Of a stretch of DNA of 64,000 nt, positions 1-64,000 are shown piece by piece. Numbering within the stretch: position 1 is the stretch's first letter; each line of letters starts with the position of its first letter. The DNA is taken from positions 73,216-137,215 of the forward strand of contig JARVGK010000003.1 of assembly GCA_029762535.1 (NCBI GenBank). Direction: 5' to 3'. Source of the stretch: Thermoplasmatota archaeon (GTDB taxonomy: Archaea; Thermoplasmatota; Penumbrarchaeia; Penumbrarchaeales; Penumbrarchaeaceae). Both the position numbers and the translations under genes were made by a program. Under the pieces are notes generated by a model that saw nothing but the letters and a program-made list of their open reading frames with translations, was not told where the DNA came from and did not search any database.

Positions 1-50
1 TGAAAGGTTATGACAGATATGTCGTCATCTCAGGAACGGTATTCCTTTTC

Positions 51-632
51 ATGATAGTCATCACTTCGTTGATGTTCGGGGCGAACGTCGGGGGCGATGG
101 AGGCGATAGACCCGTTGAAAAGGGCTATCTCGAACCATTGGAGCTGAAGAAGGAGACCATCAGTAACGTAGGCCAGCTTGACGAGGGCATCGAGGACCTC
201 ATCACGATAGCCCAGACCGGCAAGGCCATAAGGAACGTTTCGGCCGTCCTCACATGGGTGGACGAATCGGACAGGCCCGGGATGCCAAGGCTTCGCCGCT
301 ACGAGAACCAGCCGGACACCTTCGAGTTGAGAACACAGCCTCCAGTGGGCAACGGAAGCAGCCAGACAGCTCAGAACCCCGTCAACTCGGAGGGCAGGAT
401 AGAGCTCTCCCATTCGCATACTCTGGACGAGCTCTACACGATGATCGATGAGGCGAGATCGTCGCAGAACTCGACCCTACCCGACTGGGAACTGGCCGTC
501 AAGCTCGTGAGTGCCGGAAATTGGGTTCCGGTACTCCCTCCCAAGTTCATAGGTTACATCGACGATTCGAACTCCTACATACTCGAGGTCACGATCGAGT
601 ATTATGATATTTCTGGTCTTATGGAGGGATGA
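51..632 (+). CDS. hypothetical exported/membrane-anchored protein (start may lie upstream of the window)
   Basis: 193-aa ORF, hydrophobic N-terminus, genome-typical codon usage, 15 bp before the OPT gene. Confidence 0.6.
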   Translation: MIVITSLMFGANVGGDGGDRPVEKGYLEPLELKKETISNVGQLDEGIEDLITIAQTGKAIRNVSAVLTWVDESDRPGMPRLRRYENQPDTFELRTQPPVGNGSSQTAQNPVNSEGRIELSHSHTLDELYTMIDEARSSQNSTLPDWELAVKLVSAGNWVPVLPPKFIGYIDDSNSYILEVTIEYYDISGLMEG

Positions 633-647
633 GGGGGTTATTTTCCG

Positions 648-2669
648 ATGGCTGACCATTACGAACCTTATATTTCACCGGACGTGGATATCAGCGAGTT
701 CTCCATCAAGGCGATCGTCGTCGGTATCATCATCACCATCGTGATGGGCGCGGCCAACGCCTACCTGGGACTATTCGTGGGAATGACCGTATCGGCGACC
801 ATCCCCTCTCTGGTCTTCGCACTGGCCATCCTCAAGGTGTTCAAAGGGAATATCCTCGAGATAAACATGTCCAAGAACATTGGTGTGGCCGGTGAAGCTC
901 TTGCGGCAGGCATCATATTCACCTTTCCCGCATTGATAGTGATCCATTCCATAACCGGTGGCAGTGCCGGCTGGGAGGATATGCTCCAGATCAGGAACCT
1001 CCTGATCATGCTCGTCATATCCACCGTGGGCGGACTGTTCGGGATACTGTTCACCATACCCTTGAGGAAGGTCTTCATACAGGACCTCGACCTGCCCTAT
1101 CCCGAGGGCGTCGCCGCGGCCGAGGTGCTCAAGGTCATGGAGAAGGGCGGCAGGGGCATTTACCAGATCGGAATAGCTGCGGGTATTGGAGGTGCCATGA
1201 AGTTCGCCGCGGAATCCGGCCTCTCGCTCTGGAAGGAGAGGCTCGAAGCGGTGGTCGGGGGCGAGAGGATACGATTGTTCGGCGGTTTCAACATCTCGCC
1301 CGCCCTGCTAGGCGTTGGATACATCATCGGTTTCAGGATATCGCTCATAGTCTTCGCCGGAGGCATAGTAGGTTGGGTCTTTGCCATACCTTTGATCGGT
1401 CTTTTCAAGGGCTGGCCGACCGTCGATTTCCAGGGAAATCCGGTCGATGCGATAGGATCGATCTATGCGGTATGGTTCAACGAGACCAAATGGATCGGCA
1501 TAGGAGCGGTCCTGACGGGCGGGATCTACACGCTGTTCTCCCTCAGAAAGACCATAGTCCAATCCGTCAAGGGCATGTTCGCCAAGAAGAGGGCCTCCTC
1601 GGAACCAGCCCCGCTGCGGACGGAGAGGGATTTCCACGTCAACCTCGTATACATCATCATCCTTGCGGTCATCGTTGCGATCATCTATTTCTTCGTCACG
1701 GGAGAGATATTCACCGCGATATTGCTGGCACTGGTGATGATAGCCGCTACGTTCTTCTTCACGGCCGTTGCGGGGTATCTGGCAGGCATAGTGGGCTCCT
1801 CCAATAATCCCATCTCGTCCGTGACGATATCCACGCTCGTCGTCACGGCCCTCCTTTTACTTCTTCTCGGGGGCATAGGAGTGTCGAACATGGGCATGGA
1901 CCTGGGAATGACCGCGACTATACTCGTCGCCGCCATAGTCTGCTGCTCCGCGGCCATTGCGGGAGATTCTATGCAGGAGCTCAAGACCGCCCAGATCCTC
2001 GGGGCCACCCCGGTCAGGATACAGTGGGGGCGATTCATCGGCGTGATCGTTGGCGCATTGACCATCCCGGTCATCGTCGCACTGCTCGCACAGGCGTACG
2101 GGATCGGCTCCCCCGCCCTGCCCTCACCGCAGGCGGTCATTATGGGCTCTACCGTCCACGCGATATTCAACTTGAAGTTCAACGTTTTGATGTTCGGAAT
2201 AGGTGTGGCCATCGCCGCGGGGTTGATATTCTTCAAGCTGCCCGTTATGGCCGTTGCCATCGGGATATACCTCCCATTCACCCTTACTACCCCGATCTTC
2301 TTCGGCGGTATACTCGCCTGGATCACGAACAGGTTCGTGGCCGTGAAGGAGCGGCTTTTCAGCAACCTCTCCGGAACCGAGCTGGAGGCCAGGACCAAGG
2401 CCTCACAGGAGGTTACCTACAACCGAGGTCTCCTCTTCGCCGCGGGGCTCGTCGCGGGCGAAGCGATCATGGGGGTGGTCGTGGCCGGCATCATAATATT
2501 CCTGGGGCCGGGTGCTATCACCATATTCAACGATCCCAGCTGGATCCCCGGATTGCTGGCGCTCATCTATCTGCTCTTCCTGATAATATACATGGTCCTG
2601 AGGGACGACATCAAGGACATGAGCAGGCGCGAGATCGGGTCGGTCTTCGGAAGGTTCTTCGGCAAGTGA
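648..2669 (+). CDS. OPT-family oligopeptide transporter
   Basis: 673 aa polytopic membrane protein; NAYLGLFVGMTVSATIP, LPYPEGVAAAEVL, GIVGSSNNPISS motifs. Confidence 0.93.
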   Translation: MADHYEPYISPDVDISEFSIKAIVVGIIITIVMGAANAYLGLFVGMTVSATIPSLVFALAILKVFKGNILEINMSKNIGVAGEALAAGIIFTFPALIVIHSITGGSAGWEDMLQIRNLLIMLVISTVGGLFGILFTIPLRKVFIQDLDLPYPEGVAAAEVLKVMEKGGRGIYQIGIAAGIGGAMKFAAESGLSLWKERLEAVVGGERIRLFGGFNISPALLGVGYIIGFRISLIVFAGGIVGWVFAIPLIGLFKGWPTVDFQGNPVDAIGSIYAVWFNETKWIGIGAVLTGGIYTLFSLRKTIVQSVKGMFAKKRASSEPAPLRTERDFHVNLVYIIILAVIVAIIYFFVTGEIFTAILLALVMIAATFFFTAVAGYLAGIVGSSNNPISSVTISTLVVTALLLLLLGGIGVSNMGMDLGMTATILVAAIVCCSAAIAGDSMQELKTAQILGATPVRIQWGRFIGVIVGALTIPVIVALLAQAYGIGSPALPSPQAVIMGSTVHAIFNLKFNVLMFGIGVAIAAGLIFFKLPVMAVAIGIYLPFTLTTPIFFGGILAWITNRFVAVKERLFSNLSGTELEARTKASQEVTYNRGLLFAAGLVAGEAIMGVVVAGIIIFLGPGAITIFNDPSWIPGLLALIYLLFLIIYMVLRDDIKDMSRREIGSVFGRFFGK

Positions 2670-2675
2670 TGTGCC

Positions 2676-3188
2676 ATGGACGATAGTGGACCGGACGAGG
2701 ATCCGAAAAAGGGCAAAGGCCGGCCGTCGAAATGGTGGAGGGAAGGCGACCGCAAGCTCGTTCAGCACAGGATCGAAGAAGTGACCTCCTCGATGGGTTT
2801 TAAAAAGGTGGACCTGGACGATTCCGACAGGGAGGCCCTTGTTCAGGAGGCCAGAAAAAGGGATCCCCGACTGAGGAACATGCTCGATGTCGTATTCGAG
2901 AGGGCGGATCGAGTCAGCAGGGAAGGTGAATACCTAACCATTCCCATTTACAGGTCCAAGATGGGAGAGAGCATCGCCAGGGCGCTCAGGATCCGGACCA
3001 GGAGGCGTATAAGGCTCGACGGATACGGCTGGGCAGTTTGGGAACTCCTTGACGGCCGCAGGACGCTGGAGCGGGTCGGGGAGGAATTGAAGAAGCGCTT
3101 CGGGGACGAGATCGAGCCCATCTATCCCCGGCTCGCGAGGTTCATGACATATCTCGTCAACCTCGGATTGGCAAGGGAGAGGGCGTGA
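2676..3188 (+). CDS. PqqD-family (RRE-like) protein
   Basis: C-terminal RLDGYGWAVWELLDGRRTLERVGEELKKRFG...RLARFMTYL matches the PqqD pattern. Confidence 0.8.
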   Translation: MDDSGPDEDPKKGKGRPSKWWREGDRKLVQHRIEEVTSSMGFKKVDLDDSDREALVQEARKRDPRLRNMLDVVFERADRVSREGEYLTIPIYRSKMGESIARALRIRTRRRIRLDGYGWAVWELLDGRRTLERVGEELKKRFGDEIEPIYPRLARFMTYLVNLGLARERA

Positions 3189-6100
3189 TCATTTTCTCTT
3201 TACTCTCTTCCTGGTCCTGACAGTGGCCCTTTCCGATCCATCGTCATCTGGGGGTGTTTCTGCGGACATGTCCTCTTCAGAGGTCTCGACCTCGGGGCCT
3301 ACCTCATCGTCCTCAAGGACCTCATCCTCGAGATCTTCCTCATCTTCATATCCCTCCTCCTCTGCTCCCTCCTCTTCGTCCTCGGGCTCCCCTTCGTCCT
3401 CCAGGTATTCCTCATCTTCCAGGTCCTCATCGGCTTCCTCATCCGCGTCCCCGTAAGCCTCCTCATCGAGATAGTCATAGCTGTAAGGATCGAACTCCTC
3501 CTCATCGGTTCCGAGATCGTCGTCCCTGGGCTGTTTGATGTATATGTATACGCCGATGGCGATGATGATGATCGCGAAGATTGCAAGGGCCGCGTACATC
3601 ACCTCCCTCGGTATCCCATCGGATCCTACGATGGTCCTCTCGGTCCGGAAGGTCCATGTATTGTTGGTGTAGCCCTGAGGGAAACCGGCCCCTTCTATGG
3701 ACCTGGCCTCGGTCCCGATCCTCACGGTGTATGATACGCGGTTGCCGAGCCCGTCGTGCAGGATCTCGAGGCTCTGATTGTTATTGGTCCATACGTATCT
3801 CGCACCTTTGAGGGGGGGGTCGATCGTAGTGTATGATTCGATGGTAAGGGTGTCCATGGGCTGGTTGAACATGATCCTTATGGAGGTATCGAGGTCCCTG
3901 ACCGTACCTACCGGGGTCCTCCAGAGCACCAGGAGCTCCCTGGGCGGCGGAGTGAAATCCAGATAGTCCAGCCTGATCTCGAACCTGCCCCAGTATGGTT
4001 CCTGGGAACTTACCTCGAACGTATTGGTCATCTTCTGCAGATATCCCGCTCTCTTCCCGGGGATCGCCGAGACGGATTCCGGAGGGGTGACCTTGAACCT
4101 GCCAATGAAGGGGAGCGTCCTGATGCTGAACGTCGCCTCTCCCAGGTTGTTCGTGGTCCTGTTCTCGAGGACGACATCATCCATCGAAAGCAGTTCTATC
4201 AATGCGTTGAAGACCGCCCCGCTCCTCGGACCCTCTCCGAATGCGACGAAAACATCTATCGAACCGGTCTCCGGTCTGAGATAATATGTCAGAAAGAGTT
4301 CAGTGAAAAGATCGGGGTTCGGACCTGATGCGGATATGAACGTGCTGGTGTTCGAGAGATAGCCTGAGCGAACGCCGATCTCTCCTCTCAACGCGGCCTC
4401 CGGAGCTCCTTCCAACCTGTATTCCCCTCCCATCTCAAGGGAGGAGAATCCAACAACTCCGTCCTCCTGGGCTTGGGCGCTCTCGATCAGAGTGCCGTTG
4501 AAGGACAGGAGACGTACTATGGAGCCCTGCGCCCCCTGGCCTGAGAGCGGCCCTCCCTCGTAAAGGACCGTCACTTCAAGTGAATAGAGCATGCGTTCGG
4601 TCGTTCCCTGGAATACGGGAGTGTAAGGGGAATAGTTGTATGATGTATCGAAGGCCAGCATCCTGAAGCCATAAAGCGTCCCGGGGACAAGACCTCCTAG
4701 GGTGTACGACGTTTCTCCGGGACCGAGCGTCACAAGCGTTTCGAACTGCGTCATGGAGGGGGTAGAATTCATCTCGATGATGAAACCTTCAAGATCGGTC
4801 TCGGAGCCGGGGTCCCAGGATATGGTGAGATGATCGACGCCCTTGTCGGAGATGATCGCGGAGGTTGGCGTGGCGGGCGGGGTCAGGTCCGACGTGATGT
4901 TGGTCGCTGGCTGGGAAGGAGCCCCTTCCCAAACTCCGTCAAAGGCTGACACTCTGAATATTCCCCGCGTGGAAGGGCCTATCTCAGGGGATATCCAGGA
5001 TGTTGATGGATGGTCGACCTCCCCCGAGAGTATCCATTCTCCCGAGGAGAATGAGTATATCCTGTAGGCGATCGTGTCGTCGTCGTTGGGGTCCCATTTT
5101 AGCTTTATGCTCTCGAGCGTATCCAATGAGTCCGCCGTCAGGTTCAGGACGGATTGTGGAAGGTCTATGTCAGGTACAACAAGTTCGACCGACATCGGAG
5201 CCGATGTGTCGATATCGTAGACATGATCCCATATCATCGCCGTTCCCGGAACGTGAACGGTCGCGTTGGTCCTAACGTTCATAGGCGCGTTGGATCCGGG
5301 ATAGATCATTTTCAAGGCCACGAATGGTGCTATTCCGCCATCCGGTCCCGTGACCGGGTCGCTCCCCCCGAAGTAAGGGGTCGAGTGGAGGCCGCCTGTC
5401 CTTTCGTTCACTACGTGGAGCTCCACTCCTTCCATGGGCTGCACGTCCTTGTACAGGACGCGAACTCCGATCGTGTTGCTTATCATTACGTTCGACATGG
5501 GGTCGACATCGAACGAGGACACGGTAGTGTCCAGGACCTCGACCTCAGCTCCTTCGTATGCGGATAGGGCCGTCCCGCTGGCGACTATATCCGATCCCAC
5601 AACGGCATGGTCCCCCTCCCTGAATATCACGCTCCTTTGTGCGTCCACCTTGCTGTTGTTCATGAGCAGTCGGGCGCTATTCGATTCCAGGCCGATGCCG
5701 GCGCTCTTGACGATGACGTGGTCCAGGACGATATCGTTTCCGGAGAGGTCGAGGGCGGCCATGGTGGTATTGGACCAGATGATGACGTCCTTCATCATCA
5801 TGCTGGTCGTATCGTGCCCCGTTACTATCGAATGGCCTGTGCCCGGATCGGAATGGATCATGGTGGTCAGGATGCGTAGATTGGTAGTATGCGGAGGCAC
5901 TGGGCCTGCCCTTATCCCTGTCGATCCCTCTCCGATGAGGTCGATGGAACAGCCATCGATCACCCCTCTCCTTACGTCCCCGAGAACGTCTATCCCCGTA
6001 CCGGGGCCGTTCAGATATATCTGGGAGTATACCACCTCGTTATTACTTCCGCCCAGATGGAGTAGCCAACCGTCGTTGAACGATGTGAGGGTGGAGTCGA

Positions 6101-7520
6101 TAAGGACGTTGTCCGTTCCCGAGAGGATCGATCCGCTCGAAGCTTCGCCCCAGACTATGAAGGTCGAATCTCGGATCTCCGTCTGGTCCGCTCCAACCCG
6201 GACCCCGAAGGAGTTGTCCGCCCTTATGGAATAGCTGTTCGAAGAAAGGAGCGCCCCCCTGCCCGGACCGAGAACGATGCCGTTGGTCATCATACCGCTG
6301 GTCATGATGATGTCATTGATCAGGGTGAGGTTCCTGTGGTCGGAGAAGGCCGCTATGATCGATCCATTCCCCCCTTGGTAGAAGTTCGATCCCGATATGG
6401 ACATATCAACGCATCCCAGTAGGAACGACCCGTTCACAAGGCCCCCGGAGAGGGATATGCCCGTTTGATTATCCCCCTTCGAGGAATAGGACAGGTCCAT
6501 GATCGAGCATCCTATGAGATGGGTGCCATTGAGGAAGGACGAACCGTTCCCGAGCATGTTCACAGATGTATTGCTCAGCATGACATCCCTCACGTTGAAC
6601 ACCTCGATACCTCTGGCTCCCGAGTCCAGGAAAAGGGCCGTCCCGTTCATTGTGACGTTATCACACGATGAAAGTTCGATGCCGTGTGTGTTCTTACCGG
6701 TCATGGTGAGGAAGCAGCCCTCTATCTCTATCCCGGAACCGGAGAGGTGCATCGCCGTTCCGACCATCTCGATGATCATGGCATTGAGCTCGAGGTCTGT
6801 ACCCTGGAAGTGGATCCCAGATGCTCTCCCGGTCGATGTGATGCTGGAGTTATGGAAGTGGATGGAATCTCCCGAGATGATGAACCCCTTTGAACCGGAC
6901 CCGAGTCCTATGTCCATGTCCCTGAAGGTGATGTTCGAGACATTGATGGCATGGCATATCGTGGATCCCGATCCGTCACTTGCCATTTTCCCCAATATGA
7001 TGTTCGATGAATTGGCTATGTTCACGCAGATGTCCGGCGATCCCGAGAAGGATGCTCCGTCGATCTCGATGGACTTCGACGACTCTATGTTCAGAGCGAT
7101 GCCGGTCGTTGACCTGAAGCCGATCCCCGTCAGATCGATGTCGTTCGAGGAGATGTTGAGAGACCGACCGACGAAGGTCATGCCGGCCAATGTTACGAAG
7201 GGAGCGGTCACACTGCTGTTCTTGCCATACGGGCCTGAGATAAGTACCGATGCCGTATCATTACCCCTGAGCGTTACGGAACGGGTCCCGACACTGATCG
7301 ATTCGTTGTAATTGCCGGATGCGATGACTATTACATCGCCCTCGACGGCATCGCCCAGGGCTGCCCCTATGGTGGAATAGGTGGATCCCGTCCCGACGTA
7401 AAGTACGAGTCCGGATGCCCCGCGTGGGGTTATCAGCAGGATCCCCGATGTGAATAACAATAATACCATGGCCGTTGCGATGAGCTTACCTTTGCGTTCC
7501 CCGGCGTGTACTTCGATCAT
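3189..7520 (-). CDS. large cell-surface protein: parallel beta-helix, FN3 repeats, Ig-like domain, TM anchor, acidic tail
   Basis: Signal peptide; YSTIGAALGDAVEGDVIVIASGNY beta-helix cap; FN3-like segments (LTISWDP...YTLGGLVPGTLYGFRM); IRIMFNQPMD Big_5-like motif; TM then D/E-rich tail. Confidence 0.85.
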   Translation of the reverse strand: MIEVHAGERKGKLIATAMVLLLFTSGILLITPRGASGLVLYVGTGSTYSTIGAALGDAVEGDVIVIASGNYNESISVGTRSVTLRGNDTASVLISGPYGKNSSVTAPFVTLAGMTFVGRSLNISSNDIDLTGIGFRSTTGIALNIESSKSIEIDGASFSGSPDICVNIANSSNIILGKMASDGSGSTICHAINVSNITFRDMDIGLGSGSKGFIISGDSIHFHNSSITSTGRASGIHFQGTDLELNAMIIEMVGTAMHLSGSGIEIEGCFLTMTGKNTHGIELSSCDNVTMNGTALFLDSGARGIEVFNVRDVMLSNTSVNMLGNGSSFLNGTHLIGCSIMDLSYSSKGDNQTGISLSGGLVNGSFLLGCVDMSISGSNFYQGGNGSIIAAFSDHRNLTLINDIIMTSGMMTNGIVLGPGRGALLSSNSYSIRADNSFGVRVGADQTEIRDSTFIVWGEASSGSILSGTDNVLIDSTLTSFNDGWLLHLGGSNNEVVYSQIYLNGPGTGIDVLGDVRRGVIDGCSIDLIGEGSTGIRAGPVPPHTTNLRILTTMIHSDPGTGHSIVTGHDTTSMMMKDVIIWSNTTMAALDLSGNDIVLDHVIVKSAGIGLESNSARLLMNNSKVDAQRSVIFREGDHAVVGSDIVASGTALSAYEGAEVEVLDTTVSSFDVDPMSNVMISNTIGVRVLYKDVQPMEGVELHVVNERTGGLHSTPYFGGSDPVTGPDGGIAPFVALKMIYPGSNAPMNVRTNATVHVPGTAMIWDHVYDIDTSAPMSVELVVPDIDLPQSVLNLTADSLDTLESIKLKWDPNDDDTIAYRIYSFSSGEWILSGEVDHPSTSWISPEIGPSTRGIFRVSAFDGVWEGAPSQPATNITSDLTPPATPTSAIISDKGVDHLTISWDPGSETDLEGFIIEMNSTPSMTQFETLVTLGPGETSYTLGGLVPGTLYGFRMLAFDTSYNYSPYTPVFQGTTERMLYSLEVTVLYEGGPLSGQGAQGSIVRLLSFNGTLIESAQAQEDGVVGFSSLEMGGEYRLEGAPEAALRGEIGVRSGYLSNTSTFISASGPNPDLFTELFLTYYLRPETGSIDVFVAFGEGPRSGAVFNALIELLSMDDVVLENRTTNNLGEATFSIRTLPFIGRFKVTPPESVSAIPGKRAGYLQKMTNTFEVSSQEPYWGRFEIRLDYLDFTPPPRELLVLWRTPVGTVRDLDTSIRIMFNQPMDTLTIESYTTIDPPLKGARYVWTNNNQSLEILHDGLGNRVSYTVRIGTEARSIEGAGFPQGYTNNTWTFRTERTIVGSDGIPREVMYAALAIFAIIIIAIGVYIYIKQPRDDDLGTDEEEFDPYSYDYLDEEAYGDADEEADEDLEDEEYLEDEGEPEDEEEGAEEEGYEDEEDLEDEVLEDDEVGPEVETSEEDMSAETPPDDDGSERATVRTRKRVKRK

Positions 7521-7628
7521 ATCCTTCGCCCTCCCCGGCGCTATCGCCTATCCATATGCAACAACGCCATCAATTAATTTTCCTGACATATGTAAAAGAT
7601 TTAAAAGGGGGACGCTTTCATCCTGCTC

Positions 7629-8861
7629 ATGCATCCGACGGATGAGTTGAGGGGCGCAGCATCGACCCTCCTCGAAGGTAGAACGATCGTCCTTGGCGTA
7701 ACTGGGTCCATCGCTGCGGTCGAGTGCGTCAAACTCGCCAGGATGCTAATCCGTCACGGCGCTGCAGTTCATGCTGTCATGACGGCGGAGGCCAGGAAGA
7801 TAGTGGGGGAGTACGCCCTCGGCTTCGCAACGGCGAACCAAGTCATCACCGAGCTGACCGGAGACCTCGAGCATGTGGCTATGTGCGGGGACGTTGAAGG
7901 GCGGGCGGACCTTCTCCTGATCGCCCCCTGCACCGCCAACACCCTCGGGAAGATCGTCAACGCTATCGACGATACCCCCGTCACGACGTTCGCCACCACG
8001 GCGATAGGGACAGGGATCCCGTTGATCGTCGTTCCCGCCATGCACAATACCATGTACGCCCACGAGGGTGTGGCCTCCAACATCAAGAAGGCCAGGTCCA
8101 TGGGCATAGAGGTTGTGGACCCGGTGCTCTCCGAGAAGAAGGCCAAAATGGCCCCGGTGGACACCATAGTCGAGATCGCGATAAGAAAGCTCTCCGGAGG
8201 GGGCCTTCAAGGTCGAAAGGTTTTGATCGTCGCCGGGGCCAACCGGGAGGAGGTGGACGATATGAGGCTCCTTACCAACAGGGCGACTGGAAGGACCGGG
8301 ATCCATCTGGCCATGGAGGCTTTCAGAAGAGGGGCGGACGTGACCCTCCTTGCCGGAGTATCGGTCCACGGGATCCCGCCTCACTTCAGGACGGTTCGCT
8401 TCGGAGGGGTCATGGACCTCTGGGAGAAAGTGGAGGAGGAATTGTCTTCCTGCGACCAGTTCGATATCGCCCTCTTCCCGGCGGGGATCTCAGACTACAT
8501 ACCTTCCAGGTTAGATGGGAAGGTCCCCTCGGGACGGGAGGAGATGACTCTCGAGCTCAAACCCGCCATAAGGATCATGGATCGCTTCGTGAAGAGGGGC
8601 GGTAGCCGCCTTATCGTGGGTTTCAAGGCCGAGAGCGTATCGGGTGAGGAGCTCCTGAGAAGGGCCTACAGGAGGCTTAAGGAGGTCGGGATGGACCTGA
8701 TCGTGGCGAACGACCTTTCTCAGGTGAAGGAGGATTCCAATCACGTTATGATAATATCGAACGACAGGGAGGTCCTCGACATCGAGGGATCGAAGGCTGA
8801 CATCGCTTCCGTGCTCATGGCGAGATGCCAGGAGATGCTCGTCGGGATAAAGGAGAGTTGA
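7629..8861 (+). CDS. coaBC: phosphopantothenoylcysteine decarboxylase/ligase
   Basis: LGVTGSIAAV, IAPCTANTLGK, PAMHNTMY, VGFKAE, IVAND motifs. Confidence 0.95.
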   Translation: MHPTDELRGAASTLLEGRTIVLGVTGSIAAVECVKLARMLIRHGAAVHAVMTAEARKIVGEYALGFATANQVITELTGDLEHVAMCGDVEGRADLLLIAPCTANTLGKIVNAIDDTPVTTFATTAIGTGIPLIVVPAMHNTMYAHEGVASNIKKARSMGIEVVDPVLSEKKAKMAPVDTIVEIAIRKLSGGGLQGRKVLIVAGANREEVDDMRLLTNRATGRTGIHLAMEAFRRGADVTLLAGVSVHGIPPHFRTVRFGGVMDLWEKVEEELSSCDQFDIALFPAGISDYIPSRLDGKVPSGREEMTLELKPAIRIMDRFVKRGGSRLIVGFKAESVSGEELLRRAYRRLKEVGMDLIVANDLSQVKEDSNHVMIISNDREVLDIEGSKADIASVLMARCQEMLVGIKES

Positions 8862-8864
8862 ACC

Positions 8865-10058
8865 ATGGTACTGCGAGGTGGAGCTTTCTGCCCCGGGCAT
8901 ATCACCGGGCTTTTTTCCATACACGACGATACCGAGATGTACCTCCACAAAGGCTCCAGGGGGTCCGGGGTCTCCGTTACCCTCGGGGCCTCCGTTTCCA
9001 CTGCACTGTATCCCCCTGAAGATGGGAACGGGACGGAGAACCTTTCACTGGAGCTTCATGTAAGGGGAGTTGACAAGTTCCCCGTGAACGATCCGATATA
9101 CCGCCAGGTCCTGAAGGAGATGCTTCCCAATTCAGGTATCGGATGGAGGGCGGCTGTAAGGTCGAACCTGCAGCTGCCCGTAGGTCAGGGGTTCGGAATG
9201 TCGGGAGCCGGCGCCCTAGCCACCGCAATTTCCGTCTGGGAGGCCCTCCATTCGACCATTCCGCGCTGGGACCGAAAATTGAGGTTCAAGGGACAGCAGG
9301 AGATGTTCTTCTCGATGAAAACGTCGGAGTTCAGCGTCAGGCCGATAAGGAGGAGGATGCGCTCACACCTGCAGCTTCTGTCAATGAAGGAGGAACCCTC
9401 GCTGCCTGTCCAGCCTTTCGGCAAACCCTCAGGAATGGTGGAGGAGGGAGGGGTCAGGCCCCCCATGAGGTGGCTCAAGGACAGCGAGGCCGAAAAAGGG
9501 TCCGGTGGGATCACGTACGCCGATTGCGTGAACGCGGCGCACAGGGTCGATGTCATGATCGGCGGAGGTCTGGGCGATGTGATCTCACAGGCCAGGGGCG
9601 GCGTGGAGATCAGGATGTCTCCCGGCGTCCCGCCCTACGGGGAGATCCACACCATCCCCGTGGAGCTGGACAACACCCCGAAAGTGATCGCCGCCACGGT
9701 GGGGCCCCCGATAGAAACTTCGAGGGTGATAGGGAATCCCGCAAGAAGAGAAAGGATACACGGGGCGGGCGAGGCGGCGTTGAGGAGGCTGACAGAAGCG
9801 CCATCGATGACCATGATGATGTCAGAGAGCAGGCAGTTCTCCATCGAGGCCGGGATCCAGAGCATGATGGTGAGGTCCGCCCTCTCCGAAGTCGATGCGA
9901 TGGTGAAGGCCTCGCAGATAATGATCGGCAACAGCGTGTTCACCATGGTACCGAGCAAGGATAAGGACCTCGTCAAAAGTATCACGGAGATCTGGGGAAG
10001 GAGAGGAAGCGTATTCTCCATGGACGTGGACCTGATCGGTGCGAGGCCCTTGACCTGA
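8865..10058 (+). CDS. pantoate kinase (GHMP family), with a long internal insertion
   Basis: AFCPGHITGLF, GSRGSGV, LPVGQGFGMSGAGAL, GLGDV motifs; directly after coaBC. Confidence 0.85.
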   Translation: MVLRGGAFCPGHITGLFSIHDDTEMYLHKGSRGSGVSVTLGASVSTALYPPEDGNGTENLSLELHVRGVDKFPVNDPIYRQVLKEMLPNSGIGWRAAVRSNLQLPVGQGFGMSGAGALATAISVWEALHSTIPRWDRKLRFKGQQEMFFSMKTSEFSVRPIRRRMRSHLQLLSMKEEPSLPVQPFGKPSGMVEEGGVRPPMRWLKDSEAEKGSGGITYADCVNAAHRVDVMIGGGLGDVISQARGGVEIRMSPGVPPYGEIHTIPVELDNTPKVIAATVGPPIETSRVIGNPARRERIHGAGEAALRRLTEAPSMTMMMSESRQFSIEAGIQSMMVRSALSEVDAMVKASQIMIGNSVFTMVPSKDKDLVKSITEIWGRRGSVFSMDVDLIGARPLT

Positions 10059-10360
10059 CCAGCAGGGGTTCCTAAAGTTCCCAAGAGATGATACCGCCTT
10101 GTACACGAAGAAGAATATTGAGGCCGATATCTTCATTTGAATCCGATCAGGGCCGATCGGATCCTATCACTGAAGCGAACTTCGTACGATCGGAGCCATC
10201 CATTCGATCCCTATTGACCCGACACGGGAGGGATCACATTGTTCTTGTTTCGCTTCTACCCAAACGTGATATAGTTAAAAAGCCTAACCGGGAAAGAAAA
10301 ACCCTTATAGGCCATCCCTTTTGAGCGCACTGGGGTGATCGAAAAAAACAATGAAGGCGA

Positions 10361-11431
10361 GTGTTGATCATGTTGGAGGACCAGCTTTCCACATCCAGGT
10401 TCGAGAGCGTTGGGGTCAATGTCCCCTCCAGGTCACTCACGACCACCGACCTTATGAGGTCCATGAAGCACAGGATCGGGCTAGACCTCGAGAGGCTTAC
10501 GGGCATCCATGCTAGGAGGGTCTGCGCCCCAGGAGAGTCATCATACACATTGGCCCTGAATTCCGCCAGGGACTGCCTCAGCCATTCGAGATACAAGCCG
10601 GATGACCTGGAGGTTATAATAAACTGCTCCATATCCCGTTCAAAGGACCGGAACATGATAGTCTATGAACCATCCATGGCCCATTACATCCGTCAGGCGA
10701 TCGGGGCCAAGAACGCAATGGTGTTCGATATCAACAATGCATGCGCTGGAATGCTAACGGGCGTTCAGATACTAAACGGTTATATCAGGAACGGAATATT
10801 CAAGAACGGCATGGTCGTCAGCGGAGAGCATATAACGCCGATCAGCGACAGCGCGACAAGGACGGTCAGGTCGATAGCGAGCAGACAGCTCGCCTCCCTT
10901 ACCGTTGGAGACGCGGGAGCCGCGGTAATACTCGAAAAAACGGGGGATCGGGGCAACGGGATGTCGGTCACCCAGTTCACCACCCTCTCGAAGTTCAGCA
11001 GGCTCTGCATAGGAAAGCCGCTCACCAACGATATCGGCGGAATGATGGTGGCAAAAGCAAGGAAGATCCACAGGGTGGCCCTGGACCACGCCCCTCAACT
11101 GATCAAGGGGGCCCTCATCAAGGCGGGACTGACCATAGACAGGATAGATCATCTCATCCCGCACCAGACCTCGAAAAGCTCAATAAAGAAAGGCATAAAG
11201 GAGATGGCCGACCATTTCAAAGCGACTCCCAAGAACGTCGTCATCAATCTGATGGAGTATGGGAATACGGCCTCGACGACAGTGTTCCTTGCCCTTCATG
11301 ACATGCTCAAGGGCGGCATCGTGAAGAAAGGCGAGAAGATCATGCTATTGTGCTTCGCATCGGGCCTGGTCGTTGGGGTTATCATCTTTACAATGGACGA
11401 TCTGGTGGATCGATATGGGATCTCGAATTAG
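10361..11431 (+). CDS. FabH/OleA-like condensing enzyme, catalytically intact
   Basis: Cys (DINNACAG), His (IPHQTS), Asn (YGNTAS) triad plus OleA-type Glu (YEPSMA). Confidence 0.85.
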   Translation: MLIMLEDQLSTSRFESVGVNVPSRSLTTTDLMRSMKHRIGLDLERLTGIHARRVCAPGESSYTLALNSARDCLSHSRYKPDDLEVIINCSISRSKDRNMIVYEPSMAHYIRQAIGAKNAMVFDINNACAGMLTGVQILNGYIRNGIFKNGMVVSGEHITPISDSATRTVRSIASRQLASLTVGDAGAAVILEKTGDRGNGMSVTQFTTLSKFSRLCIGKPLTNDIGGMMVAKARKIHRVALDHAPQLIKGALIKAGLTIDRIDHLIPHQTSKSSIKKGIKEMADHFKATPKNVVINLMEYGNTASTTVFLALHDMLKGGIVKKGEKIMLLCFASGLVVGVIIFTMDDLVDRYGISN

Positions 11432-12311
11432 GTCAGCCGCATTCGTTGGGAAGAGCCTCAACCCTTTCTCCAGAGGCGCCATATCACTGGGTGTCAAGGC
11501 TGCGAGGAAATGCATCCATAACTCGGGTATAGACCCGTCAGACATAGGACTGCTCATCTTCTGCGGAATATACCGGGACGAGAACATCGGGGAGCCGGCC
11601 ATCGCCTCGCTCATACAGTCCAATCTTGATATCAACCTCCTGAGCGAGGGTGAGAAGGGGACGTTCGCGTTCGACATACTGAACAGCGGTTGTGGGATGG
11701 TGACCGCGCTCCATGTGGCCGACAGCCACCTCCGATCGGGTGGAGGTGAATATGCGATGATAGTGGCCTCCGATCACATACCCATCCCGAGCCATACCGA
11801 GGGTTACCCTTTCCAACCCGGGGGAGGCGCACTTCTGCTCGAACGCTCCGACGAGGACAGGGGCCTTACCGATTTCAGGTTCGATACATATCCGACCGAC
11901 AAGGAGGCCTTCCACTCGTTCATCGAATACAGGGACGGAAAGGAGAAGGGTAAAAAGAAGGGGCAGTTCCTCAGGTTCGAGGAGGACCCACATTTCCTGG
12001 AAAAGGGCGTATCGGGTGCGCTTATGACGGTTAATAAACTCCTTGAGAGGAATTCACTGAGCATCGATGACGTACGGTCGATCCTGCCATCCCAGAGCCC
12101 GACAGGCTTCCCCATTGCCCTTGGAAAAGGGTTGGGCCAAGAGAAGAGGACCATTGACCTTACAAGCATCCATGGGAACCTCCACACGGCGGGATTGGCG
12201 GCCTGTCTCGAGAGCGCCATGGAGAGCGATAAGCTTCCTGCGAACTCGAACCTCCTTCTCGTAAATGTTGGATCGGGAATATCGGTGGGCGCGGCCCTTC
12301 TCCGAACATGA
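11415..12311 (+). CDS. FabH/OleA-like paralog with degenerate active site
   Basis: Same fold motifs (GEPAIA, FDILNSGCG, GGGALLL, HGNLHT, VGSGISVG), but Gly at the Cys position and Ser at the His position; overlaps the upstream gene's end. Confidence 0.78.
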   Translation: MGSRIRSAAFVGKSLNPFSRGAISLGVKAARKCIHNSGIDPSDIGLLIFCGIYRDENIGEPAIASLIQSNLDINLLSEGEKGTFAFDILNSGCGMVTALHVADSHLRSGGGEYAMIVASDHIPIPSHTEGYPFQPGGGALLLERSDEDRGLTDFRFDTYPTDKEAFHSFIEYRDGKEKGKKKGQFLRFEEDPHFLEKGVSGALMTVNKLLERNSLSIDDVRSILPSQSPTGFPIALGKGLGQEKRTIDLTSIHGNLHTAGLAACLESAMESDKLPANSNLLLVNVGSGISVGAALLRT

Positions 12312-12342
12312 ACCATAGACCGGCCGGGACCTGTTATATCCG

Positions 12343-13338
12343 TCAGATCGGATGCCCCTTCAGATATTCTCCATACCTCTTCATACCCTCCGCCGTGGAA
12401 ATCCTAGGTCCGTAGCCAAGGTCCCTTTTGGCCGAGGAGATATCGAACCAGTGTGAACTGGTCATCTCCTCCACAAGGAACCTGGTGACAATGGGCTCTC
12501 CTCTCCTTCGAAGGAGGAAGTGGGTCAATTCCATGATCCCCGCTAAAGCCATGGCCGTCCATTTGGGAATGGACCCCCTGATAGGAGGGGCCCCTGCAAG
12601 GGCCAGGAAGTCATCGATGGCATCCCAGGCATTCACTGGCTCACCGTTGGTGATGAAATATGCTCTGCCCCTGCATCGTGGGTTCTCCTTGAGCGCTTTG
12701 AGGGCCAGGATATGGGCCTCGGCGGCGTTTTCAATATAAACCATGTCCACAACGTTCTTTCCGCCCCCTAACCTCTTCAACCTTCCGGCCCTTGCCCCCT
12801 GGACGAGCCGAGGGAGCAATCGGTCGTCCCCCGGACCCCAGATGAGATGCGGACGCAGTGCAATGGTCCGAATATCATCGCCGTTCGCTGAGAGGACCAT
12901 ACGCTCGGACGCCGCCTTGGTCCGGTTGTAATGCGACCCATGCACTGCGGGATACGGTGCGCTCTCATCGGCGCCCTCCATGTCCTTCCCATCAAAGACA
13001 ACGGAAGGGGAGCTTGTGAAGACGAGGTAACCCACTCCGTTACTCCTGCATGCTTCGATCACGTTCCGGGTCCCCTCAACGTTCGTCCTGTGGAATTCGT
13101 GATAAGGCCCCCAGAAACCCACCCTGGCAGCAGTATGTATGACCGCATCCATGCCCCCGACGGCATCCACCACCGTTCGCTGGTCCCCTATGTCCCCTGA
13201 TATCGTCATGATGCCGCTCTTCCCAAGTTCAGGATAGCTGCCTCTGGAGAAGCTCGTGACATCATGGCCCTGATCCCGGAGCATGTGACATATGGCTCCT
13301 CCCAGGAACCCGCCTCCGCCGGTGACGAGGACCCTCAT
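12343..13338 (-). CDS. oleD: OleD-like 2-alkyl-3-oxoalkanoate reductase (3-beta-HSD-type extended SDR)
   Basis: VLVTGGGGFLG, TSSPSVVF, YNRTK, LRPHLIWGPGD; start overlaps the oleC stop (TGATG). Confidence 0.85.
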   Translation of the reverse strand: MRVLVTGGGGFLGGAICHMLRDQGHDVTSFSRGSYPELGKSGIMTISGDIGDQRTVVDAVGGMDAVIHTAARVGFWGPYHEFHRTNVEGTRNVIEACRSNGVGYLVFTSSPSVVFDGKDMEGADESAPYPAVHGSHYNRTKAASERMVLSANGDDIRTIALRPHLIWGPGDDRLLPRLVQGARAGRLKRLGGGKNVVDMVYIENAAEAHILALKALKENPRCRGRAYFITNGEPVNAWDAIDDFLALAGAPPIRGSIPKWTAMALAGIMELTHFLLRRRGEPIVTRFLVEEMTSSHWFDISSAKRDLGYGPRISTAEGMKRYGEYLKGHPI

Positions 13339-14960
13339 CAGAATTGCCTCCCGGCCCATTCCGCAAGCTCTTCCCTGAGTATCTTGGCATTGTGGCGAAC
13401 GTCCATCGGGAATCCGTCATGGATCAGGATATCTCTAATATCCTCGGTCAGAATATTGGCCTTTCCCAAAGCCAGGAGCTCCTTTTTGATCCTGTCCGGA
13501 TCGCCGATATTTTGGTCCTTCTTAAGCTCGACAACGATCACAGGCCTCTGGTTTCCTATTTGACCCACACCGACTAGTGCCGACCTGAAGACCAAGGGGT
13601 GTTTGTTGAAGATCGCCTCACATCTGACGGGATATAGCGTTCCTTTCTTTGTCACGACCCTGTGCGCCTTCCTCCCGCAGAACCAGAGCATTCCGTCCTC
13701 CAGATAGCCCGTGTCCCCCATTCTGTGCCATATGGTCTTGCCATCCAGTATCTTGGCGTTTTTGGTATGCTCAGGCTTCCTGAAGTATTCCTTGGTCACC
13801 GAGGGCCCCCTCACGCATATCTCACCGACTTCCCCATCCGGTAGGACCTCAGCGGACCCCCAATCCGCGACAGGTCCGTCCGTGATCCGAATGATCCGAA
13901 CCTCGTTGCCAGGTAGCGGCCTACCCACGCATGTTCCTGCTCCGGTCTCGGTCCTGCGGAGGGAGTGCTCCAGTATCACATCGCTGGAGATATCAGTTAC
14001 TGGCAGTGCCTCGGTCGCCCCGTAAGGAGTATGGATAAGAGCATTTTTTGGCAGTATTCGGTGAAGATCGACCATGAGGTCGGGACGTATTGGAGCTCCC
14101 GCGGTCACGATCCTTCTCACCGATCCCAGGGTCAACTTCCTCTCTATCCCGTAACGGGCCAGGTTCGTCAAGAGCGCCGGGGAACCATAGACATTGGTGC
14201 ATTTCTGGTCCTCAATGGCCCTGACTATGTTCTTAGGATCGGCCTTTCCGGGCTTGGTAGCATCCATGTAAGGGATGACCGAGGTCAGCCCCAGGTTGGC
14301 GTCGAATAGGGCGAAGAGCGGGAACGTCGCCAGGTCAACATCTCTCTTTTCGTATCCGAAATGGTCCTTTAGGAATCCGATCTGATGGTCGAACATGGAA
14401 TGTTCGTAGACCACTCCCTTCGGGGGGCCTGTGGAACCGCTGGTGAAGAAAATACCGACGGTATCCTCAGGCCTTCTCTTGACCGAAGGGAAAGGAGCGG
14501 GATCGGAGGATCGAACCTCTTTAAGCCTCTTACCGCCCCATGCACCTGTGGTTATCTTCAGTTCGACGGTCCTGAAAGCGGACGGTGAGAGTATCCTGAG
14601 TACATGGGCAAGGGGCGTCCCGATGAACGCCTTGGCCTCGACCTCCCCGAGGGAGGAGACGAGCCTCTTCTTGCCCATACCAGGGTCTATCATAACAAGG
14701 ACAGCCCCCATTTTTAAAAGGGCGGAAGTGAGGGAAAAGAACTCTATCGAGGGTTTGACCATCAGGATGGCCTTGTCGTCCTTCTTGAGCCCCGCATCGA
14801 TCAACCCCCTGGCGTATCTGTTCGATTCCTCCTCTAGCCTGCGGTAGGTCATGCTCCTATATCGAGGAGACGGATCGACCTGGACCACCACAGCCGCCTT
14901 ATCAGGTTGTGTCCTTGCTAACTCCGTCAACCTCTCCGAGAGGTTCGTCGTCGAATCCAT
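13338..14960 (-). CDS. oleC: OleC-like beta-lactone synthetase (ANL adenylating enzyme)
   Basis: FTSGSTGPPKGVVY, TPYGATEALP, WHRMGDTGY..WFCGRKAHRV and OleC-type FPMDVRHNAKI. Confidence 0.88.
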   Translation of the reverse strand: MDSTTNLSERLTELARTQPDKAAVVVQVDPSPRYRSMTYRRLEEESNRYARGLIDAGLKKDDKAILMVKPSIEFFSLTSALLKMGAVLVMIDPGMGKKRLVSSLGEVEAKAFIGTPLAHVLRILSPSAFRTVELKITTGAWGGKRLKEVRSSDPAPFPSVKRRPEDTVGIFFTSGSTGPPKGVVYEHSMFDHQIGFLKDHFGYEKRDVDLATFPLFALFDANLGLTSVIPYMDATKPGKADPKNIVRAIEDQKCTNVYGSPALLTNLARYGIERKLTLGSVRRIVTAGAPIRPDLMVDLHRILPKNALIHTPYGATEALPVTDISSDVILEHSLRRTETGAGTCVGRPLPGNEVRIIRITDGPVADWGSAEVLPDGEVGEICVRGPSVTKEYFRKPEHTKNAKILDGKTIWHRMGDTGYLEDGMLWFCGRKAHRVVTKKGTLYPVRCEAIFNKHPLVFRSALVGVGQIGNQRPVIVVELKKDQNIGDPDRIKKELLALGKANILTEDIRDILIHDGFPMDVRHNAKILREELAEWAGRQF

Positions 14961-14964
14961 CAGC

Positions 14965-15867
14965 CTACCCCCTGCGCAGGGCTTTCCCCACCTCTTTCAG
15001 GATGCGGTCCCTGGCATCCTCTATGACATAATGTCCAGCATCCTGATATGTCACGAATCGGGCCTTCGGGAATCGAGCCCTCCAGACGTCTAATATATCC
15101 ATATCGAATATGAAATCCTTTTCACCCCAAATAACGAGCATCGGCTTCCCCTTTAGCTTTGACAGGTTCTCGTCGATCCACTTGAGCGTGCCGTAGCTTG
15201 GGTCCTTTGGTACGAGGGGTATGTCCTGAACGAACCTGAGCGTGGATAGGCGGTTCCTCCACGAGTTGTACGGGGCGACGTAACCCTTCCTTACATGGGG
15301 GTCCATCCTCTTTTCAACGCCGATATGGGACGCTATTCTGGAAAAAGCGTTGAGACCCCTGATGAGAAGGGTCGGTGAGATCAGGCCGTACTTCACGTAA
15401 TAGAGAGACAGGGGCAATCTCTTGCCCTCCGGCATCCTGAAGGCCGCGGTGTTCATGAACACGAACCTCGAGAACCGCTCCGGATGTCCGACCGCGACCC
15501 CTGCTCCGATCACACCCCCCCAATCATGGGCTATCAGAGTGATATCCTCATCGATGCCCAGGTGATCGAGGAGCGCTTCCACATCCTGGATCCTGGATGC
15601 GATCCTGTATTGGTATTTGTCCTCTCCTGGTCGGTCCGACAGCCCCATTCCCATATGATCGGGCACGATGCATCGGTGGTCCGCCCTGAGGTCCTTGACC
15701 AGCTCCCGGAAATAAAAAGACCAGGTCGGGTTGCCGTGAAGAAAAAGAACGGGAGGTCCCCTGCCCTCGTCGAGATAATGATGCCTCAGACCGTTCCTCT
15801 CGAACCAGTGATGTTCGAACGGGTAAATGTCCCTGAAAGGGGTAATATCGAAAGGTGTTCCATGCAT
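14965..15867 (-). CDS. oleB: OleB-like alpha/beta hydrolase (haloalkane dehalogenase fold; beta-lactone decarboxylase)
   Basis: LHGNPTWSFYFR, AHDWGG nucleophile, DAGHY catalytic His; directly upstream of oleC. Confidence 0.85.
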   Translation of the reverse strand: MHGTPFDITPFRDIYPFEHHWFERNGLRHHYLDEGRGPPVLFLHGNPTWSFYFRELVKDLRADHRCIVPDHMGMGLSDRPGEDKYQYRIASRIQDVEALLDHLGIDEDITLIAHDWGGVIGAGVAVGHPERFSRFVFMNTAAFRMPEGKRLPLSLYYVKYGLISPTLLIRGLNAFSRIASHIGVEKRMDPHVRKGYVAPYNSWRNRLSTLRFVQDIPLVPKDPSYGTLKWIDENLSKLKGKPMLVIWGEKDFIFDMDILDVWRARFPKARFVTYQDAGHYVIEDARDRILKEVGKALRRG

Positions 15868-16033
15868 TGTATCCGGGGACCAAGGTCCATATCCTAAATT
15901 AAGATTGCTTCGGGGATGATCCGCTTAGATCGATCTATTATCATCCATCATCATTCATGAACCCCGGGATGTTTAATTATGGTCGAGTGGGGTTCGAATC
16001 CCGTGCGTCGCTAGAGCTACAACAAATTAGATA

Positions 16034-16120
16034 TGGTGCAGGGGAAGGGATTCGAACCCTCGAACCACTAAGGACCAGACCCTGAATCTGGCGCCGTTGG
16101 CCAGGCTTGGCTACCCCTGC
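16034..16120 (-). tRNA. tRNA-Leu (anticodon CAG), CCA encoded
   Basis: GCAGGGG/CCCCTGC acceptor stem, CCAGA-TTCAGGG-TCTGG anticodon arm, long variable arm, GGTTCGAATCC T-arm, ACCA end. Confidence 0.96.
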
Positions 16121-16442
16121 ATGTTTTTGCGTTTGTGCCTGGGTAGCGTATGGCCAACGGCGCCCCGAGACGCAGTCTCGGTGATGGCGCCTCGGATGGG
16201 TGGCATGTGCCACCCGTCCCCTTCCGCGAACGCTTTGGTGGTGAGACCAAAGGGTTCTTGGGCAGGCTTGGCTACCCCTGCATGTTTTTGCGTTTGTGCC
16301 TGGGTAGCGTATGGCCAACGGCGCCCCGAGACGCAGTCTCGGTGATGGCGCCTCGGATGGGTGGCATGTGCCACCCGTCCCCTTCCGCGAACGCTTTGGT
16401 GGTGAGACCAAAGGGTTCTTGGCCAGGCTTGGCTACCCCTGC
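16097..16442. repeat. tandem 161-bp repeat: three copies of the 24-bp tRNA-Leu 5' end separated by two identical 137-bp structured units
   Basis: TTGGCCAGGCTTGGCTACCCCTGC at 16097, 16258 (1 mismatch) and 16419; 16121-16257 is identical to 16282-16418. Confidence 0.95.
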
Positions 16443-16517
16443 GATATCTGGGCATCGTTGATACGATGTCGCCTTTAACGACCGTTCGATAATAAAGATA
16501 TCGATGAGAAGGTCTCA

Positions 16518-18782
16518 TCAGGTGATGACGAGATCCTGGGACGATGAAACGAACAGTGTATCTCGAACTTTGTCGAACCTCGTGAAAATCTCAGGACCCA
16601 TGTTCTCGATCTGCTCCTGAGTGAATCCAACTATGGTGAGATCCGCTTTTTTCGAGATCCTGTTGATCTTATCCCTCATCTCCTCATCGCTCTCATATAC
16701 CTTGGACTTTACCGATCTCATCGAGATCGGCAGCCTCCCCTCGGATACCAAAGCCTTCACCCTCTTGGCAAGGGCTGCGCGATCCCCTTTGGGAAATAGA
16801 GTGAATATCGAGATCTTCGTCCCTTTCCATTCATCATGCTCCATAATAATATAGGACAGAAGTATCATGAGATTGACGTTCCTGAAATCCTCCTTGGTTA
16901 TCCATAGATGTATATTCTGTCTATGTCCGAAGTTATGCTCCGTGGATCTCAACACGAGCTTGTTGTAGTTCACTATGGATGCCATCCTCAATCCCGTTAT
17001 GATGTCGGTGAGGTCATCTTGTCTATTCTTGTGGAACTCGAACATTATGGTGTTATTGTCCATCCCTGAGATACCGGAGATCTGCACGGTCTGGGCAACT
17101 GCCGTAAGCGTAGAAGGAGAAACCAAGGTGGTTACCGAATAGTTCGCCTTTGAGCTTCTCATCTCCTCTATTAGTATTCTCTCGTCCTTTTTCGAGGATT
17201 TGACGGTCTCCGGGTCCAATTTTCCCCTCGTCATATGTACCAGGGTCCCGAAACCGTAATGATGCGAGATCCACCTAAGCATGTCCTTGGGTCCCTTCCG
17301 CTCGATGGCATTGGTGGAAATGGCGATTATCGAGGGCCTCCAGTTGAACTTGTCGGGTTTTGACATGGTCCTCTGGAGGGTGATCTTCATCAACCTGCTG
17401 AGCTGGAACATCACACCCTGGAATATTATGGCGAACGACCGCGACCTTTTATGCCTCATACCTAATAGATAATAGATCCCTCCCATTATCAGAAGGGTAA
17501 GGAACGCGTAACCCGCGCTCAACTGGAACATGATACCGAATGAGAATACGGCTCCAACAAGGGAGATATACCACTTGGTCTTGAATGTTGGACGATAGGA
17601 GGGATTACCCGCAAAATGTTCGAGGAATGAAATGAGACAGACCGAGCCGTATGCGATCAGGAAGAACATGGTGATGATCTGGGCCACCATGTTGAGGTTG
17701 CCCATGAAGATGAACACGATCGCGATGATCGCAGATAAAAGTGTTCCGTTGATAGGTTCGTTCTCCTTTCCCTTGCCATATCTTATGAAATCCCCTATTC
17801 TCTTGGAGTAGAACACCTTGTCCTTGCCCAGGGCCTGGAGCGTCCTTGGTCCGATCAGAGCGAACCCAACTGCTGATGATATCGTGGCACCGAAAAGGCC
17901 TGCGAGTATAACGTATCCCAGATGCAGGTTCCCGATCCCGTTGGCCATATCGAACATTATCAATGTGTTCGATGCGAGGACATCAACCGGGGCGCTCAGA
18001 TAGAGCTTGACCATCATTGCCAGATAGACGAAGAACCCGATCACTATGGCGAAAATGATACCCTTTGGGATCGATTTCCCCGGGTCCTTGAGGTCTCCCG
18101 AAAGACCTACTCCTGCCGTCATGCCTGTGAACGCCGGGAATGCAATTGCGAAGACGGGTAGGAACCCCAAAGAGTTCTGTGATGTAGCGGTTATCCCGGA
18201 CGGGGCGCCGGGTAGGGGTGGGCTTATCATAAAGATGATTATTGAAGCGACCATCAGTGTGAATACCACCCAAAGGAGTTTGATACCGATCTTGGCTCCC
18301 TTGGTGAGAATGATGCTGAATAGTATGAGTGCCAAGGGAATGCTGATGAGCCGGGGATCGTAAGTTATTGAGATCGGCAGAGGATCGAGCAGATATCTCT
18401 GGATCGGTTCTTTCAACGCCTCGAACCCTTCGGCAAAACCGATGATGTAGAAAGCCACGGATATGGACTGGGCCGCATACAGCATGACGCCGATCGTAGC
18501 GCCAATCCTCGGTCCAAAGGATCGGCTGATGATGTAATACTCGCCACCGCCGCCAACCCTTAGGTTCGTGGCGATCTCGGATATGGCTACCCCGGTGGGA
18601 AATGTTACCATGTGCCCTAATAGAACTATCGCGATGGCCCCTATGAATCCGACGTTGCCGACCGTGAAACCAAAACGCAGGAACATGACGGCGCCTAGTA
18701 TGGCGCAGATCGAGGTGAGGAAGACGGGGGCGGTACCGAAACCGTATCCGCCCTTGATAATGTTCCTTATCCTTCTGACCAT
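16518..18782 (-). CDS. cation-chloride cotransporter-like (SLC12/APC) permease
   Basis: ILGAVMFLRFG, GGGEYYIISRSFG, FPAFTGMTAG, NPSYRPTF, NWRPSI motifs; TM domain plus cytosolic C-terminal domain. Confidence 0.88.
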   Translation of the reverse strand: MVRRIRNIIKGGYGFGTAPVFLTSICAILGAVMFLRFGFTVGNVGFIGAIAIVLLGHMVTFPTGVAISEIATNLRVGGGGEYYIISRSFGPRIGATIGVMLYAAQSISVAFYIIGFAEGFEALKEPIQRYLLDPLPISITYDPRLISIPLALILFSIILTKGAKIGIKLLWVVFTLMVASIIIFMISPPLPGAPSGITATSQNSLGFLPVFAIAFPAFTGMTAGVGLSGDLKDPGKSIPKGIIFAIVIGFFVYLAMMVKLYLSAPVDVLASNTLIMFDMANGIGNLHLGYVILAGLFGATISSAVGFALIGPRTLQALGKDKVFYSKRIGDFIRYGKGKENEPINGTLLSAIIAIVFIFMGNLNMVAQIITMFFLIAYGSVCLISFLEHFAGNPSYRPTFKTKWYISLVGAVFSFGIMFQLSAGYAFLTLLIMGGIYYLLGMRHKRSRSFAIIFQGVMFQLSRLMKITLQRTMSKPDKFNWRPSIIAISTNAIERKGPKDMLRWISHHYGFGTLVHMTRGKLDPETVKSSKKDERILIEEMRSSKANYSVTTLVSPSTLTAVAQTVQISGISGMDNNTIMFEFHKNRQDDLTDIITGLRMASIVNYNKLVLRSTEHNFGHRQNIHLWITKEDFRNVNLMILLSYIIMEHDEWKGTKISIFTLFPKGDRAALAKRVKALVSEGRLPISMRSVKSKVYESDEEMRDKINRISKKADLTIVGFTQEQIENMGPEIFTRFDKVRDTLFVSSSQDLVIT

Positions 18783-18908
18783 TTCCCTACCCCCTTGGAT
18801 GACACTGGTCCGTCATCTGTGCCTCTGGTGCGTCCCAGTGTCAATTCTGGCATTGATATTTATACGTTATGTCATCCTTCCATAACTCTCGATCATTCGT
18901 TATGGATC

Positions 18909-21206
18909 TCAAGGATAGGAGCCGTAGCACTGCTGCATGATATGATACGACGCTTTGAGCCTGGGCACATATTCGGGTATGTCCCAGTTATCCCAACCAT
19001 AGAACATGAAGTCCACTCTCCTGAACACGCCTGAGAGGGGGCGGGGGATCGAATCGGATATCGGGGGGTGATTCGTCCCGTGACTAAAATTTCCGAATGC
19101 ATCAGGCTTGTAGGTGATGACGGCGAGGTGAATGCCATCTATCCTCTGGCTCGCCTTCAATCCATCCCTCCACATATCCCCCATCACCTCCTTTCTTGAA
19201 GGGTCCCTGAAGTTTAAAAGCAGCCAGGGGATCCTCATCTCTAAGGAGTCATCCCCCCATGAGATATCGGCAAGGGAGTTGTAATTGGGCATGGCCGGGT
19301 CCGCCACCCCCCATCTCAGCTTGCCGGTCTCGTGAGTGGAGAAGTTCGCGCTGATGTTGAACCTCTCGATAATATAACCGCGTTCATGCGTGAGTTCTAT
19401 GGTGTGGAATATGCCATTGTCCTTGCGGTTTGCATATTCCACGATCGGGATGACGCCTTCGTCCACCGCGTAATCGTAATGGTTGACGTCGTAGTACGAA
19501 TCGACGATGACCCTGGACTCCTCTCCGTTCAGTTGGATGAGGAAGTCTATACCCCTCTCGGATACGATCCCCGATCCGAAGGGCATGACATGTACGCCCT
19601 GGTCCTGAACCGTGTCGAGGAGGACCATCGTCCTCATCCTCGACCAATCGGGAGGGCCCTGAAGGTCCATGTATTCCAGCCTGAGGTAGAGATAAGCGGC
19701 GTCATGGTGTACTTGAACGGCCTGGAGATCCCTGCCGTCGTCGTACCCGTCATCGAATATATTGTAGCGGGATCCGGCCGTCCTTCCGAGGGGGTCCACC
19801 CTTTCCCAATCGCCGGAGGATCCGTCGATGACGATACGATGCTCGGAGACGGGATCGAAGGCGAGCATGCCGTAGCATTGTTCGCACGTCTGTACATCGT
19901 TCCAGTAAGGCCTTCTTCCCGGGTTCATGTAGTCCATGGTGTTCCATGCCCGCTTGAACCATTCGTCCTGCCACGAGAACAGAAGCCCTCCTGCGTAACC
20001 CTCATCAATAATATCGTTGAACAGTGAGGAAGTATAGGCTCCCTGTTCTTTTTCCGTTAAACCCCCATGGTGCATCCCATTGTTATTGAAGTGAGCGATC
20101 CCACGAGAGGAACTTATACCATATTCCGCGACCAGTATCGGAATGGAAAGCGTCTTTTTCAGGTCATTCAGGTATGATGCATAGGGGGAGGCCCTTCCAT
20201 ATTTTGATATGTAATTTGCATAAGAGGGATCCAGATTAAGGAAATCTGGATAGTTGGGATATACATGGTATGAGGCGAAGAAACCGGGATAGAAATGGGA
20301 CTTAACACGAAAATGCCTATCATCGATAGTCTCCCAATCATCATACAGCCTGGGTTCATATTTATGCTCCAGAGGATCGGTGGTTGGCCAGTTGATAAAG
20401 CTTTGAGCCCTCTGACAGTCGTAGTTGTCATATTCATAACCTGCGCAGAAATCCATCATCCTGGCCAGCCAGATCTCCATCGGGCTTGCCTCCACGGTTC
20501 TGAAGAACCTTCCATCGAGCTGGTGGATCCCCCGGTTGTTGGAATTGGTCCCGTTGACGATGTAGGGATCGTATTCGATCCCGAGGATGTATCCAAGGAC
20601 ATATTCTGAAACATCATGCCTGTATATGCCGTCGGCGATCCCCACGGTCGGTTCGACCTTCCTGTTGCCGTGGATTATGTCAACGGCCATGGCGATGTTG
20701 TCTATGAATACCGTGCTTACCTCATCATCGAAGGCATCGCAGCGCTCATGGATCGCGATCTCGTCCAAGGTCACGCCCTGGAAGAGGAATATCGGATCGG
20801 GGCGCACTCTGTTGTACTCGAGCAAGGCCCTGTAGAAATCCGGAGGGTGATGCGTGTATATCCTGACGGCGTTCGCGTTCATCTCCCCAATGAGTCGGAA
20901 CCAATCCCTGTATTCGGAATAGGTTATCGCGGCCTCCCCGGGGAAATATCCCGGCTTGGCGGCCCCCATGTTCACTCCTTTGATGATGATGTCCGTCCAT
21001 ATACCATCCTTCATGATCTGGAAACGCTCCTCTCCCACCCGGGACGTGATCCATGCCCCTTTTCCCCCGACATCGAAATATGCCCCCTCCATGTGATAGC
21101 GGGGGATCTCCCTGTCCCTGATCAAAAGAGGCCTCACGGCGAGGGCCGAGAGCAGCAGCATCCCGGCAATGAATACCGCATACTTTAGAGGACCTTTCCA
21201 CTCCAT
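18909..21206 (-). CDS. membrane-anchored putative TIM-barrel glycoside hydrolase (GH-A clan-like)
   Basis: N-terminal TM; IKGVNMG, NANAVRIYT, SYHVYP, LVAEYG, FSWQDEWFK motifs. Confidence 0.7.
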   Translation of the reverse strand: MEWKGPLKYAVFIAGMLLLSALAVRPLLIRDREIPRYHMEGAYFDVGGKGAWITSRVGEERFQIMKDGIWTDIIIKGVNMGAAKPGYFPGEAAITYSEYRDWFRLIGEMNANAVRIYTHHPPDFYRALLEYNRVRPDPIFLFQGVTLDEIAIHERCDAFDDEVSTVFIDNIAMAVDIIHGNRKVEPTVGIADGIYRHDVSEYVLGYILGIEYDPYIVNGTNSNNRGIHQLDGRFFRTVEASPMEIWLARMMDFCAGYEYDNYDCQRAQSFINWPTTDPLEHKYEPRLYDDWETIDDRHFRVKSHFYPGFFASYHVYPNYPDFLNLDPSYANYISKYGRASPYASYLNDLKKTLSIPILVAEYGISSSRGIAHFNNNGMHHGGLTEKEQGAYTSSLFNDIIDEGYAGGLLFSWQDEWFKRAWNTMDYMNPGRRPYWNDVQTCEQCYGMLAFDPVSEHRIVIDGSSGDWERVDPLGRTAGSRYNIFDDGYDDGRDLQAVQVHHDAAYLYLRLEYMDLQGPPDWSRMRTMVLLDTVQDQGVHVMPFGSGIVSERGIDFLIQLNGEESRVIVDSYYDVNHYDYAVDEGVIPIVEYANRKDNGIFHTIELTHERGYIIERFNISANFSTHETGKLRWGVADPAMPNYNSLADISWGDDSLEMRIPWLLLNFRDPSRKEVMGDMWRDGLKASQRIDGIHLAVITYKPDAFGNFSHGTNHPPISDSIPRPLSGVFRRVDFMFYGWDNWDIPEYVPRLKASYHIMQQCYGSYP

Positions 21207-21336
21207 TGAGCCTTATGAGCCGCATATCATAACTTAAACGTTGTCCAGTCATTCTCCTCGGCCCCCCAACATGGCCGACCGGATCCAAATCGTTGATTAT
21301 TTATGCCGCGTGCCCGATACGTGGCGGAGGTTCAAA

Positions 21337-21903
21337 ATGACGACCAGGAAGACCCATATAGTGTTCGATCTGGAGGCCACTTGCTGGAGGGAAAGGGGGG
21401 ATCCCGATCGAATGGAGATAATAGAGATCGGAGCGACAAGGCTCGATACGGTCTCATTCGACGTCACGGAGGTGTTCTCCACCTTTGTGAGGCCTTTGAG
21501 GGAACCTCAACTTAGCGATTTCTGCAAGGAGTTAACCAGCATCAGGCAGTCCGATGTTGACGGCGCCCGCCTATTCCCTGAGGCCATGACCTCCTTCCTA
21601 GGGTGGATCGGGTCCGTTGATGCCGTTCTCTGCTCATGGGGGGCATATGACCTCAAGCAGATGAGAACGGACCACAGCAGGCACGGTATGCCCGAGCCCG
21701 ATATCCTGAACGATCATATCAACCTAAAACAGCTTTATGCTGACCTGTTCAAAAGGAAACGATGCGGGATGAAGAAGGCCCTGGAGCAGCTGGGGATCCC
21801 GCTCGAGGGGACACATCACCGCGGCGTGGACGATGCCAGGAACATCGCGAAGATCGCCAAAGTGATACTGCCGATGTACTACGATCGAAATTCCGATCGA
21901 TGA
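21337..21903 (+). CDS. DEDDh 3'-5' exonuclease (ERI1/KapD-like)
   Basis: FDLEATC, EIIEIGA, SWGAYD, GTHHRGVDDARN; GGAGG SD upstream. Confidence 0.9.
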   Translation: MTTRKTHIVFDLEATCWRERGDPDRMEIIEIGATRLDTVSFDVTEVFSTFVRPLREPQLSDFCKELTSIRQSDVDGARLFPEAMTSFLGWIGSVDAVLCSWGAYDLKQMRTDHSRHGMPEPDILNDHINLKQLYADLFKRKRCGMKKALEQLGIPLEGTHHRGVDDARNIAKIAKVILPMYYDRNSDR

Positions 21904-21909
21904 GGGAAT

Positions 21910-21981
21910 GGCAGGGGCGGCCGAGGGTTTTCATGGGGTGAGTGTGGTTCGGGAGGCCAAAAAGAAGCGGCCGCTCCTGCC
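21910..21981 (-). ncRNA. candidate small RNA, copy 1
   Basis: 14-bp terminal stem enclosing a C/A-rich loop; paralog at 22700-22770; TATA-like box 40 bp upstream on the minus strand. Confidence 0.5.
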
Positions 21982-22049
21982 CGGCTTCCTTATCCTTGAG
22001 AATAATACGTCACTGAAGGGTATATAAGATTTGTAGTACAACGTTCGTA

Positions 22050-22697
22050 TTGAGATCCTTTCATGCGTTCGGGATAAATACGCTGACGGCATCACCCGAT
22101 GTTATGGATCAGGTCCACAAGCAGTCATATGGATTCTCCTGCGGCCCTGCCGCACTCCTCTCAGTTCTTCACTGGATGGACCCGTCCATTCCGCTCGAGC
22201 ATGACGTGGAGTTGGACCTCTGGAGGGATGCCAACCTCGGAGAGTCCCGGGCCACCTCCGCACACGGATTGGCCCTCGCCGCGCTCAGGTTGGGCTTCAA
22301 GGCCCGGATCATCGCGAGCGGCGAGGGAATAGGTTTCGATGGGAGGTTGATGGAGCATTTCCCATCGATCCGCCCGGAATTGCTCCATGCCCTGTTCGAT
22401 CACACCAGAAGGAGGTCCTTATCCTTGGGACTCATAGAGGAGATCGCACCCGTAACGCTTGATATCATCGGATCGCATATAGGGTCCGGTCATCTTCCGA
22501 TAGTTCTGATCTCGACCTCTCTGATGGGGGAGGATCCGGGGATCCCGCACTGGGTGGTCGTTGTCGATGTGGATGATGGGATAAGTATCGCGAATCCGGA
22601 GACCGGAGGGATCGAGAATCATTCCATTCAAGAATTCTCGAATTCATTCGGTTATGACGGATACTCCGCTTGCGTTCTGGTATGGAAGGAAGAATGA
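22050..22697 (+). CDS. peptidase C39-like (DUF3335-type) protein (start uncertain)
   Basis: QSYGFSCGPAAL, ELDLWRDAN, HGLALAA, PHWVVV motifs. Confidence 0.75.
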   Translation: MRSFHAFGINTLTASPDVMDQVHKQSYGFSCGPAALLSVLHWMDPSIPLEHDVELDLWRDANLGESRATSAHGLALAALRLGFKARIIASGEGIGFDGRLMEHFPSIRPELLHALFDHTRRRSLSLGLIEEIAPVTLDIIGSHIGSGHLPIVLISTSLMGEDPGIPHWVVVVDVDDGISIANPETGGIENHSIQEFSNSFGYDGYSACVLVWKEE

Positions 22698-22699
22698 TC

Positions 22700-22770
22700 G
22701 GCAGGAGGGGCGGACAAGAAGGGTTTGATGATGTGTGGTTGGAGGCTTACAATATTCGCCTCCTCCTGCC
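22700..22770 (-). ncRNA. candidate small RNA, copy 2
   Basis: Terminal GGCAGGAGG/CCTCCTGCC stem; loop shares GCCTCC, AACCACAC and AAACCC with copy 1; TTTATAAA 39 bp upstream. Confidence 0.5.
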
Positions 22771-22845
22771 CAAGTGTAGTCTCTGAAGGAAAAGACGTTC
22801 TTTAACCCTTTATAAACCTATTGGTACACTTTAGGATTGAAAACC

Positions 22846-23751
22846 CTATCTATCCGCTTTGACCTTCATGGATGGAGGTACCCTTGCCCAGCTGTGGAGG
22901 GCGATCCCGGCCGTTATCAGGACCAATCCCGCAAGGGTCGTGAGTAGTATCTTCTCCCCCAGGATCAGGTTTATGAAAACCAAAGACAGAAAAGGCCCCA
23001 GATAGATCAGGCTGGTGATGCGCGTAGTGTTCGAGCTCAGGGTCAGCGCCCTCATCCATAGGAAGAACGTGACACCCATCTCGAAGATCCCGACGTAGAT
23101 GGCAGCTCCTATGGGGATGATCCCTGTTATCGTTGGTCCGCCCGCGATGAGAGCTATAACGGCCAGGATCGGGATGGAAGAAACGAAGGACACGAGCATC
23201 ACCACGTCCCTATCCCTTCTCTCCTTCAGCATGGCTATCCAGTAGATGGACCATAATATCCCGGAGGACAGGGCGAGGACGACACCCATTGCGTTGGGGA
23301 CATCGCTGAACAAAAATCCCTTCGTCGATATTACCATCACTCCTGCGAATCCAAGAAAGAGAGCCGCGATGTTCAATGCCCTCAATCTCTCCTTTAAGAA
23401 CACTATCGACAGGAGGCCCATGATCATGGGCCATGTATAGTTGAGAGGCTGGGCCTCCTGCGCCTTCAGCAGGTCATATGCATTGAAGAGCACTACGTAA
23501 TAGAGAACCGGGTTGAGGGTTCCAAGAATGCAGAATTTCAAGAGCCTGAGCGGGGGCAGGTTCCGGACCCGGGAGATCCCCCCGTTCAATGAGACAACGA
23601 TGAGAAGGGATAGTGACGATGCGCATGTGGCAATGAACAGCAACGTGTACGGGTCAAGATAGCCAAGTGCGATCTTGAAGGCGGTGGCGACGGTGGACCA
23701 TATTGCGACAGCGGTCAGGGCGAACAGGTATGCCTTGCCTTGGTCATTCAC
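22846..23751 (-). CDS. EamA/DMT-family transporter
   Basis: About 10 TM in two repeats; WSTVATAFK, AQEAQPLNYTWP. Confidence 0.88.
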   Translation of the reverse strand: MNDQGKAYLFALTAVAIWSTVATAFKIALGYLDPYTLLFIATCASSLSLLIVVSLNGGISRVRNLPPLRLLKFCILGTLNPVLYYVVLFNAYDLLKAQEAQPLNYTWPMIMGLLSIVFLKERLRALNIAALFLGFAGVMVISTKGFLFSDVPNAMGVVLALSSGILWSIYWIAMLKERRDRDVVMLVSFVSSIPILAVIALIAGGPTITGIIPIGAAIYVGIFEMGVTFFLWMRALTLSSNTTRITSLIYLGPFLSLVFINLILGEKILLTTLAGLVLITAGIALHSWARVPPSMKVKADR

Positions 23752-23858
23752 GAGTCCGAAGAGATGCAATAGGTATAATAATGATCTTATATGATGCAAA
23801 AAGTAAAACTATAATAGATAAAAAGGTCATGATATCGCATCAGATAAGGGGGTTTCAA

Positions 23859-24197
23859 ATGGCGAAAGACGATCTGGAGAAAGAGCTGAAGAAGAAGGCC
23901 AAGAAGGCCAGGAAGAAGGCAAAGAAATTCGCTGAGGACATCGGAGAGGACATATCCAAGGTGGATCTGGAGAAGGAGGCGCTGGAACTGGTCAGGGGCG
24001 TCGAGTCGGCATTCTTCGCCATGTCCGAAGACCTCAAGAGGAAGAGGGAGGAGATGGAGGCCAAGGGGGTAAAGGACACAGTGAAGAAGGACGCCAAGAG
24101 GACTGCCAATACCGCCAAAAAGGTCGCTTCAGAGGTCATAGACGATCTGGAGAAGGCCCTGTCAGAACTCAGGGATAGCATAGATAAGGCAGAATGA
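23859..24197 (+). CDS. hypothetical Lys/Glu-rich coiled-coil protein
   Basis: Highly charged helical ORF with an SD-like sequence upstream. Confidence 0.7.
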   Translation: MAKDDLEKELKKKAKKARKKAKKFAEDIGEDISKVDLEKEALELVRGVESAFFAMSEDLKRKREEMEAKGVKDTVKKDAKRTANTAKKVASEVIDDLEKALSELRDSIDKAE

Positions 24198-24212
24198 TGC
24201 TTTAGAGGATAC

Positions 24213-24572
24213 ATGCACTCGAACTGCACCGTATACAAGACCATGGACTTCCTCGGCAAGAGATGGACCCTCCTCATCTTGCTCGAGCTATACAAGGGCA
24301 GGGAGGAGACCAGGCGCTTCTCCGAGCTGAAGGGGAAGCTCCCGGATATCACGCCGAAGATGCTGTCATCGAGACTCAAGGAATTGGAGCGGGAGGGCAT
24401 GATAGAGCACACGATCGACGATTCGACCAAACCCTCGAAGAGCATGTACACTCTCACCCAAAGCGGCAAGGAGTTCATGGCCGTGATCGGCGATATCAAA
24501 TCATGGGCCCTGCGCTGGAAGTTCGATGACCCTGTGTGTGGATCGCTCGAGTGCAAGGATTGCCAACTATAG
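24213..24572 (+). CDS. HxlR-family winged-helix regulator
   Basis: LGKRWTLLILLEL, RRFSELK..LPDITPKMLSSRLKELE, YTLT..G. Confidence 0.92.
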   Translation: MHSNCTVYKTMDFLGKRWTLLILLELYKGREETRRFSELKGKLPDITPKMLSSRLKELEREGMIEHTIDDSTKPSKSMYTLTQSGKEFMAVIGDIKSWALRWKFDDPVCGSLECKDCQL

Positions 24573-24584
24573 AATATATATTAT

Positions 24585-24608
24585 ATATCGAATACATATT
24601 TTCGATAT
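24585..24608. promoter_or_regulatory. inverted repeat, candidate operator upstream of the GT2 gene
   Basis: ATATCGAA-N8-TTCGATAT in an AT-rich spacer. Confidence 0.4.
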
Positions 24609-24652
24609 TACAAATCACAAATCATTTATAACAGTAATAAATCCAATACAAC

Positions 24653-25942
24653 ATGCAGCGCGGGACTGGCCTTAAGAATGCACTTATCATATCGATGGTC
24701 ATACTTCTGGCCCTCTTCGCAGGTTTTTTATGGTACACGTTCAAGTTCCGGTCCCTTTACGGGGTCGTATCCCCGGTGTTCCTTACGCTTGCGGTCCTCT
24801 ACACCCTGCTGATACTCGTCTATCTGCCTATAAGGATCATACTCTACACCCTCTACAAGCCTTACGAGGACAGGGGTTACCGCCCGTCGGTGACGGTCGT
24901 CGTCCCGGCATACAACGAGGGTAAGTTCATAGAGAGAACGATAGACGCCCTGGTCCAGAGCGATTATCCGAGGGACAAACTGGAGATCGTCGTTGTGGAT
25001 GACGGGTCAAAGGACGAAACATACAAGCACATTCTCAATGCATCCTCCCGTCATCCTGGATGGATCCGCTCGATCAGGTTCGATAGGAACAGGGGCAAGA
25101 GGGAGGCCATGGCCGAGGGGGTCTCCAAGGCCAAAGGCGAGATAATAGTCTTTATAGACTCCGACACGAGGGTCGATAAGGACTCCATAAAACATCTGGT
25201 CGCTCCCTTCGAGCGGCCGATAGTGGGCGGGGTCACGGGCAAGGTAAAGGTCCACAACTGGAAGACCAATTTCCTCACAAGGATGATGGCGGTCCGTTAC
25301 ATCATGTCCTTCGACTTCTACAGGAGCACGTCATCTGTGTTCGGCGGGATCAGCTGCCTGAGCGGGGTGATCTCCGCATACAGAAAGGAGATACTCGATC
25401 GGGTCATTCCGGCCTGGAGGGACCAGCATTTCCTTGGCCGAAAGTGCACTTTCGGCGACGACCGGTCCCTCACCAACCACACTCTGAGGCTAGGCTACCA
25501 TACGGTCTATTCAAGAAAGGCCGTGGCCCACACGCTCGTCCCTGAGAGCTTCGGAAAGATGGCGAGGATGCTCATCCGTTGGAACCGCAGTTTCACCAGG
25601 GAATCCATAATCCTTTTCGGATATCTCCTGAAATGGAAGGTTATTAAGAAAAGGAAGCTCCTGTTCTACGAGTCCGTGGGCAATGTCGTACTTCCGTTCC
25701 TTATGATGCTCATCCTTTTGACGCTCTACGTCAAGGTTATAATGGACCCGTTCTATCTGCTGACGGTGACTGCCTCGGTCATCGGCATGTCCATGATATA
25801 CATGCTGTTCTACATACGCTCCGAGAGGAACTGGCAGTTCGTGTTCGGGATCGCCTACGCGTTCTTCTACATGTCCGTCCTCATATGGCTCCTGCCTTAC
25901 GCGATGATGACCGTTGGCAGGACGGGATGGGGTACCAGATAA
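24653..25942 (+). CDS. GT2 processive glycosyltransferase, hyaluronan-synthase/NodC-like
   Basis: VPAYNE, VDDGS, FIDSD, CLSG..SAYR, FGDDRSLTN, RWNRSF, WGTR terminus; flanking TMs. Confidence 0.88.
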   Translation: MQRGTGLKNALIISMVILLALFAGFLWYTFKFRSLYGVVSPVFLTLAVLYTLLILVYLPIRIILYTLYKPYEDRGYRPSVTVVVPAYNEGKFIERTIDALVQSDYPRDKLEIVVVDDGSKDETYKHILNASSRHPGWIRSIRFDRNRGKREAMAEGVSKAKGEIIVFIDSDTRVDKDSIKHLVAPFERPIVGGVTGKVKVHNWKTNFLTRMMAVRYIMSFDFYRSTSSVFGGISCLSGVISAYRKEILDRVIPAWRDQHFLGRKCTFGDDRSLTNHTLRLGYHTVYSRKAVAHTLVPESFGKMARMLIRWNRSFTRESIILFGYLLKWKVIKKRKLLFYESVGNVVLPFLMMLILLTLYVKVIMDPFYLLTVTASVIGMSMIYMLFYIRSERNWQFVFGIAYAFFYMSVLIWLLPYAMMTVGRTGWGTR

Positions 25943-26192
25943 GCCCCTTTTGTGAGGATCTAATTATTGAAGAATAACGTAATTCAGTAATTGGTCATAG
26001 CGTTCTGCGCTAATGCTATAATAGGTTTGCTTAAGGGCTATATATCACGCATCGAATGGATATTTTAACGGTTCGGAACCAAAAAAGGGCAATCTATTTA
26101 TAGTTACAAGCAATAAATATATATATGGCTTCTTACGTTCGGATAATCCCGATATAAAAAACCAACTGTCTATGTCCTGGGAGGTATGCAAC

Positions 26193-27122
26193 ATGGTAGA
26201 TAAGGTCCAGGTAGAGGAAGTCACGAAATGCCCCGAATGCGGTTCCGAACACATAATAAGGGATTACGAGAGGGGCGAGCTTGTTTGCGGAGACTGCGGA
26301 GTGGTAATAAACGACCTGCAGATAGACATGGGTCCCGAGTGGAGGGCCTTCGATTCCGCCCAGGGAGAGGCCAGGGCCAGGACCGGAAGCCCCATCACCC
26401 TCACAAGGCATGACAAGGGGCTTTCCACAGAGATAGGGTGGAAGAACAAGGATTCCTACGGAAAGTCCATTCCATCCCGTAACAGGGCTCAGATGTATAG
26501 GCTAAGGAAGTGGCAGAGGAGGATCAGGGTCAGCAACGCCACGGAGAGGAATCTGGCCTTCGCGCTCTCCGAGCTTGACCGTGTAGCATCCGGGCTCGGT
26601 CTACCCCGCAATATCAGGGAGACGGCCGCTATGATATACAGGAACGCGGTGAACAAGAACCTGATCAGGGGTAGGTCCATTGAGGGTGTTGTAGCGTCAT
26701 CCCTTTATGCGGCATGCAGACAGTGCAACGTCCCCAGGACGCTAGATGAGATATCAGCGGCATCCAGGGTGAGCAGGAAGGAGATAGGAAGGACCTATCG
26801 GTTCATGACCAGGGAATTGAACCTCAAGCTAATGCCCACATCACCTCAGGATTACGTGTCAAGGTTCGCATCCGAGCTCAAGCTCTCCGGAGAGACGATA
26901 ACCAAGGGTTACGAGATCCTGAAACAGGCGGACCAGCTGGAGATCACTTCAGGCAGGGGGCCAACGGGCATGGCCGCCGCGGCGATATACATAGCCTCCA
27001 TCATGACCTCGGAGAGGAGGACCCAGAGGGAGGTCGCAGACGTCGCCGGGGTTACGGAGGTCACCATAAGGAACCGCTACAAGGAGCTTGCGGAGCAGCT
27101 CGGGATCGATCTCGAGATATGA
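26193..27122 (+). CDS. tfb: transcription initiation factor IIB
   Basis: CPECGS...CGDCG zinc ribbon, GPEWRAF, cyclin repeats, [13 protein letters not shown]. Confidence 0.97.
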
Positions 27123-27138
27123 TCCAGGATAAGGTCGG

Positions 27139-27414
27139 GTGAGATATCTGAAGTTCGTACTCTATTCGCTGGAGAACTGCCCATTCTGCAAACATTTCAT
27201 TCGACTGTTCGCGAACGCATTGCCCGACGGAGAGATCGTTATGATGGACGGGCACGGCGACGGTCTTTGGATCGAAAGGGGGATCGATTTCGTCCCGACG
27301 GTCATAGCCTACGACAACGGGGCGGAGGTGGACAGGATCTCCGCGGTGAAGATGGTGGGGATCCGCTACGGCGTCTGGCAGGATTGGATAGGCAAATACG
27401 GGATAAAGTCATGA
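27139..27414 (+). CDS. thioredoxin-fold protein
   Basis: CPFC, FVPTVIAY. Confidence 0.75.
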   Translation: MRYLKFVLYSLENCPFCKHFIRLFANALPDGEIVMMDGHGDGLWIERGIDFVPTVIAYDNGAEVDRISAVKMVGIRYGVWQDWIGKYGIKS

Positions 27415-27505
27415 TCCGCTCTACAACTCCACCCCTTATTAAAGTAAACGTTGATATATTTTAATATACCACTTAGAACATCTCCTTATTAAAGAGGTTT
27501 TTAAG

Positions 27506-28654
27506 ATGGCTAATAGGGTCAGGGCGGGTACATACAGAGATACTGAGGAAGGTTACAGGGCCTTCGATCCCTTTCCGGTCCCGGATATCGACGATATCGT
27601 CCTCGATAGGGAGATGCTGATCGCCCTCTCGAACGCTTCGATCTCGATCGGGAAGCTGGAGGGCATCTCCGGATCGGTCCCCGAACCGGATCTTTTCGTC
27701 ATGATGTACCTCAAGAAGGAGGCGGTGCTTTCGAGCCAGATCGAGGGGACGCAGGCCTCTCTGATGGACGTTCTGGAGTATGAGGGTCGAGCCCTTGACC
27801 CCAATGAGATGGCGGACCTGCCCGAGGTTCTCAATCATATCTCGGCGATGAGAAGGGGTGTCGAGAGGATAGGCAGTGGTGAACCTCTCGACCTTGGATT
27901 GATCAGGGACCTTCACAGGACCATGATGAGGGGCGGGCGCGGAGGGGACCTATCTCCAGGTGAGTTCAGAACGGTCCAGAACTGGATCGGTCCCAAGGAT
28001 GGACCATTGAACGATGCCGTTTATGTACCGCCGCCCCCTGATGCGATAAAAGGTGCATTGGAGGACCTGGAGTCGTATATCGGCCGGGGTAACGCCGCCC
28101 CGCCTCTGATCAAGGCGGCCCTTTCCCACGTCTGGTTCGAATCGATACACCCGTTCCTCGATGGGAACGGCAGGGTAGGAAGGCTGTTGATAACATTGAT
28201 ACTTCACAAGGATGGGGTCCTGAGTCGTCCCCTTCTATATCTTTCACATTATTTCAAGAGGAACAGGTCAGCATATTACGATAGATTGCAGGCTGTGCGG
28301 GACGGAGATGATATCGAGGGTTGGCTCGGTTTCTTCCTCAAGGGCGTTTCGGCCGTCTCGGTCGAATCCCATGCAAAGATATTGCAGATCACCGTACTCA
28401 GGGACCGCTGTAGAAAGAACGTAATGGACGGACTTGGTCAGTCGTCTGCGGCGGGAATGCGCGTACTTGACGCACTTTTACACAGGCCCGTCATAAACGT
28501 GAATTACGTCATGGAGGTCACGGGGCTCACCTACCCTTCCGCGAACAAGCTGACAGGGGACCTTATGGGTTTGGATATCCTCTCAGAGGTGACCGGGAAC
28601 AAGAGGAACCGGGTCTTCGAGTTCAAGGAATACATGGACATTCTCGAGAGATGA
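27506..28654 (+). CDS. Fic-family protein with an intramolecular inhibitory motif
   Basis: HPFLDGNGRVGR catalytic motif; N-terminal SSQIEG; C-terminal HTH-like region. Confidence 0.93.
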   Translation: MANRVRAGTYRDTEEGYRAFDPFPVPDIDDIVLDREMLIALSNASISIGKLEGISGSVPEPDLFVMMYLKKEAVLSSQIEGTQASLMDVLEYEGRALDPNEMADLPEVLNHISAMRRGVERIGSGEPLDLGLIRDLHRTMMRGGRGGDLSPGEFRTVQNWIGPKDGPLNDAVYVPPPPDAIKGALEDLESYIGRGNAAPPLIKAALSHVWFESIHPFLDGNGRVGRLLITLILHKDGVLSRPLLYLSHYFKRNRSAYYDRLQAVRDGDDIEGWLGFFLKGVSAVSVESHAKILQITVLRDRCRKNVMDGLGQSSAAGMRVLDALLHRPVINVNYVMEVTGLTYPSANKLTGDLMGLDILSEVTGNKRNRVFEFKEYMDILER

Positions 28655-28719
28655 TAATTAAAATATTTTGGTCTTTTCTTTAATATGGCAGAAAGTCCAG
28701 GCCTTTTATTGAACCAGAA

Positions 28720-29226
28720 TTAACTATGGACAGGGCCGCTATGCCGCAGAAGGATCTCCACCGTCCATCTTGCCGCCCTACCCGCAACGGAGGTGCACTT
28801 GTCCTCATGACCTCCTGCTTCCTCGAATTCGATGTTGCCCTCCCTGGTCCGAAGATCGAAGGAACGGCCCATTATTCTCTCCTGGATGTCGGAGCATGTG
28901 ATGCTCCCGTATTCCTCTATGAACCTCTCATACAGCTTTATCGAGAGCCTGTAAGCGTCCCGGAACTCCCTCTCCTTTCCGAAGCCGTCGACCGGACGGC
29001 CGTAGAGGAGGCCGATCGCCATCAACCCTCCGGCAAGGGCCCCGCAGGTGCCCCGCCCGGAAAGGGCCGATCCCCCGGCAAAGGTGTAGCCAGACCTGAC
29101 CACATCATCGGGGATCCCCCCAATGGTCTCCCTGACCGCCATTAGGACGGCCTGGGTGCACCCGCCGTATCTCCTCTCGTACTCGAAGGCCACGTCATAT
29201 GCCCTGTCGGGGAGCGATCCGTCCAT
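28720..29226 (-). CDS. C_GCAxxG_C_C-family putative redox protein
   Basis: GCTQAV, TCGALAGG, SITCSDI, DKC. Confidence 0.88.
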   Translation of the reverse strand: MDGSLPDRAYDVAFEYERRYGGCTQAVLMAVRETIGGIPDDVVRSGYTFAGGSALSGRGTCGALAGGLMAIGLLYGRPVDGFGKEREFRDAYRLSIKLYERFIEEYGSITCSDIQERIMGRSFDLRTREGNIEFEEAGGHEDKCTSVAGRAARWTVEILLRHSGPVHS

Positions 29227-29277
29227 GAACGATGAATGCGCTGGTCGGATTTATCATTTGACATCTCTTGAACGGGA

Positions 29278-30045
29278 TCAAAGAACGTTGATGAAGAGGG
29301 TGTATGCGATGAGAAGTCCGATCCCCCCGAGAATGACCCCCCCGGCGATGAGAGCCACCCCCTTCACCATGTAGTGGGAGGCGATCACCTCCTCGCCCTT
29401 GGCCGAAACTATGAGAACCCTGTCCTTGCGTATGGTGTAGGGGTTCACCAGAGCTTCGTCCTTAAGAGCGCTCTCCATGTCCATCTCGGTGGCCGTTCCC
29501 AGGACGTAGATCTCGTGATCGATGGGAAGGGACCTCTCCCTTATCCTGTACGTCCTGTTGAGTATGCCCAGAGGTCCCTTGAGAGGAAGGCCAAGCCCTC
29601 GTAGGACCCTTCCGCTATCCGGATCCACCCCTTTGAATCCGGATGTCATGACATTGAACGTATTGGCCATATGCAGATCGGCATCCTTCATAAGAACCCT
29701 GGTCAGCCCGGATCGGTCCCTGACGAGGAAGCGATCCCCCTTGCTCTCGCTGAACCGCCTTACCCAGCGGCTCCTCTTTCCGCTGCTTACCCGCTCCTCC
29801 ACGATGGCGGAGTAAGCTACGCATGGGACGTGCCCGAAGGGCGAGAAGTATCTTGAGCCAGGCACCGGATCCACGGTCCCTTTGATCTCCATCATCCCCT
29901 CTTCGACGTCCACGCTCATGCTGGTGGGGATCTCCTTGATGAGCCTGAACCGTTGAAGGGCCCTGATCCCGAAGAGGATCATGAGGGCCATTCCCGTCAG
30001 GAAGAGGAGGATGATGAGGACTATGAAAATGAATAGCCATTGCAC
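29278..30045 (-). CDS. GIDE-domain membrane protein
   Basis: Two terminal TMs; IKEIPTS, EIKGTV, FLVRDRSG, YRIRERSL..EIYVLG. Confidence 0.7.
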   Translation of the reverse strand: MQWLFIFIVLIILLFLTGMALMILFGIRALQRFRLIKEIPTSMSVDVEEGMMEIKGTVDPVPGSRYFSPFGHVPCVAYSAIVEERVSSGKRSRWVRRFSESKGDRFLVRDRSGLTRVLMKDADLHMANTFNVMTSGFKGVDPDSGRVLRGLGLPLKGPLGILNRTYRIRERSLPIDHEIYVLGTATEMDMESALKDEALVNPYTIRKDRVLIVSAKGEEVIASHYMVKGVALIAGGVILGGIGLLIAYTLFINVL

Positions 30046-30087
30046 ACAGATGGAACGTATTGCTATGTTATGTGGTTTATCCTTCGA

Positions 30088-31584
30088 TCAGAGCGTGATC
30101 CCGTAGATCCCCGAGAACTTTTCTTTGAGATAGCGGATGAAATGGTCCGCATCCGGGGCGGATCCCGTGGCCTTCTCAATGAGGACCTTCGGGGGATACA
30201 GCTTGCCCTTTGAATGTATCCTCTCCCTGAGCCAGGAGAGTATCGGCGCGAATTCGGCCGATGCGACCCTGGAGCCGAGATCGGGCATGTCCCTGAGTAT
30301 CGCGTTGTATATCTGGGCCGAGTACAGGTTTCCCAGGGTGTAGGTGGGGAAGTAGCCGAACAGCCCCATGGACCAGTGTATGTCCTGAAGGCATCCGTCG
30401 GCGTTCGTCGGCGGTCGGATCCCCAGATACTCCTCGTACTTGTCGTTCCATAATTCGGGGATCTCATCGACGCCTATCTTACCCTCCATGATCCCGGTCT
30501 CCATCTCGTACCGGATCATGATGTGCAGGTTATAGGTGACCTCGTCTGATTCGGTCCTGATGAGCGAAGGCCCGACAGTGTTCACGGCCCTGAACATTTG
30601 ATCCAGGGTCACATCGTTCATGTTGGGAAAATGCCTTTTCAGCTCCGGGAGCATGTGGGACCAGAACGGCCTGCTCCGGCCGATTATGTTCTCCCAGAAC
30701 CTGGACTGTGACTCGTGTATGCCAAGAGATACGCCCTCGGCAAGAGGTGTGAGGTAGTTATTCTCGAGATAACCCTGCTCGTAGAGGGCGTGCCCGGTCT
30801 CGTGTATCGTGGAGAACACCGAGTTCTTGAGGTTGTCGATCTCGAACCTGGTCGTCATCCTGACGTCCCTCCTGGTCCCGCTCGTGAAGGGATGAGCGGA
30901 GATGTCGAGCCTTCCTTTGTCGAAGTCGAACCCCAGCACCTTGGCCAGATGGTCGCAGAAGGCCTTCTGGTCCTCGATGGGGTATTCCCTTCTGACCACT
31001 GTTTCGTCGATGACGATCCCGGACTCCGTTATCTTTTTCACGATATCGACGAGCCTCGATCTGAGCGAGGAGAAGAGTTCGGTTATCTCCGAGGACCTCG
31101 CATAGGGTTCGTAAACGTCCAGCAGTGCGTCGTAGATGACATCATCGTATCCAACGCATTCGGCCTCTCTTTTTTTCAGCTCCACCATCTTCACAAGGTA
31201 CGGGGAGAACATGGAGAAATCGTCCTTCTTTCTGGCGTTCTGCCATGCCTGCTGGGCCACGGACTGCGTGGATGCGATCTCCTTCACCAGGTCCTCCGGG
31301 ATGGAGGTCTGCCTCCTGTAGGCCCTCCCGATCTCCCTGACGACGGCCGATACCTCTTCTCCGAGTTCGCTCTTCTCCAGAACGGAGACGAGCCTTCCGA
31401 TCTCGGGGTCGGTGACCTTTCTGTGGTGTATCGCCGAGAGGACGGACATCTGTCCCGCCCTGTCGAGTATAGCCCCTGGGGGCATGAAGGTCTCCTGGTC
31501 CCAGGAGAGATGGTTGATGGCCTGGTCGATGTAGGAGATCTCCGAATAGAGCTCCCTGAGCCTTGCATACTCCTCTTCTGCCAT
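30088..31584 (-). CDS. carboxypeptidase M32
   Basis: HPFT, HETGHALYEQG, HESQSRFWEN, IRTESDE, QDIHW, GYFPTYTLG. Confidence 0.96.
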   Translation of the reverse strand: MAEEEYARLRELYSEISYIDQAINHLSWDQETFMPPGAILDRAGQMSVLSAIHHRKVTDPEIGRLVSVLEKSELGEEVSAVVREIGRAYRRQTSIPEDLVKEIASTQSVAQQAWQNARKKDDFSMFSPYLVKMVELKKREAECVGYDDVIYDALLDVYEPYARSSEITELFSSLRSRLVDIVKKITESGIVIDETVVRREYPIEDQKAFCDHLAKVLGFDFDKGRLDISAHPFTSGTRRDVRMTTRFEIDNLKNSVFSTIHETGHALYEQGYLENNYLTPLAEGVSLGIHESQSRFWENIIGRSRPFWSHMLPELKRHFPNMNDVTLDQMFRAVNTVGPSLIRTESDEVTYNLHIMIRYEMETGIMEGKIGVDEIPELWNDKYEEYLGIRPPTNADGCLQDIHWSMGLFGYFPTYTLGNLYSAQIYNAILRDMPDLGSRVASAEFAPILSWLRERIHSKGKLYPPKVLIEKATGSAPDADHFIRYLKEKFSGIYGITL

Positions 31585-31642
31585 GGAGCATGAAAACCCG
31601 ATGTTGAATATGTAGTTTTGTCCGGCCTATTCCGGAGCGTCC

Positions 31643-32032
31643 TCATTTCTCGTCCTTTTTGCTTTTCTTTTTTTTTCGCGAAGCGGCAAAGGCGATGATC
31701 ACGATAAGGAGCACTATGAGGCCGAGGAACGAGACAGAGCAGCAAATACCCACGATCCACCAGGGGAATTCTTGCCCGTCGACCGTGGGAGGATGTCCTC
31801 CGTCCAGAGGATGCGTTCCGTCCAGATATTCCTGCAGGTTCGTCCTGCCGTCCCCGTCAGGGTCCTTGTCCGCATCCTTCACATACGGATCCGTGCCGAA
31901 CGCGATCTCCCACCAGTCGGGGATCCCGTCGCCGTCCGTGTCCTCGGCGGCAGCCGCGTTCGATAAAAAGAGAGACGAATAGAAAAGCAGAACAACGGTA
32001 AACAAGATGGACAAAGTCCTTTTGAACTTCAT
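31643..32032 (-). CDS. small exported membrane-anchored protein with Ca-binding TSP3-like repeats
   Basis: Signal peptide, DTDGDGIPDWWE and DPDGDGRTNLQEY, C-terminal TM with Lys-rich tail. Confidence 0.8.
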   Translation of the reverse strand: MKFKRTLSILFTVVLLFYSSLFLSNAAAAEDTDGDGIPDWWEIAFGTDPYVKDADKDPDGDGRTNLQEYLDGTHPLDGGHPPTVDGQEFPWWIVGICCSVSFLGLIVLLIVIIAFAASRKKKKSKKDEK

Positions 32033-32122
32033 TAAAGGATCCCCGTATGGTAACAAGGCTGATAAGGCTCTGTCGTAGAAGAAAAGAACAGATATTTAAA
32101 AAATATCCGGCATGATGGGCTA

Positions 32123-32464
32123 TCATCTGAGCTTTTTTAGCGTGCGGGGAGTCAAGGGCTCCTCCTTTTCGAGGATCTCGCCGCTGGTGTCCACGATCCA
32201 GGAGATGTAATCTGGGCCCAGCTCCTCGAAGATGGCCGCCTTGATGCGTTCCGGGACGTACATGTTGTGCAGCATGAAATCTATGGACGAGTCCTCGTGC
32301 AGCCCCCATATGTGTTGGAAGAGCTCCTCTTCAACGCCTTCCCTGGACCCACTGAACTCCACGCTGCAGAAAGGGCATTCGACGACAACGTCGATATCGG
32401 GATCCTCATCTTCGTAAAGTTCCTGGCCGTCCGCTCCCATGGAGCGTCCTTCGATGTCCGTCAT
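32123..32464 (-). CDS. hypothetical acidic protein with a C2H2-like zinc finger
   Basis: CPFC...HIWGLH. Confidence 0.6.
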   Translation of the reverse strand: MTDIEGRSMGADGQELYEDEDPDIDVVVECPFCSVEFSGSREGVEEELFQHIWGLHEDSSIDFMLHNMYVPERIKAAIFEELGPDYISWIVDTSGEILEKEEPLTPRTLKKLR

Positions 32465-32604
32465 GCGCTGCCTGCCTTGTTTCGGAGCCCCCCATGAAAG
32501 AGGACCTTATTTTATCTTTCTCCCATGGTGATACATATCCTGACAATTCAGGGACAATGATGATACACGACCGATCGATAACATATCAAAAACGGAGGAA
32601 CTAC

Positions 32605-32883
32605 ATGACCGATGAGGAGTATCTGGATTTCTACGGCGCCGAATGCGAGGGCTGCGCCATGGTATCGGGATTCATAGATGAGATCGAGGTGGAGGAGAAA
32701 GTGTCTTTCAAGAAGCTTGAGGTGTGGCACAATTCCAAGAACCAATCCCTCATGATGGAGCTATCCAAGGAGAGATGCCATACGGTTCCAATGCTCTACA
32801 ACCGCAGGACGGATTCCGTCCTGTGCGGATCCCCGACCAAGGACGACATCCTGAAATGGGTCAGGGAACAGAAATCGAAGTGA
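32605..32883 (+). CDS. small thioredoxin/glutaredoxin-like protein
   Basis: FYGAECEGC, TVPMLYN; GGAGG SD; ends 5 bp before pdhA. Confidence 0.75.
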   Translation: MTDEEYLDFYGAECEGCAMVSGFIDEIEVEEKVSFKKLEVWHNSKNQSLMMELSKERCHTVPMLYNRRTDSVLCGSPTKDDILKWVREQKSK

Positions 32884-32888
32884 TCTCT

Positions 32889-34004
32889 ATGATATTCGGA
32901 TCGTTCGATCCCCTCAAGGGGGATATGTTCCAGGTCCTTGACCCTGACGGAAAGCTCGTGGCGGAGGATCCCGGCCTTGATCCGGTCCTCATGAAGGACC
33001 TGTACAGATGGATGCTCTACGGGAGGCTAGCCGACGAGAAGGCGGTCAAGCTCCAGAGACAGGGCAGGATGGGCACATACGCTCCGGGCAAGGGCCAGGA
33101 GGCGTCCCAGGTCGGCCCAGCGCTCGCCATGGGGGATTATGACTGGCTCTTTCCATCCTTCAGGGAGCTTACCACATACATGATCAGGGGTTACCCTCTG
33201 GAGTACAACCTGCTCTATTTCATGGGCGATGTAAGGTCAAATCAGGTACCGGAAGGGACGAAAAGCCTCCCCATATTCGTCCCCGTGGCAACACAGGTGC
33301 CCATCGCCGCCGGAGCGGCGTGGGCCCTGAAGAAAAAGGGCAGCGGCTCCGTTGTGGTGTGCTACATGGGCGACGGCGCGACCTCTGAGGGCGATTTTCA
33401 TGAGGGGCTGAACTTCGCAGGTGTGTTCCGCGTCCCTGCGCTGTTCATTTCCCAGAACAATCAGTGGGCCATATCCGTTCCAAGGAAAAAGCAGACCCTG
33501 AGCCGGACAATAGCGCAGAAATCGCTCTCATACGGGATCCCAGGCGTTCTCGTGGATGGCAACGATGTGCTGGCTATGTACATTGCCGCCAGGGAGGGGA
33601 TCGAAAGGGCCAGGAACGGGGAAGGCCCGTTCTTCATAGAGGCCTTCACATACCGGAGGATGATGCACACCACCGCCGACGATCCCGGCAGATACCGGAC
33701 TCCCGAGGAGGAGGCGGAATGGGATCTGAAGGATCCCCTTCGCAGATTCAGGGCCTATCTGGAGGGAAGAGGGATCTGGACCCCTGAATGGCAGAAGCAA
33801 CTGGAAGCGGATGCGGAGGAGATGATTAAGAAAGCTGTTGAGAAGGCGGAATCATTGGGGCCCCAGGAGCCGGAGGACCTTTTCCGGCATATGTATGAGG
33901 AGATGACCCCCGCCCTTGTGGAGCAGCTGGAGTATCTGAAATTCTCCCTGGCCAACAGGGAAATAGAGGAAGAGGCCGACGAGATAAAGGGGGGATTCCC
34001 ATAG
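32889..34004 (+). CDS. pdhA: 2-oxoacid (pyruvate) dehydrogenase E1 alpha
   Basis: LQRQGRMGTY, GDGATSEGDFHEGLNFA, HTTADDP. Confidence 0.93.
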   Translation: MIFGSFDPLKGDMFQVLDPDGKLVAEDPGLDPVLMKDLYRWMLYGRLADEKAVKLQRQGRMGTYAPGKGQEASQVGPALAMGDYDWLFPSFRELTTYMIRGYPLEYNLLYFMGDVRSNQVPEGTKSLPIFVPVATQVPIAAGAAWALKKKGSGSVVVCYMGDGATSEGDFHEGLNFAGVFRVPALFISQNNQWAISVPRKKQTLSRTIAQKSLSYGIPGVLVDGNDVLAMYIAAREGIERARNGEGPFFIEAFTYRRMMHTTADDPGRYRTPEEEAEWDLKDPLRRFRAYLEGRGIWTPEWQKQLEADAEEMIKKAVEKAESLGPQEPEDLFRHMYEEMTPALVEQLEYLKFSLANREIEEEADEIKGGFP

Positions 34005-34006
34005 AG

Positions 34007-34975
34007 ATGAACATGGTCCAGGCCATCAATTCCGCCTTGAAGGTCGAGATGGAGCGCGATCCCAGCGTCGTCGTACTCGGCGAGGACGTAGGACTCAACG
34101 GAGGCGTGTTCAGGGCCACCGAGGGCCTTCAGGAGCTATTGGGCGAGGACAGGGTCATGGACACCCCTCTGGCCGAGTCGGGCATAGTGGGGTTCTCCAT
34201 AGGCGCCGCCCTCATGGGCATGAGGCCTGTGGCAGAGATACAATTCATGGGATTCCTCTGGCCCGCCATCGATCAGCTTGCGAGCCATGCCGGCAGGCTG
34301 AGGAACAGGACGCAGGGCCGCTTCTCGGTTCCGATGGTCGTCAGGTTCCCCTACGGCGGAGGCGTAAGGGCCCTGGAGCATCATGCGGAGAGCTACGAGG
34401 CTACGCTGGCGCACATCCCCGGACTCAAGGTGGTGATACCATCGACGCCGTATGATGCCAAGGGGCTGTTGATCTCCTCGATACGGGATCCTGATCCCGT
34501 CATATTCATGGAGCCGAAGAAACTGTACAGGGCCGGAAAGGAGGAGGTCCCCGAAGGGGAATACACCGAGCCGATCGGCAAGGCCAAGGTCCTTCGGGAG
34601 GGAGATGATATCACCCTAGTGGGCTGGGGATCCTTGGTCCCCAGGCTCTTGAAGGCGGCCCGGCTTATTGAGGACAAGGGGATCTCCGCGGAGGTGATCG
34701 ACGTAAGGACGATCTCTCCATACGACGAGGGAACGGTCCACGACTCCCTGGAGAAGACAGGCAGGATGCTGGTGGCGCAGGAGGCGCATCGTAATCTGGG
34801 GTTCGCCTCGGAGATCGCGGCCAGGGCTCAGGAGAAGATGATGGATGTTATGGAGGCCCCGATCCTGAGGCTGACCGGTTTCGACGTGCCGTTCCCGTTC
34901 TACAGGATGGAGAACTGGGCCATGCCCGATATTGACAGGATAATCAAGGGGATAAGGGAGGTGCTGACATGGTAG
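34007..34975 (+). CDS. pdhB: 2-oxoacid dehydrogenase E1 beta
   Basis: GEDVGLNGGVFRAT, DTPLAESGIVG, AEIQF, EHH. Confidence 0.93.
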   Translation: MNMVQAINSALKVEMERDPSVVVLGEDVGLNGGVFRATEGLQELLGEDRVMDTPLAESGIVGFSIGAALMGMRPVAEIQFMGFLWPAIDQLASHAGRLRNRTQGRFSVPMVVRFPYGGGVRALEHHAESYEATLAHIPGLKVVIPSTPYDAKGLLISSIRDPDPVIFMEPKKLYRAGKEEVPEGEYTEPIGKAKVLREGDDITLVGWGSLVPRLLKAARLIEDKGISAEVIDVRTISPYDEGTVHDSLEKTGRMLVAQEAHRNLGFASEIAARAQEKMMDVMEAPILRLTGFDVPFPFYRMENWAMPDIDRIIKGIREVLTW

Positions 34976-36162
34976 TGGAGTTCAGGTTCCCCGACGTGGG
35001 GGAGGGAATAACCGAAGGCAGATTGAAGAAATGGCATGTCGCCGAAGGTGATCAGATCAAGGAGGACCAGATAGTCGCCGAGATGGAGACCGACAAGGCG
35101 GTGGTGGAGATGCCCTCCCCGGCCTCCGGCAAGGTCCTGAAATTGAACTTCCTCGAGAACGAGAAGGTCAGGGTGGGGGAGGTCCTCCTCGTCATAGGCG
35201 GAGAGGGTGAGAAGGCCGGGGACACTGTTCAGGCAACGGCGGCCGTGGCGCCCCCCAAGGAGGGTTCATTGGGGGGCCTTCTGGGCAGGAGAAGGCCTTC
35301 TTCGACCAGGGCGATCCCGCGGGTCAGGATGCTGGCCGAGGAGAAGGGGGTGGACATGGAAAGCATCCCGGGCACGGGACCGGAGGGAAGGGTCACCGAG
35401 GAGGACGTGCTCAAAGCCGCGGCGCCGAAGAAGAAACCCCTTAAGATCAAGTCGAACTTCGATTTCTACGGACACATAGATCACGTTCCGTACACTGGCA
35501 TGAGGGAGGTAATCGGCAGGAGGATGTCGGAATCCAAGTTCACGGCTCCTCACGCCACGACCATGGACGATGCCGATGTGACCGGGCTCTACAAGCTTAG
35601 GAAGAGGATCAACTCCGAGAAGGATATACATCTCACTTTCATACCCTATCTCATCATGACCGTCGTAGAGGCCCTCAAGGAGAACCCGATGCTAAACGCG
35701 ATGCTTGATCCAGAGAACGAGGACATCATCGTGAAAAAGTACTACAACATCGGGATCGCAGTGGACACCCCCAACGGGTTGATGGTCCCCGTCGTAAAGA
35801 GGGTGGAGCAGAAGAAGATGAAAGGTATCCAGAAGGAGATAGAGGGCCTCGTGGAGAGGGCCAAGGATAGGTCGATCGACCTTGCCGATCTCAAGGGCGG
35901 GACCTTCACGATCTCCAATTACGGGTCGATTGGAGGGATATACGGGGTACCCGTCATCAATTTCCCGGAGGTGGCGATCCTTGGGGTAGGGAGGATAAGG
36001 GACATGCCCGTGGTCAAGGACGGGAAGATAGCGATCCGAAAGGTAATGGGATTGTCCCTGTCGATCGACCACAGGGTGGTCGATGGAGGCAACGCCTCGA
36101 GGTTCCTCAACAGGGTCATAGAGCTTCTGGAGGATCCGAAATGGCTTTCGGATAAGGTCTGA
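34969..36162 (+). CDS. pdhC: dihydrolipoamide acyltransferase E2
   Basis: Lipoyl ETDKA, E3-binding GTGPEGRVT, catalytic DHRVVDG. Confidence 0.94.
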   Translation: MVVEFRFPDVGEGITEGRLKKWHVAEGDQIKEDQIVAEMETDKAVVEMPSPASGKVLKLNFLENEKVRVGEVLLVIGGEGEKAGDTVQATAAVAPPKEGSLGGLLGRRRPSSTRAIPRVRMLAEEKGVDMESIPGTGPEGRVTEEDVLKAAAPKKKPLKIKSNFDFYGHIDHVPYTGMREVIGRRMSESKFTAPHATTMDDADVTGLYKLRKRINSEKDIHLTFIPYLIMTVVEALKENPMLNAMLDPENEDIIVKKYYNIGIAVDTPNGLMVPVVKRVEQKKMKGIQKEIEGLVERAKDRSIDLADLKGGTFTISNYGSIGGIYGVPVINFPEVAILGVGRIRDMPVVKDGKIAIRKVMGLSLSIDHRVVDGGNASRFLNRVIELLEDPKWLSDKV

Positions 36163-36184
36163 TCCCGTAGTGAATTTTGTTTAG

Positions 36185-36267
36185 TTAGTTCTGCTCTGTG
36201 GAACTAAGTGAATAAAAATTACCATGTTTATAGTAAAATATAATTAGAACTTCTACTATAAGTAGAA
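36185..36267. promoter_or_regulatory. two inverted repeats upstream of the AbiE-like operon
   Basis: TTAGTTC-N9-GAACTAA (36185-36207) and TTCTACT-ATA-AGTAGAA (36251-36267). Confidence 0.5.
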
Positions 36268-36270
36268 TTA

Positions 36271-37062
36271 ATGGATACAAATTACTATCTGACCCCTTCG
36301 GAACAGAGAATACTTAACGTCATCGATAACGCCTCTTTCATTGAAAAGAAGGCTCTCTCCGAACATTTGTATGGAATGAACGATAAGAATCTGGATAAGG
36401 GCTTGACCTCCCTCTCGAGAAAAGGGGAGATCTTCCGATTGAAGAGAGGTTTCTATATCAGGACGGGAGCCAGAGGCATCGATACGACATTGATCCTGAG
36501 AGCAGCTCCAGTGGCATACGGAGGTTACATCGCCTTCGATACCGCTTTGCGAATCTACGACCTTCTCGATTATGAACCGTTCACTATCATGGTATCAACT
36601 CCTTATCATTCGGGGTCGATCCCTATCTGTCAGTATGAGATAGTCTATACTTCAATGGGGGAAAGATGCCGGGGCCAGGTCAATCAAGATGGGATATGGG
36701 TGTCCGATCTGGAGAAGACCTTTTTCGATTGTTTCTACAGACCTGACCTTTCCGGAGGATACCAGAACATCTCCAAAGCAATAGCTCAGGTCAAGGACCT
36801 ATCATGGAAAAGGTTCGGTTCCTATCTTCAGAGACTTGGGACCGACCCTCTCAGGCAAAGAGTTGGTTACATCACTTCAAAAGTCCTTGCATCAAGGATC
36901 GATGATGAGATCAAGGAGTTCCTTGAAGGATTGAAAGGATCGGTGAAGACACCGACCCGTCTGCTTCCAAGCGGCCCCACAGGGGGAAAATCGAATAAAG
37001 AATGGAAGGTTCAGGATAATTTGGGTATAAATGTTTGGGGAGAGTGGATGAGTGGTCATTGA
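36271..37062 (+). CDS. AbiEi-like type IV antitoxin / transcriptional regulator
   Basis: N-terminal wHTH (IFRLKRGFY), GYIAFDTAL, VSDLEKTFFDC. Confidence 0.85.
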   Translation: MDTNYYLTPSEQRILNVIDNASFIEKKALSEHLYGMNDKNLDKGLTSLSRKGEIFRLKRGFYIRTGARGIDTTLILRAAPVAYGGYIAFDTALRIYDLLDYEPFTIMVSTPYHSGSIPICQYEIVYTSMGERCRGQVNQDGIWVSDLEKTFFDCFYRPDLSGGYQNISKAIAQVKDLSWKRFGSYLQRLGTDPLRQRVGYITSKVLASRIDDEIKEFLEGLKGSVKTPTRLLPSGPTGGKSNKEWKVQDNLGINVWGEWMSGH

Positions 37063-37864
37063 TCCGGATGATATCGAAAGGATCTCCAGGAAGAGGGGTC
37101 TGGGACTAAAGTTCGTTTCAAAGGATATGAAGATATCCATTCTACTGGAGGCGATCTCGGCATGGGAGGGCCTGGATTTCGCCCTGAAGGGTGGGACGGC
37201 CATCAACAGACTCTACTTGAAGAATGACCAGAGGTTCTCCGAGGACATAGATATAGACCTTTTCGGCCCGGGAAGGATCGATGAGAGATTATCCAGGGTC
37301 AGAGAACTGTTCGATGATATCCAGGGGTTCGATATCATCGGCCCCAGGATGCTTTATCATAACGCCAGATTCGATGCGATCTACACAAGCGAGTTCGGAG
37401 AAAAGGACCGGGTGATGCTCGATATCAACATAGGATATGACAGGTCCTACTGCGTGAACCCGATCGAGAGAAGACCGATAACGTCTTCGATTATAGCCTA
37501 TCCCTCTGCGATGGTCCCGGTATATTCTATGGAGGATCTTTTGGCCCAGAAGTTCATGGCGCTTGAAAACAGGATCGAGGGGAAGGATGTCTACGACATC
37601 AAGATGGCACTAAATACCAAGTTCGATGTGGGGATTCTAAAAAGTTCGATCATCCAGCGACTTGAAATGATGAAAATGGAAAAAGACCTGTCATCCTTCC
37701 TGGATTCCCTTATGGAAAGACGCGACCTCTTTTTAGACAATTGGGTTAGGATAATGAATGCGACCAATCATTATCTCCCAAAGGACAGAAGACCCGATTG
37801 GCGCTCCTTCATTAGGACCCTCTTCGACGATATTCAAGATAAGGTCATAGGCGAGATCCAATAA
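37052..37864 (+). CDS. AbiEii-like nucleotidyltransferase toxin
   Basis: LKGGTAINRLY, RFSEDIDID, K.MAL..R..GKDVYD; overlaps the antitoxin gene. Confidence 0.9.
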   Translation: MVIDPDDIERISRKRGLGLKFVSKDMKISILLEAISAWEGLDFALKGGTAINRLYLKNDQRFSEDIDIDLFGPGRIDERLSRVRELFDDIQGFDIIGPRMLYHNARFDAIYTSEFGEKDRVMLDINIGYDRSYCVNPIERRPITSSIIAYPSAMVPVYSMEDLLAQKFMALENRIEGKDVYDIKMALNTKFDVGILKSSIIQRLEMMKMEKDLSSFLDSLMERRDLFLDNWVRIMNATNHYLPKDRRPDWRSFIRTLFDDIQDKVIGEIQ

Positions 37865-37964
37865 ACTGTGAATGATCGGTGTAAAGGACGACTCTCTCGG
37901 GGTGGACATCCCTCCGATCGGTTGAGGTCGGGCATGGATCGCCAATGTTCAGGCGTTCGTAGGA

Positions 37965-38441
37965 TCACCCTTCGACATGCTTGCAGATCGCTATCGGGGA
38001 TCTGTTCTTGATCCCCATCGCCTCCAGATCCAGAGGGCTCACAAGGATCCGGTCGTTGTCCCTGGCATCTATCTGGTGTGCCCTCAGTTTGCAGTTCTTG
38101 TCGCAATGGATGATGTCCACCATGTCCCCGCTCCTCAATTCGAGATAATCCATTACCACCTTGGGGATCATGACATGGCCCGTATATCCCATGGGCTCCT
38201 TCTGGATGTGGACCTTCTTCGTCTTTAGGTATCTTTCGGCGATCTTTTGATCCATATCGTCGAGGAGCCGGAAGACCTTGACCTTGATCTCATGCTCGGT
38301 GATCCCCGGATGGGGATCTATCATGTCCGCTATCATGTTCGATGAATCGCTGTCCAGGCCTACCGTCTTAAGCGATTCGACGATCTTCTTTCTGCGGAAC
38401 CTCTCCTGGGTCCCATCTTCCAGTGTCACCCTGTCGCTCAT
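37965..38441 (-). CDS. hypothetical protein with an N-terminal ATP-cone-like domain
   Basis: VTLEDGTQERFRRKKIVESL; GGAGGTGA SD upstream. Confidence 0.6.
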   Translation of the reverse strand: MSDRVTLEDGTQERFRRKKIVESLKTVGLDSDSSNMIADMIDPHPGITEHEIKVKVFRLLDDMDQKIAERYLKTKKVHIQKEPMGYTGHVMIPKVVMDYLELRSGDMVDIIHCDKNCKLRAHQIDARDNDRILVSPLDLEAMGIKNRSPIAICKHVEG

Positions 38442-38607
38442 GTTATCACCTCCAATATGAAGATCCCACCCTCCCATCCAGAAGAAGATGAGAGATCCGT
38501 GAATATATTGTTCCACAGGGTATTTAAAGGTTCATGCTAAGCGAAGACCGATGTTTTTGACCATATACATTCTGATGCGGTTCACAAGAGGTTCAATATT
38601 GTTGAAC

Positions 38608-40365
38608 TCATTTGATATTGCGGAGGAAGCCCCTCTCGATCCACTGCTTGAACTTTTCCTTATCCTGGGCTTTCACCTCGACGACGTCCCCTGCCTTGTA
38701 CTTCGTCCTCGTGGACCAGTCCACGAACTTCGATGCCACCTCGTACCTGTCGATCCGGTCGTCGAGGGTCATGAGGTCTATTCTGCCCTTGACCTCGGAG
38801 TAGTTCCCCGGGAACACCTTCATCTCCCCGTCGTTGAGGACGGCGGTCCGGGTGCAGATCCCGTCCAGCAGATACCTGTCGTGGGACACGAGTATTATCG
38901 TCCCCGTGTAGTTCGAAAGCCCTTTTTCCACCGCGTCCCTGGACCTGATGTCAAGGTAATTTGTCGGCTCGTCCAGGACGAGCAGGTTCCTTCCCGATAC
39001 CATGAGGTTCGCCAGGGCCACCCTCGCCCTCTCCCCGCCGGAGAGGGTGGAGATCCTCCTCTCAGCGTCAGTCCCCGTTATCAGAAAGCTCGAGAGGGTC
39101 TTCCTGGCAATGGCCTTGCCGTCCGGGCCCGTGGCCCTCATCAACTGCTCCTCGGGGCTGAGTTCAGGGTCGAGGCCGTCGTGGGCCTGGGCGAAGTACC
39201 CTATGGTGGCCCCAGGAGCTAGCCAGAACTTCCCTTTGTGCGGGAGCTCTCCCATGAGCGCCTTGATGAAGGTGGATTTCCCGGAACCGTTGGGGCCGAA
39301 TATACCCAGCCTCTCTCCTGCATCAAGGTCCAGCTCCCCCAGCCTTATAACGGGCGTTCCATTCCTCTCGATCACCATGTCCCTTGCCATGATCACGTTC
39401 ACCCCGCCCCTGGGGGTGGTCCGGATGCTGAAGTCCATCTTCTTATCCCGGACGGGAGCCTCCTTCACGGCGGTCTTGTCAAGGAGTCGTTTCCTGGTCT
39501 TGAAGGTGGTCATATATCCCCACCTCCTCTTCTGCTCGGCGATGATCCTCTCCTGTCTCTGTCTCTCGGCGAGGTTCTTCTGCGCATCCTTGGTCCTCTG
39601 CCCCTCCTCCATCTCCCTTGCCATCGTGTACTCGGTGAACGATCCGTTGTAGGACCTCGTCAAACCGGATCGGACCTCGACGATCCTCGTCGCGACACGG
39701 TCCAGGAAATATCGATCGTGCGATATCGTGACGATAGCGCCCGGAAAGTCGATGAGCATGTCCTCGAGCCACTCGATGGTGCCCACGTCCAGGTGGCTCG
39801 TGGGCTCGTCGAGGAAGAGGACGTCAACGTCCTTGGACTGGACCAGTATCCTCGCTAGCATGACCTTGGTCACCTCGCCGCCGGAGAGCTCCGACATTCG
39901 ACGCTCCAGAAGGTTTAGCGGCATCTCCAGCTTTTCCAGCGCTTCCGCCGTGTAGGTGGTGGAATACTTCGCCCGGTCCGAGGCGTATTCCTCCTGCAGC
40001 TTCCCGTACTCGGCGTTGATCGCCTCCCAGTCCGCGTCCGGATAGGACATCATATCCTCCAGCTCGGAGATCCTCCTCGTCACATTCGAGGTCCTCCCGT
40101 AGGGGGCCTCTATGATGTCCTTGACTTTTGATGCAGGGGCGAAGTCCGGGATCTGGGGCAGGTATCCGATCCTGTCCGTTCTGATGCGAATATCCCCTGA
40201 ATCGGGTTTGACATACCCCATAAGCATTCGGATGAGCGTGGTCTTTCCCGCCCCGTTGTCTCCAACGAGGCCAATACTGTCCCCTTCCTCTATGATCAGG
40301 GAGGCGGATCCTATCACCTCTTTGTGGCCATATATCTTGGATAAGGATTCCGCACGGATCAGCAT
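38608..40365 (-). CDS. ABC-F family ribosome-associated ATPase
   Basis: Two NBDs (GDNGAGKTT/LSGGE/DEPTSHLD/SHDRYF and GPNGSGKST/LSGGE/DEPTNYLD), helical linker, no TM. Confidence 0.92.
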   Translation of the reverse strand: MLIRAESLSKIYGHKEVIGSASLIIEEGDSIGLVGDNGAGKTTLIRMLMGYVKPDSGDIRIRTDRIGYLPQIPDFAPASKVKDIIEAPYGRTSNVTRRISELEDMMSYPDADWEAINAEYGKLQEEYASDRAKYSTTYTAEALEKLEMPLNLLERRMSELSGGEVTKVMLARILVQSKDVDVLFLDEPTSHLDVGTIEWLEDMLIDFPGAIVTISHDRYFLDRVATRIVEVRSGLTRSYNGSFTEYTMAREMEEGQRTKDAQKNLAERQRQERIIAEQKRRWGYMTTFKTRKRLLDKTAVKEAPVRDKKMDFSIRTTPRGGVNVIMARDMVIERNGTPVIRLGELDLDAGERLGIFGPNGSGKSTFIKALMGELPHKGKFWLAPGATIGYFAQAHDGLDPELSPEEQLMRATGPDGKAIARKTLSSFLITGTDAERRISTLSGGERARVALANLMVSGRNLLVLDEPTNYLDIRSRDAVEKGLSNYTGTIILVSHDRYLLDGICTRTAVLNDGEMKVFPGNYSEVKGRIDLMTLDDRIDRYEVASKFVDWSTRTKYKAGDVVEVKAQDKEKFKQWIERGFLRNIK

Positions 40366-40451
40366 CGTGCGGGAGTAGGTGACCCTCGAATAAATAATCG
40401 ATGGGGGTCATCTAATTAAACCTGAAAATATATTGACCGACGGGAGAAGCA

Positions 40452-41654
40452 GTGAGAGCACCGATCGCGGCAGCATCCGTCCTCATTCTGTTATTCGTCT
40501 CTCTCCTCGGGTCTTTCAACGCATTTGCAGGAGATGGGACGGTGTCGGACGGCATCTCATTTGACGTGACGATCGTCAGGGATTACGAGTCCGGTCAGAT
40601 CCTCTGGCCTCCGGTGATCGGCGAGGACGTGCTATGTTACACCCTTTTCCAATACCCTCGATCGACATTCCCGGTGGAATTCGATTATGATCTGGTCCTC
40701 ATCGATACCCGAACGATGCTCGAGGTGGACCTGGGACTCGAGGGACAACAGTTCTACCCCCATACAGACGGTTCATTGTTGACCTTCATGCGCTCCGTGG
40801 ACCTCGTGGTCATGGACATCCGAACGGGGGATAAGGTCATCCTGAATGTGAGCACCTCGGAATTCTTGTTGAGCGGAGGGCATATCTTTGTCGTCCAGAA
40901 CCAGATGAACAGCGGTGATATCCTGTCCTACGATATTCGGGGAGGGACCTGGAACAGGATCACCGATAGCCCTTTCGATGAGGAGATGCTGGCCGTTCGC
41001 GGGGACAGGTTGGCATACGTTAAGGTTTACAGCGGTGGATCGGTCGTGTGCCATAACGACGTCGTGGGGGGAAAGGAGACGGTGATATCAGATCCTTCAT
41101 CCAATATCATGTCCCTCTCCATGGACCGGAGGCATGTTATATGGGCCCAGGACGAGGGCATCCTGCTTCACGACATGGAGAAGGCCATAACGAGGACTAT
41201 CGCCCCTGGTATGAAGGTCGGAGGCCTCTCGATAGACGGAGATATCGCGGTCTGGTCGGGAAGGTTCGACCGGACAACATATCGGAACAACCTGTTCCTG
41301 CATCACATCCCCTCGGGCAGGACGGTCGAGCTGTTCATGAACGCCTCCTCCCAGTTACATCCCTCGATCTCCGGGAACAGGATATTCTATATCGAGAAGG
41401 ATAAGAAGAGCGAGAGGGTGATGATGATAGAGATAACATCGATGCCGTCATATGGACCCCGAACATGGGGTCTGCCATCTAACGCCTCGAGCGCATATCC
41501 CTTGCTTCTCGCAGGGGACCTGACCTTGGTCCTTCTCCTTGCCTCTGCCGTCTTTCTGAGAGAAGGATCACCAACAGCGCGCCCAGGAGGATCGCGAGGA
41601 CCATCGCGGACAGGACGGGGCGCAGGTCCCTTGAGGGGGCGTCCTCCTCCATAA
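40452..41654 (+). CDS. exported beta-propeller/TolB-like protein with C-terminal TM
   Basis: Signal peptide, SIDGDIAVW and HPSISGNRIFY repeats. Confidence 0.7.
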   Translation: MRAPIAAASVLILLFVSLLGSFNAFAGDGTVSDGISFDVTIVRDYESGQILWPPVIGEDVLCYTLFQYPRSTFPVEFDYDLVLIDTRTMLEVDLGLEGQQFYPHTDGSLLTFMRSVDLVVMDIRTGDKVILNVSTSEFLLSGGHIFVVQNQMNSGDILSYDIRGGTWNRITDSPFDEEMLAVRGDRLAYVKVYSGGSVVCHNDVVGGKETVISDPSSNIMSLSMDRRHVIWAQDEGILLHDMEKAITRTIAPGMKVGGLSIDGDIAVWSGRFDRTTYRNNLFLHHIPSGRTVELFMNASSQLHPSISGNRIFYIEKDKKSERVMMIEITSMPSYGPRTWGLPSNASSAYPLLLAGDLTLVLLLASAVFLREGSPTARPGGSRGPSRTGRGAGPLRGRPPP

Positions 41655-43263
41655 CCCTGATGGTTACGTATGAGCTGGCCGTCGATCCGTAGCCGTCCAT
41701 TCCGGTGACGAATACCGCGTAAAGTCCCGGTTCGTCGAAGGTGTAGGAGGCGCTCGTCCCGTCTATTTCCATATGATCCTGGTGAGACGGGACGTGCCAT
41801 CTGCATGAGGCGAGGCCTCCATCAGCATGATGTGGGACGGCCTCGAGGTCCACCCGATAGGGGGCCCCGCCTTCGGTCCCGCTTAATCGTATCTCCATGA
41901 ACAGATCGCTCTCGCGGACCTCTATCGTTACAGAGGCCTCGGCCAAAGCCAGATCGTCGTCCCATGCGAAGAGACGGATCCTGTGAACCCCCACATCGAG
42001 AGTGATCGCCCCCTCCTTGAGCTCTCCTGCTCTTCCCTTCATAACGGCCATGGAGTTCACTATCATCCCGTCCTCGTCAGACGCTTCCCATGTGATATTG
42101 ACGGTGAGCGGGGCCTTCCCGTGTAGTTTGTCGGAGCGGATCTTGGCCGAGGGCGGCTTGTTGTTCGGCGCCGCATCGCTCCAGGTCAGATGCTCGAGCA
42201 GATATGTGTTGCTCACATTGATGAGCGCCACATGCAAACCGTTCTCATCGAAAAGGGAATCCACCTCGGTAGGAAAACATAGATGGATACCGCAGCTCAT
42301 ATGAAGTTCAGGGTCCAGATATGCGTTGTCGAGAAGCCTCATGCTCGAGTTTCTATCGATACCCAGGCTCAGTAGGTTGAGCCTGTAGGACTCATCGTAC
42401 AGAAGAGCAGCGATATCTCCGCTCGGATATTCTCCGCACAGTATCAACAGCCCAAAATGGTCCCTGAACCGCCAAATGCCATCAACCCGCTCCGCGATGC
42501 GAGATCGGTAAGTTTGGAGATTGGAGGGGTCCCGGTAGGATACCATCAATCGATCGCCGATGACCTTTACGGTCGGCATGTACCATTCGCCGAAGATCTC
42601 CGCGGTCTGTATCACCTCATCGCTCCATGAGCCGAGCCATCTCGTCCAAAGGGATATGCTATCGGAATACGCGACGCAAAGGTATGCGGTATCGCCATGT
42701 GCCGCTATCGCCATTTGAAAGGAGTGGCCCATATCCAGCTCCATGATGGACCGGGGCATGAACCCGCCGTCGAGGACGGCCTCTACCAGTGAAACATCGT
42801 TCCTGTAAACGATAAGGGGTCCCTCATCGATAATGACGAGCTTCGGCTGCTCTCCCACACATAACTGGGTGTAGTTCCATTCCTCACCCATCGAGTATCC
42901 GTGCATTATCTGCTTCTCGCCGTTCGGGGGCCCCATCGTGAAGACGATATGCGATGAGCCTTCCGGGCCGATGGCGTAGGTGAGATCGTCAAGGACGGCG
43001 ATGGTGCTATCGATCCTCCACAAGGTCCTTCGGCCCCACACACCATCATGGAATGAGGCTAAAACGATCTTCTGTTCCGTACCAGTGGCTGTGATATATG
43101 CTATTGTGGGCCCCTCCGCCATGGAGATGTCGGAGATCCCATCTTCCGAGGCGTCAACTACGCTGATGTTGATATAGGCATCATCCGGCAGGGAAGCATC
43201 CGAGTGGGGCAGGGCAGGGATCGATGCGAGGATGATGAAGAAGATGACGCACGAAACGCGCAT
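41479..43263 (-). CDS. exported PKD-domain protein with C-terminal TM
   Basis: Signal peptide; NKPPSAKI..GKAPLTVN..ASDEDG and SYTFDEPGLY PKD-like motifs. Confidence 0.75.
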   Translation of the reverse strand: MRVSCVIFFIILASIPALPHSDASLPDDAYINISVVDASEDGISDISMAEGPTIAYITATGTEQKIVLASFHDGVWGRRTLWRIDSTIAVLDDLTYAIGPEGSSHIVFTMGPPNGEKQIMHGYSMGEEWNYTQLCVGEQPKLVIIDEGPLIVYRNDVSLVEAVLDGGFMPRSIMELDMGHSFQMAIAAHGDTAYLCVAYSDSISLWTRWLGSWSDEVIQTAEIFGEWYMPTVKVIGDRLMVSYRDPSNLQTYRSRIAERVDGIWRFRDHFGLLILCGEYPSGDIAALLYDESYRLNLLSLGIDRNSSMRLLDNAYLDPELHMSCGIHLCFPTEVDSLFDENGLHVALINVSNTYLLEHLTWSDAAPNNKPPSAKIRSDKLHGKAPLTVNITWEASDEDGMIVNSMAVMKGRAGELKEGAITLDVGVHRIRLFAWDDDLALAEASVTIEVRESDLFMEIRLSGTEGGAPYRVDLEAVPHHADGGLASCRWHVPSHQDHMEIDGTSASYTFDEPGLYAVFVTGMDGYGSTASSYVTIRVMEEDAPSRDLRPVLSAMVLAILLGALLVILLSERRQRQGEGPRSGPLREARDMRSRR

Positions 43264-43287
43264 GATGCATCATCGCCCTGAAGGTTA

Positions 43288-43878
43288 TTAAAGCCGTATG
43301 CTGCCGAACTTCTCCGGGTGCTTCCCCTCTATCCCTTCGTAGAAACGGGCTATGACCTCCATGTCCTTTTCCTGATCCCCGGTAAGGGTGTAGAACCTTC
43401 CGATCCCCCCCTCCTTCTTCTTGAAATCGAGATATCCGAATCCCAAGGGAACCCCGGCCCCCAGAGCGATGTGGTAGAACCCGCTCTTCCAACGTTCGGT
43501 CCTCTTCCTTGTCCCCTCGGGGGTGATGGTTATCATGAGCTCATCCATCTCCCTGAAGGCCTTTATTGTCTGATCCACCCGGTTCATGGTCTTGCTTCTT
43601 TCAATAGGGATCCCGCCCAACCATCTGAAGAACCAACCCAAAGGAGGCTTGAACAGCGAATGTTTGCCGAACCAATGTCCCTTGATATCCGTGGCGAACG
43701 CGATCGTGAAGATGATGACGAAATCCCAGTTGGAGGTATGCGGAGCGAGTATCAACAGGTACTTCTCATGTCCCGAAGGCCCGCCAACCGCCTTCCATCC
43801 GGTCGATCCGAGAAGGATCCTGGATAGCCTCCTCAGAGCAGGGTAGATGACGGGTGTGTCGAATATGGTCCGCTGCAT
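43288..43878 (-). CDS. lysophospholipid acyltransferase (PlsC-like)
   Basis: APHTSNWD (HxxxxD), GGIPIER, TPEGTRK, GFYHIA. Confidence 0.9.
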   Translation of the reverse strand: MQRTIFDTPVIYPALRRLSRILLGSTGWKAVGGPSGHEKYLLILAPHTSNWDFVIIFTIAFATDIKGHWFGKHSLFKPPLGWFFRWLGGIPIERSKTMNRVDQTIKAFREMDELMITITPEGTRKRTERWKSGFYHIALGAGVPLGFGYLDFKKKEGGIGRFYTLTGDQEKDMEVIARFYEGIEGKHPEKFGSIRL

Positions 43879-44005
43879 TGAACTACTCCCGATACGGACC
43901 GTTAATGCGCGGCAATAATAAAAAACATGCTGGGTCTATCGCCCTCCGAGAAAACTTATATCGGCGCATCCGTTTATTGGTGTCGCGAAAGGGCGTGGTC
44001 CGAAG

Positions 44006-45478
44006 ATGTTGTACGATCGTCTGCAGAGATACTTCTCCATGAGCAGCGAGGAGGTAATTCGAAACCAGGAGGATAAGCTCAGGGATTTCATACAGCATCA
44101 GCTGTACCCTTTCTCCCCATATTACAGGAGGCTCTTCGATGACAAAGGGATCGATCCCCGTTCTATAAGGAGGATCAAGGACCTCGAGCTGGTCCCGCTC
44201 ACGAGGAAAGAGGACATCATGCCCTCACCTGAGAACCCAAAACGCTACAAGGACTTCATTCTTCAGCCGGACCCTGAAAAGATAAAGAGGCACTGGCCGA
44301 AGAGCGTGCTGGCCGGGATGAGGCTCAAGGAGCTGGTGGGCATCGATGTCAAGAAGGAGATCAGGGAGGAATACTACCCGAGCTTCATGATAGCTACATC
44401 CGGCACGACCGGGAACAACGTCCCGTTCATGTACACGAGGAAGGACATACTGCAACTTTCCGAGAACTACGCCTATACAAGGGAGCTCACGGGCATGAAG
44501 GACGAGTACGTCCTTCTCAACGTCTTTCCCTTCGCCCCGCATCTCGCCTTCATTTTCGCCTACTGGGTCAATATCGTGAGCAGTATCAGGATGTTCCACA
44601 CCGGTGGGGGGTCGATCACTTCTACCGACAAGACTCTGGATGTCCTTAGGGCCGTCGATGCCAACATCTTGGTCGGGATCCCGTCCTACGTGTATCATCT
44701 GTTAAGGAAGGCCCAGGAGAAGGGAACGGACCTCTCCTCGATCAAGCTCATAGGCACTGCTGGTGAGAAGCTATCAAGAGGGGCCAGGGAGAGGATGCTC
44801 GATATTCTCAAGGAAAGGGGCGCCAGGGACGTCGGGATCTTCGACCTGTACGGGACGACCGAGATGAGGGACGCCTACTGCGAATGCGCCCCTGGATCGG
44901 GGACTTACCACATACATCCCAACATACACATAGCCGAGATCGTGGACCCGCAGACGGGGGAACAGAAGGCCGAGGGTGAGGCCGGGGCCCTGGCAATAAC
45001 AAACATAGACGGGAGGGGGACCGTCGTGTGCAGGTACCTCATCGGCGACATATTCGAGGGGGGGCTGAAGTACGGAAAATGCCCTCACTGCGGTTGCAGC
45101 GTACCGAGGCTGGTCGGGCCCATAGGCAGGATGAGGGACTATTCCAGCAAGCTAGAGATGGCGAAGCTGAAGGGGACGCTCCTCAACCTCAACGTCTTCC
45201 ACGAGCTCCTGCCGGGGATAGATGGAGTTGATGAATGGCAGGTCATACTCGAGAAGAAGAACGACGACCCGCACGATCTTGATATACTCAGGATTAACAT
45301 CGCCCCCGCCCCCGGTTACGATGCGGCCGATCTGAAGCGTGTCGTCGGCGATGCGGTCAACGACGCCATCGAGATAAAGGCCCTGGTCGATACCAGCTTC
45401 ACCTCTGACCAGCTATTCGAAGCGATGGGGGGCAAGCTCAAGACGAAGAGGATCCTGGACAGAAGGCCCAGGGATTGA
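44006..45478 (+). CDS. phenylacetate-CoA ligase-like adenylating enzyme
   Basis: SPYYRRLF, TSGTTG, YGTTE, RYLIGD. Confidence 0.82.
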   Translation: MLYDRLQRYFSMSSEEVIRNQEDKLRDFIQHQLYPFSPYYRRLFDDKGIDPRSIRRIKDLELVPLTRKEDIMPSPENPKRYKDFILQPDPEKIKRHWPKSVLAGMRLKELVGIDVKKEIREEYYPSFMIATSGTTGNNVPFMYTRKDILQLSENYAYTRELTGMKDEYVLLNVFPFAPHLAFIFAYWVNIVSSIRMFHTGGGSITSTDKTLDVLRAVDANILVGIPSYVYHLLRKAQEKGTDLSSIKLIGTAGEKLSRGARERMLDILKERGARDVGIFDLYGTTEMRDAYCECAPGSGTYHIHPNIHIAEIVDPQTGEQKAEGEAGALAITNIDGRGTVVCRYLIGDIFEGGLKYGKCPHCGCSVPRLVGPIGRMRDYSSKLEMAKLKGTLLNLNVFHELLPGIDGVDEWQVILEKKNDDPHDLDILRINIAPAPGYDAADLKRVVGDAVNDAIEIKALVDTSFTSDQLFEAMGGKLKTKRILDRRPRD

Positions 45479-45487
45479 GATATTCCC

Positions 45488-45955
45488 TCACTTCTTCTTG
45501 CATCCTTTTCGAGTGGGCCTGACGAGCATCACCGGGCAGCAAGCGTGTCTGGACACGTATTCGGCGACGGAGCCCAGAAGAAGGGACGTGATCATGTTCC
45601 TGCCCTGGGACCCCATCACGATGAGGTCGAAATCATCCGAGGCTTCGACTATCTCCGATGATATGTTGCCTTTGGCGATGACGGTGTCGATAATGATGTC
45701 GTTCTCCTTACCCATCTTCTTGAACTTTTTGAGGTACTTCTCAACAGCGTTCACGCTCTCGCTCTCGATGAGGGTTATGGCGGAGTTTATCTCGGCCCCC
45801 TCGAAGCCCGTGTAGGAGAGTGATACCGGCTCGATGACGTGCAGGACCGTCAGTTTACCGTCTATCAGCTCGACCAGGGAGAGGGCCTTCTTGAAGGCCA
45901 GCTCGCTGAGTTCCGATCCGTCCACGGGGACTAGTATCCTCTTGAAATCCTTCAT
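45488..45955 (-). CDS. universal stress protein
   Basis: ILVPVDGSE, DLIVMGSQG, LLGSVAE.V.RHA.CPV. Confidence 0.95.
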   Translation of the reverse strand: MKDFKRILVPVDGSELSELAFKKALSLVELIDGKLTVLHVIEPVSLSYTGFEGAEINSAITLIESESVNAVEKYLKKFKKMGKENDIIIDTVIAKGNISSEIVEASDDFDLIVMGSQGRNMITSLLLGSVAEYVSRHACCPVMLVRPTRKGCKKK

Positions 45956-46007
45956 GTGGTCACCGATCGATAAATGTGCTCTCTGACGTATAATATTTGG
46001 GGTCGGC

Positions 46008-47000
46008 CTATATTTCCTTTTTTGGGATCCTCAGCATCTTCATGTATTGGGCCCTGGTGTACGCCTCGGGATCCGGCGAGTTCGCCATGGACATGCTTCC
46101 CCTGAACTCTGATAGGGAGGAGAATCCTTTTGCCTCCATCCATGAGGAGAGGTCATCCAGAGCTGTCCTTATGTGGTCCACGCCGCTGCGGTATAGGGCG
46201 GAGACCATCTGAACGCACGATGCCCCGGCAAGGATGAGCCTGGCAGCGTCCTGTCCGGAGTATATCCCCCCGCTGCCGCAGATGTCCGCACTGATATGAT
46301 CGTAGGCTATCCCCGTGAACCGCAGAGGCAGCTTGTGGTCCCCCTTGTAAGAGAGGTCGTTCTCGTATGCGGGGGTGAGGGTCTCGGTGTCTATGGTCGG
46401 CTGCAGGAACCTGTTGAACAGGACCAGGCCGTCCACACCTATTCGGTCCAGGGTGGTCATGAAGTTGAGGGGGTTCGTGTAGAAAGGGCTCAATTTGACG
46501 CTGAGCGGGACCTTGACGGCCTGCTTGACCGCCTCGAATATCCTCACCTGCTCGAGCTCGATGGAGTTCGAGTCCAGGTTGTGATCGACGGGCGTCGAGT
46601 ACATGTTCAGCTCCAATCCCGCGATCCCCGTACCCTCTAACAGTTTGGAGTATTCCACCCATATCTCGAGGTCCACGGCGTTGAGGCTGGCAATGACGGG
46701 AATGTCAAGCTCCTTCACCGCCTTCCTGACCCAGAAAAGATGGTTCTGCGGCCCTCTGTCCCTCAGGGTCGGCATCACATCGACCATCTCGGCGTGAAGG
46801 TCATCGTACATTCGCATGCGCTCCTCCTCGATGAAGCGCTCCATGCCCTCCTGCTCCTGGAACAGCGATTTGATCACGACCGCTCCCGCCCCGGCTCCTG
46901 CTATCCTGTGAAGCGTGTTCATGTCGGATGTCAGCGAGCTGGCTCCGACGACGATTGGGTTCTTCAGCTTAAGTCCCATGTACTCCGTTCTCATATCCAT
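46008..47000 (-). CDS. dihydroorotate dehydrogenase-like flavoprotein
   Basis: YMGLKLKNPIVV, KSLFQE, VKLSPFYT, LVLFNRF; lacks the SCPN catalytic Cys. Confidence 0.85.
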   Translation of the reverse strand: MDMRTEYMGLKLKNPIVVGASSLTSDMNTLHRIAGAGAGAVVIKSLFQEQEGMERFIEEERMRMYDDLHAEMVDVMPTLRDRGPQNHLFWVRKAVKELDIPVIASLNAVDLEIWVEYSKLLEGTGIAGLELNMYSTPVDHNLDSNSIELEQVRIFEAVKQAVKVPLSVKLSPFYTNPLNFMTTLDRIGVDGLVLFNRFLQPTIDTETLTPAYENDLSYKGDHKLPLRFTGIAYDHISADICGSGGIYSGQDAARLILAGASCVQMVSALYRSGVDHIRTALDDLSSWMEAKGFSSLSEFRGSMSMANSPDPEAYTRAQYMKMLRIPKKEI

Positions 47001-47057
47001 TTATCTTTCCCCCGATCTCCTGTCGATATGTATCGAGATAGATAAAGATGCCCCCTC

Positions 47058-48452
47058 TCATGTATCGCACACTACCTGTGCCCCTTTCTTCTTTTTCTCA
47101 AGCGCGTCCGGCCTGAAGTATGCCTTCAGCCATACGATCCCCGCCATCCCCGCCAGGATGTTCGAGAGCGCGATCCCAAGGAATATGCCCTCGAGACCCA
47201 GAAGATGACCCCCGATGAGCATGAAGGGTACCATGAAGGCTATCAGCCTGATGATGTTGAGAACGGCCGAGGGCATGGGCCTCCCCACGGCGTTGAAGGC
47301 GGATCCCGCGATGAAGCTTACGCTTATGAGGGTGTATCCCAGGCCCGAGAACACGAAGAAGCGCCAGTACGCGTCAATCACCTCGGGGTCCGACGTGAAC
47401 AGTCTGGCAGTGAGCAGAGATGTGGATGAAAGCAGCAGGTATATGAGTATGCCCCATGCCGCGCTCAGCCGGTTCGAGAACCTTATGGCCGTCCTCACCC
47501 TGTCCCACCTGGAGGCGCCGGAGTTCTGGCCTATGAACGGGATCAGAGCCACGGAGAGAGCTATCGGAGGCATCAGCAGGAGCCCCTCGAGCCTGGTCCC
47601 CGCCCCGAAGCCGGCGACCACCTCCTTTCCGTATCCCGCGAGAATGGCGGTTATGATGGCGGTGTTGACCGGGGCCAGGATATTGACGAAGGTCGCCGGG
47701 ACCCCCACCTTGAGAATGTCCTTCCAGGAACGCAGTATATTTTTGATGGGGACCATCCATTCGACGAGAAGCCCCTCCTCTTTCCTGAGGACGATCAAGG
47801 TCAACGGGAGCGTGACGAACCTCGCGATAACGGTGGCTATCGCGGCCCCTTCCATTCCCAGGGACGGGATCGGTCCGAACCCGAATATGAGAATGGGATC
47901 CAGAACCACGTTGAGGACCACTGCCGCGATGAGAATGTACATCGGCCTCTTCATGTCCCCAAGGCCTCTTAGAACGCTTCCGCCCAGTATCGGAACGGAT
48001 ATGAAGACGGCCCCTAGATACCACCAGGTCATGTAGTCCTTGAGCATCTCCAGTATGGACCCGCTCGCCCCCAGTGCGTTGAACAGGGGCCCCATGGTAG
48101 CTATGCCAGTTACCGTCACTGCGATGCCGATGAGCAGCCCCAGGAGCAGGGTGGATATGGTAAGCGCGCTCAACCTGCTCGTTTTACATGCGCCCACGGT
48201 ACGGGAAACGAGCGAGGTCACCCCTGTCCCGATACCTATCGAGATCGAGTTGAAGAAGAACACCGCCGGGAAGGAGAACGATATCGCGGCGAGTTCGTCC
48301 GTGCCCAGCATCCCGACGAATATGGTGTCCACTAAATTGAATAGCAGCATGGAGACGAAGGCGAACACGAGTGGGATCGACAGCCTGATGAGGGTCGCTC
48401 CCACCCGGCCCTCGGTCAGGGCCGCCCTCTTCGCGTTACTGCTACCGGTCAC
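47058..48452 (-). CDS. MATE-family efflux transporter
   Basis: About 12 TM; NLVDTIFVG, LNVVLDPILIFG, GAAIAT. Confidence 0.93.
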   Translation of the reverse strand: MTGSSNAKRAALTEGRVGATLIRLSIPLVFAFVSMLLFNLVDTIFVGMLGTDELAAISFSFPAVFFFNSISIGIGTGVTSLVSRTVGACKTSRLSALTISTLLLGLLIGIAVTVTGIATMGPLFNALGASGSILEMLKDYMTWWYLGAVFISVPILGGSVLRGLGDMKRPMYILIAAVVLNVVLDPILIFGFGPIPSLGMEGAAIATVIARFVTLPLTLIVLRKEEGLLVEWMVPIKNILRSWKDILKVGVPATFVNILAPVNTAIITAILAGYGKEVVAGFGAGTRLEGLLLMPPIALSVALIPFIGQNSGASRWDRVRTAIRFSNRLSAAWGILIYLLLSSTSLLTARLFTSDPEVIDAYWRFFVFSGLGYTLISVSFIAGSAFNAVGRPMPSAVLNIIRLIAFMVPFMLIGGHLLGLEGIFLGIALSNILAGMAGIVWLKAYFRPDALEKKKKGAQVVCDT

Positions 48453-49690
48453 CTCAGATTCCCTCCGTCGAAAAGGACCTCGAGCACCGAATCGATCCGG
48501 AGCAGGACATCCTTCAATTTCGAGGCTTGGCGTTTGGAGATCCCTTCTCTTTCCAGTTCCTTCAAGCCCTCTTCGAGGGCGGTCAATGCGCCTCCCACGT
48601 TCAGATCGTCGTCCATGTTCTCGGCGAAGCCTTTGGGCATGCCCTCTATGATCGATGTGTTACCGGGGAGGTCCGGACCATCTCCGGCCAGAAGGCCGCA
48701 GATGGATCCCCTGATCCCGTCGAGGCGCTCGCCGGAGCGCTCGAAGGCGTCGTACGTCATGTTCATCCTCCTACTGTAATGTCCCTCGATGAGGAAGAAT
48801 CGGATGTGCCTCCGATCGTACCCTTTTTCTATGAGGTCCTCCGGATAGATGACGTTCCCGGCGCTCTTTGACATCTTCTTGCCGTCGACAAGCAGATGGG
48901 CCCCGTGCAGCCAGAACGGAGACAGCTCCTCACCGCTGTAACCTTCGACCACGGCGATGTTGTAATCATGATGCCTGATGAGGTTGTCCTCTCCCCCGCA
49001 CCAGATGTCTATGGACGGGCCAAGTGTGTCGAGGACCATCGCCCCGTCCTGAACGTTCCATGAGGGCCTACCGGATCCCAGCTCCTCGTCCCAGCAGACC
49101 CTGTCCTCTTCGGAGCAGCCGTGCCAGAGTATGAAATCCCCCCTGTTCCACCGCATTCCCGGGTATGTGTCCTTTGAAAAGCGCATCCTTCTTTTGGGCC
49201 ATTCGTTCATGTCGAGCCCGTAGAGCCGCCCGAAGCCGGAGAACTTCAAAGGGTCGTAGAAGATGTCGTTCTTGTATCGGTAGGCCATTCCCTTTTTCAA
49301 CAGCAACTTGATGATCTCTACGGAGCGCGGGACCGATCCCGAGGCGCGGGGCAGCATGTCCGGCATCCTCATCCGGAGCAGCTCCCATTCCCGGAGCATA
49401 TCCTCCTCGTTCCTCCTGGTGAGCTCCGATACGTCCAGCTCCCTCTTCATCGACTCCAATATGGCCTTGTCCTCGACGTCCGTGATGTTCATGGCGCGCT
49501 TGACCCTCATTCCTCTGTAGATGAGGTATCTGACGAGTATGTCCTCGAACAGGAACGTCCTGTAGTTACCGATGTGCGGCCTCTGATATATCGAAGGCCC
49601 GCAGGTGAAGATCCTGACCTCGTTCCTGTGCTCGAAGGTCATCTTCTTCTTGCCCAGGCTATTGTGAAGGGTTAATCCCGTCCGCTCCAT
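48449..49690 (-). CDS. cysteinyl-tRNA synthetase-like class I ligase (atypical paralog)
   Basis: CGPS..PHIGN and KMSKS present; Zn-site motifs altered; ends after the DALR-like helix. Confidence 0.8.
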   Translation of the reverse strand: MERTGLTLHNSLGKKKMTFEHRNEVRIFTCGPSIYQRPHIGNYRTFLFEDILVRYLIYRGMRVKRAMNITDVEDKAILESMKRELDVSELTRRNEEDMLREWELLRMRMPDMLPRASGSVPRSVEIIKLLLKKGMAYRYKNDIFYDPLKFSGFGRLYGLDMNEWPKRRMRFSKDTYPGMRWNRGDFILWHGCSEEDRVCWDEELGSGRPSWNVQDGAMVLDTLGPSIDIWCGGEDNLIRHHDYNIAVVEGYSGEELSPFWLHGAHLLVDGKKMSKSAGNVIYPEDLIEKGYDRRHIRFFLIEGHYSRRMNMTYDAFERSGERLDGIRGSICGLLAGDGPDLPGNTSIIEGMPKGFAENMDDDLNVGGALTALEEGLKELEREGISKRQASKLKDVLLRIDSVLEVLFDGGNLR

Positions 49691-49742
49691 GTCCCGGCCA
49701 TATACTGTCAGCTTATATCCCATTCCCCTTGAATGATAGGGG

Positions 49743-52700
49743 TCACTCCTCCGAGTATGCGAGCCTTCTGCGAAGAAGGAGGAAAACGATGGTGAGGAGC
49801 AGCATGACGGCGATTATCAGGACCGGGACCCATATCCACATGTCGGTCCTTTCAACACCCTCCTCCTCCGGAGGGACGATCTCCCTGGCGATGCATACGA
49901 TGGGTACGGAACCTACCGTGTCGAGCCCCGTCCCGTCCATCACGATGTGTTCGAGGGTATACGTGCCCGGGGCGAAGGAGAGCTTGACCGAGGGATCCGT
50001 CGAGATGTTGACATCATCCAACCTCCACAGGTAGGTGAGCGAGGTCATGTCCGGGTCGAACGAATCCGACATGTCGAAGGTCACGTTCTCTCCCTCTTTC
50101 ACTCTGATGAGGCCGCTCTCGTGGATGGTTCCGTTGATCCGCAGCACCATGACCGGCATCATGTCTATGACTAGGACCCTTGCCGAGGCGTTGTCGTAGA
50201 GCTCTCCGTCCCAGACCATGAGCCTGATGCTGTGAAGACCCGCCGGGAGCCTCATTGAGAACGTCGGCTCGACCGAACGGTGGATCCCGTCCACGAACCA
50301 TGAGTATTGAATTTCCGCCCCTTCGGGATCGAAGCTGCCCTCCGATTCGAACGTGACATATTCCATCACGCCGTAATGTGAGCCGTCAATGGGCGACGAT
50401 ATGTTCGCGACGGGAGGGAGGTTCACGGGAGGAGGGCGCTCGATCACCGAGACGATCACCGATGAAAAGCTGAACAGCTCCCCGTCGCTCACGTTGAGGG
50501 TCACGGTATGGTCCCCGATCGAGAGGAAGGTATCGAACTCCATCTCTTCCGAAAGGAGGCCGTCGATGGAACTGCTCCATGAGAAGGTTATGGGATCTCC
50601 GTCGATGTCATAGGACCCACCCCCGGAGAAGATGATCCTGGTGTCCGAGTAGAACACGGAGCCGGACGCCGGACTTGTGATGAACGATGATGGGGGGTTG
50701 TTCCCGGGGACCACGCTGAAGGTGACAGTATCGGTCCCGTATCCACCCAGTCCGTCGGAGACGTTGAGGGAGACGTTGTGCGTGCCCGGAGCGAACCTCA
50801 TCGAGAATCCGCTGGACAGCGATATTATCTCGTTCCGGTCCATGTCGGACCAGACGTATGTCAGGGGATCGCCGTCCGGGTCGAGGGTCCCCTCCGAGTA
50901 GAAGGATATGGATGTCCCCAGGAGGAACTTTTCCCCTTCGATGGGCGACGATATGTTCGCGACGGGAGGGGCGTTGCGGCGAACCACGCTTATGTCGACC
51001 TTCGCCTTGGATGCGAATACGCCGTCATGGAACACCGTGAAGGTTATCGTGTGGTTCCTGATAGGCAGCGACATAGAGAACTCCAGCTCTTCGGAGATGG
51101 GTTCGAACAGGGCGCTGCTGGTCCAAAGGTAGGTAACGCGGTCACTTTCCCCCGGAAGGAGCCCTCCCGTGAACGTGATGGTCTCGTCCGAGTAATACGT
51201 CCCTGGAGACGGGCTCAGTATGATCGCGTCCGGGACCACGACAGCGGACTCGATGAGGACCCTCATCGATACGAAGGAGATCGTGTTCGGGGATAGGGCG
51301 CCTGCGACGATGTTGTAGCCGGGCCCGTCCAGGACCAGGGAGGCGTTCTTCCCCGGTTCCAGGAGTAGGATGTACGAGGGGATGAATCCAAGACCGGAGC
51401 GGAACAGGGTGAGGTTCTCATCGTTGAGGACCATGACCGGAAGGGTCGAGGACCCGTTCCTTTCAAGGGTATTACCTCTCAACAGATGGTCATCGAAGGA
51501 CCTCGTTCGCTGCCGGAGATCGTTCAGTAACAGGGTGTAGCGAGCGTCCTGCCCCGAAGCGTTAACAGGCTCGTTCATGAACGGGAACATGGTCGAGTTC
51601 AGGGTCACGTTGTAAAAGTGGTCCTGTCCGATCCCCGCCAGCGGATAGGCTAGCGTCAGGGTGCCGGGTGTCTCGGGGTGGTCCCCAATGTGAGAGATGA
51701 CCCTCACGTAGTAGTCGAAGTTGAAACCGACCTTGAAGGAGGCTGCCCCGGAAGCGTCAGTGGTATTGGCGATCAGCCCGATGCCGTAGGGGTTGTTGAA
51801 GGAGTCCTCCGTCCCGACGACGACAAGGGCGCCGTCAACTGGGATCCCGTGCGCGTCAAGGACGTTCACGGTCATGTTGGAGGTGAAGGTGTAAAGGGAC
51901 GTCGCGTCGAAGACGGACCCGTCGGGATCCAGTGCGGAGAAGGCGGATACGGCTCCCGGGGATCCCTCCGCGAAGGGGTCGTCCACCCTCCCGTCGTATG
52001 CGCGGATCAGGTGCCATCCGTCCTCGTAGAAATGGTTCCACGCATGCCATGTTCCGAAATCGACGACCTGCACTGCCGGGATCAGGGCGATCTTCAACGA
52101 GGCGGTCAGGAGATCCGAGTTCTCCCCGCACATCCCCCAGTGGTTCTTGTAATGGACGATCGGCTGCTTCGTCCTGTTGGCCTCCGGTGGGATCCCGAAC
52201 TGGGGCATGACCTCCCGCTGCCAGCGGGCGGCAGCGCCGAGGGCCCCGTTGTCGTCAAGGTCGTTGACGTTCCCCTTCCAGAGATATGTCTGGTTCTTCA
52301 AATAGTCCTTCAGTATGGGATATCCTGGATCGTCCGTCATGTTGAATAGATGGCTCCTCCAGAAGGAGCCGTTCGCCCTGTCGGAGTGGGAGCGGGAGTC
52401 CGGATCGATGTATGATGGTAACTCCATCGTGTTGATGGGCGGGACCAGATACTTGTAGTAGATCTCGTGGGGGAGGGTCCTGTTTCCGCTCTGCAACCTG
52501 TATTCGACCGTGGACCTCTGCCCGTCGGCGTGGTCGGAATCGACGATCCTGACGTAGTCGAGATGGGCGTCCATAGAGTACATCGCGACGACGTTGTCGA
52601 GGAAGACCATCGGATCGACGAGCGGGTGGGAGAGGACCTCCTTGGGGGCGCTCGCTATGGAGAAGGCGATCTCGTCGATGTATTGTTTAGGTATGGACCC

Positions 52701-53072
52701 ATCGTTGATGAGGGCGGAATATTTGGATCCGGTCGATGCGTCCAGAGAGAGCAGCTTCATGGTCAGGGAGGAGTTCAACCACTGAGGGGAACGCCTGACG
52801 GCGTCCTTGGAGGCGCCGTCCAGCAGTGAGAAGGGATCGAAGGCTGGTGAGACGGTCCTCTCGGTGCCATCGATCTCGATGATCATGGGGTTGCCTGTAT
52901 CGGCCCATGAGAGGACTTCGAACTCCTGCTCGACGTCCCAGACCACGCTCCAGCGTGAGAGAGGGGGATCCGATCCCGATGCGGGTGAGGAAGATCCTGT
53001 CATGAGCATGGAGAGGACCAAAGTTAACGATATCACCGATGCGATCCTGGAGTATATGCGAGATCGGGTCAT
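49743..53072 (-). CDS. cell-surface protein: transglutaminase-like domain plus about four PKD/Ig repeats and TM anchor
   Basis: GMCGENSD and HAWNHFY; repeated PPVANISSP...S.DPDGD.LTY.W. Confidence 0.8.
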   Translation of the reverse strand: MTRSRIYSRIASVISLTLVLSMLMTGSSSPASGSDPPLSRWSVVWDVEQEFEVLSWADTGNPMIIEIDGTERTVSPAFDPFSLLDGASKDAVRRSPQWLNSSLTMKLLSLDASTGSKYSALINDGSIPKQYIDEIAFSIASAPKEVLSHPLVDPMVFLDNVVAMYSMDAHLDYVRIVDSDHADGQRSTVEYRLQSGNRTLPHEIYYKYLVPPINTMELPSYIDPDSRSHSDRANGSFWRSHLFNMTDDPGYPILKDYLKNQTYLWKGNVNDLDDNGALGAAARWQREVMPQFGIPPEANRTKQPIVHYKNHWGMCGENSDLLTASLKIALIPAVQVVDFGTWHAWNHFYEDGWHLIRAYDGRVDDPFAEGSPGAVSAFSALDPDGSVFDATSLYTFTSNMTVNVLDAHGIPVDGALVVVGTEDSFNNPYGIGLIANTTDASGAASFKVGFNFDYYVRVISHIGDHPETPGTLTLAYPLAGIGQDHFYNVTLNSTMFPFMNEPVNASGQDARYTLLLNDLRQRTRSFDDHLLRGNTLERNGSSTLPVMVLNDENLTLFRSGLGFIPSYILLLEPGKNASLVLDGPGYNIVAGALSPNTISFVSMRVLIESAVVVPDAIILSPSPGTYYSDETITFTGGLLPGESDRVTYLWTSSALFEPISEELEFSMSLPIRNHTITFTVFHDGVFASKAKVDISVVRRNAPPVANISSPIEGEKFLLGTSISFYSEGTLDPDGDPLTYVWSDMDRNEIISLSSGFSMRFAPGTHNVSLNVSDGLGGYGTDTVTFSVVPGNNPPSSFITSPASGSVFYSDTRIIFSGGGSYDIDGDPITFSWSSSIDGLLSEEMEFDTFLSIGDHTVTLNVSDGELFSFSSVIVSVIERPPPVNLPPVANISSPIDGSHYGVMEYVTFESEGSFDPEGAEIQYSWFVDGIHRSVEPTFSMRLPAGLHSIRLMVWDGELYDNASARVLVIDMMPVMVLRINGTIHESGLIRVKEGENVTFDMSDSFDPDMTSLTYLWRLDDVNISTDPSVKLSFAPGTYTLEHIVMDGTGLDTVGSVPIVCIAREIVPPEEEGVERTDMWIWVPVLIIAVMLLLTIVFLLLRRRLAYSEE

Positions 53073-53201
53073 CTGGAGGCACCCCTATGGTATAGAAAAC
53101 CGTCTTCTGGTTAATATCATGTATGGTATGCCCTCTCCCGGGATCCCCCTATTTCACTTCTGATGGCAACATAAAAATAGATACCCTCCCATCGTGGGAG
53201 G

Positions 53202-54155
53202 ATGGCTCCCGAAAGATCGGATCCCACACTCGACGTCGAGATCTCCGGGATCCGCTTCCCCAACCCGCTCCTTCTCGCCTCCGGGATCGCGGACGAGACC
53301 GGGCTCTCCATGGCCAAGGCCGTAGAGAGGGGAGCAGGAGGGGTGGTCACAAAATCGCTATCCCTTGATCTCCGGGAGGGACACCGCAACCCCGTGGTCG
53401 TGGACCTTCAAAACGGCATGATCAATGCCATGGGCCTGCCGAACCCGGGCGCCTCCCATTACATCCGCGAGATAGAGGAGTACCGCAGACACACATCGGG
53501 CAAGAACCCCATCATCGCCTCGGTGTTCGGGTCCACCATCGAGGGTTACGCCGAATGCGCAAGGACGATCGCCGCCTCGGGTGTGGACGCCATCGAGCTC
53601 AACGGCTCATGTCCCAACGCCGAAGGGCTGGGGCTGGAGTTCGGACAGGACCCCGACGTCATATCGGACCTCATCAAGGCCGTCAGGTCCGCTGTATCGA
53701 TCCCTGTGTTCTTCAAACTCACACCCATGTGCAACGACATCGTGAAGCTCGCTTCGGCATGCCAGGATGCGGGAGCGGATGCCGTGGTCGCCATCAACAC
53801 CATGAAGTCCATGAAGATCGACATACGCACGGGCAGGCCCGTGCTCACCAACAGGTTCGGTGGCCTCTCCGGACCCGCGATCAAGCCCGTTGGGGTCAGG
53901 TGCACCTATGAGATCGCTTCCCGGCTGGACATACCCGTGATATCGGTGGGAGGCATATCCAACTGGGAGGACGCGGTCGAGTACATAATGGCCGGAGCGT
54001 CGGCGCTCCAGATCGGCACGGCCGTCGCATGGGGAAACCTCGACGTCTTCTCCCGGATACGCAGCGGGATCTCAGGTTTCATGAGGGCGGAGGGCTACTC
54101 CTCCCTCGAGGAGATGCGGGGGATCGCCCTGGAGGTGAAGAGATGGAGGTCCTGA
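53202..54155 (+). CDS. pyrD: dihydroorotate dehydrogenase 1B catalytic subunit
   Basis: NPLLLASG, INAMGLPNPG, ELNGSCPN, GGLSGPAIKP. Confidence 0.95.
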   Translation: MAPERSDPTLDVEISGIRFPNPLLLASGIADETGLSMAKAVERGAGGVVTKSLSLDLREGHRNPVVVDLQNGMINAMGLPNPGASHYIREIEEYRRHTSGKNPIIASVFGSTIEGYAECARTIAASGVDAIELNGSCPNAEGLGLEFGQDPDVISDLIKAVRSAVSIPVFFKLTPMCNDIVKLASACQDAGADAVVAINTMKSMKIDIRTGRPVLTNRFGGLSGPAIKPVGVRCTYEIASRLDIPVISVGGISNWEDAVEYIMAGASALQIGTAVAWGNLDVFSRIRSGISGFMRAEGYSSLEEMRGIALEVKRWRS

Positions 54156-54949
54156 GGATCGATGAGATCAGATCAGAGTGCAGGTCCTCATCGACCCTGT
54201 TCGTCAGCCCCGATCCGGAGAAGTGGCCGGGTTTCGTACCGGGCCAGTTCGTCATGGTCTGGATCCCCGGCATTGACGAGGTGCCCATGTCCGTCTCGTA
54301 CATCGATAAGGATCCCTTCAGGATCGGCATCACGGTCCAGGGCATAGGTGAGGCGACGGAATCCCTCAGGACCCTCCCCGTCGGATCCCGCATCGGCATC
54401 AGGGGCCCCTACGGCAGAGGATTCGATCTCAGCGGAAAGAAGAGGCTCGTTGGAATATGCGGCGGTGTGGGGGCGGCCTCGATAGTCCTCGCATTGGAGA
54501 AGGCCAAGGACATTGGCAGGGAAATCGTTGTTCTATCAGGGTTCCGCTCGAAGGAGCTGGTCATGTTCGAGGACCGCTTCGGAAGGATCACGCCCGACAC
54601 CCATATATCGACGGACGACGGGTCGTACGGGTTCCACGGCCTGGTCACGGACCTGCTCCGCAAAGAGCTCAAGATGAACGATGCGGAGCTCATCGCCTGC
54701 GGCCCGGAGATGATGATGAAAGTCGTCCTCGATATCGGCTCGGAGTTCGGGGTCCATTCGCAATGCTCCCTGGAGAGGTACATGAAATGCGGCGTAGGGG
54801 TATGCGACTCCTGCTCCGTCTCCGGTCACAGGGTGTGCCAGGACGGGCCAGTCTTTACCGATGAGGAGATAGAGGCCATGCCGGAGTTCGGGTCCAGCCA
54901 CAGGGACAGGTCGGGCAGGGTCGTTTCACTGAAGGAGTGTGTCAGATGA
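54143..54949 (+). CDS. pyrK: dihydroorotate dehydrogenase electron-transfer subunit
   Basis: PGQFVMVW, RGPYG, ACGPE, MKCGVGVCDSC..VCQDGPVF. Confidence 0.93.
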   Translation: MEVLRIDEIRSECRSSSTLFVSPDPEKWPGFVPGQFVMVWIPGIDEVPMSVSYIDKDPFRIGITVQGIGEATESLRTLPVGSRIGIRGPYGRGFDLSGKKRLVGICGGVGAASIVLALEKAKDIGREIVVLSGFRSKELVMFEDRFGRITPDTHISTDDGSYGFHGLVTDLLRKELKMNDAELIACGPEMMMKVVLDIGSEFGVHSQCSLERYMKCGVGVCDSCSVSGHRVCQDGPVFTDEEIEAMPEFGSSHRDRSGRVVSLKECVR

Positions 54950-55773
54950 GGTCTTTCGTATCGGTCCTTGCTTTTATATTGATCATCGCGGTCGCATTGA
55001 TGCCGGCCGGGGCCGACAAGGACGATCCGATGCTTAGAGACGGGGACCCTCTTCGCCTCTACATCAGGAGGTCCCCGATACAGAACCTCACCTTCCTGAG
55101 GCTTTATGACTCGTTCAACAAGTCTATGGAGAACAAGCCGGAATACGTCCTGAATTTGGGTCCCAGGGGATCGGGCACCGATAAGGTCATACTATACCAG
55201 CCGACCTCCGCCCCCGACAACAGCCTGAAGTACGAGCCCAACGCTTCTATACAGGCGGCCTATTCCTTCAGCATTCTGGGGAAGGTCCCGCCATCGCCCA
55301 CCAACATCAGGTACAAGCTGCTCATCACCATAGAGTTCGATCTCAAGAGGGAGGGGAACTTCAAGGCCGATAGGATGTATGAATTCAGGGTAGAGGGCCT
55401 CTGCGATTCCAGGCTCTACGAGAAGAAGGGCAACCTGAGCATATCCGCGGGAGACCTCAAGAGGATGGACCCGGTACAAGGGGGCAGGATCAGGGTCACG
55501 ATAGCAAGGGAGGACTTCGAGGACACCCAGGTCTCTCTCTATACGGGGTACCGGGAGGGGAAATGCGAGATCGTCCTCCCGATGTCCAAATACACCTATA
55601 CGGGAAGCCAGGACGAGAACGGAGGCAGGCTGGCCTTCTTCATATTCCTGCTGGCACTGGCAGCGTTCGTGATGGTCGCCTACGTGTTCTTCAGCTGGAA
55701 GAACAAGAAGAAGGATGATGAAAAGCCCGAGCCCAAGAGCGCCAAGAGAAGGAAGAAGGGAAAGAGAAGATGA
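54946..55773 (+). CDS. hypothetical exported protein with C-terminal TM and basic tail
   Basis: Signal peptide, TM and Lys-rich tail; start overlaps the pyrK stop. Confidence 0.75.
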   Translation: MRSFVSVLAFILIIAVALMPAGADKDDPMLRDGDPLRLYIRRSPIQNLTFLRLYDSFNKSMENKPEYVLNLGPRGSGTDKVILYQPTSAPDNSLKYEPNASIQAAYSFSILGKVPPSPTNIRYKLLITIEFDLKREGNFKADRMYEFRVEGLCDSRLYEKKGNLSISAGDLKRMDPVQGGRIRVTIAREDFEDTQVSLYTGYREGKCEIVLPMSKYTYTGSQDENGGRLAFFIFLLALAAFVMVAYVFFSWKNKKKDDEKPEPKSAKRRKKGKRR

Positions 55774-56543
55774 ACGTCACACTGGATCTGAGGTGCGGGA
55801 TCTCCGGGGACATGCTGCTCGGGGCCATGCTGCATTGGTACTCGAAGAGCAGCGACATAACGGACGTTCTCACATCAATAGAGGAGGCATCGTCCGCCAT
55901 ATCGCCAACGAAGGTCTCCTTCGGCACGGTCGAGAGGCACGGGATCGCGTCCGGCCGCCTGGAGGTGAAGTGGAGGTCCGATCACGATCACATCAAGGCC
56001 GATCGCCTGATGGGCCATCTTCGAAGGTCCTTCGAGGATTCGGGCATAGGCAGGACTGGCAGGGAGATATCGGAGAAGATATTGAGGAGGATGCTGGAAG
56101 CGGAATCCATAGTCCATGTCGTGAGGGACCCCATGGACGTCCACCTCCACGAGACAGGAACGCCTGATACCATCGTCGATGTTCTGGGGATCGGCATGAT
56201 GTACGAGCTTCTGGAGCTGGATTCATGCTGGGTTCAGGCGACCCCGATCTCCCTCGGTTACGGAGAGGTAGATACCTCCCACGGGAAACTGAAGGTCCCC
56301 GTTCCGGCCGTCCGTGCGATGATAAGGGACGTCCCAGTTCGTGGGGGGCCGGTCTCTGGAGAGCTTGCCACCCCTACTGGCGTCGCCGCGGCGTTGGTGA
56401 TGACCGAGATATGGCTGGACCAGGAGACCGGCGGGGATATGTCGGAGATACACGGGGAGCGGGTCGGCTCCGGGGCCGGAAAGAGGGAATACGCTCCGCC
56501 TTTCAGGAACGCGCTCAACATATATCTGGAGGACCCTCGATGA
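55770..56543 (+). CDS. LarC-family nickel-insertion protein, N-terminal part only
   Basis: GISGDMLLGA, VHLHETG..DTIVDV, HGKLKVPVPA, ELATPTG.A. Confidence 0.8.
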   Translation: MNVTLDLRCGISGDMLLGAMLHWYSKSSDITDVLTSIEEASSAISPTKVSFGTVERHGIASGRLEVKWRSDHDHIKADRLMGHLRRSFEDSGIGRTGREISEKILRRMLEAESIVHVVRDPMDVHLHETGTPDTIVDVLGIGMMYELLELDSCWVQATPISLGYGEVDTSHGKLKVPVPAVRAMIRDVPVRGGPVSGELATPTGVAAALVMTEIWLDQETGGDMSEIHGERVGSGAGKREYAPPFRNALNIYLEDPR

Positions 56544-57208
56544 AGGATCGGTTCGATCTTATCCTGGACGGGAGAAAGGTGAGCGTATCCGTGAAGGACG
56601 ACCGCCTGGTCATCGAGGGGAAGGGGATCGTCCCCTCATCGGTTGCATGGTACTCCAGAAGAAGGATGCCTTTCTACTCCCTGCTCGCCATAGGCGCGCT
56701 GATCGCGGTCATCGGCATATTCGCGGGAACGATCGTCAACACCATCGAAGGGTTCGAATGGGCGGCGTTGGTGATAGTGTTCCCCTTGACCGTGCTTGCC
56801 ATACTAATTTTCGGATCGCTCGCCGGCGCCCCCCAGGAGCTGGTGTCCGTCAGGACCGATGAGACGGAGCATCTCTTCGGCGGTGATGTGGCGGACCTTC
56901 GATTGTTCCACTATCAAGCCTCGAAGATCACCATATCGAAAATGCCCTCGGACCCCTACGAGAAACAGGAGGGCAGGGCAGGGTCCATGAAGGGGTCCGA
57001 CCTTCTGAACGAGGAGGAGCGCACCGTCATGAAGAAGGACCTGAACAGGCTCCCGGGGAAGCGAAGGACCGTGAAGGGGAAGATATGCCCCCACTGCTCC
57101 TCGACAGAGATGTACTACGAGGCCGGTTTCCTGACGGGTTACGTGTATCACTGCAAGAGATGCGATTACGTCGGCTCCTTCGTCATAGAGAAGGAGCTGG
57201 AGGTATAG
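56540..57208 (+). CDS. hypothetical 2-TM protein with C-terminal zinc ribbon
   Basis: ATGA overlap with the larC-like gene; CPHC...CKRC. Confidence 0.7.
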   Translation: MKDRFDLILDGRKVSVSVKDDRLVIEGKGIVPSSVAWYSRRRMPFYSLLAIGALIAVIGIFAGTIVNTIEGFEWAALVIVFPLTVLAILIFGSLAGAPQELVSVRTDETEHLFGGDVADLRLFHYQASKITISKMPSDPYEKQEGRAGSMKGSDLLNEEERTVMKKDLNRLPGKRRTVKGKICPHCSSTEMYYEAGFLTGYVYHCKRCDYVGSFVIEKELEV

Positions 57209-57210
57209 CA

Positions 57211-57897
57211 GTGGTCGGATCGGTGGAGGAGGAAGTCCAGAGGAGGCAGGCCGCACATCTCAGGGAATGGCATCGCCACATGATGAGGAGGTTCGCCCCT
57301 GAGGCGCGCTCGGTCCTGGAGGTGGGCTGCGGCTCGGGATGCGTCATGGAGAACGTCTCGGATGTGTGTTCCATTTCCGGGATCGATCTCGATCCCAGGC
57401 AGGTGGCGTCAGCGAAGGAAAAGGGTCTGGATGTGATCCAGGGCAACGCTTTGGAGATGGATGCTCAGGATGATTCCTACGATGCCGTGGTCTGTTCCTT
57501 CTATTTGATGTGGAGCAGGTACATGGAAAAGGCCCTGAGGGAGATGATCAGGGTCTCCAGGGGGCCGGTGATAGTCATGTCCGAGCCCGTCTGGTCCATG
57601 TCCTGCCATGATCCTTCGGAGGTGTGGGACCTGATCGAGGCCCAGGTGCTGTCCATAAGGCATCGGGGAGGCGATCCCGACGCGGGTTTGACGATGATCC
57701 GCTTCCTTAGGGAGATGGGCGCCGAGTTCCTGTTCGGGACCGTGCCCCTTGAGATGCGCCTCCACGACATGGAGGACAACATCGCCTTCGAATACGAGTA
57801 CTCGATATCAAAAGGCTTCGACCTGGAACCGGTCCCGAACGCTACCCTGTTGGTTCCGTTCATATGGGCGTGCATCAACGGTATCAAGGGAGTATAG
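57211..57897 (+). CDS. class I SAM-dependent methyltransferase
   Basis: VLEVGCGSG, GIDLD, YDAVVC, ALREMIRV. Confidence 0.85.
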   Translation: MVGSVEEEVQRRQAAHLREWHRHMMRRFAPEARSVLEVGCGSGCVMENVSDVCSISGIDLDPRQVASAKEKGLDVIQGNALEMDAQDDSYDAVVCSFYLMWSRYMEKALREMIRVSRGPVIVMSEPVWSMSCHDPSEVWDLIEAQVLSIRHRGGDPDAGLTMIRFLREMGAEFLFGTVPLEMRLHDMEDNIAFEYEYSISKGFDLEPVPNATLLVPFIWACINGIKGV

Positions 57898-59485
57898 GGA
57901 CGTAGGCCCTGGCCTGGGACAGGGTGAATATCGCGAACGATCCCCAGGCGTAGGCGTATCCCGAAAGCCTTATAGAGAGCGCATTGTACCTATTTTTTCC
58001 CTCGGTCAGGACCGCCCTTCTCGCGACCGAGCGGGCCAGTATCGTCACCGGGAATATGAGGAAACCGATCCCCGCGAGGTATAGGGACAGTATGGAGTCC
58101 CTGAACCTGTCTAGCCCGGTGACCTCTTTGGGGACCACGCTCATCCACTCTGTTCTTTCGGAGCGCTTCTTCGAGCCTTTGATCCTTCCCAGGCACCACT
58201 CGAGGGATCCGATGAAATGGTATCGTTCCCATAGAAGGAGCAGCAGATGCCAGGTGAACAACGCCGAAAACACCGCCGCGAAGCTCCAGAACATGCCCTC
58301 CTTCCCTGAGATGACGTTGACCCCTGGAAATAGGCTGATGAGGTTCAGAGGGAGAGCGTCCAGATACTGGAAGGTGTATATAGTGAGCGACGCCGCAGCG
58401 AACCTCCTGAACAGCTTGGTCCCGTCAGCGAAGTCCTCGGCGACACCCCTGTACTCCACGAGCCTAATGGTCATCATAAGGAACACCATCTGTCCCCCGG
58501 TCGTCAGAAGCAGCACGGGCAGCCATATCCTGAGCCTCATGACCATGTATGTGTTCTCGATGAGATTGTGGATCGAGTCCAGGCCGGTGATCCACATGAA
58601 GGCGATCCCCAGTACCCCCGCCGCGAACATGACCCCTCCTATCTTCATCCCCTTGTGTGGGAGGTATCTATAGGGCTCTTGTTCGGAGAGATGGATCCCG
58701 ATGACGGCACCTATGAAGGATATGAACATGAACGGGAACAGAGGCTCGGTCTGCCCTGCCAATGGGGAGAGGATGAAGAGCTTGAGGAGGGTGACGGCAT
58801 CCGTTCGCCCCGGCATGGGGTACTGGACCGCCAGTTCCGAGCCGGGATGGACGGCGAACGGATACCCGGGAATTACCCAGGATGCGAAACTCCATACAAG
58901 GGGGGTCAGGGCGATGACGGAGATAATCAGGACGATGTAGACGATGGTGTTCTTTCTTGTGCTCTCATGCCCTCCTCCCCTGTACAGGAAATACTGGATG
59001 ACGGAGTTGATTATCGCGCACCATGCGATGGTGTGAAGTGTCATGAAGTGGAATCCGCGGTAGATGAGCCTTGGAGAATGCAGTCGGACCGTGTCCATGA
59101 AACCGATCCCGGATGAGGGGTCGTAGTAGGCGAGCCTTCCCAGGAACCCGTGATGCCCGATGGCGGATTCCACCAGGAAAGCCAGGGCGAGAAGGGCGAA
59201 CCCGCCTATGAGCTGTCCGGCTATGACCTTCTCCAGCGCAACCCCTTTTCGTAACCTCTCCCTGATGGATATGGTGTGGGATATGGAGGAGACCATCAGG
59301 AACAGCCCTGCCATCCCGCCCATGTAGGCCAGGGACACGAGGACCATGACGTGGAGCAGGGACCTCTCCGACATTCCCTCTCCCCCGAACCAGCTGGAGT
59401 CGTAGACCCTGCCGAATATGTGCAGGGACACCATCCCCATGATGCACAGGCCGCGAACGAAATCGAGCGTCGCCATCCTTCTCAT
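57884..59485 (-). CDS. polytopic membrane protein, DUF1624/HGSNAT-like acyltransferase
   Basis: RMATLDFVRGLCIMGM N-terminus, GSLEW, many TMs. Confidence 0.65.
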   Translation of the reverse strand: MRRMATLDFVRGLCIMGMVSLHIFGRVYDSSWFGGEGMSERSLLHVMVLVSLAYMGGMAGLFLMVSSISHTISIRERLRKGVALEKVIAGQLIGGFALLALAFLVESAIGHHGFLGRLAYYDPSSGIGFMDTVRLHSPRLIYRGFHFMTLHTIAWCAIINSVIQYFLYRGGGHESTRKNTIVYIVLIISVIALTPLVWSFASWVIPGYPFAVHPGSELAVQYPMPGRTDAVTLLKLFILSPLAGQTEPLFPFMFISFIGAVIGIHLSEQEPYRYLPHKGMKIGGVMFAAGVLGIAFMWITGLDSIHNLIENTYMVMRLRIWLPVLLLTTGGQMVFLMMTIRLVEYRGVAEDFADGTKLFRRFAAASLTIYTFQYLDALPLNLISLFPGVNVISGKEGMFWSFAAVFSALFTWHLLLLLWERYHFIGSLEWCLGRIKGSKKRSERTEWMSVVPKEVTGLDRFRDSILSLYLAGIGFLIFPVTILARSVARRAVLTEGKNRYNALSIRLSGYAYAWGSFAIFTLSQARAYVPILP

Positions 59486-59544
59486 GCCGGGCCTCCGTAT
59501 GTCATCATTAAAAGTGTATGGAATTATAACTATTTATATTTTGT

Positions 59545-59568
59545 TTTCATACATAAATTATTATGAAA
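59545..59568. promoter_or_regulatory. inverted repeat between divergent genes, candidate PadR operator
   Basis: TTTCATA-N10-TATGAAA in an AT-rich spacer. Confidence 0.4.
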
Positions 59569-59627
59569 CAAGAAATTATTATATTTAGAGTGTAAGTTTT
59601 TTATATCCGCAAGTCCCTGATACGCCC

Positions 59628-60530
59628 ATGTCCGCTCCTCTGCCCCCGGCCCCGCTGATAGGCTGGTTCGAGATGGAGGTCCTCTACCTGCTCCTCGAGA
59701 AGGAGCGCTACGGCAACGAGATCCGCATGCTCCTGATGCGGCAGCCCGGAGAGGAGATCGTCTCCACCGGAAAGCTGTATCCCGTTCTGAAGAACCTGGA
59801 GAAGCATGGGTTCATCAGGAAGCTCCCGAAGAGGACCAAAGAGAGGATAAGCTCCGATGAGGGAATGACCTCGCGCCTGTTGACCAGGGGCGTGGACCGC
59901 GTCTATTTCGAGATCACCGACAGGGGAAAAAAGGAGCTGGATTCATCGGTTGCGTTCGCTACGGCGGTACTCTACAACCTCAAAATGGGTGAGGTCCTCG
60001 ACCGCCTGAAGGAGAGGGTTCGCTCGCTGACGAACGGTCTGGGCCAGGACGCAAGGATCGGCATCGCCGCCCTCAACACTCCAAGGGCCGTATCCGAGGC
60101 CAAGGAGCTGGCTTCAGGCATCGAGAGGGGGCAGGTCCTGTTCCTTCTCATGGGATCCGCACAGGAGGAGGCCCCTCCCATGCCCAATTCGTTCCCGGCC
60201 CGCTTCGACGACATACCTCTTCGGTCCAACTATCTCGACATCGTGATCTCCACGGTTCATCTCTCAGGAGCGCCCGAGAGCTTCCCGACCGAGCTGGTCC
60301 GGACCGTGAGGTCCAATGGAAAGGTTGTGTTTGCGGATATTTTAAAGACCCCCTCCTCCGTTCTATCTTCAATTCTCACCCTCCACGCCGAGCACGGTAT
60401 CAATGGGGAGTATCACGGACAGGACCCATCCGAGATCGAGAGGAGCCTCGGGGACAGGCTGACCGATGTCAAGGTAACTACCTTCTCCGAGATGTTCATG
60501 CTCGAGGGCGTCAAGCCCAAGAGGAAATGA
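59628..60530 (+). CDS. PadR-family regulator fused to a methyltransferase-like domain
   Basis: YGNEI, GKLYPVLKNLEKHGFI, YFEIT..G; C-terminal DIPLRSNYLDIVIS..ELVRTVRSNGKVVFAD. Confidence 0.75.
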   Translation: MSAPLPPAPLIGWFEMEVLYLLLEKERYGNEIRMLLMRQPGEEIVSTGKLYPVLKNLEKHGFIRKLPKRTKERISSDEGMTSRLLTRGVDRVYFEITDRGKKELDSSVAFATAVLYNLKMGEVLDRLKERVRSLTNGLGQDARIGIAALNTPRAVSEAKELASGIERGQVLFLLMGSAQEEAPPMPNSFPARFDDIPLRSNYLDIVISTVHLSGAPESFPTELVRTVRSNGKVVFADILKTPSSVLSSILTLHAEHGINGEYHGQDPSEIERSLGDRLTDVKVTTFSEMFMLEGVKPKRK

Positions 60531-60578
60531 GAACTGAAGGTATCGGATATTTATTAGCGGTCGGAGCATTCCCCCCCC

Positions 60579-61784
60579 ATGGCGTTGATGGATCCGGATA
60601 TCATCAGATCCCGTTTAGGGGGGTTCTCCCTTGGTGGATCGGAGGATCTATACGGGATCCCGGTCTTTACCGGGGAGTTCTGGACCTCGGAGCAGAGGAA
60701 GGCCTCCTCCTTACACGAGATCTCGTACAGGGCCTGCTTCAAAGCGCAGCTACCCCAGTTCTTCATAGACTTGCTCACCAAGGAGGGTCAGGTCGTTTAC
60801 GATCCGTTCTCGGGCAGGGGCACAACTCCGATCCAGGCAGCGCTGATGGGCAGGGATGTGATATCGAACGACGTCAACCCACTCAGTGAGATCCTTACAA
60901 GGCCCCGCCTCGAGGTCCCTGACATAGGCGATGTCCGCAAGGGGCTCGAAGGGATCGGGATCGGGTCCGGGAAGAAGGCCGACATCGACCTGTCCATGTT
61001 CTATCATCCGGACACGGAGTCCGAGATCGCATCTCTGAGGGAGTACATGCTCTTTAAGGATAGGCCTCTTAACGATGTCGATGCCTGGATCCGTATGGTG
61101 GCGACCAACAGGCTCACGGGGCATTCCCCCGGCTTCTTCTCGGTCTATACCCTGCCCCCGAACCAGGCCGTATCCCGGGAAAGACAGATGATCATAAACG
61201 AGAAGAGGGGGCAGTCACCGCCCTATCGCGATGTCCGGGCGCTGATATTGAAAAAAAGCCGAACGCTCCTGAAGAAACTGGATGTGGCGTCCGTTCAAAG
61301 ATTGAGGGGCGCATCTGAACGAGCGGTGTTTCTCACATGCGATGCCGCCAATACGCCCGATATTGAGGACGGATCGATCGATCTTATCGTCAGTTCGCCC
61401 CCTTTCCTCAACGTGGTCCAGTACGATGCGGACAACTGGCTCAGATGCTGGTTCAACGGGATCGATCCGGATCGTGTGGCGATCACCATTCCCGGATCGC
61501 TCGATAGATGGAAGCGGTTCATGGAGGAATGCTTCTCGGAGTTCTTCAGGGTCGTTCGCCCGGGAGGCTTCATTGCATTCGAGGTCGGGGAGATAGGCAA
61601 GGGGTCGATCCCCTTGGAGAAGGTGATAGCCCCGGTGGGGATCGATGCCGGGTTCGAGGCGGTCGCCATCGTCATCAACTCGCAGGAGTTCACAAAGACC
61701 TCGAACATCTGGGGGGTTGGGAATATGAGCAGGGGGACCAATACCAACAGGATAGTTCTGCTAAGAAAGCCTGAAGGGGCTTGA
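60579..61784 (+). CDS. site-specific amino-DNA methyltransferase (no adjacent endonuclease recognised)
   Basis: YDPFSGRGTT (motif I) before SPPF (motif IV). Confidence 0.85.
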   Translation: MALMDPDIIRSRLGGFSLGGSEDLYGIPVFTGEFWTSEQRKASSLHEISYRACFKAQLPQFFIDLLTKEGQVVYDPFSGRGTTPIQAALMGRDVISNDVNPLSEILTRPRLEVPDIGDVRKGLEGIGIGSGKKADIDLSMFYHPDTESEIASLREYMLFKDRPLNDVDAWIRMVATNRLTGHSPGFFSVYTLPPNQAVSRERQMIINEKRGQSPPYRDVRALILKKSRTLLKKLDVASVQRLRGASERAVFLTCDAANTPDIEDGSIDLIVSSPPFLNVVQYDADNWLRCWFNGIDPDRVAITIPGSLDRWKRFMEECFSEFFRVVRPGGFIAFEVGEIGKGSIPLEKVIAPVGIDAGFEAVAIVINSQEFTKTSNIWGVGNMSRGTNTNRIVLLRKPEGA

Positions 61785-62138
61785 TAAGGGAAAACCGTAA
61801 ATAATCACTCTGGAAAAAAGGTTATATGAAATTCATATATGAATGATTCAAGGAAGAAGATCATCAAAGAGATGTTCGAAAAGAAGGGGTGGGAAAAACC
61901 CTTTGATGAATAACTATAAATAGTGGTTATAAATATTTTATCGATAAATTTCTTATAGTCCTATTTTATATATAAATGATATTTTTAAAAATGCATGTTT
62001 TTAAAAAGGTATATATATGGGGTATCGAGATATCATTTTCCATGGAAAAGGACGTGACAAAAGGACCCAAAGCGGATCTCTTGATTTTGATGCAGTATCC
62101 CGTTCTGAATAAGTAAGAGAAGATATAAGTAGACAGAG

Positions 62139-63374
62139 GTGAATGACATGGAAAGGATAAGGAACAAAAAAGCAAGCAGCATAGCGATGGTATTGTTGGT
62201 GATCGCAGTAGGGGTTGTAGCATTGGTTTCAATACCCGAGATGGTATCCGCCAGCAATGATTGGTATGTGAACTCGGCAGGTGGAGCAGATTTCCTGACA
62301 ATAAATCAAGCTCTTATCTCACCACAGGTTCAGGATGGAGATACCATATATGTGTATTGTGGAAACGGATATTCCGAAAGTAATCAAATAACTAAATCCG
62401 TTAGTATTATCGGCATTACAAATAACGGGCAAAGGCCAATGATTACCCCTTCTAGTAATAGTCCCGTTTTTGATATTAAAAAGCAGGATGTCACCATTCG
62501 TAATCTCGAGATATGTGGTCTTAATTCTCAAAGTCAATCGGTACATGGTATCCGATCCGGTGTTTCTTCTACAGAAGTTAGTAATGTCGAGATCGATAAT
62601 TGCATAATATACAATTTCTCTAAAGGGAATGGAATATTCCTGAATAAACAACCTGGAGATTTTCCATACCCCACTTCCCATTATATTCATGATTGCATAA
62701 TATATGGGAATACTATTGGTATCCACATTAAATCCGACCCCAATATCCAAGGAGCGTTGACGAATCATGTTGTCAGTGATTGTATTATGGATAATAATCA
62801 CCTATCTGGTATTCAGAACGAAGGCGATAATAATGAATTCAATGACATTGAATCATATAATAGTAATAACTATGGTGTTTATTTCCTGGATTCTTCAGGA
62901 TGTAAACTGTATCAAACAGAAACCGGTTCAACAAATATTTATAATAACAAATATGGTATTTATATCGTAAATTGTGAAGGAATAGATATTACCGGTTATG
63001 GTAATGATTCGGAGAATGATCATCTAATGATAGAAGAAAATAACCTGTATGGCATATATGCTGTCTCAAGTGATGATATTCAATTATTATATGTGATCAT
63101 ACAGTCCAATTCCTTATTGGGTTTGAATTATGACTCCGTATTAAATAGCTATGTGGATTACTCCATAATAAAAGATAATGATATTTTCTTATATAATTCG
63201 GATTATAATATCTTTACTTATAATGACATATATGATTCTTCCGAAAAGATAGAAATAGGGTTGCATGGATCGGATCATAATTACTTTTATTATAATAACC
63301 TTGACAGAGAATCACCAAGTTGCTTTTTCAATATATTTAAATGGGGTATCCACTTAACTCCTAAACCAATCTAA
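62139..63374 (+). pseudogene. low-GC exported parallel beta-helix (NosD/CASH-like) protein, truncated by an IS end
   Basis: Signal peptide, DFLTINQAL cap, N..GI repeats; the last 10 codons run through the IS terminus. Confidence 0.7.
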
Positions 63375-63642
63375 TTATTAACCCTCAATCAATGAATGAT
63401 ACGGAGCCGGATCATGTGACGCAGCTAACTCAATCAATCTGTAAAACAGAAGACCTCTTGACTTTGACGTCCTTCTGTTAAACCTGAAAGTAAACTCATC
63501 CAAGTAATAATCGAGTTGTTCCTGACTGTAAGATCCATGATGTGTGCCAAGTAACCATCTCTTGACTAATGAGGCGATCAAATGGACACCAGGCATCGAT
63601 ACATGCGCAGGATTATTGGAAGATGAAATTATGGTTGGCCTT
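63343..63642 (-). mobile_element. IS1595-family element: right end plus C-terminal transposase fragment
   Basis: KRWLLGTHHG..QLDYYLDEFTFRFNRR (ISXO2-like); terminus GGGGTATCCACTTAACTCC at about 63343. Confidence 0.8.
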
Positions 63643-64000
63643 GGCGCTAAACTAAAAGGTACAAATATTGAATATAATTAATAAATATTAAGTGTGGGAA
63701 AAGCCATACGGATTTGCCATAACCTTGAGGTCGTCCGTATGACTCCCACAGAGACCATAATACCGAATGAAGTATACATGTTTTCCGGTCAAACGAACTT
63801 TGACACATGGAATTTAAAGGGAAGATTTCAATCTAAGGGGTGGTCTGTATATGACGAATGGCTTGTCGATGAAATCGTCCTTTGTATGCAAAAAATAAAA
63901 GATCTTGCTGATTCATTTCCCTTTTGGCAAAGAATTCGACTAACTGGCCGTCCAGGTATAGATGAAAGAGACCTATTGATCGGATTTTTATTAAAGCAAT
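63643..64000 (+). mobile_element. probable left end of a second IS; transposase-like ORF from 63739 running off the window
   Basis: IS1595 fragment breaks at GGCGCTAAAC; open frame MTPTE...WSVYDEWLVDE...TGRPGIDERDLLIGFLLKQ resembles transposase N-termini. Confidence 0.5.

Follow-up and report, generated by a model that had tools for sequence, protein, structure and literature searches.

Five genes in a 64,000-nucleotide stretch of DNA from an uncultured sediment archaeon of the Thermoplasmatota (the whole of which is called the window here) probably encode a head-to-head hydrocarbon pathway that joins a heterodimeric thiolase to OleB, OleC, and OleD and is of Syntrophia-type origin. The gene content, the residues, the phylogeny, and the distribution of the set were observed directly. 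The activity of the heterodimer and its substrates are proposed from sequence, and the likely product would be a long-chain internal olefin.

Gene layout and proposed pathway

The genes oleB, oleC, and oleD lie on the minus strand and are convergent with two overlapping plus-strand KAS-III genes, here termed A1 and A2 (Table 1). oleB is upstream of oleC and separated from it by 4 nt, oleC and oleD overlap by 22 nt, and A1 and A2 by 17 nt, with the convergent stop codons of A2 and oleD 31 nt apart. A TTG start for A2 at 11373 is probably too early. A first-pass annotation of the window had described genes in B-C-D order, tightly spaced or overlapping, that face two FabH/OleA-like genes between archaeal flanks; the gene coordinates agree with this description, and CoaBC, pantoate kinase, tRNA-Leu(CAG), and TFB were all found in the flanks.

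Table 1. Features of the ole locus and its flanks (positions in the window).
Feature	Position	Strand	Description
CoaBC	7629-8861		Flank
Pantoate kinase	8865-10058		Flank
A1	10370..11431 (alternative GTG start 10361)	+	Putative catalytic KAS-III subunit, LstA/NltA-like; 353-356 aa (called product P0121, 353 aa)
A2	11415..12311	+	Truncated, degenerate KAS-III partner subunit (putative), LstB/NltB-like; called product P0241, 298 aa
oleD	12343..13359	-	NAD(P)H-dependent 2-alkyl-3-oxoalkanoate reductase homologue
oleC	13338..14960	-	Olefin beta-lactone synthetase homologue
oleB	14965..15867	-	HLD-III alpha/beta hydrolase, beta-lactone decarboxylase homologue
tRNA-Leu(CAG)	16034-16120		Flank
TFB	26172-27122		Flank

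In the proposed pathway, A1 and A2 would form a heterodimeric thiolase with its Cys-His-Asn site on A1, to which A2 would give a Glu base across the dimer interface in the manner of LstB, NltB, and the second chain of the OleA homodimer. The pair would couple two long acyl-CoAs in a non-decarboxylative reaction to give a 2-alkyl-3-oxo acid, which OleD would convert to the beta-hydroxy acid. OleC would use ATP to turn this acid into a beta-lactone, and OleB would decarboxylate the beta-lactone to a cis internal olefin.

OleB, OleC, and OleD homologues

Sequence comparison supports OleB, OleC, and OleD as orthologue-grade counterparts of bacterial ole-cluster proteins, with which they share 45-57% identity. 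OleC matches the Pfam AMP-binding model and scores 656.2-656.8 bits against NCBIfam NF006754 (PRK09274 family), above the 478-bit cut-off, which was reached in none of 14 control genomes. It falls below the cut-offs of the narrow equivalog models (565 bits against a cut-off of 900 for NF045786 OlefBLtnSynXan, the Xanthomonas type, and 523 against 850 for NF045785, the Shewanella type) and, judged by these scores, is a distinct subclade that belongs to neither equivalog. OleC has the PMDVRHNAKI tail singled out in the first-pass annotation, and both this motif, as FP(M/V)D(V/I)RHNAKI, and the adenylation motifs TSGSTGPPKG and YGATE are nearly invariant across 11 OleC homologues. A search of solved structures with OleC returned only generic adenylating enzymes and, by sequence, no OleC chain.

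OleD matches Pfam 3Beta_HSD (E = 1.5e-60) and carries the Gly-rich SDR motif TGGGGFLGG and the YxxxK motif YNRTK. Its best NCBIfam model is NF042422 OleD at 398.6 bits, yet this is below the 580-bit cut-off; the next unrelated family, HpnA, is far behind at 128.7 bits. OleB matches Pfam Abhydrolase_1 and haloalkane-dehalogenase-like models, and its closest solved relative is DhmeA (8ooh/8ckp, E = 1.5e-36). The HLD-III pentad consists of Asn and Trp halide-site residues, an Asp nucleophile, an Asp acid, and a His base (PMC10503415), and alignment to DhmeA 8ooh showed that OleB keeps all five positions (HGNPTW, HDWGG, the acid Asp, and GHYV).

It is unlikely that the pathway ends at a beta-lactone or a beta-hydroxy acid lipid, with the OleB homologue doing something else, such as hydrolysis, and no hydrocarbon being formed. 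Such an ending would fit the functional diversity of HLD-III enzymes (PMC10503415), the fact that A1A2-type pairs are experimentally known only from the beta-lactone pathways to lipstatin and nocardiolactone, and the occurrence of A1-A2-C-D without B both as an operon in a genome of a second, sister archaeal family (G032) and in a Desulfobacterium MAG (L112). It fits poorly with the intact pentad and with the position of oleB directly next to oleC, in a B-C-D order that is kept in every genome of the archaeal family that has oleC, at all of the family's loci, and at about 60 bacterial loci. OleB is, moreover, 42-55% identical to the OleB proteins of canonical bacterial oleABCD clusters, oleBC fusions occur among the close homologues of OleC, and the presence of oleB is a marker of olefin-forming clusters (PMC7064751).

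Distribution and phylogeny

The same five families were found as one co-directional operon, A1-A2-B-C-D, in two Syntrophales MAGs (GCA_026417625.1 and GCA_030920355.1), whose products are 52% (A1), 40% (A2), 49% (OleB), 57% (OleC), and 54% (OleD) identical to those of the window; the archaeal version, in contrast, is split or convergent. When genome contigs were searched with an OleC profile, all loci found were bacterial except for one "Woesearchaeota" contig; the Thermoplasmatota loci were reached by a separate genome search. The archaeal ole genes form a clade of their own that covers 11 MAGs of a single family, belonging to at least four genera, with support of 100 in the OleC tree and 96 in the A1 tree. 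In both trees, which agree with each other, this clade groups with Syntrophales inside bacterial diversity, the sister relationship having moderate support (92-94). An apparent absence of OleC from one family genome (G004) was rejected, as its oleC contains a 100-N gap.

Linkage between the two halves of the gene set varies within the family. The convergent adjacency of A1A2 and BCD was seen in the window genome and its nearest relative and recurs on an unbinned JGI metagenome contig and on a 91%-identical unbinned contig from another study. Most relatives have A1A2 and BCD at separate places (on different contigs in five), and the neighbours of A1A2 in relatives are housekeeping genes, namely PriL, an aminotransferase, and a GNAT. 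Three relatives that are 62-86% complete (G006, G019, and G023) have A1A2 with no BCD detected, and a Mycolicibacterium genome contains the A1A2 pair alone, so the pair can work outside an Ole pathway.

These dispersed and solitary pairs are what would be expected if A1A2 and BCD were independent, with A1A2 yielding a ketone or some other condensed compound and BCD receiving its substrate from elsewhere. We consider this quite unlikely, given that all 11 of the family genomes with OleC also hold A1A2, that the two halves adjoin here and on the two independent metagenome contigs, and that a single operon unites them in Syntrophales and, in the form A1A2CD, in the second archaeal family. The concordance of the OleC and A1 trees points the same way, as does the genome itself, in which no other OleA-like gene and no further KAS-III candidate was found except one HMG-CoA-synthase-like gene.

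The condensing enzyme genes A1 and A2

Both A1 and A2 match Pfam ACP_syn_III and ACP_syn_III_C. In A1, residues E100, C125, H265, and N299 are invariant across 28 homologues and align, in a PDB-based alignment to Xanthomonas campestris OleA, with E117, C143, H285, and N315, all four in one chain. In A2 the catalytic Cys position is occupied by Gly92 and the His position by Ser, and the N terminus is shorter by about 45 residues. A2 retains the Asn, and its E60-P61 is invariant in 27 homologues. One residue past the canonical Cys position lies Cys93, itself conserved in most homologues, so that A2 is only putatively inactive.

A1 is only distantly related to the OleA proteins of canonical clusters, to which it is 22-31% identical and from which it is separated by a very long branch. 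It scores 144.5 bits against NCBIfam NF006720 (cut-off 285 bits) and is below the cut-off of all OleA models in NCBIfam. The published OleA pattern, EPxx[AS]x(14,18)DxxNACL (PMC7158056), is missed by A1 (EPSMA-x15-DINNACA) at the final residue, where NACA replaces NACL. The two proteins do not look like canonical OleA or OleA paralogues, and as a pair they resemble the LstAB/NltAB heterodimer. The first-pass description of the locus as a complete OleABCD cluster was therefore partly correct: the genome is genuinely archaeal and the pathway is of the Ole head-to-head kind, but the identity given to the condensing enzyme does not hold.

A canonical OleABCD pathway in which A1 and A2 are OleA paralogues, both active as homodimers and differing in the chain lengths they prefer, is highly improbable. 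The KAS-III fold of both proteins and the OleA-type Glu that both carry in an EP[SA] motif would suit it, whereas the losses of Cys and His and the N-terminal deletion are conserved across the A2 family, and A1 lies far from canonical OleA by identity and in the tree.

A heterodimer is also consistent with structure prediction. The predicted A1+A2 complex had an ipSAE of 0.95 against 0.00 for the best of three controls, although solved KAS-III homodimers exist and the score may reflect likeness to them. Among 80 solved complexes, 58 reach the mark used for ipSAE, as do 2 of 110 mismatched pairs. In the model at least 93% of contacts are common to the runs, the partner pLDDT is 91, and residues 56-66 of A2 are placed against residues 117-127 of A1.

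Contig integrity and horizontal origin

The cluster has a GC content of 55.5%, compared with a genome mean of 53.4% (SD 4.7), and its tetranucleotide distance ranks at the 39th percentile among segments of the genome, in line with the host-like base composition noted at first pass. A 39-kb Logan contig from the source run spans positions 7500-15985, from CoaBC to oleB, with zero differences and a depth of 14.3. The left edge of the cluster is thereby spanned and not chimeric. At the right junction, from oleB through tRNA-Leu to a transporter, no single bridging Logan contig was found; the independent contigs break in a tRNA/repeat tract (15985-16393), where depth spikes to 762, and depth past the tract is 13.9. 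The contig that contains the window is 137 kb long, and the MAG to which it belongs has a completeness of 93% and a contamination of 1%.

That a Syntrophales fragment was joined to an archaeal contig by misassembly or misbinning is hardly credible, even though the closest non-archaeal homologues are bacterial and the right edge falls in the repeat tract, because contig and depth continue as described, the MAG is of high completeness, the homologues of 11 family MAGs form an archaea-only clade, composition is host-like, and the bacterial proteins are only 40-57% identical.

The separate archaeal clade, the host-like composition, and the recurrent layout together indicate an old transfer and not contamination. 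Acquisition of the ole set by horizontal transfer, with composition host-like since, is supported by the trees and by composition; the gene set probably came from Syntrophia-type bacteria in one piece and has since been passed down, with changes of gene order, in a single archaeal family. The first-pass annotation had also taken the tRNA flank as compatible with horizontal acquisition, but the tRNA lends no support to a genomic island: a tRNA-anchored island was set aside as an explanation, as the ole genes of relatives lie at unrelated sites.

Discussion

The closest parallels to the A1A2 pair are LstAB and NltAB. As in those systems, the KAS-III genes are adjacent and overlapping, and the Cys-His-Asn residues of A1 stand almost at the positions of the reported LstA triad (C128/H271/N305; PMC12141560). 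A2, like LstB and NltB, is shorter, is without the triad, and has a Glu near residue 60, where the essential Glu is E60 in LstB (PMC12141560) and E57 in NltB (bioRxiv 10.1101/856955); unlike them, it keeps the Asn and the off-register Cys93. The likeness was drawn from architecture and reported residues, with the Desulfobacterium and second-family A1-A2-C-D loci and the Mycolicibacterium locus (L136) as architecture-level proxies. LstABCD (lipstatin) and NltABCD (nocardiolactone) likewise partner a KAS-III pair with OleC and OleD homologues. The archaeal set differs from both in having the OleB decarboxylase, so that an olefin would be expected and not a secreted beta-lactone, and in having no NRPS or formyltransferase tailoring genes.

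With the canonical OleABCD systems of X. campestris, Shewanella oneidensis, and Micrococcus luteus the archaeal cluster shares the tightly coupled B-C-D genes, an OleC that passes the family model, the OleB pentad, and a condensing enzyme with the OleA-type Glu and Cys-His-Asn. It differs in that this enzyme appears to be a gene pair, A1 with a degenerate A2, and not a homodimeric OleA, and in that the host is archaeal, with A and BCD facing each other here but lying apart in most relatives. The ole contexts listed in PMC7064751 are oleABCD, the oleBC fusion, and oleACD only, and no paper describing a heterodimer-plus-OleB layout was found in the literature.

No archaeal ole clusters were reported by genome surveys based on the motif of canonical OleA (PMC7158056). 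The present cluster shows why such surveys miss them, as its condensing enzyme appears to be a two-subunit one of the Lst/Nlt kind. The first-pass remark that OleABCD is characterised from bacteria is true for biochemistry; archaeal OleABCD has, however, already been claimed in Hodarchaeales (Asgard archaea) in a 2024 preprint (bioRxiv 10.1101/2024.07.04.601786). Both cases concern a whole Ole pathway in archaea, but the Hodarchaeales claim is annotation-based, concerns a different phylum, and comes with no gene-level anatomy that could be found in the preprint text.

The archaeon could build the acyl chains itself, with its PfaA-like megasynthase and acetyl-CoA carboxylase; acyl-CoA ligases and beta-oxidation are another possible source. 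One contig of the genome (C17) carries a megasynthase of domain order KS-AT-4xACP-KR-DH-PPTase together with a single-chain acetyl-CoA carboxylase (ACC). The megasynthase recurs across the family (21 of 23 genomes), and a Pfa-like megasynthase alongside ole genes is also a feature of Shewanella and Planctomycetota. The genome further contains five genes with acyl-CoA dehydrogenase domains (four on contig C24 and one on C9) and several FadD-like ligases. A search for wax-ester synthase (PF03007) gave no match in this genome, nor did it give any in the controls. We suggest, tentatively, that this family of sediment Thermoplasmatota may make its own chains with the PfaA-like megasynthase and single-chain ACC and condense them head-to-head, by way of the heterodimeric thiolase and OleBCD, into long, possibly polyunsaturated hydrocarbons within an isoprenoid-ether membrane.

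The cluster joins two pathways that have been kept apart in the literature, the heterodimeric thiolase/beta-lactone route and the homodimeric OleA/olefin route, and brings to two the archaeal phyla with genetic potential for hydrocarbons of fatty-acyl origin. Combined with the megasynthase of the lineage, it offers an expressible test of whether some archaea make bacterial-style lipids, a question that matters for the "lipid divide" and for where the long-chain alkenes of anoxic sediments come from. If the family does make and condense its own chains as suggested, archaea would have a functioning neutral-lipid module of bacterial type, and the heterodimer-plus-OleB layout would be a branch of the Ole pathway not described before, common to this archaeal family and Syntrophia.

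Gene layout and identity of the ole genes

The cluster consists of two convergent blocks, the pair of KAS-III genes A1 and A2 and the trio oleB-oleC-oleD, with stop codons 31 nt apart. Both the tight or overlapping spacing of the trio and the archaeal flanks described in the first-pass annotation were borne out (Table). A longer A2 frame, with a TTG start at 11373, is probably wrong because the database gene call and all homologues begin at the position of ATG 11415. Two neighbours have no apparent connection to the cluster: a gene for a 1443-aa fn3/beta-helix protein (3189-7520, minus strand) and a 765-aa ORF without Pfam or NCBIfam match (18909-21206, minus strand).

Table. Features of the cluster, its flanks and associated loci (window coordinates unless a locus is named)
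Feature	Position	Strand	Remarks
A1	10370-11431	+	353 aa; alternative GTG start at 10361
A2	11415-12311	+	298 aa; 17-nt overlap with A1
oleD	12343-13359	-	22-nt overlap with oleC
oleC	13338-14960	-	4-nt gap from oleB
oleB	14965-15867	-	first of minus-strand block B-C-D
CoaBC and pantoate-kinase-like gene	upstream of cluster		archaeal flank
tRNA-Leu(CAG)	downstream of cluster
TFB	26172-27122		archaeal flank
Megasynthase	L128 (contig C17, own genome), 819-10745		3308 aa, PfaA-like: KS, AT, second KS-like domain, four tandem ACPs, KR, DH, PPTase
Acetyl-CoA carboxylase	L128 (contig C17), 10833-17261		2142 aa, eukaryote-style single-chain; adjoins megasynthase
BPL_N/GATase-like gene 3' of A2 (relatives)	L118, 7496-8260; L119, 3347-4270; L116, 4232-4996	-

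OleC scored 656 bits on NF006754 (cut-off 478) and below both lineage-specific NCBIfam equivalogs. It carries the adenylation motifs, and the C-terminal tail thought at first reading to be diagnostic is present as FPxDxRHNAKI, nearly invariant in the family. The top model for OleD was OleD itself, at 398.6 bits below its cut-off of 580, with the next unrelated model far lower. The closest solved relative of OleB is the HLD-III enzyme DhmeA, with 5/5 pentad positions aligning; XcOleB has been assigned to HLD-III (PMC10503415). Across 80 bacterial loci retrieved with the OleC profile, the commonest layout was oleA-oleB-oleC-oleD, with B, C and D 38-57% identical to those of the window. The presence of all five genes was confirmed; the reading as a complete OleABCD cluster was supported in part, the condensing enzyme being probably the A1/A2 pair and not a canonical OleA.

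A proposed two-part condensing enzyme

The description of A1 and A2 as two OleA-like genes held only in part. Catalytic residues were mapped via XcOleA (PDB 3s21; E117/C143/H285/N315, chain positions 104/130/272/302), and all four are present in A1, in the motifs YEPS, NNACAG, PHQTS and YGNTAS, with E100, C125, H265 and N299 invariant in 28 homologues. However, A1 is only 22-31% identical to OleA of canonical bacterial clusters, from which a very long branch separates it in the A1 tree; it falls under all NCBIfam cut-offs and matches FabH structures more closely than XcOleA. In A2 about 45 N-terminal residues are missing, and Gly occupies the Cys position and Ser the His position. Its Glu60-Pro61 is invariant among homologues, and a Cys displaced by one residue (C93) is mostly conserved, although the Syntrophales proteins carry Ser or Gly there.

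These features resemble the heterodimeric enzymes LstAB (lipstatin) and NltAB (nocardiolactone), in which subunit A holds the triad (C128/H271/N305 in LstA), subunit B is truncated and triad-less with an essential Glu (LstB E60, NltB E57), and activity is obtained only on co-expression (PMC12141560; bioRxiv 10.1101/856955). A1 would correspond to the triad-bearing subunit and A2, with Glu60, to its partner. A complex model of A1 with A2 scored 0.95 (best of three controls, 0.00), a mark that 58 of 80 solved complexes attained, against 2 of 110 mismatched pairs; runs shared at least 93% of contacts, partner pLDDT was 91, and A2 residues 56-66 were placed against A1 residues 117-127. Because KAS-III homodimers have already been solved, the predicted complex is a likeness to these and no proof of binding. 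A functional pathway with an A1/A2 heterodimer and an olefin end product appears likely, and the gene assignments themselves are held with greater confidence.

Provenance of the cluster

Contamination or chimerism of the cluster is very unlikely. The window makes up the 3' half of a contig of 137 kb from a MAG 93% complete with 1% contamination, and the host-like base composition noted earlier was corroborated (GC 55.5%, tetranucleotide usage typical of the genome). A 39-kb Logan contig from the probable source run spans 7500-15985, from CoaBC to oleB, with zero differences at depth 14.3; on the right no single Logan contig bridges the junction because the tRNA-Leu region is repetitive, and the next contig past it has depth 13.9. 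In this tract, a tRNA 3'-end-like fragment (GGTTCGAATCC, T-arm plus acceptor; 15975-16012, plus strand) immediately precedes tRNA-Leu and two tandem 161-nt repeats follow it (16121-16442); source-run contigs break here, depth peaks at 762, and other copies elsewhere are indicated by loose ends. Another study yielded a 4.4-kb contig, 91% identical, that covers A2-D-C-B, and a 42-kb JGI metagenome contig repeats the convergent B-C-D/A2-A1 layout with proteins 79-80% identical and different flanks. The named nearest relatives of OleC and A1 are 'Thermoplasmatota archaeon' MAGs, two of which are the same as genomes from the window's own family.

Distribution and gene contexts

Of the 23 other genomes in the family, 9 carry OleC, in three further genera (counting the G004 copy, interrupted by a 100-N gap); outside the family it turned up in a single genome, G032, from a different family of the class. 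In a phylum survey of 401 sampled genomes, the 9 above the OleC family cut-off all came from these two families. The A1A2 pair occurs in 12/23 family genomes and in all OleC-bearing genomes, in five of which it lies on a separate contig from oleBCD. Its surroundings in relatives are archaeal housekeeping genes (PriL, aminotransferase, GNAT). Where the pair is unlinked from oleBCD, A2 is immediately followed by a conserved gene of ~254-307 aa whose BPL_N/GATase-like matches are faint; this gene is absent from that position in the window.

In G032, of a sister family (L020, contig C25, ~6470-11273), A1-A2-oleC-oleD form one co-directional operon, an archaeal instance of the nocardiolactone-like beta-lactone layout. 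This genome (91% complete) yielded no OleB homologue, and a very long branch leads to its OleC. In a Mycolicibacterium genome the pair stands by itself (L136, Mycolicibacterium-type contig, 5914-7915), with no oleC or oleD, flanked by a NiFe hydrogenase cluster on one side and two WS/DGAT wax-ester synthase genes on the other, which suggests another use of the heterodimeric module. Judged by gene neighbourhood, the A1A2 module is used in three contexts, since it occurs with OleBCD, with C-D only and alone. Three ole contexts are given in PMC7064751, and A1A2 with OleB is not among them.

Origin of the five-gene unit

Two Syntrophales MAGs contain a co-directional A1-A2-B-C-D operon, with identities to the window of 52, 40, 49, 57 and 54%, respectively. 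In OleC trees (FastTree, 59 rows; IQ-TREE quick, 36 rows; root not inferred), the archaeal family formed one clade (support 100) joined to the Syntrophales clade (support 94 and 92). Both sit in a larger group (support 96-97), which also takes in G032 and a protein from a Thermoplasmata MAG and is itself nested among bacteria, Planctomycetota included; the A1 tree was concordant. This nesting agrees with the horizontal acquisition suggested initially and argues for a bacterium-to-archaeon direction. The simplest reading is that the five-gene unit was acquired once, long ago, from a Syntrophia-like donor and then underwent amelioration and rearrangement.

A canonical oleA-B-C-D lies on a 7.8-kb contig labelled 'Candidatus Woesearchaeota archaeon' (L071, JAHWIS010000008.1; DPANN). 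Its OleC falls among Desulfuromonadales/Geobacter sequences, which points either to misbinning of a bacterial contig or to an independent transfer.

Possible acyl-chain supply and relation to known pathways

No further KAS-III/OleA candidate was found in the window's own genome. The megasynthase is present in 21/23 family genomes and, in G010 and G004, shares a contig with oleBCD at a distance of ~20 kb. Acyl-CoA dehydrogenase domains occur in five genes of the window's genome, four of them on contig C24 and the fifth on C9, and FadD-like ligases and a 3-hydroxyacyl-CoA dehydrogenase are encoded as well. Planctomycetota just outside the OleC group have a single canonical OleA beside a Pfa-type synthase. 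A large Pfa-type synthase gene lies directly upstream of canonical oleA in L126 (Planctomycetota, 1-4861) and L094 (Geomonas limicola, 251-6901); the same megasynthase-Ole association occurs, unlinked, in the archaeal genome. In Shewanella-type bacteria, OleA is reported to be fed by a Pfa synthase (PMC6463001), and the C17 megasynthase may, by analogy, supply the archaeal chains.

Surger et al. (2020) reported no ole clusters in Archaea (PMC7158056). A1 departs from the OleA pattern published there at the last residue only (NACA for NACL), which is why motif-based surveys find no archaeal clusters. The whole OleABCD pathway has been reported for Hodarchaeales in a 2024 preprint (bioRxiv 10.1101/2024.07.04.601786), and no paper connecting Thermoplasmatota with ole genes was found in the searchable literature. 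The Ole pathway itself is already known; what is new is its combination, in an archaeal family, of OleBCD with a probable heterodimeric thiolase. The main interest lies in a gene set that is directly expressible and in its tie to the fatty-acyl megasynthase of this lineage.

Follow-up and report, generated by a model that had tools for sequence, protein, structure and literature searches.

Two overlapping genes in a Thermoplasmatota MAG probably encode the two subunits, here called A and B, of a heterodimeric OleA thiolase of the LstAB/NltAB type, in which Glu60 of B would act in trans and whose product would be converted to an olefin by the products of oleBCD; this assignment is drawn from a 64,000-nucleotide stretch of contig JARVGK010000003.1 (the window) and from homologous sequences. 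As the pair matches every sequence feature of the LstAB/NltAB family, the idea of a heterodimer is supported by homology and is not new. The mechanism, with one active subunit and a partner which gives the glutamate, has already been shown for LstAB (lipstatin, 2019; PMC12141560) and NltAB (nocardiolactone, 2020; bioRxiv 10.1101/856955), and the pair is therefore no new kind of enzyme. What is unusual is the host, a Thermoplasmatota MAG, together with a complete complement of putative olefin-pathway genes beside the pair.

We infer the dimer, the action of Glu60 in trans, the substrates and the final product from homologues. A would carry the only canonical active site (Cys125-His265-Asn299) and would be acylated by the first long-chain acyl thioester, and B, a shortened partner with the FabH fold, would pack on A in the way that one chain of a FabH or OleA dimer packs on the other. 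The loop of B with Glu60-Pro61 would be inserted into the A site, where Glu60 would take the alpha-proton off the Cys-bound acyl chain; the deprotonated chain would attack another acyl thioester, and this head-to-head Claisen condensation, which would be non-decarboxylative, would give a 2-alkyl-3-ketoacid. OleD would then reduce the keto acid, OleC would close the beta-lactone and OleB would decarboxylate the lactone to a long-chain olefin.

Both genes lie on the forward strand. The first (10370–11431) encodes A, an LstA/NltA-type KAS-III/OleA-like thiolase of 353 amino acids, identified by Pfam, alignment to FabH structures and conservation among homologues. The second (11415–12311) encodes B, an LstB/NltB-type protein of 298 amino acids, N-terminally shortened and lacking the canonical triad, as judged from Pfam, alignment, the gene call and an AlphaFold2 model. 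The two proteins are 25% identical and each matches PF08545 and PF08541, the two FabH domains. The start of A is most likely ATG 10370; the first possible start of its open reading frame, GTG 10361, would give 356 amino acids. The open reading frame of B begins earlier in the mechanical listing, at TTG 11373. Nevertheless, a start at ATG 11415 is supported by the protein database gene call P0005 (298 amino acids, 100% identical to B from this ATG) and by Met1 and Ile5, which are invariant and near-invariant, respectively, among B homologues. If B starts at ATG 11415, the 17-bp gene overlap noticed in the sequence-only reading holds (ATGGGATCTCGAATTAG, 11415–11431, forward strand), with the stop of A falling on codons 5-6 of B. 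An identical 17-bp overlap occurs in 76 of the 90 locus rows, a set which includes duplicates; the rows come from archaea, Syntrophales, Bacteroidales, Myxococcota and Actinomycetota. Such a fixed overlap couples translation and should promote production of the two subunits in equal amounts.

In the alignment with solved FabH structures, the motifs of A are NNACAG (Cys), IPHQTS (His), YGNTAS (Asn) and VYEPSMA (Glu-Pro). The residues concerned are Cys125 (10742–10744), His265 (11162–11164), Asn299 (11264–11266) and Glu100 (10667–10669), all with checked codon positions on the forward strand, which agrees with the earlier description of the first gene as keeping Cys, His, Asn and the Glu of the Glu-Pro motif. 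Among A homologues, Cys (74/74), His (73/73), Asn (74/74) and Pro101 (74/74) are fully conserved, and the position of Glu100 is occupied by Glu in 72 and by Asp in 2 of 74 sequences. Identity between A and canonical OleAs is 23–28%, and A scores 144.5 bits on the OleA-type NCBIfam model NF006720, for which the cut-off is 285.

Given that A holds every residue of a homodimeric OleA, including its own Glu, it could be a homodimeric OleA/FabH-like enzyme by itself, with no interaction with B, which would then be a decaying or unrelated paralogue. We regard this as very improbable. B homologues are strongly constrained, with many invariant columns across deep divergence, and the fold of B is predicted with confidence; moreover, B always follows A with a fixed overlap, fusions of the two exist, and LstA and NltA alone are insoluble or inactive (PMC12141560; bioRxiv 10.1101/856955).

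The A-B pair is present in about 400 species genomes or more. Related loci were found with an alignment-based scan, and gene contexts were read from genome-contig loci and not from those of the metagenomic homologues P0006–P0070; a single-protein locus scan with B as query returned no loci. The pair recurs with an unchanged residue pattern in >70 other loci, which indicates that the pattern is not due to chance, and in each complete related locus A is the gene immediately preceding B. A locus scan seeded with a Rhodococcus B and aimed at the Nocardia nltABCD cluster returned Rhodococcus and Mycobacterium loci only. Natural A-B fusion proteins with the two parts in the same order were also found (P0084 and P0085). 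When the B family was aligned together with a natural A-B fusion using MAFFT, it was placed onto the A half.

For the second gene, the sequence-only reading had described a Gly at the nucleophile position, a Cys moved by one residue, a lost His and a retained GEPAIA motif, and alignment with E. coli FabH bears out each of these features. The nucleophile motif AAACAGF of FabH corresponds to LNSGCGM in B, where Cys112 is replaced by Gly92 (11688–11690) and the next residue is Cys93 (11691–11693); as the flanking FD..N...G residues are in register, this shift is real and not an alignment artefact. VPHQAN corresponds to LPSQSP, with His244 replaced by Ser226 (12090–12092), the Asn is retained in HGNLHTAG (HGNTSAAS in FabH), and the Phe-Pro of FabH is Glu-Pro in GEPAIA, the Glu being Glu60 (11592–11594; these codons were also checked and lie on the forward strand). 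Across the 76 sequences of the B family, the canonical Cys and His are never present and the Asn, kept here, is variable, while Glu60 (76/76) and Pro61 (75/76) are conserved. In an alignment with 27 canonical OleAs from oleABCD clusters, Glu60 of B and Glu100 of A both fall at a position where all 27 have Glu. The AlphaFold2 model of B (mean pLDDT 90.4) has the FabH fold (TM about 0.8). Its loops are less confident, including residues 51–60, the stretch of Glu60 (block mean pLDDT 64), which fits a loop that becomes ordered only against a partner.

B also has its own set of conserved residues, namely Asn90 (76/76), Cys93 (74/76), Gly94 (75/76), His257 (12183–12185, forward strand, codon checked; 69/76) and Thr258 (74/76), and this conservation spans archaea and at least five bacterial phyla. 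A role of B purely as Glu donor explains neither the conservation of Cys93 and His257 nor that of the Glu of A. Of the earlier proposal, an obligate heterodimer with a single active site to which a dead subunit gives its Glu, the heterodimer and the trans-acting Glu fit all the sequence evidence, but the dimer may not be strictly one-sided, given that B keeps Cys93 and His257, and A its Glu. An alternative possibility is that B is not dead and that its Cys93 and His257, together with Glu100 of A, form a second, non-canonical site, with a possible role in binding or priming of the second acyl chain, in the control of chain length or in hydrolysis of the product. Conservation of Cys93, His257 and their neighbours in a protein which has lost the canonical triad positions would be accounted for in this way, as would the retention of Glu100-Pro101 in A, whose own site should be served by the Glu of B. 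Nevertheless, we consider a second site rather unlikely, since NltB, which is truncated and has no triad, is inactive alone and requires Glu57 (bioRxiv 10.1101/856955), and published mutagenesis points to the Glu only. Furthermore, the equivalents of Cys93 and His257 are both absent from the natural A-B fusions, indicating that they are dispensable in at least one lineage, and their conservation could be structural. It is distinctly unlikely, on our estimate, that the whole system is a two-way heterodimer in which Glu60 of B serves the A site and Glu100 of A a Cys93/His257 site in a remodelled pocket of B (for acyl-chain binding or priming, chain-length selection or product release), with an archaeal megasynthase as supplier and with OleBCD fed by the dimer; if true, Archaea would have their first pathway to head-to-head olefins.

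The preferred reading, a heterodimeric OleA with Glu60 acting in trans, draws further on three neighbouring genes, all on the reverse strand. An OleD-like 2-alkyl-3-oxoalkanoate reductase of the SDR/3beta-HSD family (12343–13359, 338 amino acids; PF01073, 1.5e-60) is encoded convergently with the A-B pair, 31 bp past the stop of B; its best NCBIfam model is NF042422 (OleD; 398.6 bits, cut-off 580) and it is 39–52% identical to oleD of canonical clusters. The gene for an OleC-like, AMP-binding beta-lactone synthetase (13338–14960, 540 amino acids), assigned with NCBIfam, overlaps oleD by 22 bp. Its product scores 656 bits on NF006754, above the cut-off of 478, 565 on the more specific NF045786 (olefin beta-lactone synthetase; cut-off 900) and 523 on NF045785 (cut-off 850), and is 37–49% identical to oleC of canonical clusters. 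The gene for an OleB-like alpha/beta hydrolase of the haloalkane-dehalogenase type (14965–15867, 300 amino acids) lies upstream of oleC, with its end 4 bp from that gene. The hydrolase has an HDWGG nucleophile elbow (Asp) and a C-terminal GHYV His. It is 37–48% identical to the protein whose gene follows oleA and precedes oleC in canonical oleABCD clusters, and 55–70% identical to oleB of related archaea.

The sequence-only reading had suggested that co-occurrence of the pair with oleBCD be looked for, and oleBCD both adjoins the pair in the window and co-occurs with it in related genomes. Among 41 related genomes, oleC was found in 11, all of which have the pair, and in none was oleC present without it. 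In Syntrophales, A, B, oleB, oleC and oleD stand in one row, and the last three are 50–58% identical to oleBCD of the window; in Bacteroidales, the pair is beside oleC and oleD, with an alpha/beta hydrolase more distant. A search of the genome found no other KAS-III-like gene able to serve oleBCD, and acyl-thioester metabolism is represented by a type I FAS/PKS-like megasynthase and by five genes for acyl-CoA dehydrogenases. In the window, oleBCD is convergent with the pair and does not share an operon with it, and in most related archaea the two are on different contigs. This layout counts against the preferred reading, as do the OleA-, OleC- and OleD-type NCBIfam scores under their curated cut-offs. 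Upstream of the pair are genes for CoA biosynthesis (CoaBC and pantoate kinase); as this synteny is not kept in relatives, it was treated as coincidental.

The heterodimer could also feed a beta-lactone or another lipid natural product, with no membrane olefin being made and with the hydrolase having another role, given that both characterised heterodimeric enzymes, LstAB and NltAB, sit in beta-lactone pathways. One related archaeal locus (A-B-oleC-oleD) has no oleB nearby, and the scores of OleC and OleD on their specific models fall below the curated cut-offs, as would fit such a role. We hold this to be possible but unlikely, in view of the spacing of the hydrolase gene from oleC and the conserved oleB-oleC-oleD order, of the similarity of the hydrolase to canonical oleB, including the Asp and His of haloalkane-dehalogenase-like OleB, and of the absence of NRPS or tailoring genes near the locus.

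A 2020 survey using pattern searches based on canonical OleA reported ole clusters in neither Archaea nor Bacteroidetes (PMC7158056). The loci described here extend the two-subunit OleA beyond actinobacterial beta-lactone clusters, as the candidate thiolase of complete oleBCD sets in Syntrophales and co-occurring with oleBCD in a Thermoplasmatota family. Long-chain olefins derived from fatty acyl chains in archaea would matter to archaeal lipid biology and to the reading of sedimentary hydrocarbons. The Glu kept by A and, in B, Cys93 and His257 offer concrete positions for mutation.

Among known systems, PqsBC of Pseudomonas aeruginosa had been cited in the sequence-only reading as a precedent. 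Like the proposed enzyme, it is a heterodimer of two FabH-fold chains, of which one is catalytic and the other is not; nevertheless, LstAB and NltAB are much closer analogues, which that reading had missed. PqsBC differs from the model proposed here in its much weaker similarity, its function in alkylquinolone synthesis, the lack of a described trans-acting Glu and its gene context. PqsBC-like chemistry, in which an acyl chain is condensed with a beta-keto acid that is not a lipid, would find some support in the solved structure of this heterodimer with its non-catalytic PqsB, and in the matches of A to PqsC (1.4e-11) and PqsB (1.4e-4). However, FabH and OleA score far above PqsC for A (about 45 FabH/OleA entries match better than PqsC), B has no match to PqsB, A has the Asn and an OleA-type Glu, and the gene context is oleBCD, all of which makes such chemistry extremely improbable. 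PqsBC was rejected as the closest model on account of the weak match of A and the absent match of B.

The Glu/Cys/His/Asn set of A is also found in NocG and PpyS (E100/C125/H275/N304 in NocG; PMC9486936), which are non-decarboxylative KAS-III enzymes of the stand-alone kind, but they are single-gene enzymes of pyrone or nocuolin pathways with no B partner. Canonical OleA of Xanthomonas campestris (E117/C143/H285/N315), whose four catalytic residues are all present in A, is encoded by one gene, in contrast to the two genes found here, and its dimer is symmetric, each chain having an active site; its Glu acts across the dimer interface, its Glu-Pro motif aligns with those of both A and B, and it is followed by OleD, OleC and OleB.

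The closest likeness, judged from published features, is to LstAB of Streptomyces toxytricini and NltAB of Nocardia brasiliensis, which are also encoded by adjacent FabH-like genes, A then B. The triad of LstA is C128/H271/N305, compared with C125/H265/N299 here, and Glu60 of LstB is essential (PMC12141560). In each system a shortened B without the triad has a Glu near residue 60 (E60 in LstB, E57 in NltB and E60 here), and the lengths of B and A here (298 and 353 amino acids) match that shortening. LstA and LstB share 23% identity, and their solubility depends on co-expression (PMC12141560); across LstAB and the present pair, A-B identity is about 23–25%. The LstAB and NltAB proteins are reported to be unstable and no LstAB or NltAB was found among solved structures; the archaeal homologue is a possible system for structural work on heterodimeric OleA. 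All three have oleC-like and oleD-like partner genes, but unlike LstAB and NltAB the pair described here has an archaeal host, is convergent with oleBCD and not in its operon, and is accompanied by no NRPS or formyltransferase genes. It also differs in the presence of an oleB homologue, and the expected end product would therefore be an olefin, not a beta-lactone as in LstAB/NltAB.

Gene 1 (open reading frame 10361-11431, + strand) and gene 2 (11373-12311, + strand) both encode proteins matching the N-terminal (PF08545) and C-terminal (PF08541) FabH domains; FabH and OleA-like NCBIfam models also match both, under cut-off, and the two proteins (A and B) share 25% identity across their N-terminal halves. 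Aligned with solved FabH structures, A retains the nucleophile Cys (NNACAG), the His (IPHQTS), the Asn (YGNTAS) and a Glu-Pro (VYEPSMA). In B, compared with E. coli FabH, Cys112 is replaced by Gly, with a Cys at the next residue (LNSGCGM versus AAACAGF), and His244 by Ser (LPSQSP), while Asn274 is retained (HGN) and Glu-Pro occupies the Phe-Pro position of FabH. These alignments, with all key codons of both genes verified, bear out the sequence-only reading, namely Cys/His/Asn and the EP Glu in gene 1, and in gene 2 a Gly for Cys, a shifted Cys and a lost His. Gene 2 starts at ATG 11415, giving a 298-aa product identical to one in the public protein collection, whose Met1 and Ile5 are kept among homologues, consistent with this start; it therefore overlaps gene 1 by 17 bp, as had been proposed.

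An alignment-based scan, with one genome per species, returned about 390-420 or more loci for B-like proteins, and an A-like gene lay directly upstream of B in every complete locus examined. The overlap was exactly 17 bp in 76 of 90 locus rows (duplicates included), spanning archaea, Syntrophales and other Deltaproteobacteria, Bacteroidales, Myxococcota, Aminicenantes and Actinomycetota, with the stop codon of A falling on the conserved Ile5 codon of B and the codon that follows. Conservation in A was complete for Cys (74/74 sequences), His (73/73) and Asn (74/74), and the Glu position held 72 Glu and 2 Asp among 74 sequences. Across 76 B sequences Glu60 was invariant and Pro61 present in 75; the nucleophile position was G, T, A, S or V and in none Cys, the His position was Ser or Ala, and the Asn position was variable. 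Glu100 of A, Glu60 of B and the invariant L-E-P Glu of 27 canonical OleAs, drawn from oleABCD clusters, share one alignment column which, judged by position and context, corresponds to Glu117 of OleA.

B also has conserved residues of its own, as Asn90, Cys93, Gly94, His257 and Thr258 are kept family-wide, and B is not simply decayed. The Glu retained by A should point into the pocket of B, and together these residues would be either structural or part of a B pocket with its own function. Natural fusion proteins bear on this point: matching the gene order, their N-terminal half is A-like (37% identity) and their C-terminal half B-like (30% identity), and in two single-chain fusions (P0084 and P0085, 625 and 675 aa) the B half keeps Glu-Pro and lacks the equivalents of Cys93 and His257, which argues against an indispensable role for these two residues. 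NRPS proteins of ~1790 aa from Mycolicibacter and Mycobacterium (P0071-P0083) contain a fused LstB-like domain besides condensation, adenylation and carrier domains, an arrangement that recalls lipstatin-type pathways.

The AlphaFold2 model of B, built from 81 sequences, was confident, having a mean pLDDT of 90.4 and a pTM of 0.90, with weaker blocks that include residues 51-60, bearing Glu60. By Foldseek, the model has a FabH fold (TM ~0.8); the matches included OleA and PqsD and no LstB-type structure.

CoaBC and archaeal pantoate kinase genes lie upstream of the pair on the same strand, and this synteny was absent in relatives. Beginning 31 bp past the gene 2 stop, and convergent with the pair, is a tight three-gene operon whose members are homologues of oleD, oleC and oleB: an SDR (12343-13359; best model OleD reductase, 398.6 bits, under cut-off), an AMP-binding enzyme (13338-14960; NF006754, 656 bits, over cut-off; olefin beta-lactone synthetase model, 565 bits, under cut-off) and an alpha/beta hydrolase of haloalkane-dehalogenase type (14965-15867; HDWGG and GHYV motifs). 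The hydrolase is 37-48% identical to OleB of canonical bacterial loci with a single oleA, where the gene row is oleA-oleB-oleC-oleD. No further KAS-III-like gene was found in the genome (a 2.96 Mb MAG, 93% complete), and the pair is therefore the only candidate OleA. Between oleB and a permease gene (15868-16517) there are only short ORFs. Elsewhere in the window, a 1443-aa ORF (3189-7520, - strand) with fibronectin type III, beta-helix and Ig-like domains probably encodes a surface protein, and G+C is 0.36 at 62001-64000 versus 0.51-0.59 in the remainder.

The nearest loci are titled as Thermoplasmatota or Thermoplasmatales MAGs. Among 41 related genomes the pair occurred in 14 and oleC in 11; the co-occurrence suggested as a check on the sequence-only reading was found, as all 11 genomes with oleC carried the pair and none had oleC without it. 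The three genomes with the pair and no oleC are 62-86% complete. In most pair-bearing relatives the oleB-oleC-oleD operon is intact but on another contig than the pair, so the side-by-side layout of the window is not the family norm. In close relatives, B (L004, 8001-8842) and oleC (genome G004, contig C11; L101/L102) each appear to be in two pieces, which are either frameshifts, assembly errors or decaying copies.

The genome that contains the window encodes five acyl-CoA dehydrogenases, a type I FAS/PKS-like megasynthase of 3308 aa (KS-AT-ACP-KR-DH-PPTase; contig C17, locus L181, 819-10745) and, directly after the latter, a multidomain acetyl-CoA carboxylase of >1722 aa (10833 onward). Of 23 genomes in the same archaeal family, 21 carry the megasynthase, which is therefore no binning error; it also occurs in 4/4 genomes of a second family and, in two relatives, lies ~20 kb from oleBCD on one contig. 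It is plausible that it supplies acyl chains to the Ole pathway.

In bacteria, nine Syntrophales/Deltaproteobacteria loci have A-B-oleB-oleC-oleD in one row, where the contig is long enough, with oleB, oleC and oleD products 50-58% identical to those of the window; the Bacteroidales order is hydrolase-A-B-oleC-oleD, and for most pairs in actinobacteria and myxobacteria neither oleC nor oleD lies within 8 kb. In a Cyclobacteriaceae MAG (L191), a B-like gene lies ~4 kb downstream of oleB-oleC-oleD on the opposite strand, a convergent layout resembling that of the window. In a quick, unrooted FastTree of A subunits, the window and three closely related archaeal sequences form one group (support 100). 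This group falls within the half in which bacterial A subunits are linked to ole genes, and its closest bacterial neighbours are an Aminicenantes sequence, Bacteroidales and Syntrophales. As the archaeal distribution is patchy, transfer from bacteria would be the simpler interpretation. A 2020 survey that searched with an OleA pattern reported ole clusters to be absent from Archaea and Bacteroidetes (PMC7158056), and we found no literature linking LstAB-type pairs with oleB.

The sequence-only reading had proposed an obligate heterodimer in which the dead subunit donates the Glu in trans, with PqsBC as precedent. Homology to the characterised LstAB and NltAB supports this proposal, although the mechanism is already published and thus not new, and PqsBC is a far more distant analogue. 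LstA, with the triad C128/H271/N305, is 23% identical to LstB, the two are soluble only if co-expressed, and LstB E60A is inactive (PMC12141560). The triad is missing from the truncated NltB; NltA and NltB are each inactive alone and form a ~72 kDa complex, and NltB E57A and E57Q are inactive, this Glu having been modelled on the trans-acting Glu of OleA (bioRxiv 10.1101/856955). Single-chain relatives hold the same four residues, E100/C125/H275/N304 in NocG and E117/C143/H285/N315 in OleA (PMC9486936). Compared with LstB and NltB through their published descriptions, our pair has every sequence-level feature of these systems, including the Glu at residue 60. By sequence, the pair is assigned to the LstAB/NltAB family as a member from an archaeon, and in this genome it is linked to a full oleBCD set; what is new is the archaeal host and the link to oleBCD, the heterodimer mechanism being already known.

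Follow-up and report, generated by a model that had tools for sequence, protein, structure and literature searches.

tRNA-linked repeats have been known in Escherichia coli since 1978, and we know of no agreed origin or function for them. The E. coli tRNA-linked repeats (TLRs) include the 178-bp repeats of tyrT/tyrV, RtT and rrA/rrB/rrF, with RrA, RrB and RrF located in rRNA operons (PMC8144298). TLRs and the units described here are both short and gene-less, adjoin tRNA or rRNA genes directly as single units or tandems, and carry in each unit an exact copy (with one base changed in one unit of the present locus) of the end of the neighboring stable RNA gene. Neither has a known mobilizing enzyme, and the function of TLRs is mostly unknown. 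However, TLRs lie downstream and copy the final 18-19 bp of the gene, whereas the units at tRNA-Leu(CAG) repeat the first 24 nt and lie upstream, and they must therefore carry or bypass a promoter. Further differences from TLRs are the archaeal host, the tRNA end that the units carry in inverted form and the hairpin modules inserted in them, and no sequence match to the TLR Rfam family RtT was found in them. Our verdict is that the locus is a 5′-side archaeal version of tRNA-linked repeats.

In Caldiarchaeum subterraneum, a tRNA-Thr 5′ fragment (nt 1-27), a 1.8-kb insertion and an intact tRNA have been described, together with an intron at 24/25 (Sugahara et al. 2012, PMC3293823). As in the present locus, a 5′ fragment is left upstream and is followed by the insertion and then by an intact tRNA whose 5′ part is borne by the insertion; a boundary at 24/25-27, a polymorphic population and a tie to non-canonical introns are further points of likeness (PMC3293823). 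The Caldiarchaeum insertion is 1,868 bp in length, carries a putative recombinase, occurs in six places and is single-copy at the tRNA (PMC3293823), whereas that in the window is 137 bp, gene-less, tandem and palindromic, and forms part of a system present at most tRNAs.

Integrative elements with tRNA att sites, among them viruses and plasmids with a tyrosine integrase and their satellites, likewise produce direct repeats of a tRNA segment that runs from a loop to the gene end and leave the tRNA intact. Tandem arrays and remnants are common among them, and those on the 5′ side must bring a promoter. Unlike these elements, the units have no integrase gene in or near them, are about ten times smaller than known satellites, and affect 30 of 47 tRNAs in a genome with just two tyrosine recombinase genes. 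The CTX phage attP(+) and integron attC sites offer a further parallel, as an imperfect palindrome folds as a mimic of the duplex target and short units form arrays at one site; for the units of the window this is a resemblance only. We know of no XerCD/dif or IntI/attI counterpart for the 5′ ends of tRNA genes.

The tRNA-Leu(CAG) array

The window (the whole stretch of 64,000 nucleotides that was analyzed, from genome G000) carries an intact tRNA-Leu(CAG) of 87 nt with an encoded CCA at 16034..16120 (ARAGORN; Rfam RF00005 at 47.7 bits); ARAGORN detected no other gene with this anticodon in the assembly. This gene and all features listed below are on the minus strand. Tandem Repeats Finder (TRF) identified a repeat with a period of 161, 2.1 copies and 98% matches at 16097-16442. 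Of its two 161-bp units, unit 2 adjoins the tRNA (16121..16281; TRF, 100% self-match and sequence) and unit 1 is distal (16282..16442; TRF, self-match and sequence), and the single base by which they differ in 161 lies within the 24-mer. Read in tRNA sense, the order is a 24-mer, 137 bp, a 24-mer with G20 changed to C, an identical 137 bp and the full tRNA. TRF, ARAGORN, Rfam and the sequence itself thus agree with the original prediction of a 161-bp tandem followed by an intact tRNA-Leu(CAG). Using sequence comparison and blastn-short, the copies of tRNA nt 1-24 were located at 16419-16442 in unit 1, where the match is exact, and at 16258..16281 in unit 2, which carries the G20 change. The predicted attachment of the unit to the D-loop boundary was likewise borne out (24/25), as was the repetition of the tRNA 5′ end with an intact gene left behind, since copies of nt 1-24 precede a complete tRNA.

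The body of each unit is largely made of hairpins. The conserved module hp1, AACCC-[CTTT..AAAG]-CGTTCGCGGAA, was identified by pattern matches at 16383-16417 in unit 1 and 16222..16256 in unit 2, and a second hairpin, hp2, was identified from folds at 16355-16382 and 16194..16221, respectively. Together, hp1 and hp2 form a 65-nt double hairpin placed at position 24/25 of the tRNA fragment. The palindrome center, hp3 (16320-16352 in unit 1 and 16159..16191 in unit 2; sequence and folds), consists of GGCGCC (tRNA nt 25-30), a 21-nt center hairpin and a further GGCGCC. An inverted copy of the tRNA 5′ part lies at 16298-16325 in unit 1 (sequence) and at 16137..16164 in unit 2 (blastn-short, sequence and relatives). 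This arm reads as the reverse complement of nt 30-18, ATAC and an imperfect reverse complement of nt 11-1, and blastn-short aligned it in inverted orientation to tRNA nt 18-31 (14/14); where the window's units have ATAC, relatives have a TATA box. A 16-nt A-rich leader (ACAAACGCAAAAACAT), recognized by comparison with G006 and G010, is located directly 5′ of the tRNA in unit 2 (16121..16136) and directly 5′ of the next 24-mer in unit 1 (16282-16297), and is similar between genera g7 and g5. Each unit forms a palindrome of tRNA nt 1-30, and the earlier statement that the unit lacks inverted repeats was mistaken: within its 3′ part, tRNA nt 1-11 and 18-30 recur as an imperfect reverse complement. 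Unit 2 has a folding energy of −79.4 kcal/mol (z −6.7). The description of the unit as gene-less was upheld, as open reading frames over the array had no Pfam match, and cmscan over 15000-17500 with E values of up to 1 returned the tRNA alone, with no RtT (RF00391) or other Rfam family.

TTAAAG, a TATA-like hexamer at 16473..16478, lies 30 nt upstream of the outermost 24-mer, a distance in agreement with the TATA-to-+1 spacing of ∼34 nt at the loci of relatives, and is likely to be an outer promoter, P0. Its predicted restriction to the outermost 24-mer was confirmed; at the matching place the inner units read CATACG, and relatives carry TTATAT, AAATA or GATATAG. With the inner TATA degenerate at tRNA-Leu(CAG), it is plausible that transcription from the outer promoter gives this tRNA a leader of about 330 nt. 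In relatives, the inverted copy is positioned between the TATA box and the expected start, so that a transcript from the inner promoter would lack the inverted copy. Genera g4 and g7 share a conserved outer promoter. Units of the Arg/Pro type hold T5-6 runs, which could stop transcription. In the RNA runs considered, 4% of the sampled words were present, probably those of the conserved tRNA part. As the 5′-side form of the repeats has to deal with the promoter, it raises the question of how transcription and processing of the tRNA get through or past the units.

The tandem is probably not an assembly artefact. Flanking Logan contigs end at the array edges in four runs from three studies, and in runs of three studies the unit stands as its own contig of 160, 185 or 191 bp. 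At k = 31 and with a repeat of 24 bp, a lone unit would not break contigs, and the separate unit contig therefore implies at least two contexts. A separate short contig is what a real tandem would give. The word depth of the unit contig was 1.4 to 2.2 times that of the flanks, contig depth being only a rough guide. Run X1 is perhaps the source sample of the assembly and hence not independent. That an assembler doubled one real unit is hardly credible: the array is unbridged by short-read assemblies and no contig spans it, which would suit such an error, but a single unit would have left contigs unbroken, the middle 24-mer has a substitution of its own, and the same tandem layout is present at eight other tRNAs of the genome and in the genomes of relatives. 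Zero cover at 16315-16355 reflects a collapsed repeat placed once and is no finding.

Turnover in relatives and repeats at other tRNA genes

Orthologous sites in relatives were found via the tRNA itself; the neighboring permease gene was rejected as a synteny anchor, with no tRNA-Leu beside the three closest loci (L018, L019 and L030). At tRNA-Leu(CAG), G000 has two units of type A, G014 two units of type B, and G003 one A-like and one B unit. Single units were identified in G004, G010, G019, G022 and G023 and, of type C, in G006. No unit was present in G005, G009 or G013, and in G001, G008 and G020 the inverted copy was found alone. With unit numbers of 0, 1 or 2 and three unit types among relatives, the site is dynamic, and the empty and other-copy-number alleles anticipated for this tRNA were recovered as empty, single and double states. 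Presence and unit number vary within genera. Excising the double hairpin in relatives restores a continuous tRNA sequence, at 15/16 or 24/25.

In G005 and G009, the outer promoter lies directly 5′ of the tRNA and is the same as that of their filled congeners. Comparison of promoters across genera suggests that empty alleles are deletions between the 24-bp repeats, rather than never-occupied sites. The Ser(TGA) unit and the inner promoter part show conservation across genera, and the Ser(TGA) unit appears to have been vertically inherited across three of them. The layout of outer promoter, fragment, unit and tRNA looks older than the genera, an age that could point to function rather than to neutral or selfish DNA. 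Paired changes at position 1 (A1 with T) were identified in two cases, G010 and G006; these fit selection for pairing and equally fit gene conversion.

The original prediction held that the element had been inserted twice at tRNA-Leu(CAG). A difference of 1/161 between the copies, which also collapse into one contig in diverged strains, instead argues for tandem duplication and homogenization of one unit. Separate acquisitions do occur elsewhere, as G003 has two unit types in tandem and tRNA-Arg(TCG) of G000 has three different units, one of which carries a promoter part of the tRNA-Arg(CCG) locus.

The tRNA-Leu array is one case of a repeat system around most tRNA genes, on both sides, so the notion of a lone element gave way to that of a family-wide system. 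In G000, nine tRNAs have 5′ arrays of one to three units each, and copies of a tRNA's own ends were identified in the flanks of 30 of 47 tRNAs, compared with 4/47 in a control in which each tRNA was compared with the flanks of another tRNA. The copies are polar: 5′ copies lie upstream only, and 3′ copies, which start in the T-loop, lie downstream only, with inverted copies alongside. CCA is included in 3′ copies only where the gene encodes it, indicating that the copies derive from the gene and not from the mature tRNA. Direct and inverted copies follow the local tRNA at every tRNA and in every genome, and the same double-hairpin variants are found at different tRNAs and in different genera. 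Flank self-copies were identified in 11/20 cases in the same family and 8/24 in the sister family (control, 3/24; a weak signal). Two more distant relatives sampled gave no such signal (1/21 in the same class; 2/22 in the same phylum, with a control of 2). By these counts, the trait was observed in the window's family and its sister family and not in the two more distant relatives. The idea that tRNA promoters of the lineage generally include an inverted copy of the tRNA 5′ part was rejected (4/46 versus a 5% control). An archaeal lineage with tRNA-linked repeats at most tRNA genes, on both sides, provides a second example of an old puzzle, and the clear unit anatomy combined with turnover between close relatives makes origin and mechanism testable by comparison.

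Hairpin modules and candidate enzymes

Comparison of 21 distinct versions of hp1 yielded 155 Watson-Crick, 2 G-T and 0 A-C pairs. G-U pairs accounted for 2/163 in hp1 (∼1%), compared with 11% in tRNAs of the same genome, and upstream 1x1 mismatches were G-T and A-C in equal number (25 versus 25). Raw fold energies had given an antisense preference (15/15 and 16/23), which dinucleotide-shuffle z-scores attributed to G/U richness and which was withdrawn. Composition-corrected fold z-scores favored the sense strand in 16/35 units (mean, −5.02 versus −4.90), whereas in control tRNAs the sense strand was better in raw fold energy in 34/40. The units thus have no sense-strand advantage by raw energy or after composition correction. 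Stems are retained while sequences differ between species. Near-perfect Watson-Crick palindromes without strand bias fit a DNA-level origin of the hairpins better than a classical structured RNA.

Pattern matches placed the hp1 module in 14 of 24 family genomes and in >120 metagenome stretches. In metagenomic archaea, intervening sequences of tRNA genes have the module (AACCC, hairpin, CGTTSACGGAA) as their core; it is spanned there by eight Rfam tRNA hits and has its junction at position 33-39, mostly in the anticodon loop, in 12 cases. Junctions were derived by deleting hp1 in silico and running ARAGORN, a crude procedure with guessed boundaries and unreliable anticodon calls, from which only the junction positions were used after checking against the Rfam hits. 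Two 16S rRNA genes of metagenomic archaea also contain hp1. It is sense-oriented in nearly all tRNA and rRNA hosts, and many further copies lie outside RNA genes. Archaeal bulge-helix-bulge introns therefore come into comparison through hp1, common to these intervening sequences; however, at the present locus the module sits in a non-functional fragment and not in a working tRNA, and throughout G000 it is confined to tRNA fragments and absent from working tRNAs. Candidate identities for hp1 as a K-turn, C/D box, small ribozyme or origin box gave no convincing match, Rfam being the database searched.

Among the enzyme families searched in G000, which is 93% complete and limits every absence accordingly, none was identified as moving the units. 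PF00589 matched two places, a 271-aa reading frame on another contig and a partial gene adjoining tRNA-Trp at a contig end, and no link between these tyrosine recombinase genes and the arrays was found in G000. One serine recombinase, one IS110 gene and one CRISPR Cas1 were also present. The sole IS110-family gene (C22:32710-33153) lies ∼26 kb away from the one tRNA detected on the same contig, and the sole Cas1 (contig C5) precedes a CRISPR array of at least 12 repeats. Y1 TnpA (PF01797), TnpB (PF07282) and reverse transcriptase had no match in this 93% complete genome. A search for integrases, a casposase, IS110 or reverse transcriptases had been proposed, and no integrase, casposase, IS200/IS605 transposase or reverse transcriptase was found to go with the units. 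In viral contigs, the module pattern gave 29 hits, mostly by chance and six with a short hairpin; none had the unit layout or a nearby tRNA.

Features of known mobile elements were also compared. An att-like arrangement is present, as 24-nt tRNA copies flank each 137-bp body and the tRNA is intact. Casposons carry a Cas1-family casposase, a family B polymerase and terminal inverted repeats and generate a 14-15-bp target duplication at the tRNA 3′ end. The units are gene-less and located at the tRNA 5′ end, and the only Cas1 of G000 belongs to the CRISPR locus. Palindromic elements derived from IS200/IS605 have subterminal hairpins, do not duplicate their target and come with a Y1 TnpA in the genome; hairpins and a clean double-hairpin insertion are seen here, but no Y1 TnpA was identified in G000. 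In IS110/bridge-RNA elements, a DEDD transposase gene adjoins the non-coding RNA and the insertion, and no such gene is adjacent to the units.

Explanations for the array

The preferred reading, to which we assign a probability of about 50%, is that the array is a 5′-side tRNA-linked repeat, that is, a gene-less DNA module held at the tRNA by recombination between 5′-end copies. Recombination in the D-loop region would fuse the remainder of the gene to a segment that brings a spare promoter, a leader and a tRNA 5′ part, and the original 5′ part and promoter would be displaced and left upstream. Such an origin agrees with the fragment and insertion at the Caldiarchaeum tRNA-Thr and with elements integrating at tRNA genes. 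The 24-bp direct repeats around the unit could then allow copy number to change by unequal crossing-over or replication slippage, as the range across relatives (0, 1, 2 or 3 seen) would suggest, and gene conversion may keep the fragment, inverted copy and tRNA alike. The two copies at tRNA-Leu(CAG) would represent a recent duplication or homogenization of one unit. Transcription of this tRNA would probably proceed from the outer promoter through the self-pairing leader of ∼330 nt, from which RNase P may free it, and pairing of the 24-mer with its inverted partner could keep orphan fragments from disturbing tRNA folding. Several points count against this explanation: recombination over only 24 bp of homology is inefficient, a double-stranded circle of 161 bp is an unlikely substrate for integration, no recombinase was tied to the units and none of them was found on a viral contig, and the conservation across genera and the paired A1 changes could point to function or selection.

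In a sharper form of the original proposal, the units could instead be active, non-autonomous mini-elements, integrated at the tRNA 5′ end by a recombinase acting in trans that regenerates the tRNA, with arrays growing by repeats of this event; the direct and inverted copies would fold in single-stranded DNA and mimic the target, like CTX attP and integron attC. Small size, the lack of genes, the match of direct and inverted copies to the local tRNA in every genome, palindromes that are nearly all Watson-Crick and without strand bias, double-hairpin variants common to different tRNAs and genera, and different unit types in tandem at one tRNA (in G003 and at tRNA-Arg(TCG) of G000) all favor such an element. 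We nevertheless consider it unlikely, given that no enzyme candidate shows a link to the units, viral contigs yielded no free or virus-borne copy, the near-identical pair at tRNA-Leu(CAG) is more simply obtained by tandem duplication, empty alleles look like deletions, and the Ser(TGA) unit is apparently vertical across three genera. A low but real chance is given to a structured leader or small RNA, in which units transcribed with the tRNA fold into a closed RNA of several hairpins that has a tRNA-like 5′ stem and would either take part in tRNA processing or regulation or be released as a small RNA. Folding is strong (z −6.7 here and about −5 on average), stems are kept despite sequence change between species, A1:T changes are paired in G010 and G006, the outer promoter is kept between g4 and g7, hp1 is sense-oriented in almost every tRNA and rRNA host, and E. 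coli offers precedents in RrA, RrB and RrF and in certain tRNA-linked repeats that are Hfq- and CsrA-binding small RNAs (PMC8144298). However, G-U pairs are nearly absent from hp1 (2/163, against 11% in tRNAs), the units lack the sense-strand advantage seen in 34/40 tRNAs, a transcript from the inner promoter of relatives would be without the inverted copy, and T5-6 runs in Arg/Pro-type units could end transcription; presence and copy number also vary within genera, and no Rfam family matched.

An intron-related origin is very unlikely. The array, taken from its first 24/25 boundary to its last, would be a giant intron at 24/25 removed by the splicing endonuclease, or an intermediate toward a non-canonical intron, for which 24/25 is a published site and a recombination boundary in Caldiarchaeum (PMC3293823), and hp1 is the core of tRNA intervening sequences (eight Rfam hits and 12 junctions at 33-39) and occurs in two 16S rRNA genes. 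However, an intact, intron-free tRNA follows the array and makes splicing unneeded, inspection by eye showed no bulge-helix-bulge motif at either boundary, the inverted copy would form pairs running without a break over the 3′ boundary, and hp1 in G000 is found only in tRNA fragments, not in working tRNAs. The route by which non-canonical archaeal introns arrive has been described as open (bioRxiv 10.64898/2026.10.13.758758; PMC3293823), and hp1 as an intervening sequence elsewhere is a possible link between the repeats and this question. A quite doubtful extension of this link is that the units are small mobile DNA modules that mimic the ends of tRNA genes by folding and insert at these ends, that their hairpin core may be the same piece that persists as a spliceable intervening sequence once it has entered a working tRNA or rRNA gene, and that arrays would be snapshots of non-canonical introns in the making, for example those at 24/25.

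Arrays of this type interrupt assemblies at tRNA genes, and in metagenome-assembled genomes they can conceal tRNA fragments or be mistaken for them. On the other side of tRNA-Leu(CAG), 32 nt 3′ of the gene, an inverted copy of tRNA nt 62-74 (T-arm) was identified at 15990..16002 (blastn-short, 13/13). It belongs to the 3′-side module layout found at most tRNAs, and the 3′-side arrays at most tRNAs of G000 share the layout of TLRs.

The tRNA-Leu(CAG) array and its unit

Read 5′ to 3′ on the minus strand, the locus comprises a TATA-like TTAAAG (window positions 16478 to 16473), a 30-nt spacer, an outer 24-mer identical to nt 1 to 24 of tRNA-Leu(CAG) (16442 to 16419), 137 bp, a second 24-mer with a G20-to-C change (16281 to 16258), the same 137 bp, and the intact 87-nt tRNA (16120 to 16034), on which ARAGORN and Rfam agreed. 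TRF reported a period of 161 with 2.1 copies and 98% matches, and a self-search revealed a single-base difference between the two units. The tandem described in the original prediction was thus borne out, as was its lack of a credible open reading frame (ORF), since ORFs spanning the array had no Pfam matches. ARAGORN detected no second tRNA-Leu(CAG) gene in the assembly of G000, the genome carrying the window. The permease gene next to the array has its closest relatives in Thermoplasmatota MAGs, and a 765-aa ORF with no Pfam match (E ≤ 0.001) lies two genes upstream of the array (18909 to 21206, minus strand).

In tRNA sense, the unit consists of tRNA nt 1 to 24 plus one G; a 35-nt module holding the first hairpin (hp1), AACCC-[CTTTGGT..ACCAAAG]-CGTTCGCGGAA; a second, 28-nt hairpin (hp2) plus GA; GGCGCC, corresponding to tRNA nt 25 to 30; a 21-nt centre containing a hairpin; GGCGCC GTTGGCC, the reverse complement of tRNA nt 30 to 18; ATAC; GCTACCCAGGC, the reverse complement of tRNA nt 11 to 1 with two mismatches; and an A-rich leader of 16 nt. 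The unit is a palindrome of the first 30 tRNA nt with a 65-nt double hairpin at 24/25, and this inverted copy of nt 1 to 30 contradicts the earlier statement that terminal inverted repeats are absent. When folded, the unit is very stable as either strand (−79.4 kcal/mol and a z of −6.7 for sense, −86.9 kcal/mol and a z of −5.6 for antisense).

The tandem was checked in Logan contigs from four sequencing runs of three studies. Flanking contigs ended at the array edges (15985, and 16393 or 16413), and the unit stood as its own contig of 160 bp in X1 (possibly the source sample of the assembly), 185 bp in X6 (24 + 137 + 24), and 191 bp in X2 and X4 (161 + 30), at a unit-to-flank ratio of word depth of 1.4 to 2.2, contig depth being a rough guide only. 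With words of 31 letters, the shorter 24-bp repeat of a single unit would leave the graph unbroken, so that at least two contexts are required for the unit; the contigs of the four runs showed no single-copy joint. The tandem is therefore probably not an assembly artefact. In X6, the flanks were ∼10% diverged from the window and the collapsed unit differed at 8 of 185 letters; copies within a strain are more alike than units between strains, which points to concerted evolution.

Arrays at other tRNAs and in other genomes

A scan of all 47 tRNAs of G000 (2.96 Mb in 102 contigs, 93% complete) identified one to three upstream units of 161 to 256 bp at nine: Arg GCG, CCG, and TCG; Pro GGG; Thr TGT and GGT; Leu CAG and GAG; and Ser TGA. 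A tenth 5′ array has probably been truncated by a contig end. Every unit begins with the 5′ end of its own tRNA. Most G000 tRNAs also have downstream arrays of 95 to 190 bp, with units ending in the tRNA 3′ end from the T-loop onward. Self-copies within 650 bp were found for 30/47 tRNAs (blastn-short, E ≤ 0.01), compared with 4/47 when each tRNA was searched against the flanks of another. Copies of 5′ parts lie upstream and those of 3′ parts downstream, adjoined by inverted copies. CCA occurs in 3′ copies only where it is encoded in the gene, indicating that the template was the gene and not the mature tRNA. Runs of N break three tRNA-linked arrays (C47, about 82200 to 82290; C5, about 47340 to 47430; C21, about 19550 to 19650), and contigs C44, C71, C82, C100, and C33 end or start 50 to 700 bp from a tRNA; arrays evidently gap or break the assembly, so array copy numbers in G000 are lower bounds.

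On contig C36 (48990 to 49860), a complete second tRNA copy lies directly 5′ of the intact tRNA-Thr(GGT) (49390 to 49464, minus strand). It is cleanly interrupted by two inserts, one of 51 nt at about 29/30 and one of 77 nt at about 58/59, both back-to-back hairpins, at which no bulge-helix-bulge was obvious by eye. The T-loop insert recurs in more 3′-end copies on both sides of this tRNA.

With one genome sampled per level of relatedness, self-copies flanked 11/20 tRNAs in another genus of the family (G005; control, 0), 8/24 in a sister family of the same order (G024; control, 3), 1/21 in the same class (G032; control, 0), and 2/22 in the same phylum (G038; control, 2). The family of G000 shows the trait, a sister family shows it more weakly, and G000 stands out for the richness of its 5′ arrays. 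Within the family, the hp1 pattern occurred in 14 of 24 genomes and five of seven genera, and a reversed control pattern in none. All 23 distinct units found through hp1 immediately precede class II tRNAs (Leu CAG, TAA, and GAG; Ser TGA and GCT). The double hairpin follows nt 15 or nt 23/24 of the fragment, and tRNA sequence resumes behind it; given this continuity, it behaves as a cleanly inserted sub-module. Certain hp2 variants are common to different tRNAs and genera, and orthologues of the Ser(TGA) unit can be recognised in three genera.

A search of related genomes for empty alleles or other copy numbers, as anticipated by the original prediction, recovered zero, one, or two units at tRNA-Leu(CAG). 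Two type A units are present in G000 and two type B units, resembling those at Leu(GAG) of G000, in G014 (genus g4), while G003 (g4) combines one A-like with one type B unit. Single units were found in G004 and G010 (g5), G019, G022, and G023 (g6), and G006 (g7; type C). G005 (g6), G009 (g4), and G013 (g3) have no unit, and G001, G008, and G020 have the inverted copy plus leader only. The outer promoter in G005 and G009 is the same as in filled congeners and stands directly before the tRNA. Outer promoters are similar between g4 and g7, and the inner promoter, leader, and inverted copy are recognisable in six genera. Given these shared parts, the layout of outer promoter, fragment, unit, inner promoter, and tRNA is probably older than the genera, and deletion between the 24-bp repeats is therefore the best reading of the "empty" alleles. 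Two unit types stand side by side in G003 and at tRNA-Arg(TCG) of G000, where the promoter part of one unit is that of the Arg(CCG) locus, showing that arrays also grow by separate acquisition or exchange between tRNA loci.

At the position of ATAC in G000, relatives carry TTATAT, AAATA, or GATATAG ∼34 nt before the tRNA, so the inverted arm is predicted to house an inner promoter. This inner TATA is degenerate at Leu(CAG) of G000, where the outer predicted promoter alone looks usable, as originally proposed. Three runs from two further studies have T changed to C in the unit at 16151 (plus strand); this turns ATAC into GTAC in tRNA sense, leaving the inner TATA unrestored in related strains too. 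The inverted tRNA-start copy as a general promoter feature of the lineage was rejected on comparison across its tRNAs.

Palindromic pairing and the hp1 module

Across 21 distinct versions, hp1 was highly variable in sequence yet nearly always perfectly paired (155 Watson-Crick, 2 G-T, 0 A-C, and 6 other pairs). Single mismatches in tRNA-flank hairpins were G-T versus A-C in 25 versus 25 cases upstream and 15 versus 28 downstream. For comparison, G000 tRNAs have 11% G-U pairs, and 34 of 40 fold better as the sense strand. An apparent antisense advantage of the units in raw fold energy was removed by dinucleotide-shuffle z-scores, by which sense was better in 16 of 35 units (means of −5.02 for sense and −4.90 for antisense). 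Strong folding that favours neither strand, with hardly any wobble pairs, is the signature of DNA palindromes, one arm of which would be copied to make or correct the other, rather than of classical structured RNA, although transcription would be compatible. In G010 and G006, A1 in the fragment is matched by T in the inverted copy, fitting selection for pairing or gene conversion alike; the A1 change in G023 is uncompensated.

The hp1 module (AACCC, a perfect hairpin CTTT..AAAG, and CGTTSACGGAA) was found in more than 120 metagenome stretches at the least, giving 85 instances among the matches listed and, with the family's own units, at least 107 distinct instances. Among the matches listed, Rfam tRNA matches of 100 to 161 nt span the module in eight contigs, its in silico removal yields a tRNA in 12 cases (junction at position 33 to 39), and it lies within two 16S rRNA genes with large insertions, in or beside rRNA spacers on two contigs, and ≤10 nt from tRNA ends on four. 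In intron contexts, AACCC has a matching GGGTT downstream. The two 16S genes are archaeal (L206, module at 2921 to 2952; L213, module at 352 to 402) and greatly exceed the Rfam model in length (2410 nt against 1478 model positions), which places the module inside rRNA insertions or introns. Many copies fall outside RNA genes, often followed within a few bases by a ribosome-binding site and ATG (L202, L210, L217, L238, L268, and others); those in L268 form a 153-bp tandem. Within G000, the module is confined to the units at Leu(CAG) and Ser(TGA). By sequence comparison, the unit core is a widespread small module that elsewhere appears to serve as, or within, intervening sequences of stable RNA genes, presumably removed by splicing.

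Candidate enzymes and origin of the array

The G000 genome (93% complete) was searched for integrases, casposase, IS110, and reverse transcriptases, and no recombinase or transposase gene was found linked to the arrays. Y1 TnpA, TnpB, and reverse transcriptase had no match, and the one IS110-family gene lies about 26 kb from the sole tRNA found on its contig. A casposase as mover of the units was ruled out for the only Cas1 by the CRISPR array after it. This Cas1 is within a 555-aa ORF (C5, 61684 to 62529, plus strand), and the array downstream (locus L091, 2991 to 3843) has at least 12 repeats of 36 to 37 nt with a 73- to 75-bp period.

Escherichia coli has 22 gene-less tRNA-linked repeat units at ten loci, which end with 18 to 19 bp of the preceding tRNA or rRNA 3′ end and are of unknown function save three that bind Hfq and CsrA (PMC8144298). 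Their layout is that of the G000 3′ arrays; they lie on the 3′ side, whereas the Leu(CAG) array is a mirror form on the 5′ side. In Caldiarchaeum, a tRNA-Thr 5′ fragment (nt 1 to 27) precedes an insertion of 1,868 bp, which encodes a putative recombinase, and then an intact tRNA, whose 5′ part, with an intron at 24/25, arrived with the insertion (PMC3293823). The logic is the same and the boundary almost so, but that element is far larger and carries a gene, unlike the gene-less Leu(CAG) unit. Elements integrating at tRNA att sites account for the polarity of the copies, because only events leaving the tRNA intact survive, and for the promoter need on the 5′ side; they leave the unit size, inverted copy, and missing integrase unexplained. 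The likeness to CTX phage attP and integron attC is structural only.

With a probability of about 0.5, the array is a DNA-level tRNA-linked repeat that carries a mobile hairpin module and is kept and amplified through recombination among tRNA 5′-end copies. The original observation of tandem and tRNA held, and its interpretation was partly right: insertion twice is not favoured for the present two copies, which would reflect recent duplication or homogenisation, and separate acquisition or exchange does apply in G003 and at Arg(TCG). Active mobility of a mini-element is a live but unlikely rival; the mixed arrays and the double-hairpin variants common to different tRNAs and genera agree with it, and the lack of linked enzymes in G000 and the reading of empty alleles as deletions weigh against it. 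A functional leader RNA is equally live and similarly improbable: the likeness of the outer predicted promoters of g4 and g7 and the strong fold would suit it, and the scarcity of wobble pairs and strand-neutral folding would not.

No units were found on viral contigs. Three unrelated IMG/VR contigs (L183, L184, and L189) carry nearly the same short form, AACCCTTT(A/T)AAAAAGCGTTCACGGAAAA, which has neither the layout of the unit nor a neighbouring tRNA, either by chance or as a minimal form of the hp1 module. The only serine recombinase of G000 (C58, 77885 to 78322, minus strand) lies about 340 bp from a tRNA-Cys (78659 to 78732, minus strand) that has no flanking self-copies, and this region may represent a different kind of integrated element. 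Of two tyrosine recombinase matches, one lies on another contig as a 271-aa reading frame; the second is partial (C53, 7817 to 8068, minus strand), cut by the contig end beside tRNA-Trp (7507 to 7705) and tRNA-Arg(TCT), and a conventional integrated element probably starts there beside tRNA-Trp.

Follow-up and report, generated by a model that had tools for sequence, protein, structure and literature searches.

Gene-less tandem units in an archaeal tRNA-Leu gene may be elements that move as single-stranded DNA

The window (the whole 64,000-nt stretch of DNA that was analysed) contains two tandem 161-nt inserts in the D-loop of a tRNA-Leu(CAG) gene, each of which rebuilds nt 1-24 of the tRNA. 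Judged from its sequence and that of its relatives, the unit may best be explained as a non-autonomous element, mobile in the form of single-stranded DNA (ssDNA), that captures its target by pairing and is rescued by duplication here and by splicing elsewhere. We hold this explanation with roughly even confidence. Gene-less inserts flank a large share of the tRNA genes in the lineage and are unannotated, which matters even without guide targeting.

Two tandem units in the tRNA-Leu(CAG) gene

Each unit is made of a 137-nt body and a copy of tRNA nt 1-24 and holds no genes, and the bodies of the units at 16121-16281 and 16282-16442 are identical. The features of the array are as follows.

15956..16033, - strand: remnant of a second-family 3'-end unit, with an inverted T-arm copy at 15990-16002
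16034..16120, - strand: intact tRNA-Leu(CAG) (ARAGORN; Rfam RF00005, 47.7 bits), nt 1-24 of which represent the copy that the adjacent unit restores
16090..16103, - strand: target segment, tRNA nt 18-31, spanning the insertion junction 16096/16097
16121..16281, + strand (the putative folded, mobile strand): unit 1, 137-nt body and displaced tRNA 5' 24-mer
16121..16140, + strand: single-stranded linker, A/C-rich on the tRNA strand
16141..16147, + strand: second target-matched block, tRNA nt 5-11, which pairs with the duplicated 5' end
16151..16164, + strand: main target-matched segment (candidate guide), copy 1
16159..16191, + strand: arm hiding the guide half that matches the non-duplicated side
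16193..16226, + strand: second arm, variable in sequence, with compensatory changes
16222..16257, + strand: terminal hairpin-plus-tail module abutting the junction (hairpin 16228-16257 with a G-G mismatch, tail 16222-16227)
16258..16281, - strand: displaced tRNA nt 1-24 with G20>C at 16262
16282..16442, + strand: unit 2, body identical to that of unit 1 and outermost tRNA 5' fragment (body 16282-16418, guide 16312-16325, module 16383-16418, 5' fragment 16419-16442)
16470..16495, - strand: AT-rich boxes upstream of the array, by their sequence the probable original tRNA promoter

The linker at 16121-16140 resembles that of a unit in another genus (locus L002) and is unlike the local flank, and the arm at 16159-16191 is capped by a 7-bp stem with a C(GCA)G triloop (16165-16181). 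The remnant at 15956-16033 is nearly identical to the first ~77 nt of a unit behind tRNA-Leu(TAA) on contig C58 of the source genome. No TATA-like box was seen in the sequence of the units, the scan model not being an archaeal one.

In the source run, the array had about twice the read depth of its flank, as it did in a related but independent strain. This supports two real copies, and the depth together with the presence in the related strain ruled out an assembly artefact. In the related strain, the flanking genes diverge by 10-13%, compared with ~4% in the unit. The neighbouring genes are metabolic, and none of the ten checked encodes a recombinase.

The initial annotation had described the 14-mer at 16151-16164 as the exact reverse complement of 16090-16103 (tRNA nt 18-31) and the 7-mer at 16141-16147 as a match to the tRNA 5' end, and both matches were confirmed, the second one falling at tRNA nt 5-11. 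A 14-nt match between body and tRNA arose in 0 of 3000 shuffles, which reached a maximum of 13 once. The 7+7 centring of the 14-mer on junction 24/25 holds at this locus but fails as a general rule, since most relatives join at 23/24 or 14/15. The three hairpins described before and their closure by the 24-mer were all recovered in the predicted fold of the + strand, which reached -86.9 kcal/mol (z -5.6), compared with -79.4 kcal/mol (z -6.7) for the - strand. With DNA folding parameters, the + strand of the unit is predicted to form a four-arm junction comprising the duplicate paired with one half of the segment, the internal copy paired with the other half, the variable arm, and the terminal hairpin, which ends at the junction. 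In the Rfam search only the tRNA passed, with no match to RtT or any other family; an RsmW match of 17.8 bits against 52 was dismissed as chance.

Distribution of the units in the source genome and its relatives

Eight tRNA genes of the source genome carry units that repeat the 5' end of the gene, and about 20 carry units that repeat the 3' end. The tRNA-Ser(TGA) gene of the same genome has a homologous unit, in which the inverted segment has changed together with its tRNA. A covariance model built from nine units matched 17 of the 23 other genomes of the family, one further genome in the class, and one in another part of the phylum. A tRNA was called in 35 of the 40 loci retrieved, nearly always Leu or Ser, and most of the other five loci lie at contig ends. 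The units are gene-less and 110-200 nt long, and the tRNA fragment that each carries (nt 1 to 14-24) restores the gene. They accumulate in tandem, and several arrays mix unit families. An orthologous site may hold a unit in one genome and lack it in another, the tallies of filled and empty sites being biased by the choice of retrieved loci.

The junction varies among units (14/15, 23/24, or 24/25), while the matched segment stays near nt 16-31. Some units possess the module without a target-matched segment (L029, L030, L308, and L322), and others have a short one. The whole-unit architecture and the linkers are common to different genera and to Leu and Ser genes. A one-off fold-back duplication was ruled out by conservation across the family. 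Among 18 displaced copies, 7 have C, T, or A in place of the second G of the D-loop GG (tRNA nt 20), which is the position changed most often. A loose pattern run over genomes returned mostly bacterial noise and was discarded.

Covariation of the segment with its target and within the stems

The longest antisense match, taken over 29 units at 17 variant tRNAs, averaged 12.2 nt to the unit's own tRNA and 8.0 nt to the others, a comparison that overstates the difference because the units were selected with a match of at least 9 nt and kin are not independent. The own tRNA was the best antisense match in 26 of the 29 units, and 0 of 100,000 permutations were as high. Segment positions nt 21, 22, 23, and 30 change together with the target, and mismatches are retained elsewhere: five units still have C at nt 31 where the target has T, and three have T at nt 21 where it has C. 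These persistent edge mismatches indicate that the segment is passed on by inheritance, with its match maintained near the junction, rather than copied anew every time. The unit L318, which lies outside the model set and beside a tRNA with a different nt 24-27 string, matched at 13 of 13 positions. The 3'-end units (n = 75) gave 9.6 nt to their own tRNA and 7.1 nt to others (0 of 20,000 permutations). In all 11 units listed, the match to the target was at least as good as that to the element's own displaced copy.

In the stems, 24 of 50 pairs had changed on both sides, which is above all 500 shuffles and all slid controls, although the structure was drawn from the window unit and so favours that unit. 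The homologue check proposed by the initial annotation, in which an absence of covariation would count against its reading, thus found both guide/target and stem covariation.

Strand and nature of the folded molecule

Throughout the family, the strand antisense to the tRNA (the + strand of the window) carries ten G-G and no C-C mismatches, and C(GNA)G triloops favour it by 9 to 1. With DNA parameters, this strand folds lower in 18 of 19 units. Three-base loops outnumber four-base loops in the family units (89 vs. 28), and the G-T versus A-C counts alone were not significant per class. Triloops of the C(GNA)G type have high stability in DNA but not in RNA. The G-G mismatches and these triloops favour folding of the non-transcribed strand as ssDNA. 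The earlier proposal that the + strand is the folded molecule, possibly as ssDNA, gained from the family-wide strand bias and the DNA-type triloops. Around the terminal module archaea-wide, among the matches listed, the antisense strand carries the DNA mini-hairpin heptamer in 22 cases against 2, the flanks contain none of it, and UUCG tetraloops are nearly absent.

The initial annotation had also proposed an internal guide. At the level of sequence, the guide/target covariation over 17 tRNA variants, the stem covariation, and the + strand bias speak for it, but the RNA analogies that had been drawn (EBS/IGS and bridge RNA) fit less well than ssDNA.

The terminal module and tRNA introns

The phylum-level match of the covariance model is the tRNA-Gly gene of genome G114, whose 37/38 intron begins with the hairpin-plus-tail module. 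The introns of tRNA-Glu in G114 and of tRNA-Gly in another genome are also led by the module, with no duplication and with a full or relaxed bulge-helix-bulge (BHB). A strict 23-base module pattern was run over genomes and metagenomes and gave at least 243 contexts; the window module is a close variant with a one-base difference in the tail and lies outside this pattern. Among the matches listed, 80 of 80 genome matches are archaeal, the hosts comprising DPANN groups, Methanophagales, Methanocellales, Methanosarcinales, Thermococci, and Thermoplasmata, and the first pair of the module is G-C in 122 and C-G in 110 of 243 contexts (95% compensatory). The pattern also matched seven viral contigs, which were pooled with the other contexts.

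Removal of the insert restores a tRNA in at least 51 module contexts, about 30 of them convincing, and at least 19 module-led introns have the full 4-bp central and 2-bp outer helix. The module was further found in 16S rRNA-like sequence, in protein genes and spacers, at gene starts, behind tRNAs, and in intergenic and antisense positions. At least 27 contexts have a direct duplicate, and in a few of these an antisense segment lies at the junction or crosses it. Unrelated loci, too, hold inserts of the duplication type whose antisense segment spans the junction, namely L531 (17 nt) and L420 (11 nt, at a gene start). The base before the module is preferentially A, and only weakly so.

The arrival of archaeal tRNA introns is stated as open (PMC4090602; bioRxiv 10.64898/2026.10.13.758758), and the points where the units insert overlap with non-canonical intron positions that are already known (PMC4090602). 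A recombinase-coding element of different anatomy from that of the units has been linked to intron gain and to a scattered 5' fragment (PMC3293823). The units place the intron-starting hairpin inside a larger, evidently mobile insert with a long target-matched segment. A wider scheme, which we put forward as doubtful, is that ssDNA mini-elements address any site via a 10-16-nt internal guide, with one enzyme recognising the archaea-wide hairpin-plus-tail, and that such DNA-guided insertion is a main source of new archaeal tRNA, rRNA, and mRNA introns.

The module interrupts homologous protein genes at an equal position in L432, L461, L494, and L551, which makes it a candidate mRNA intron there. 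At L312:1510-1660 in G114, a tRNA-Gly(CCC) gene with two inserts (37/38 and T-loop) was missed by both ARAGORN and Rfam; consequently, genes of this type are hidden from annotation.

Proposed mechanism and search for the enzyme

If the unit moves as ssDNA, the strand antisense to the tRNA would be excised as a circle, and a protein supplied in trans would bind the terminal hairpin-plus-tail and cut at the foot of the hairpin. A single-stranded target would then displace the element's own copies and pair with the internal segment, and strand transfer would insert the unit and recreate the site, so that a further copy could enter. If the end module landed without a duplicate, the insert would survive as an intron provided that the target-pairing tail formed a BHB. 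The likeliest enzyme classes would be an HUH-type nuclease or a single-strand tyrosine recombinase. Since the modelled resting fold has the internal segment in paired form, a protein could also recognise the duplex without target pairing. The units offer a defined substrate, strand, cut position, and retargeting rule, and if pairing drives targeting, they would represent a natural long-guide DNA-programmed insertion system, so far reached by engineering IS608.

The Y1 transposase (PF01797) was found in none of the 24 family genomes, including the source genome, these assemblies being incomplete, and the Y2 transposase (PF04986) in two, with flanks and ends unlike the module. IS110 genes were present in 10, reverse transcriptase in 6, and an integron-like recombinase in 8 of the 24 genomes, and no surveyed enzyme class tracked the presence of units among them. 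The module contexts (at least 243) included no autonomous copy, and no gene recurred beside the module apart from ordinary tRNA-adjacent integrases and housekeeping genes. An HUH regular expression run over the frames of the source genome gave nothing credible. This genome has two integrase genes elsewhere and none inside the unit; EndA is present and reverse transcriptase is not. No circle or empty-site joint was found in the assembled contigs, where a circle junction equals a tandem junction.

The integron-like enzyme is an integron-integrase-like tyrosine recombinase of ~266 aa that occurs in varying contexts, at C25:100717-101652 of the source genome (L021:1213-2013, L285) and at L258-L263, L272, and L273. 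It is found in the source genome and seven relatives, and in G005 the gene sits within a tRNA-Gly unit array. Upstream of the gene is a conserved imperfect palindrome that resembles attC, and together they look like a one-gene self-mobile cassette. The upstream hairpin resembles the end arm of two 3' units, and as a mover of units this recombinase is a lead only. Against TIGR02249 it scored 187, with a cut-off of 265 and the match in two stretches. Separately, a family of short tyrosine recombinases (~230-285 aa, 48-83% identical) occurs at L269, L276, L277, L278, and L281, twice adjoining tRNA unit arrays, and was not found in the source genome.

Alternative explanations

The unit could instead be a fold-back attachment site, that is, an ssDNA element in which the inverted copy serves only to imitate the tRNA site in double-stranded form, to be read through protein-DNA contacts by a tyrosine recombinase, with one strand exchanged and the product resolved by replication. 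CTX phage at dif and integron attC are precedents for fold-back ssDNA recombination sites, and the part order of the unit (duplicate, loop, inverted copy, hairpins) is like that of an empty cassette. The junction reads AA/C here and G/TT, the integron core triplet, in several T-loop units, the mobile integron-like recombinase with its attC-like hairpin is at hand in the source genome and seven relatives, once within the tRNA-Gly array, and the mixed G20 and C20 displaced copies fit a heteroduplex overlap. We nevertheless consider this unlikely: a single recombinase would need to work on many tRNA sites unrelated to one another, the module itself does not end in GTT at the junction, and the G/TT strand is the folded one in the units, whereas attC recombines via the strand opposite to it. 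Moreover, G114 has module introns but no PF00589 match at 97% completeness, and the target-matching bases of L034 are unpaired in the predicted fold. A route through RNA has a poorer chance. Here, a transcript or circular intron RNA would pair with the pre-tRNA, be reverse-spliced by splicing endonuclease and ligase, and be copied to DNA, or the unit would be a guide RNA for an IS110-type recombinase. The insertion points overlap non-canonical intron positions (PMC4090602), and the source genome has EndA and one IS110 gene. The module starts real BHB introns in the tRNA sense, and a strain variant at 16151 gives a G-U pair in the RNA sense only. However, the mismatch and loop bias points to DNA and the untranscribed strand, no convincing BHB was seen on inspection of the window junction, the source genome is without reverse transcriptase, and the module is also intergenic and antisense. 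Bridge RNA guides sit in open loops, unlike the target-matched segments of the units, which are paired.

If only the hairpin module were mobile or fragile, the direct and inverted tRNA copies could be a by-product of repair by template switching at insertion, kept because the closed fold protects tRNA processing. This would yield local matching without a guide function, and the module is often alone, with imprecise displaced copies and junctions. The architecture and linkers common across genera and Leu/Ser genes, the inheritance shown by retained mismatches, and linkers that are not copies of the local flank speak against it and leave it a still smaller chance than the RNA route. The least probable of the four alternatives is a leader switch, already suggested by the initial annotation, in which a host-selected RNA device of decoy and antisense segment tunes the maturation of tRNA-Leu. 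Transcription from the probable promoter would pass through the units on its way to the tRNA, predicted folds let the antisense segment invade the tRNA, and the related strain keeps the unit at ~4% divergence against 10-13% in flanking genes. This reading is weakened by patchy presence, variable copy number, mixed families, a fold favoured on the untranscribed strand, and the same module at gene starts and behind tRNAs. Despite the decoy, the pre-tRNA is predicted to misfold at equilibrium (-212 kcal/mol vs. -198 for separate folding, ~14 kcal/mol), so that the units look like a tolerated cost; in this model, the decoy could help tRNA folding kinetically only.

Comparison with known systems

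A literature search, with coverage of subscription papers mostly lacking, found no description of such units. IS200/IS605 (IS608) and REP/REPIN-RAYT elements have ssDNA hairpin ends, a target chosen by base pairing, and gene-less derivatives moved in trans, as the proposed mechanism would have it for the units, and the units do have a strand-specific terminal ssDNA hairpin next to the junction. The natural guide of IS200/IS605 is 4-5 nt long, however, with a fixed target, no duplication, and a Y1 transposase, whereas the units have 10-16 nt across the junction and a 14-24-nt gene-restoring duplicate. Engineered IS608 reaches 12-17-nt targets via extended pairing (PMC5934647). The IS91 family is defined by a Y2 transposase with oriIS/terIS and a fixed tetranucleotide target, which the units lack, although the module ends in GTTC or GTTG at the hairpin foot, a superficial likeness to terIS (PMC13181058).

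Integrative elements that target tRNA genes by tyrosine integrases resemble the units in their insertion site, restoring direct repeat, and tandem accumulation. The units differ in having no integrase or cargo, a length of 110-200 nt, a D-loop site with the 5' end restored, an internal inverted target copy, and a conserved single-strand fold. Integron cassettes (attC) and the CTX phage attP likewise use an ssDNA site folded from inverted copies, have GTT/AAC at several junctions, and are found in tandem arrays, but the units have many different targets, a multi-arm junction in place of R/L boxes, the opposite strand favoured, and no linked integrase; the GTT core triplet is in the target, while the unit end reads C/TT.

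Archaeal BHB introns share the end module, similar positions, and a target-pairing tail, the unit being rescued by duplication rather than splicing. Inspection of the window unit showed only weak outer helices, and a close homologue (L458) scored poorly, whereas the homologous module forms a BHB in tRNA-Gly/Glu of G114 and about 19 others. Transposition of BHB introns has been described in Thermoproteales (Fujishima 2010, as summarised in PMC4090602). In IS110 bridge RNA systems and the IGS/EBS of group I/II introns, an internal sequence likewise addresses the target, but for the units the evidence favours DNA, the segment is paired at rest, and there is neither a ribozyme-size core nor an Rfam match. 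IS110 bridge RNA systems have guides in open loops, an adjacent DEDD recombinase, and a 2-nt core duplication; the units have a 24-nt duplicate, and the IS110 gene lies on another contig with no unit-like flank seen. The RtT repeats of E. coli tyrT are also tandem units of ~170 nt that repeat a tRNA end, namely the 3' end, while the units repeat the 5' end, have a covarying antisense segment, and gave no RtT match in Rfam. The units thus fail a defining test for each family considered, and their separate status would fall if the enzyme were a known HUH nuclease or tyrosine recombinase. By analogy, they would work like IS608-type pairing combined with the gene restoration of tRNA islands.

Further observations in the source genome

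Two further families of 3' units in the source genome and its relatives join in the T-loop at different positions and have a common loop 7-mer in opposite orientations, suggesting opposite mobile strands. Viral contigs gave only chance matches to the T-loop family pattern. Arrays of A-tract/T-tract hairpins of 3'-end units lie away from tRNAs at C31:5370-5720, C61:1-400, the end of C4, and C25:47600-48000, as well as at loci L044 and L052, some behind a TATA-like box and some apparently within a gene.

At C58:93330-94330, an IS481-like transposase gene is bracketed by 15-bp direct repeats identical to the inverted tRNA-Ala segment found in a 3' unit. At C29:1086-4300, a protein of 702 aa that starts with a histidine-rich stretch and is probably a heavy-metal ATPase is flanked by tRNA-Met(CAT) units on one side and by a distant tRNA 3'-end repeat and then another unit on the other, a possible cargo-carrying version of the unit. 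An ordinary integrase island at tRNA-Trp (C53:7718-8098 and C102:1-800) is followed by three mini-units after its far end.
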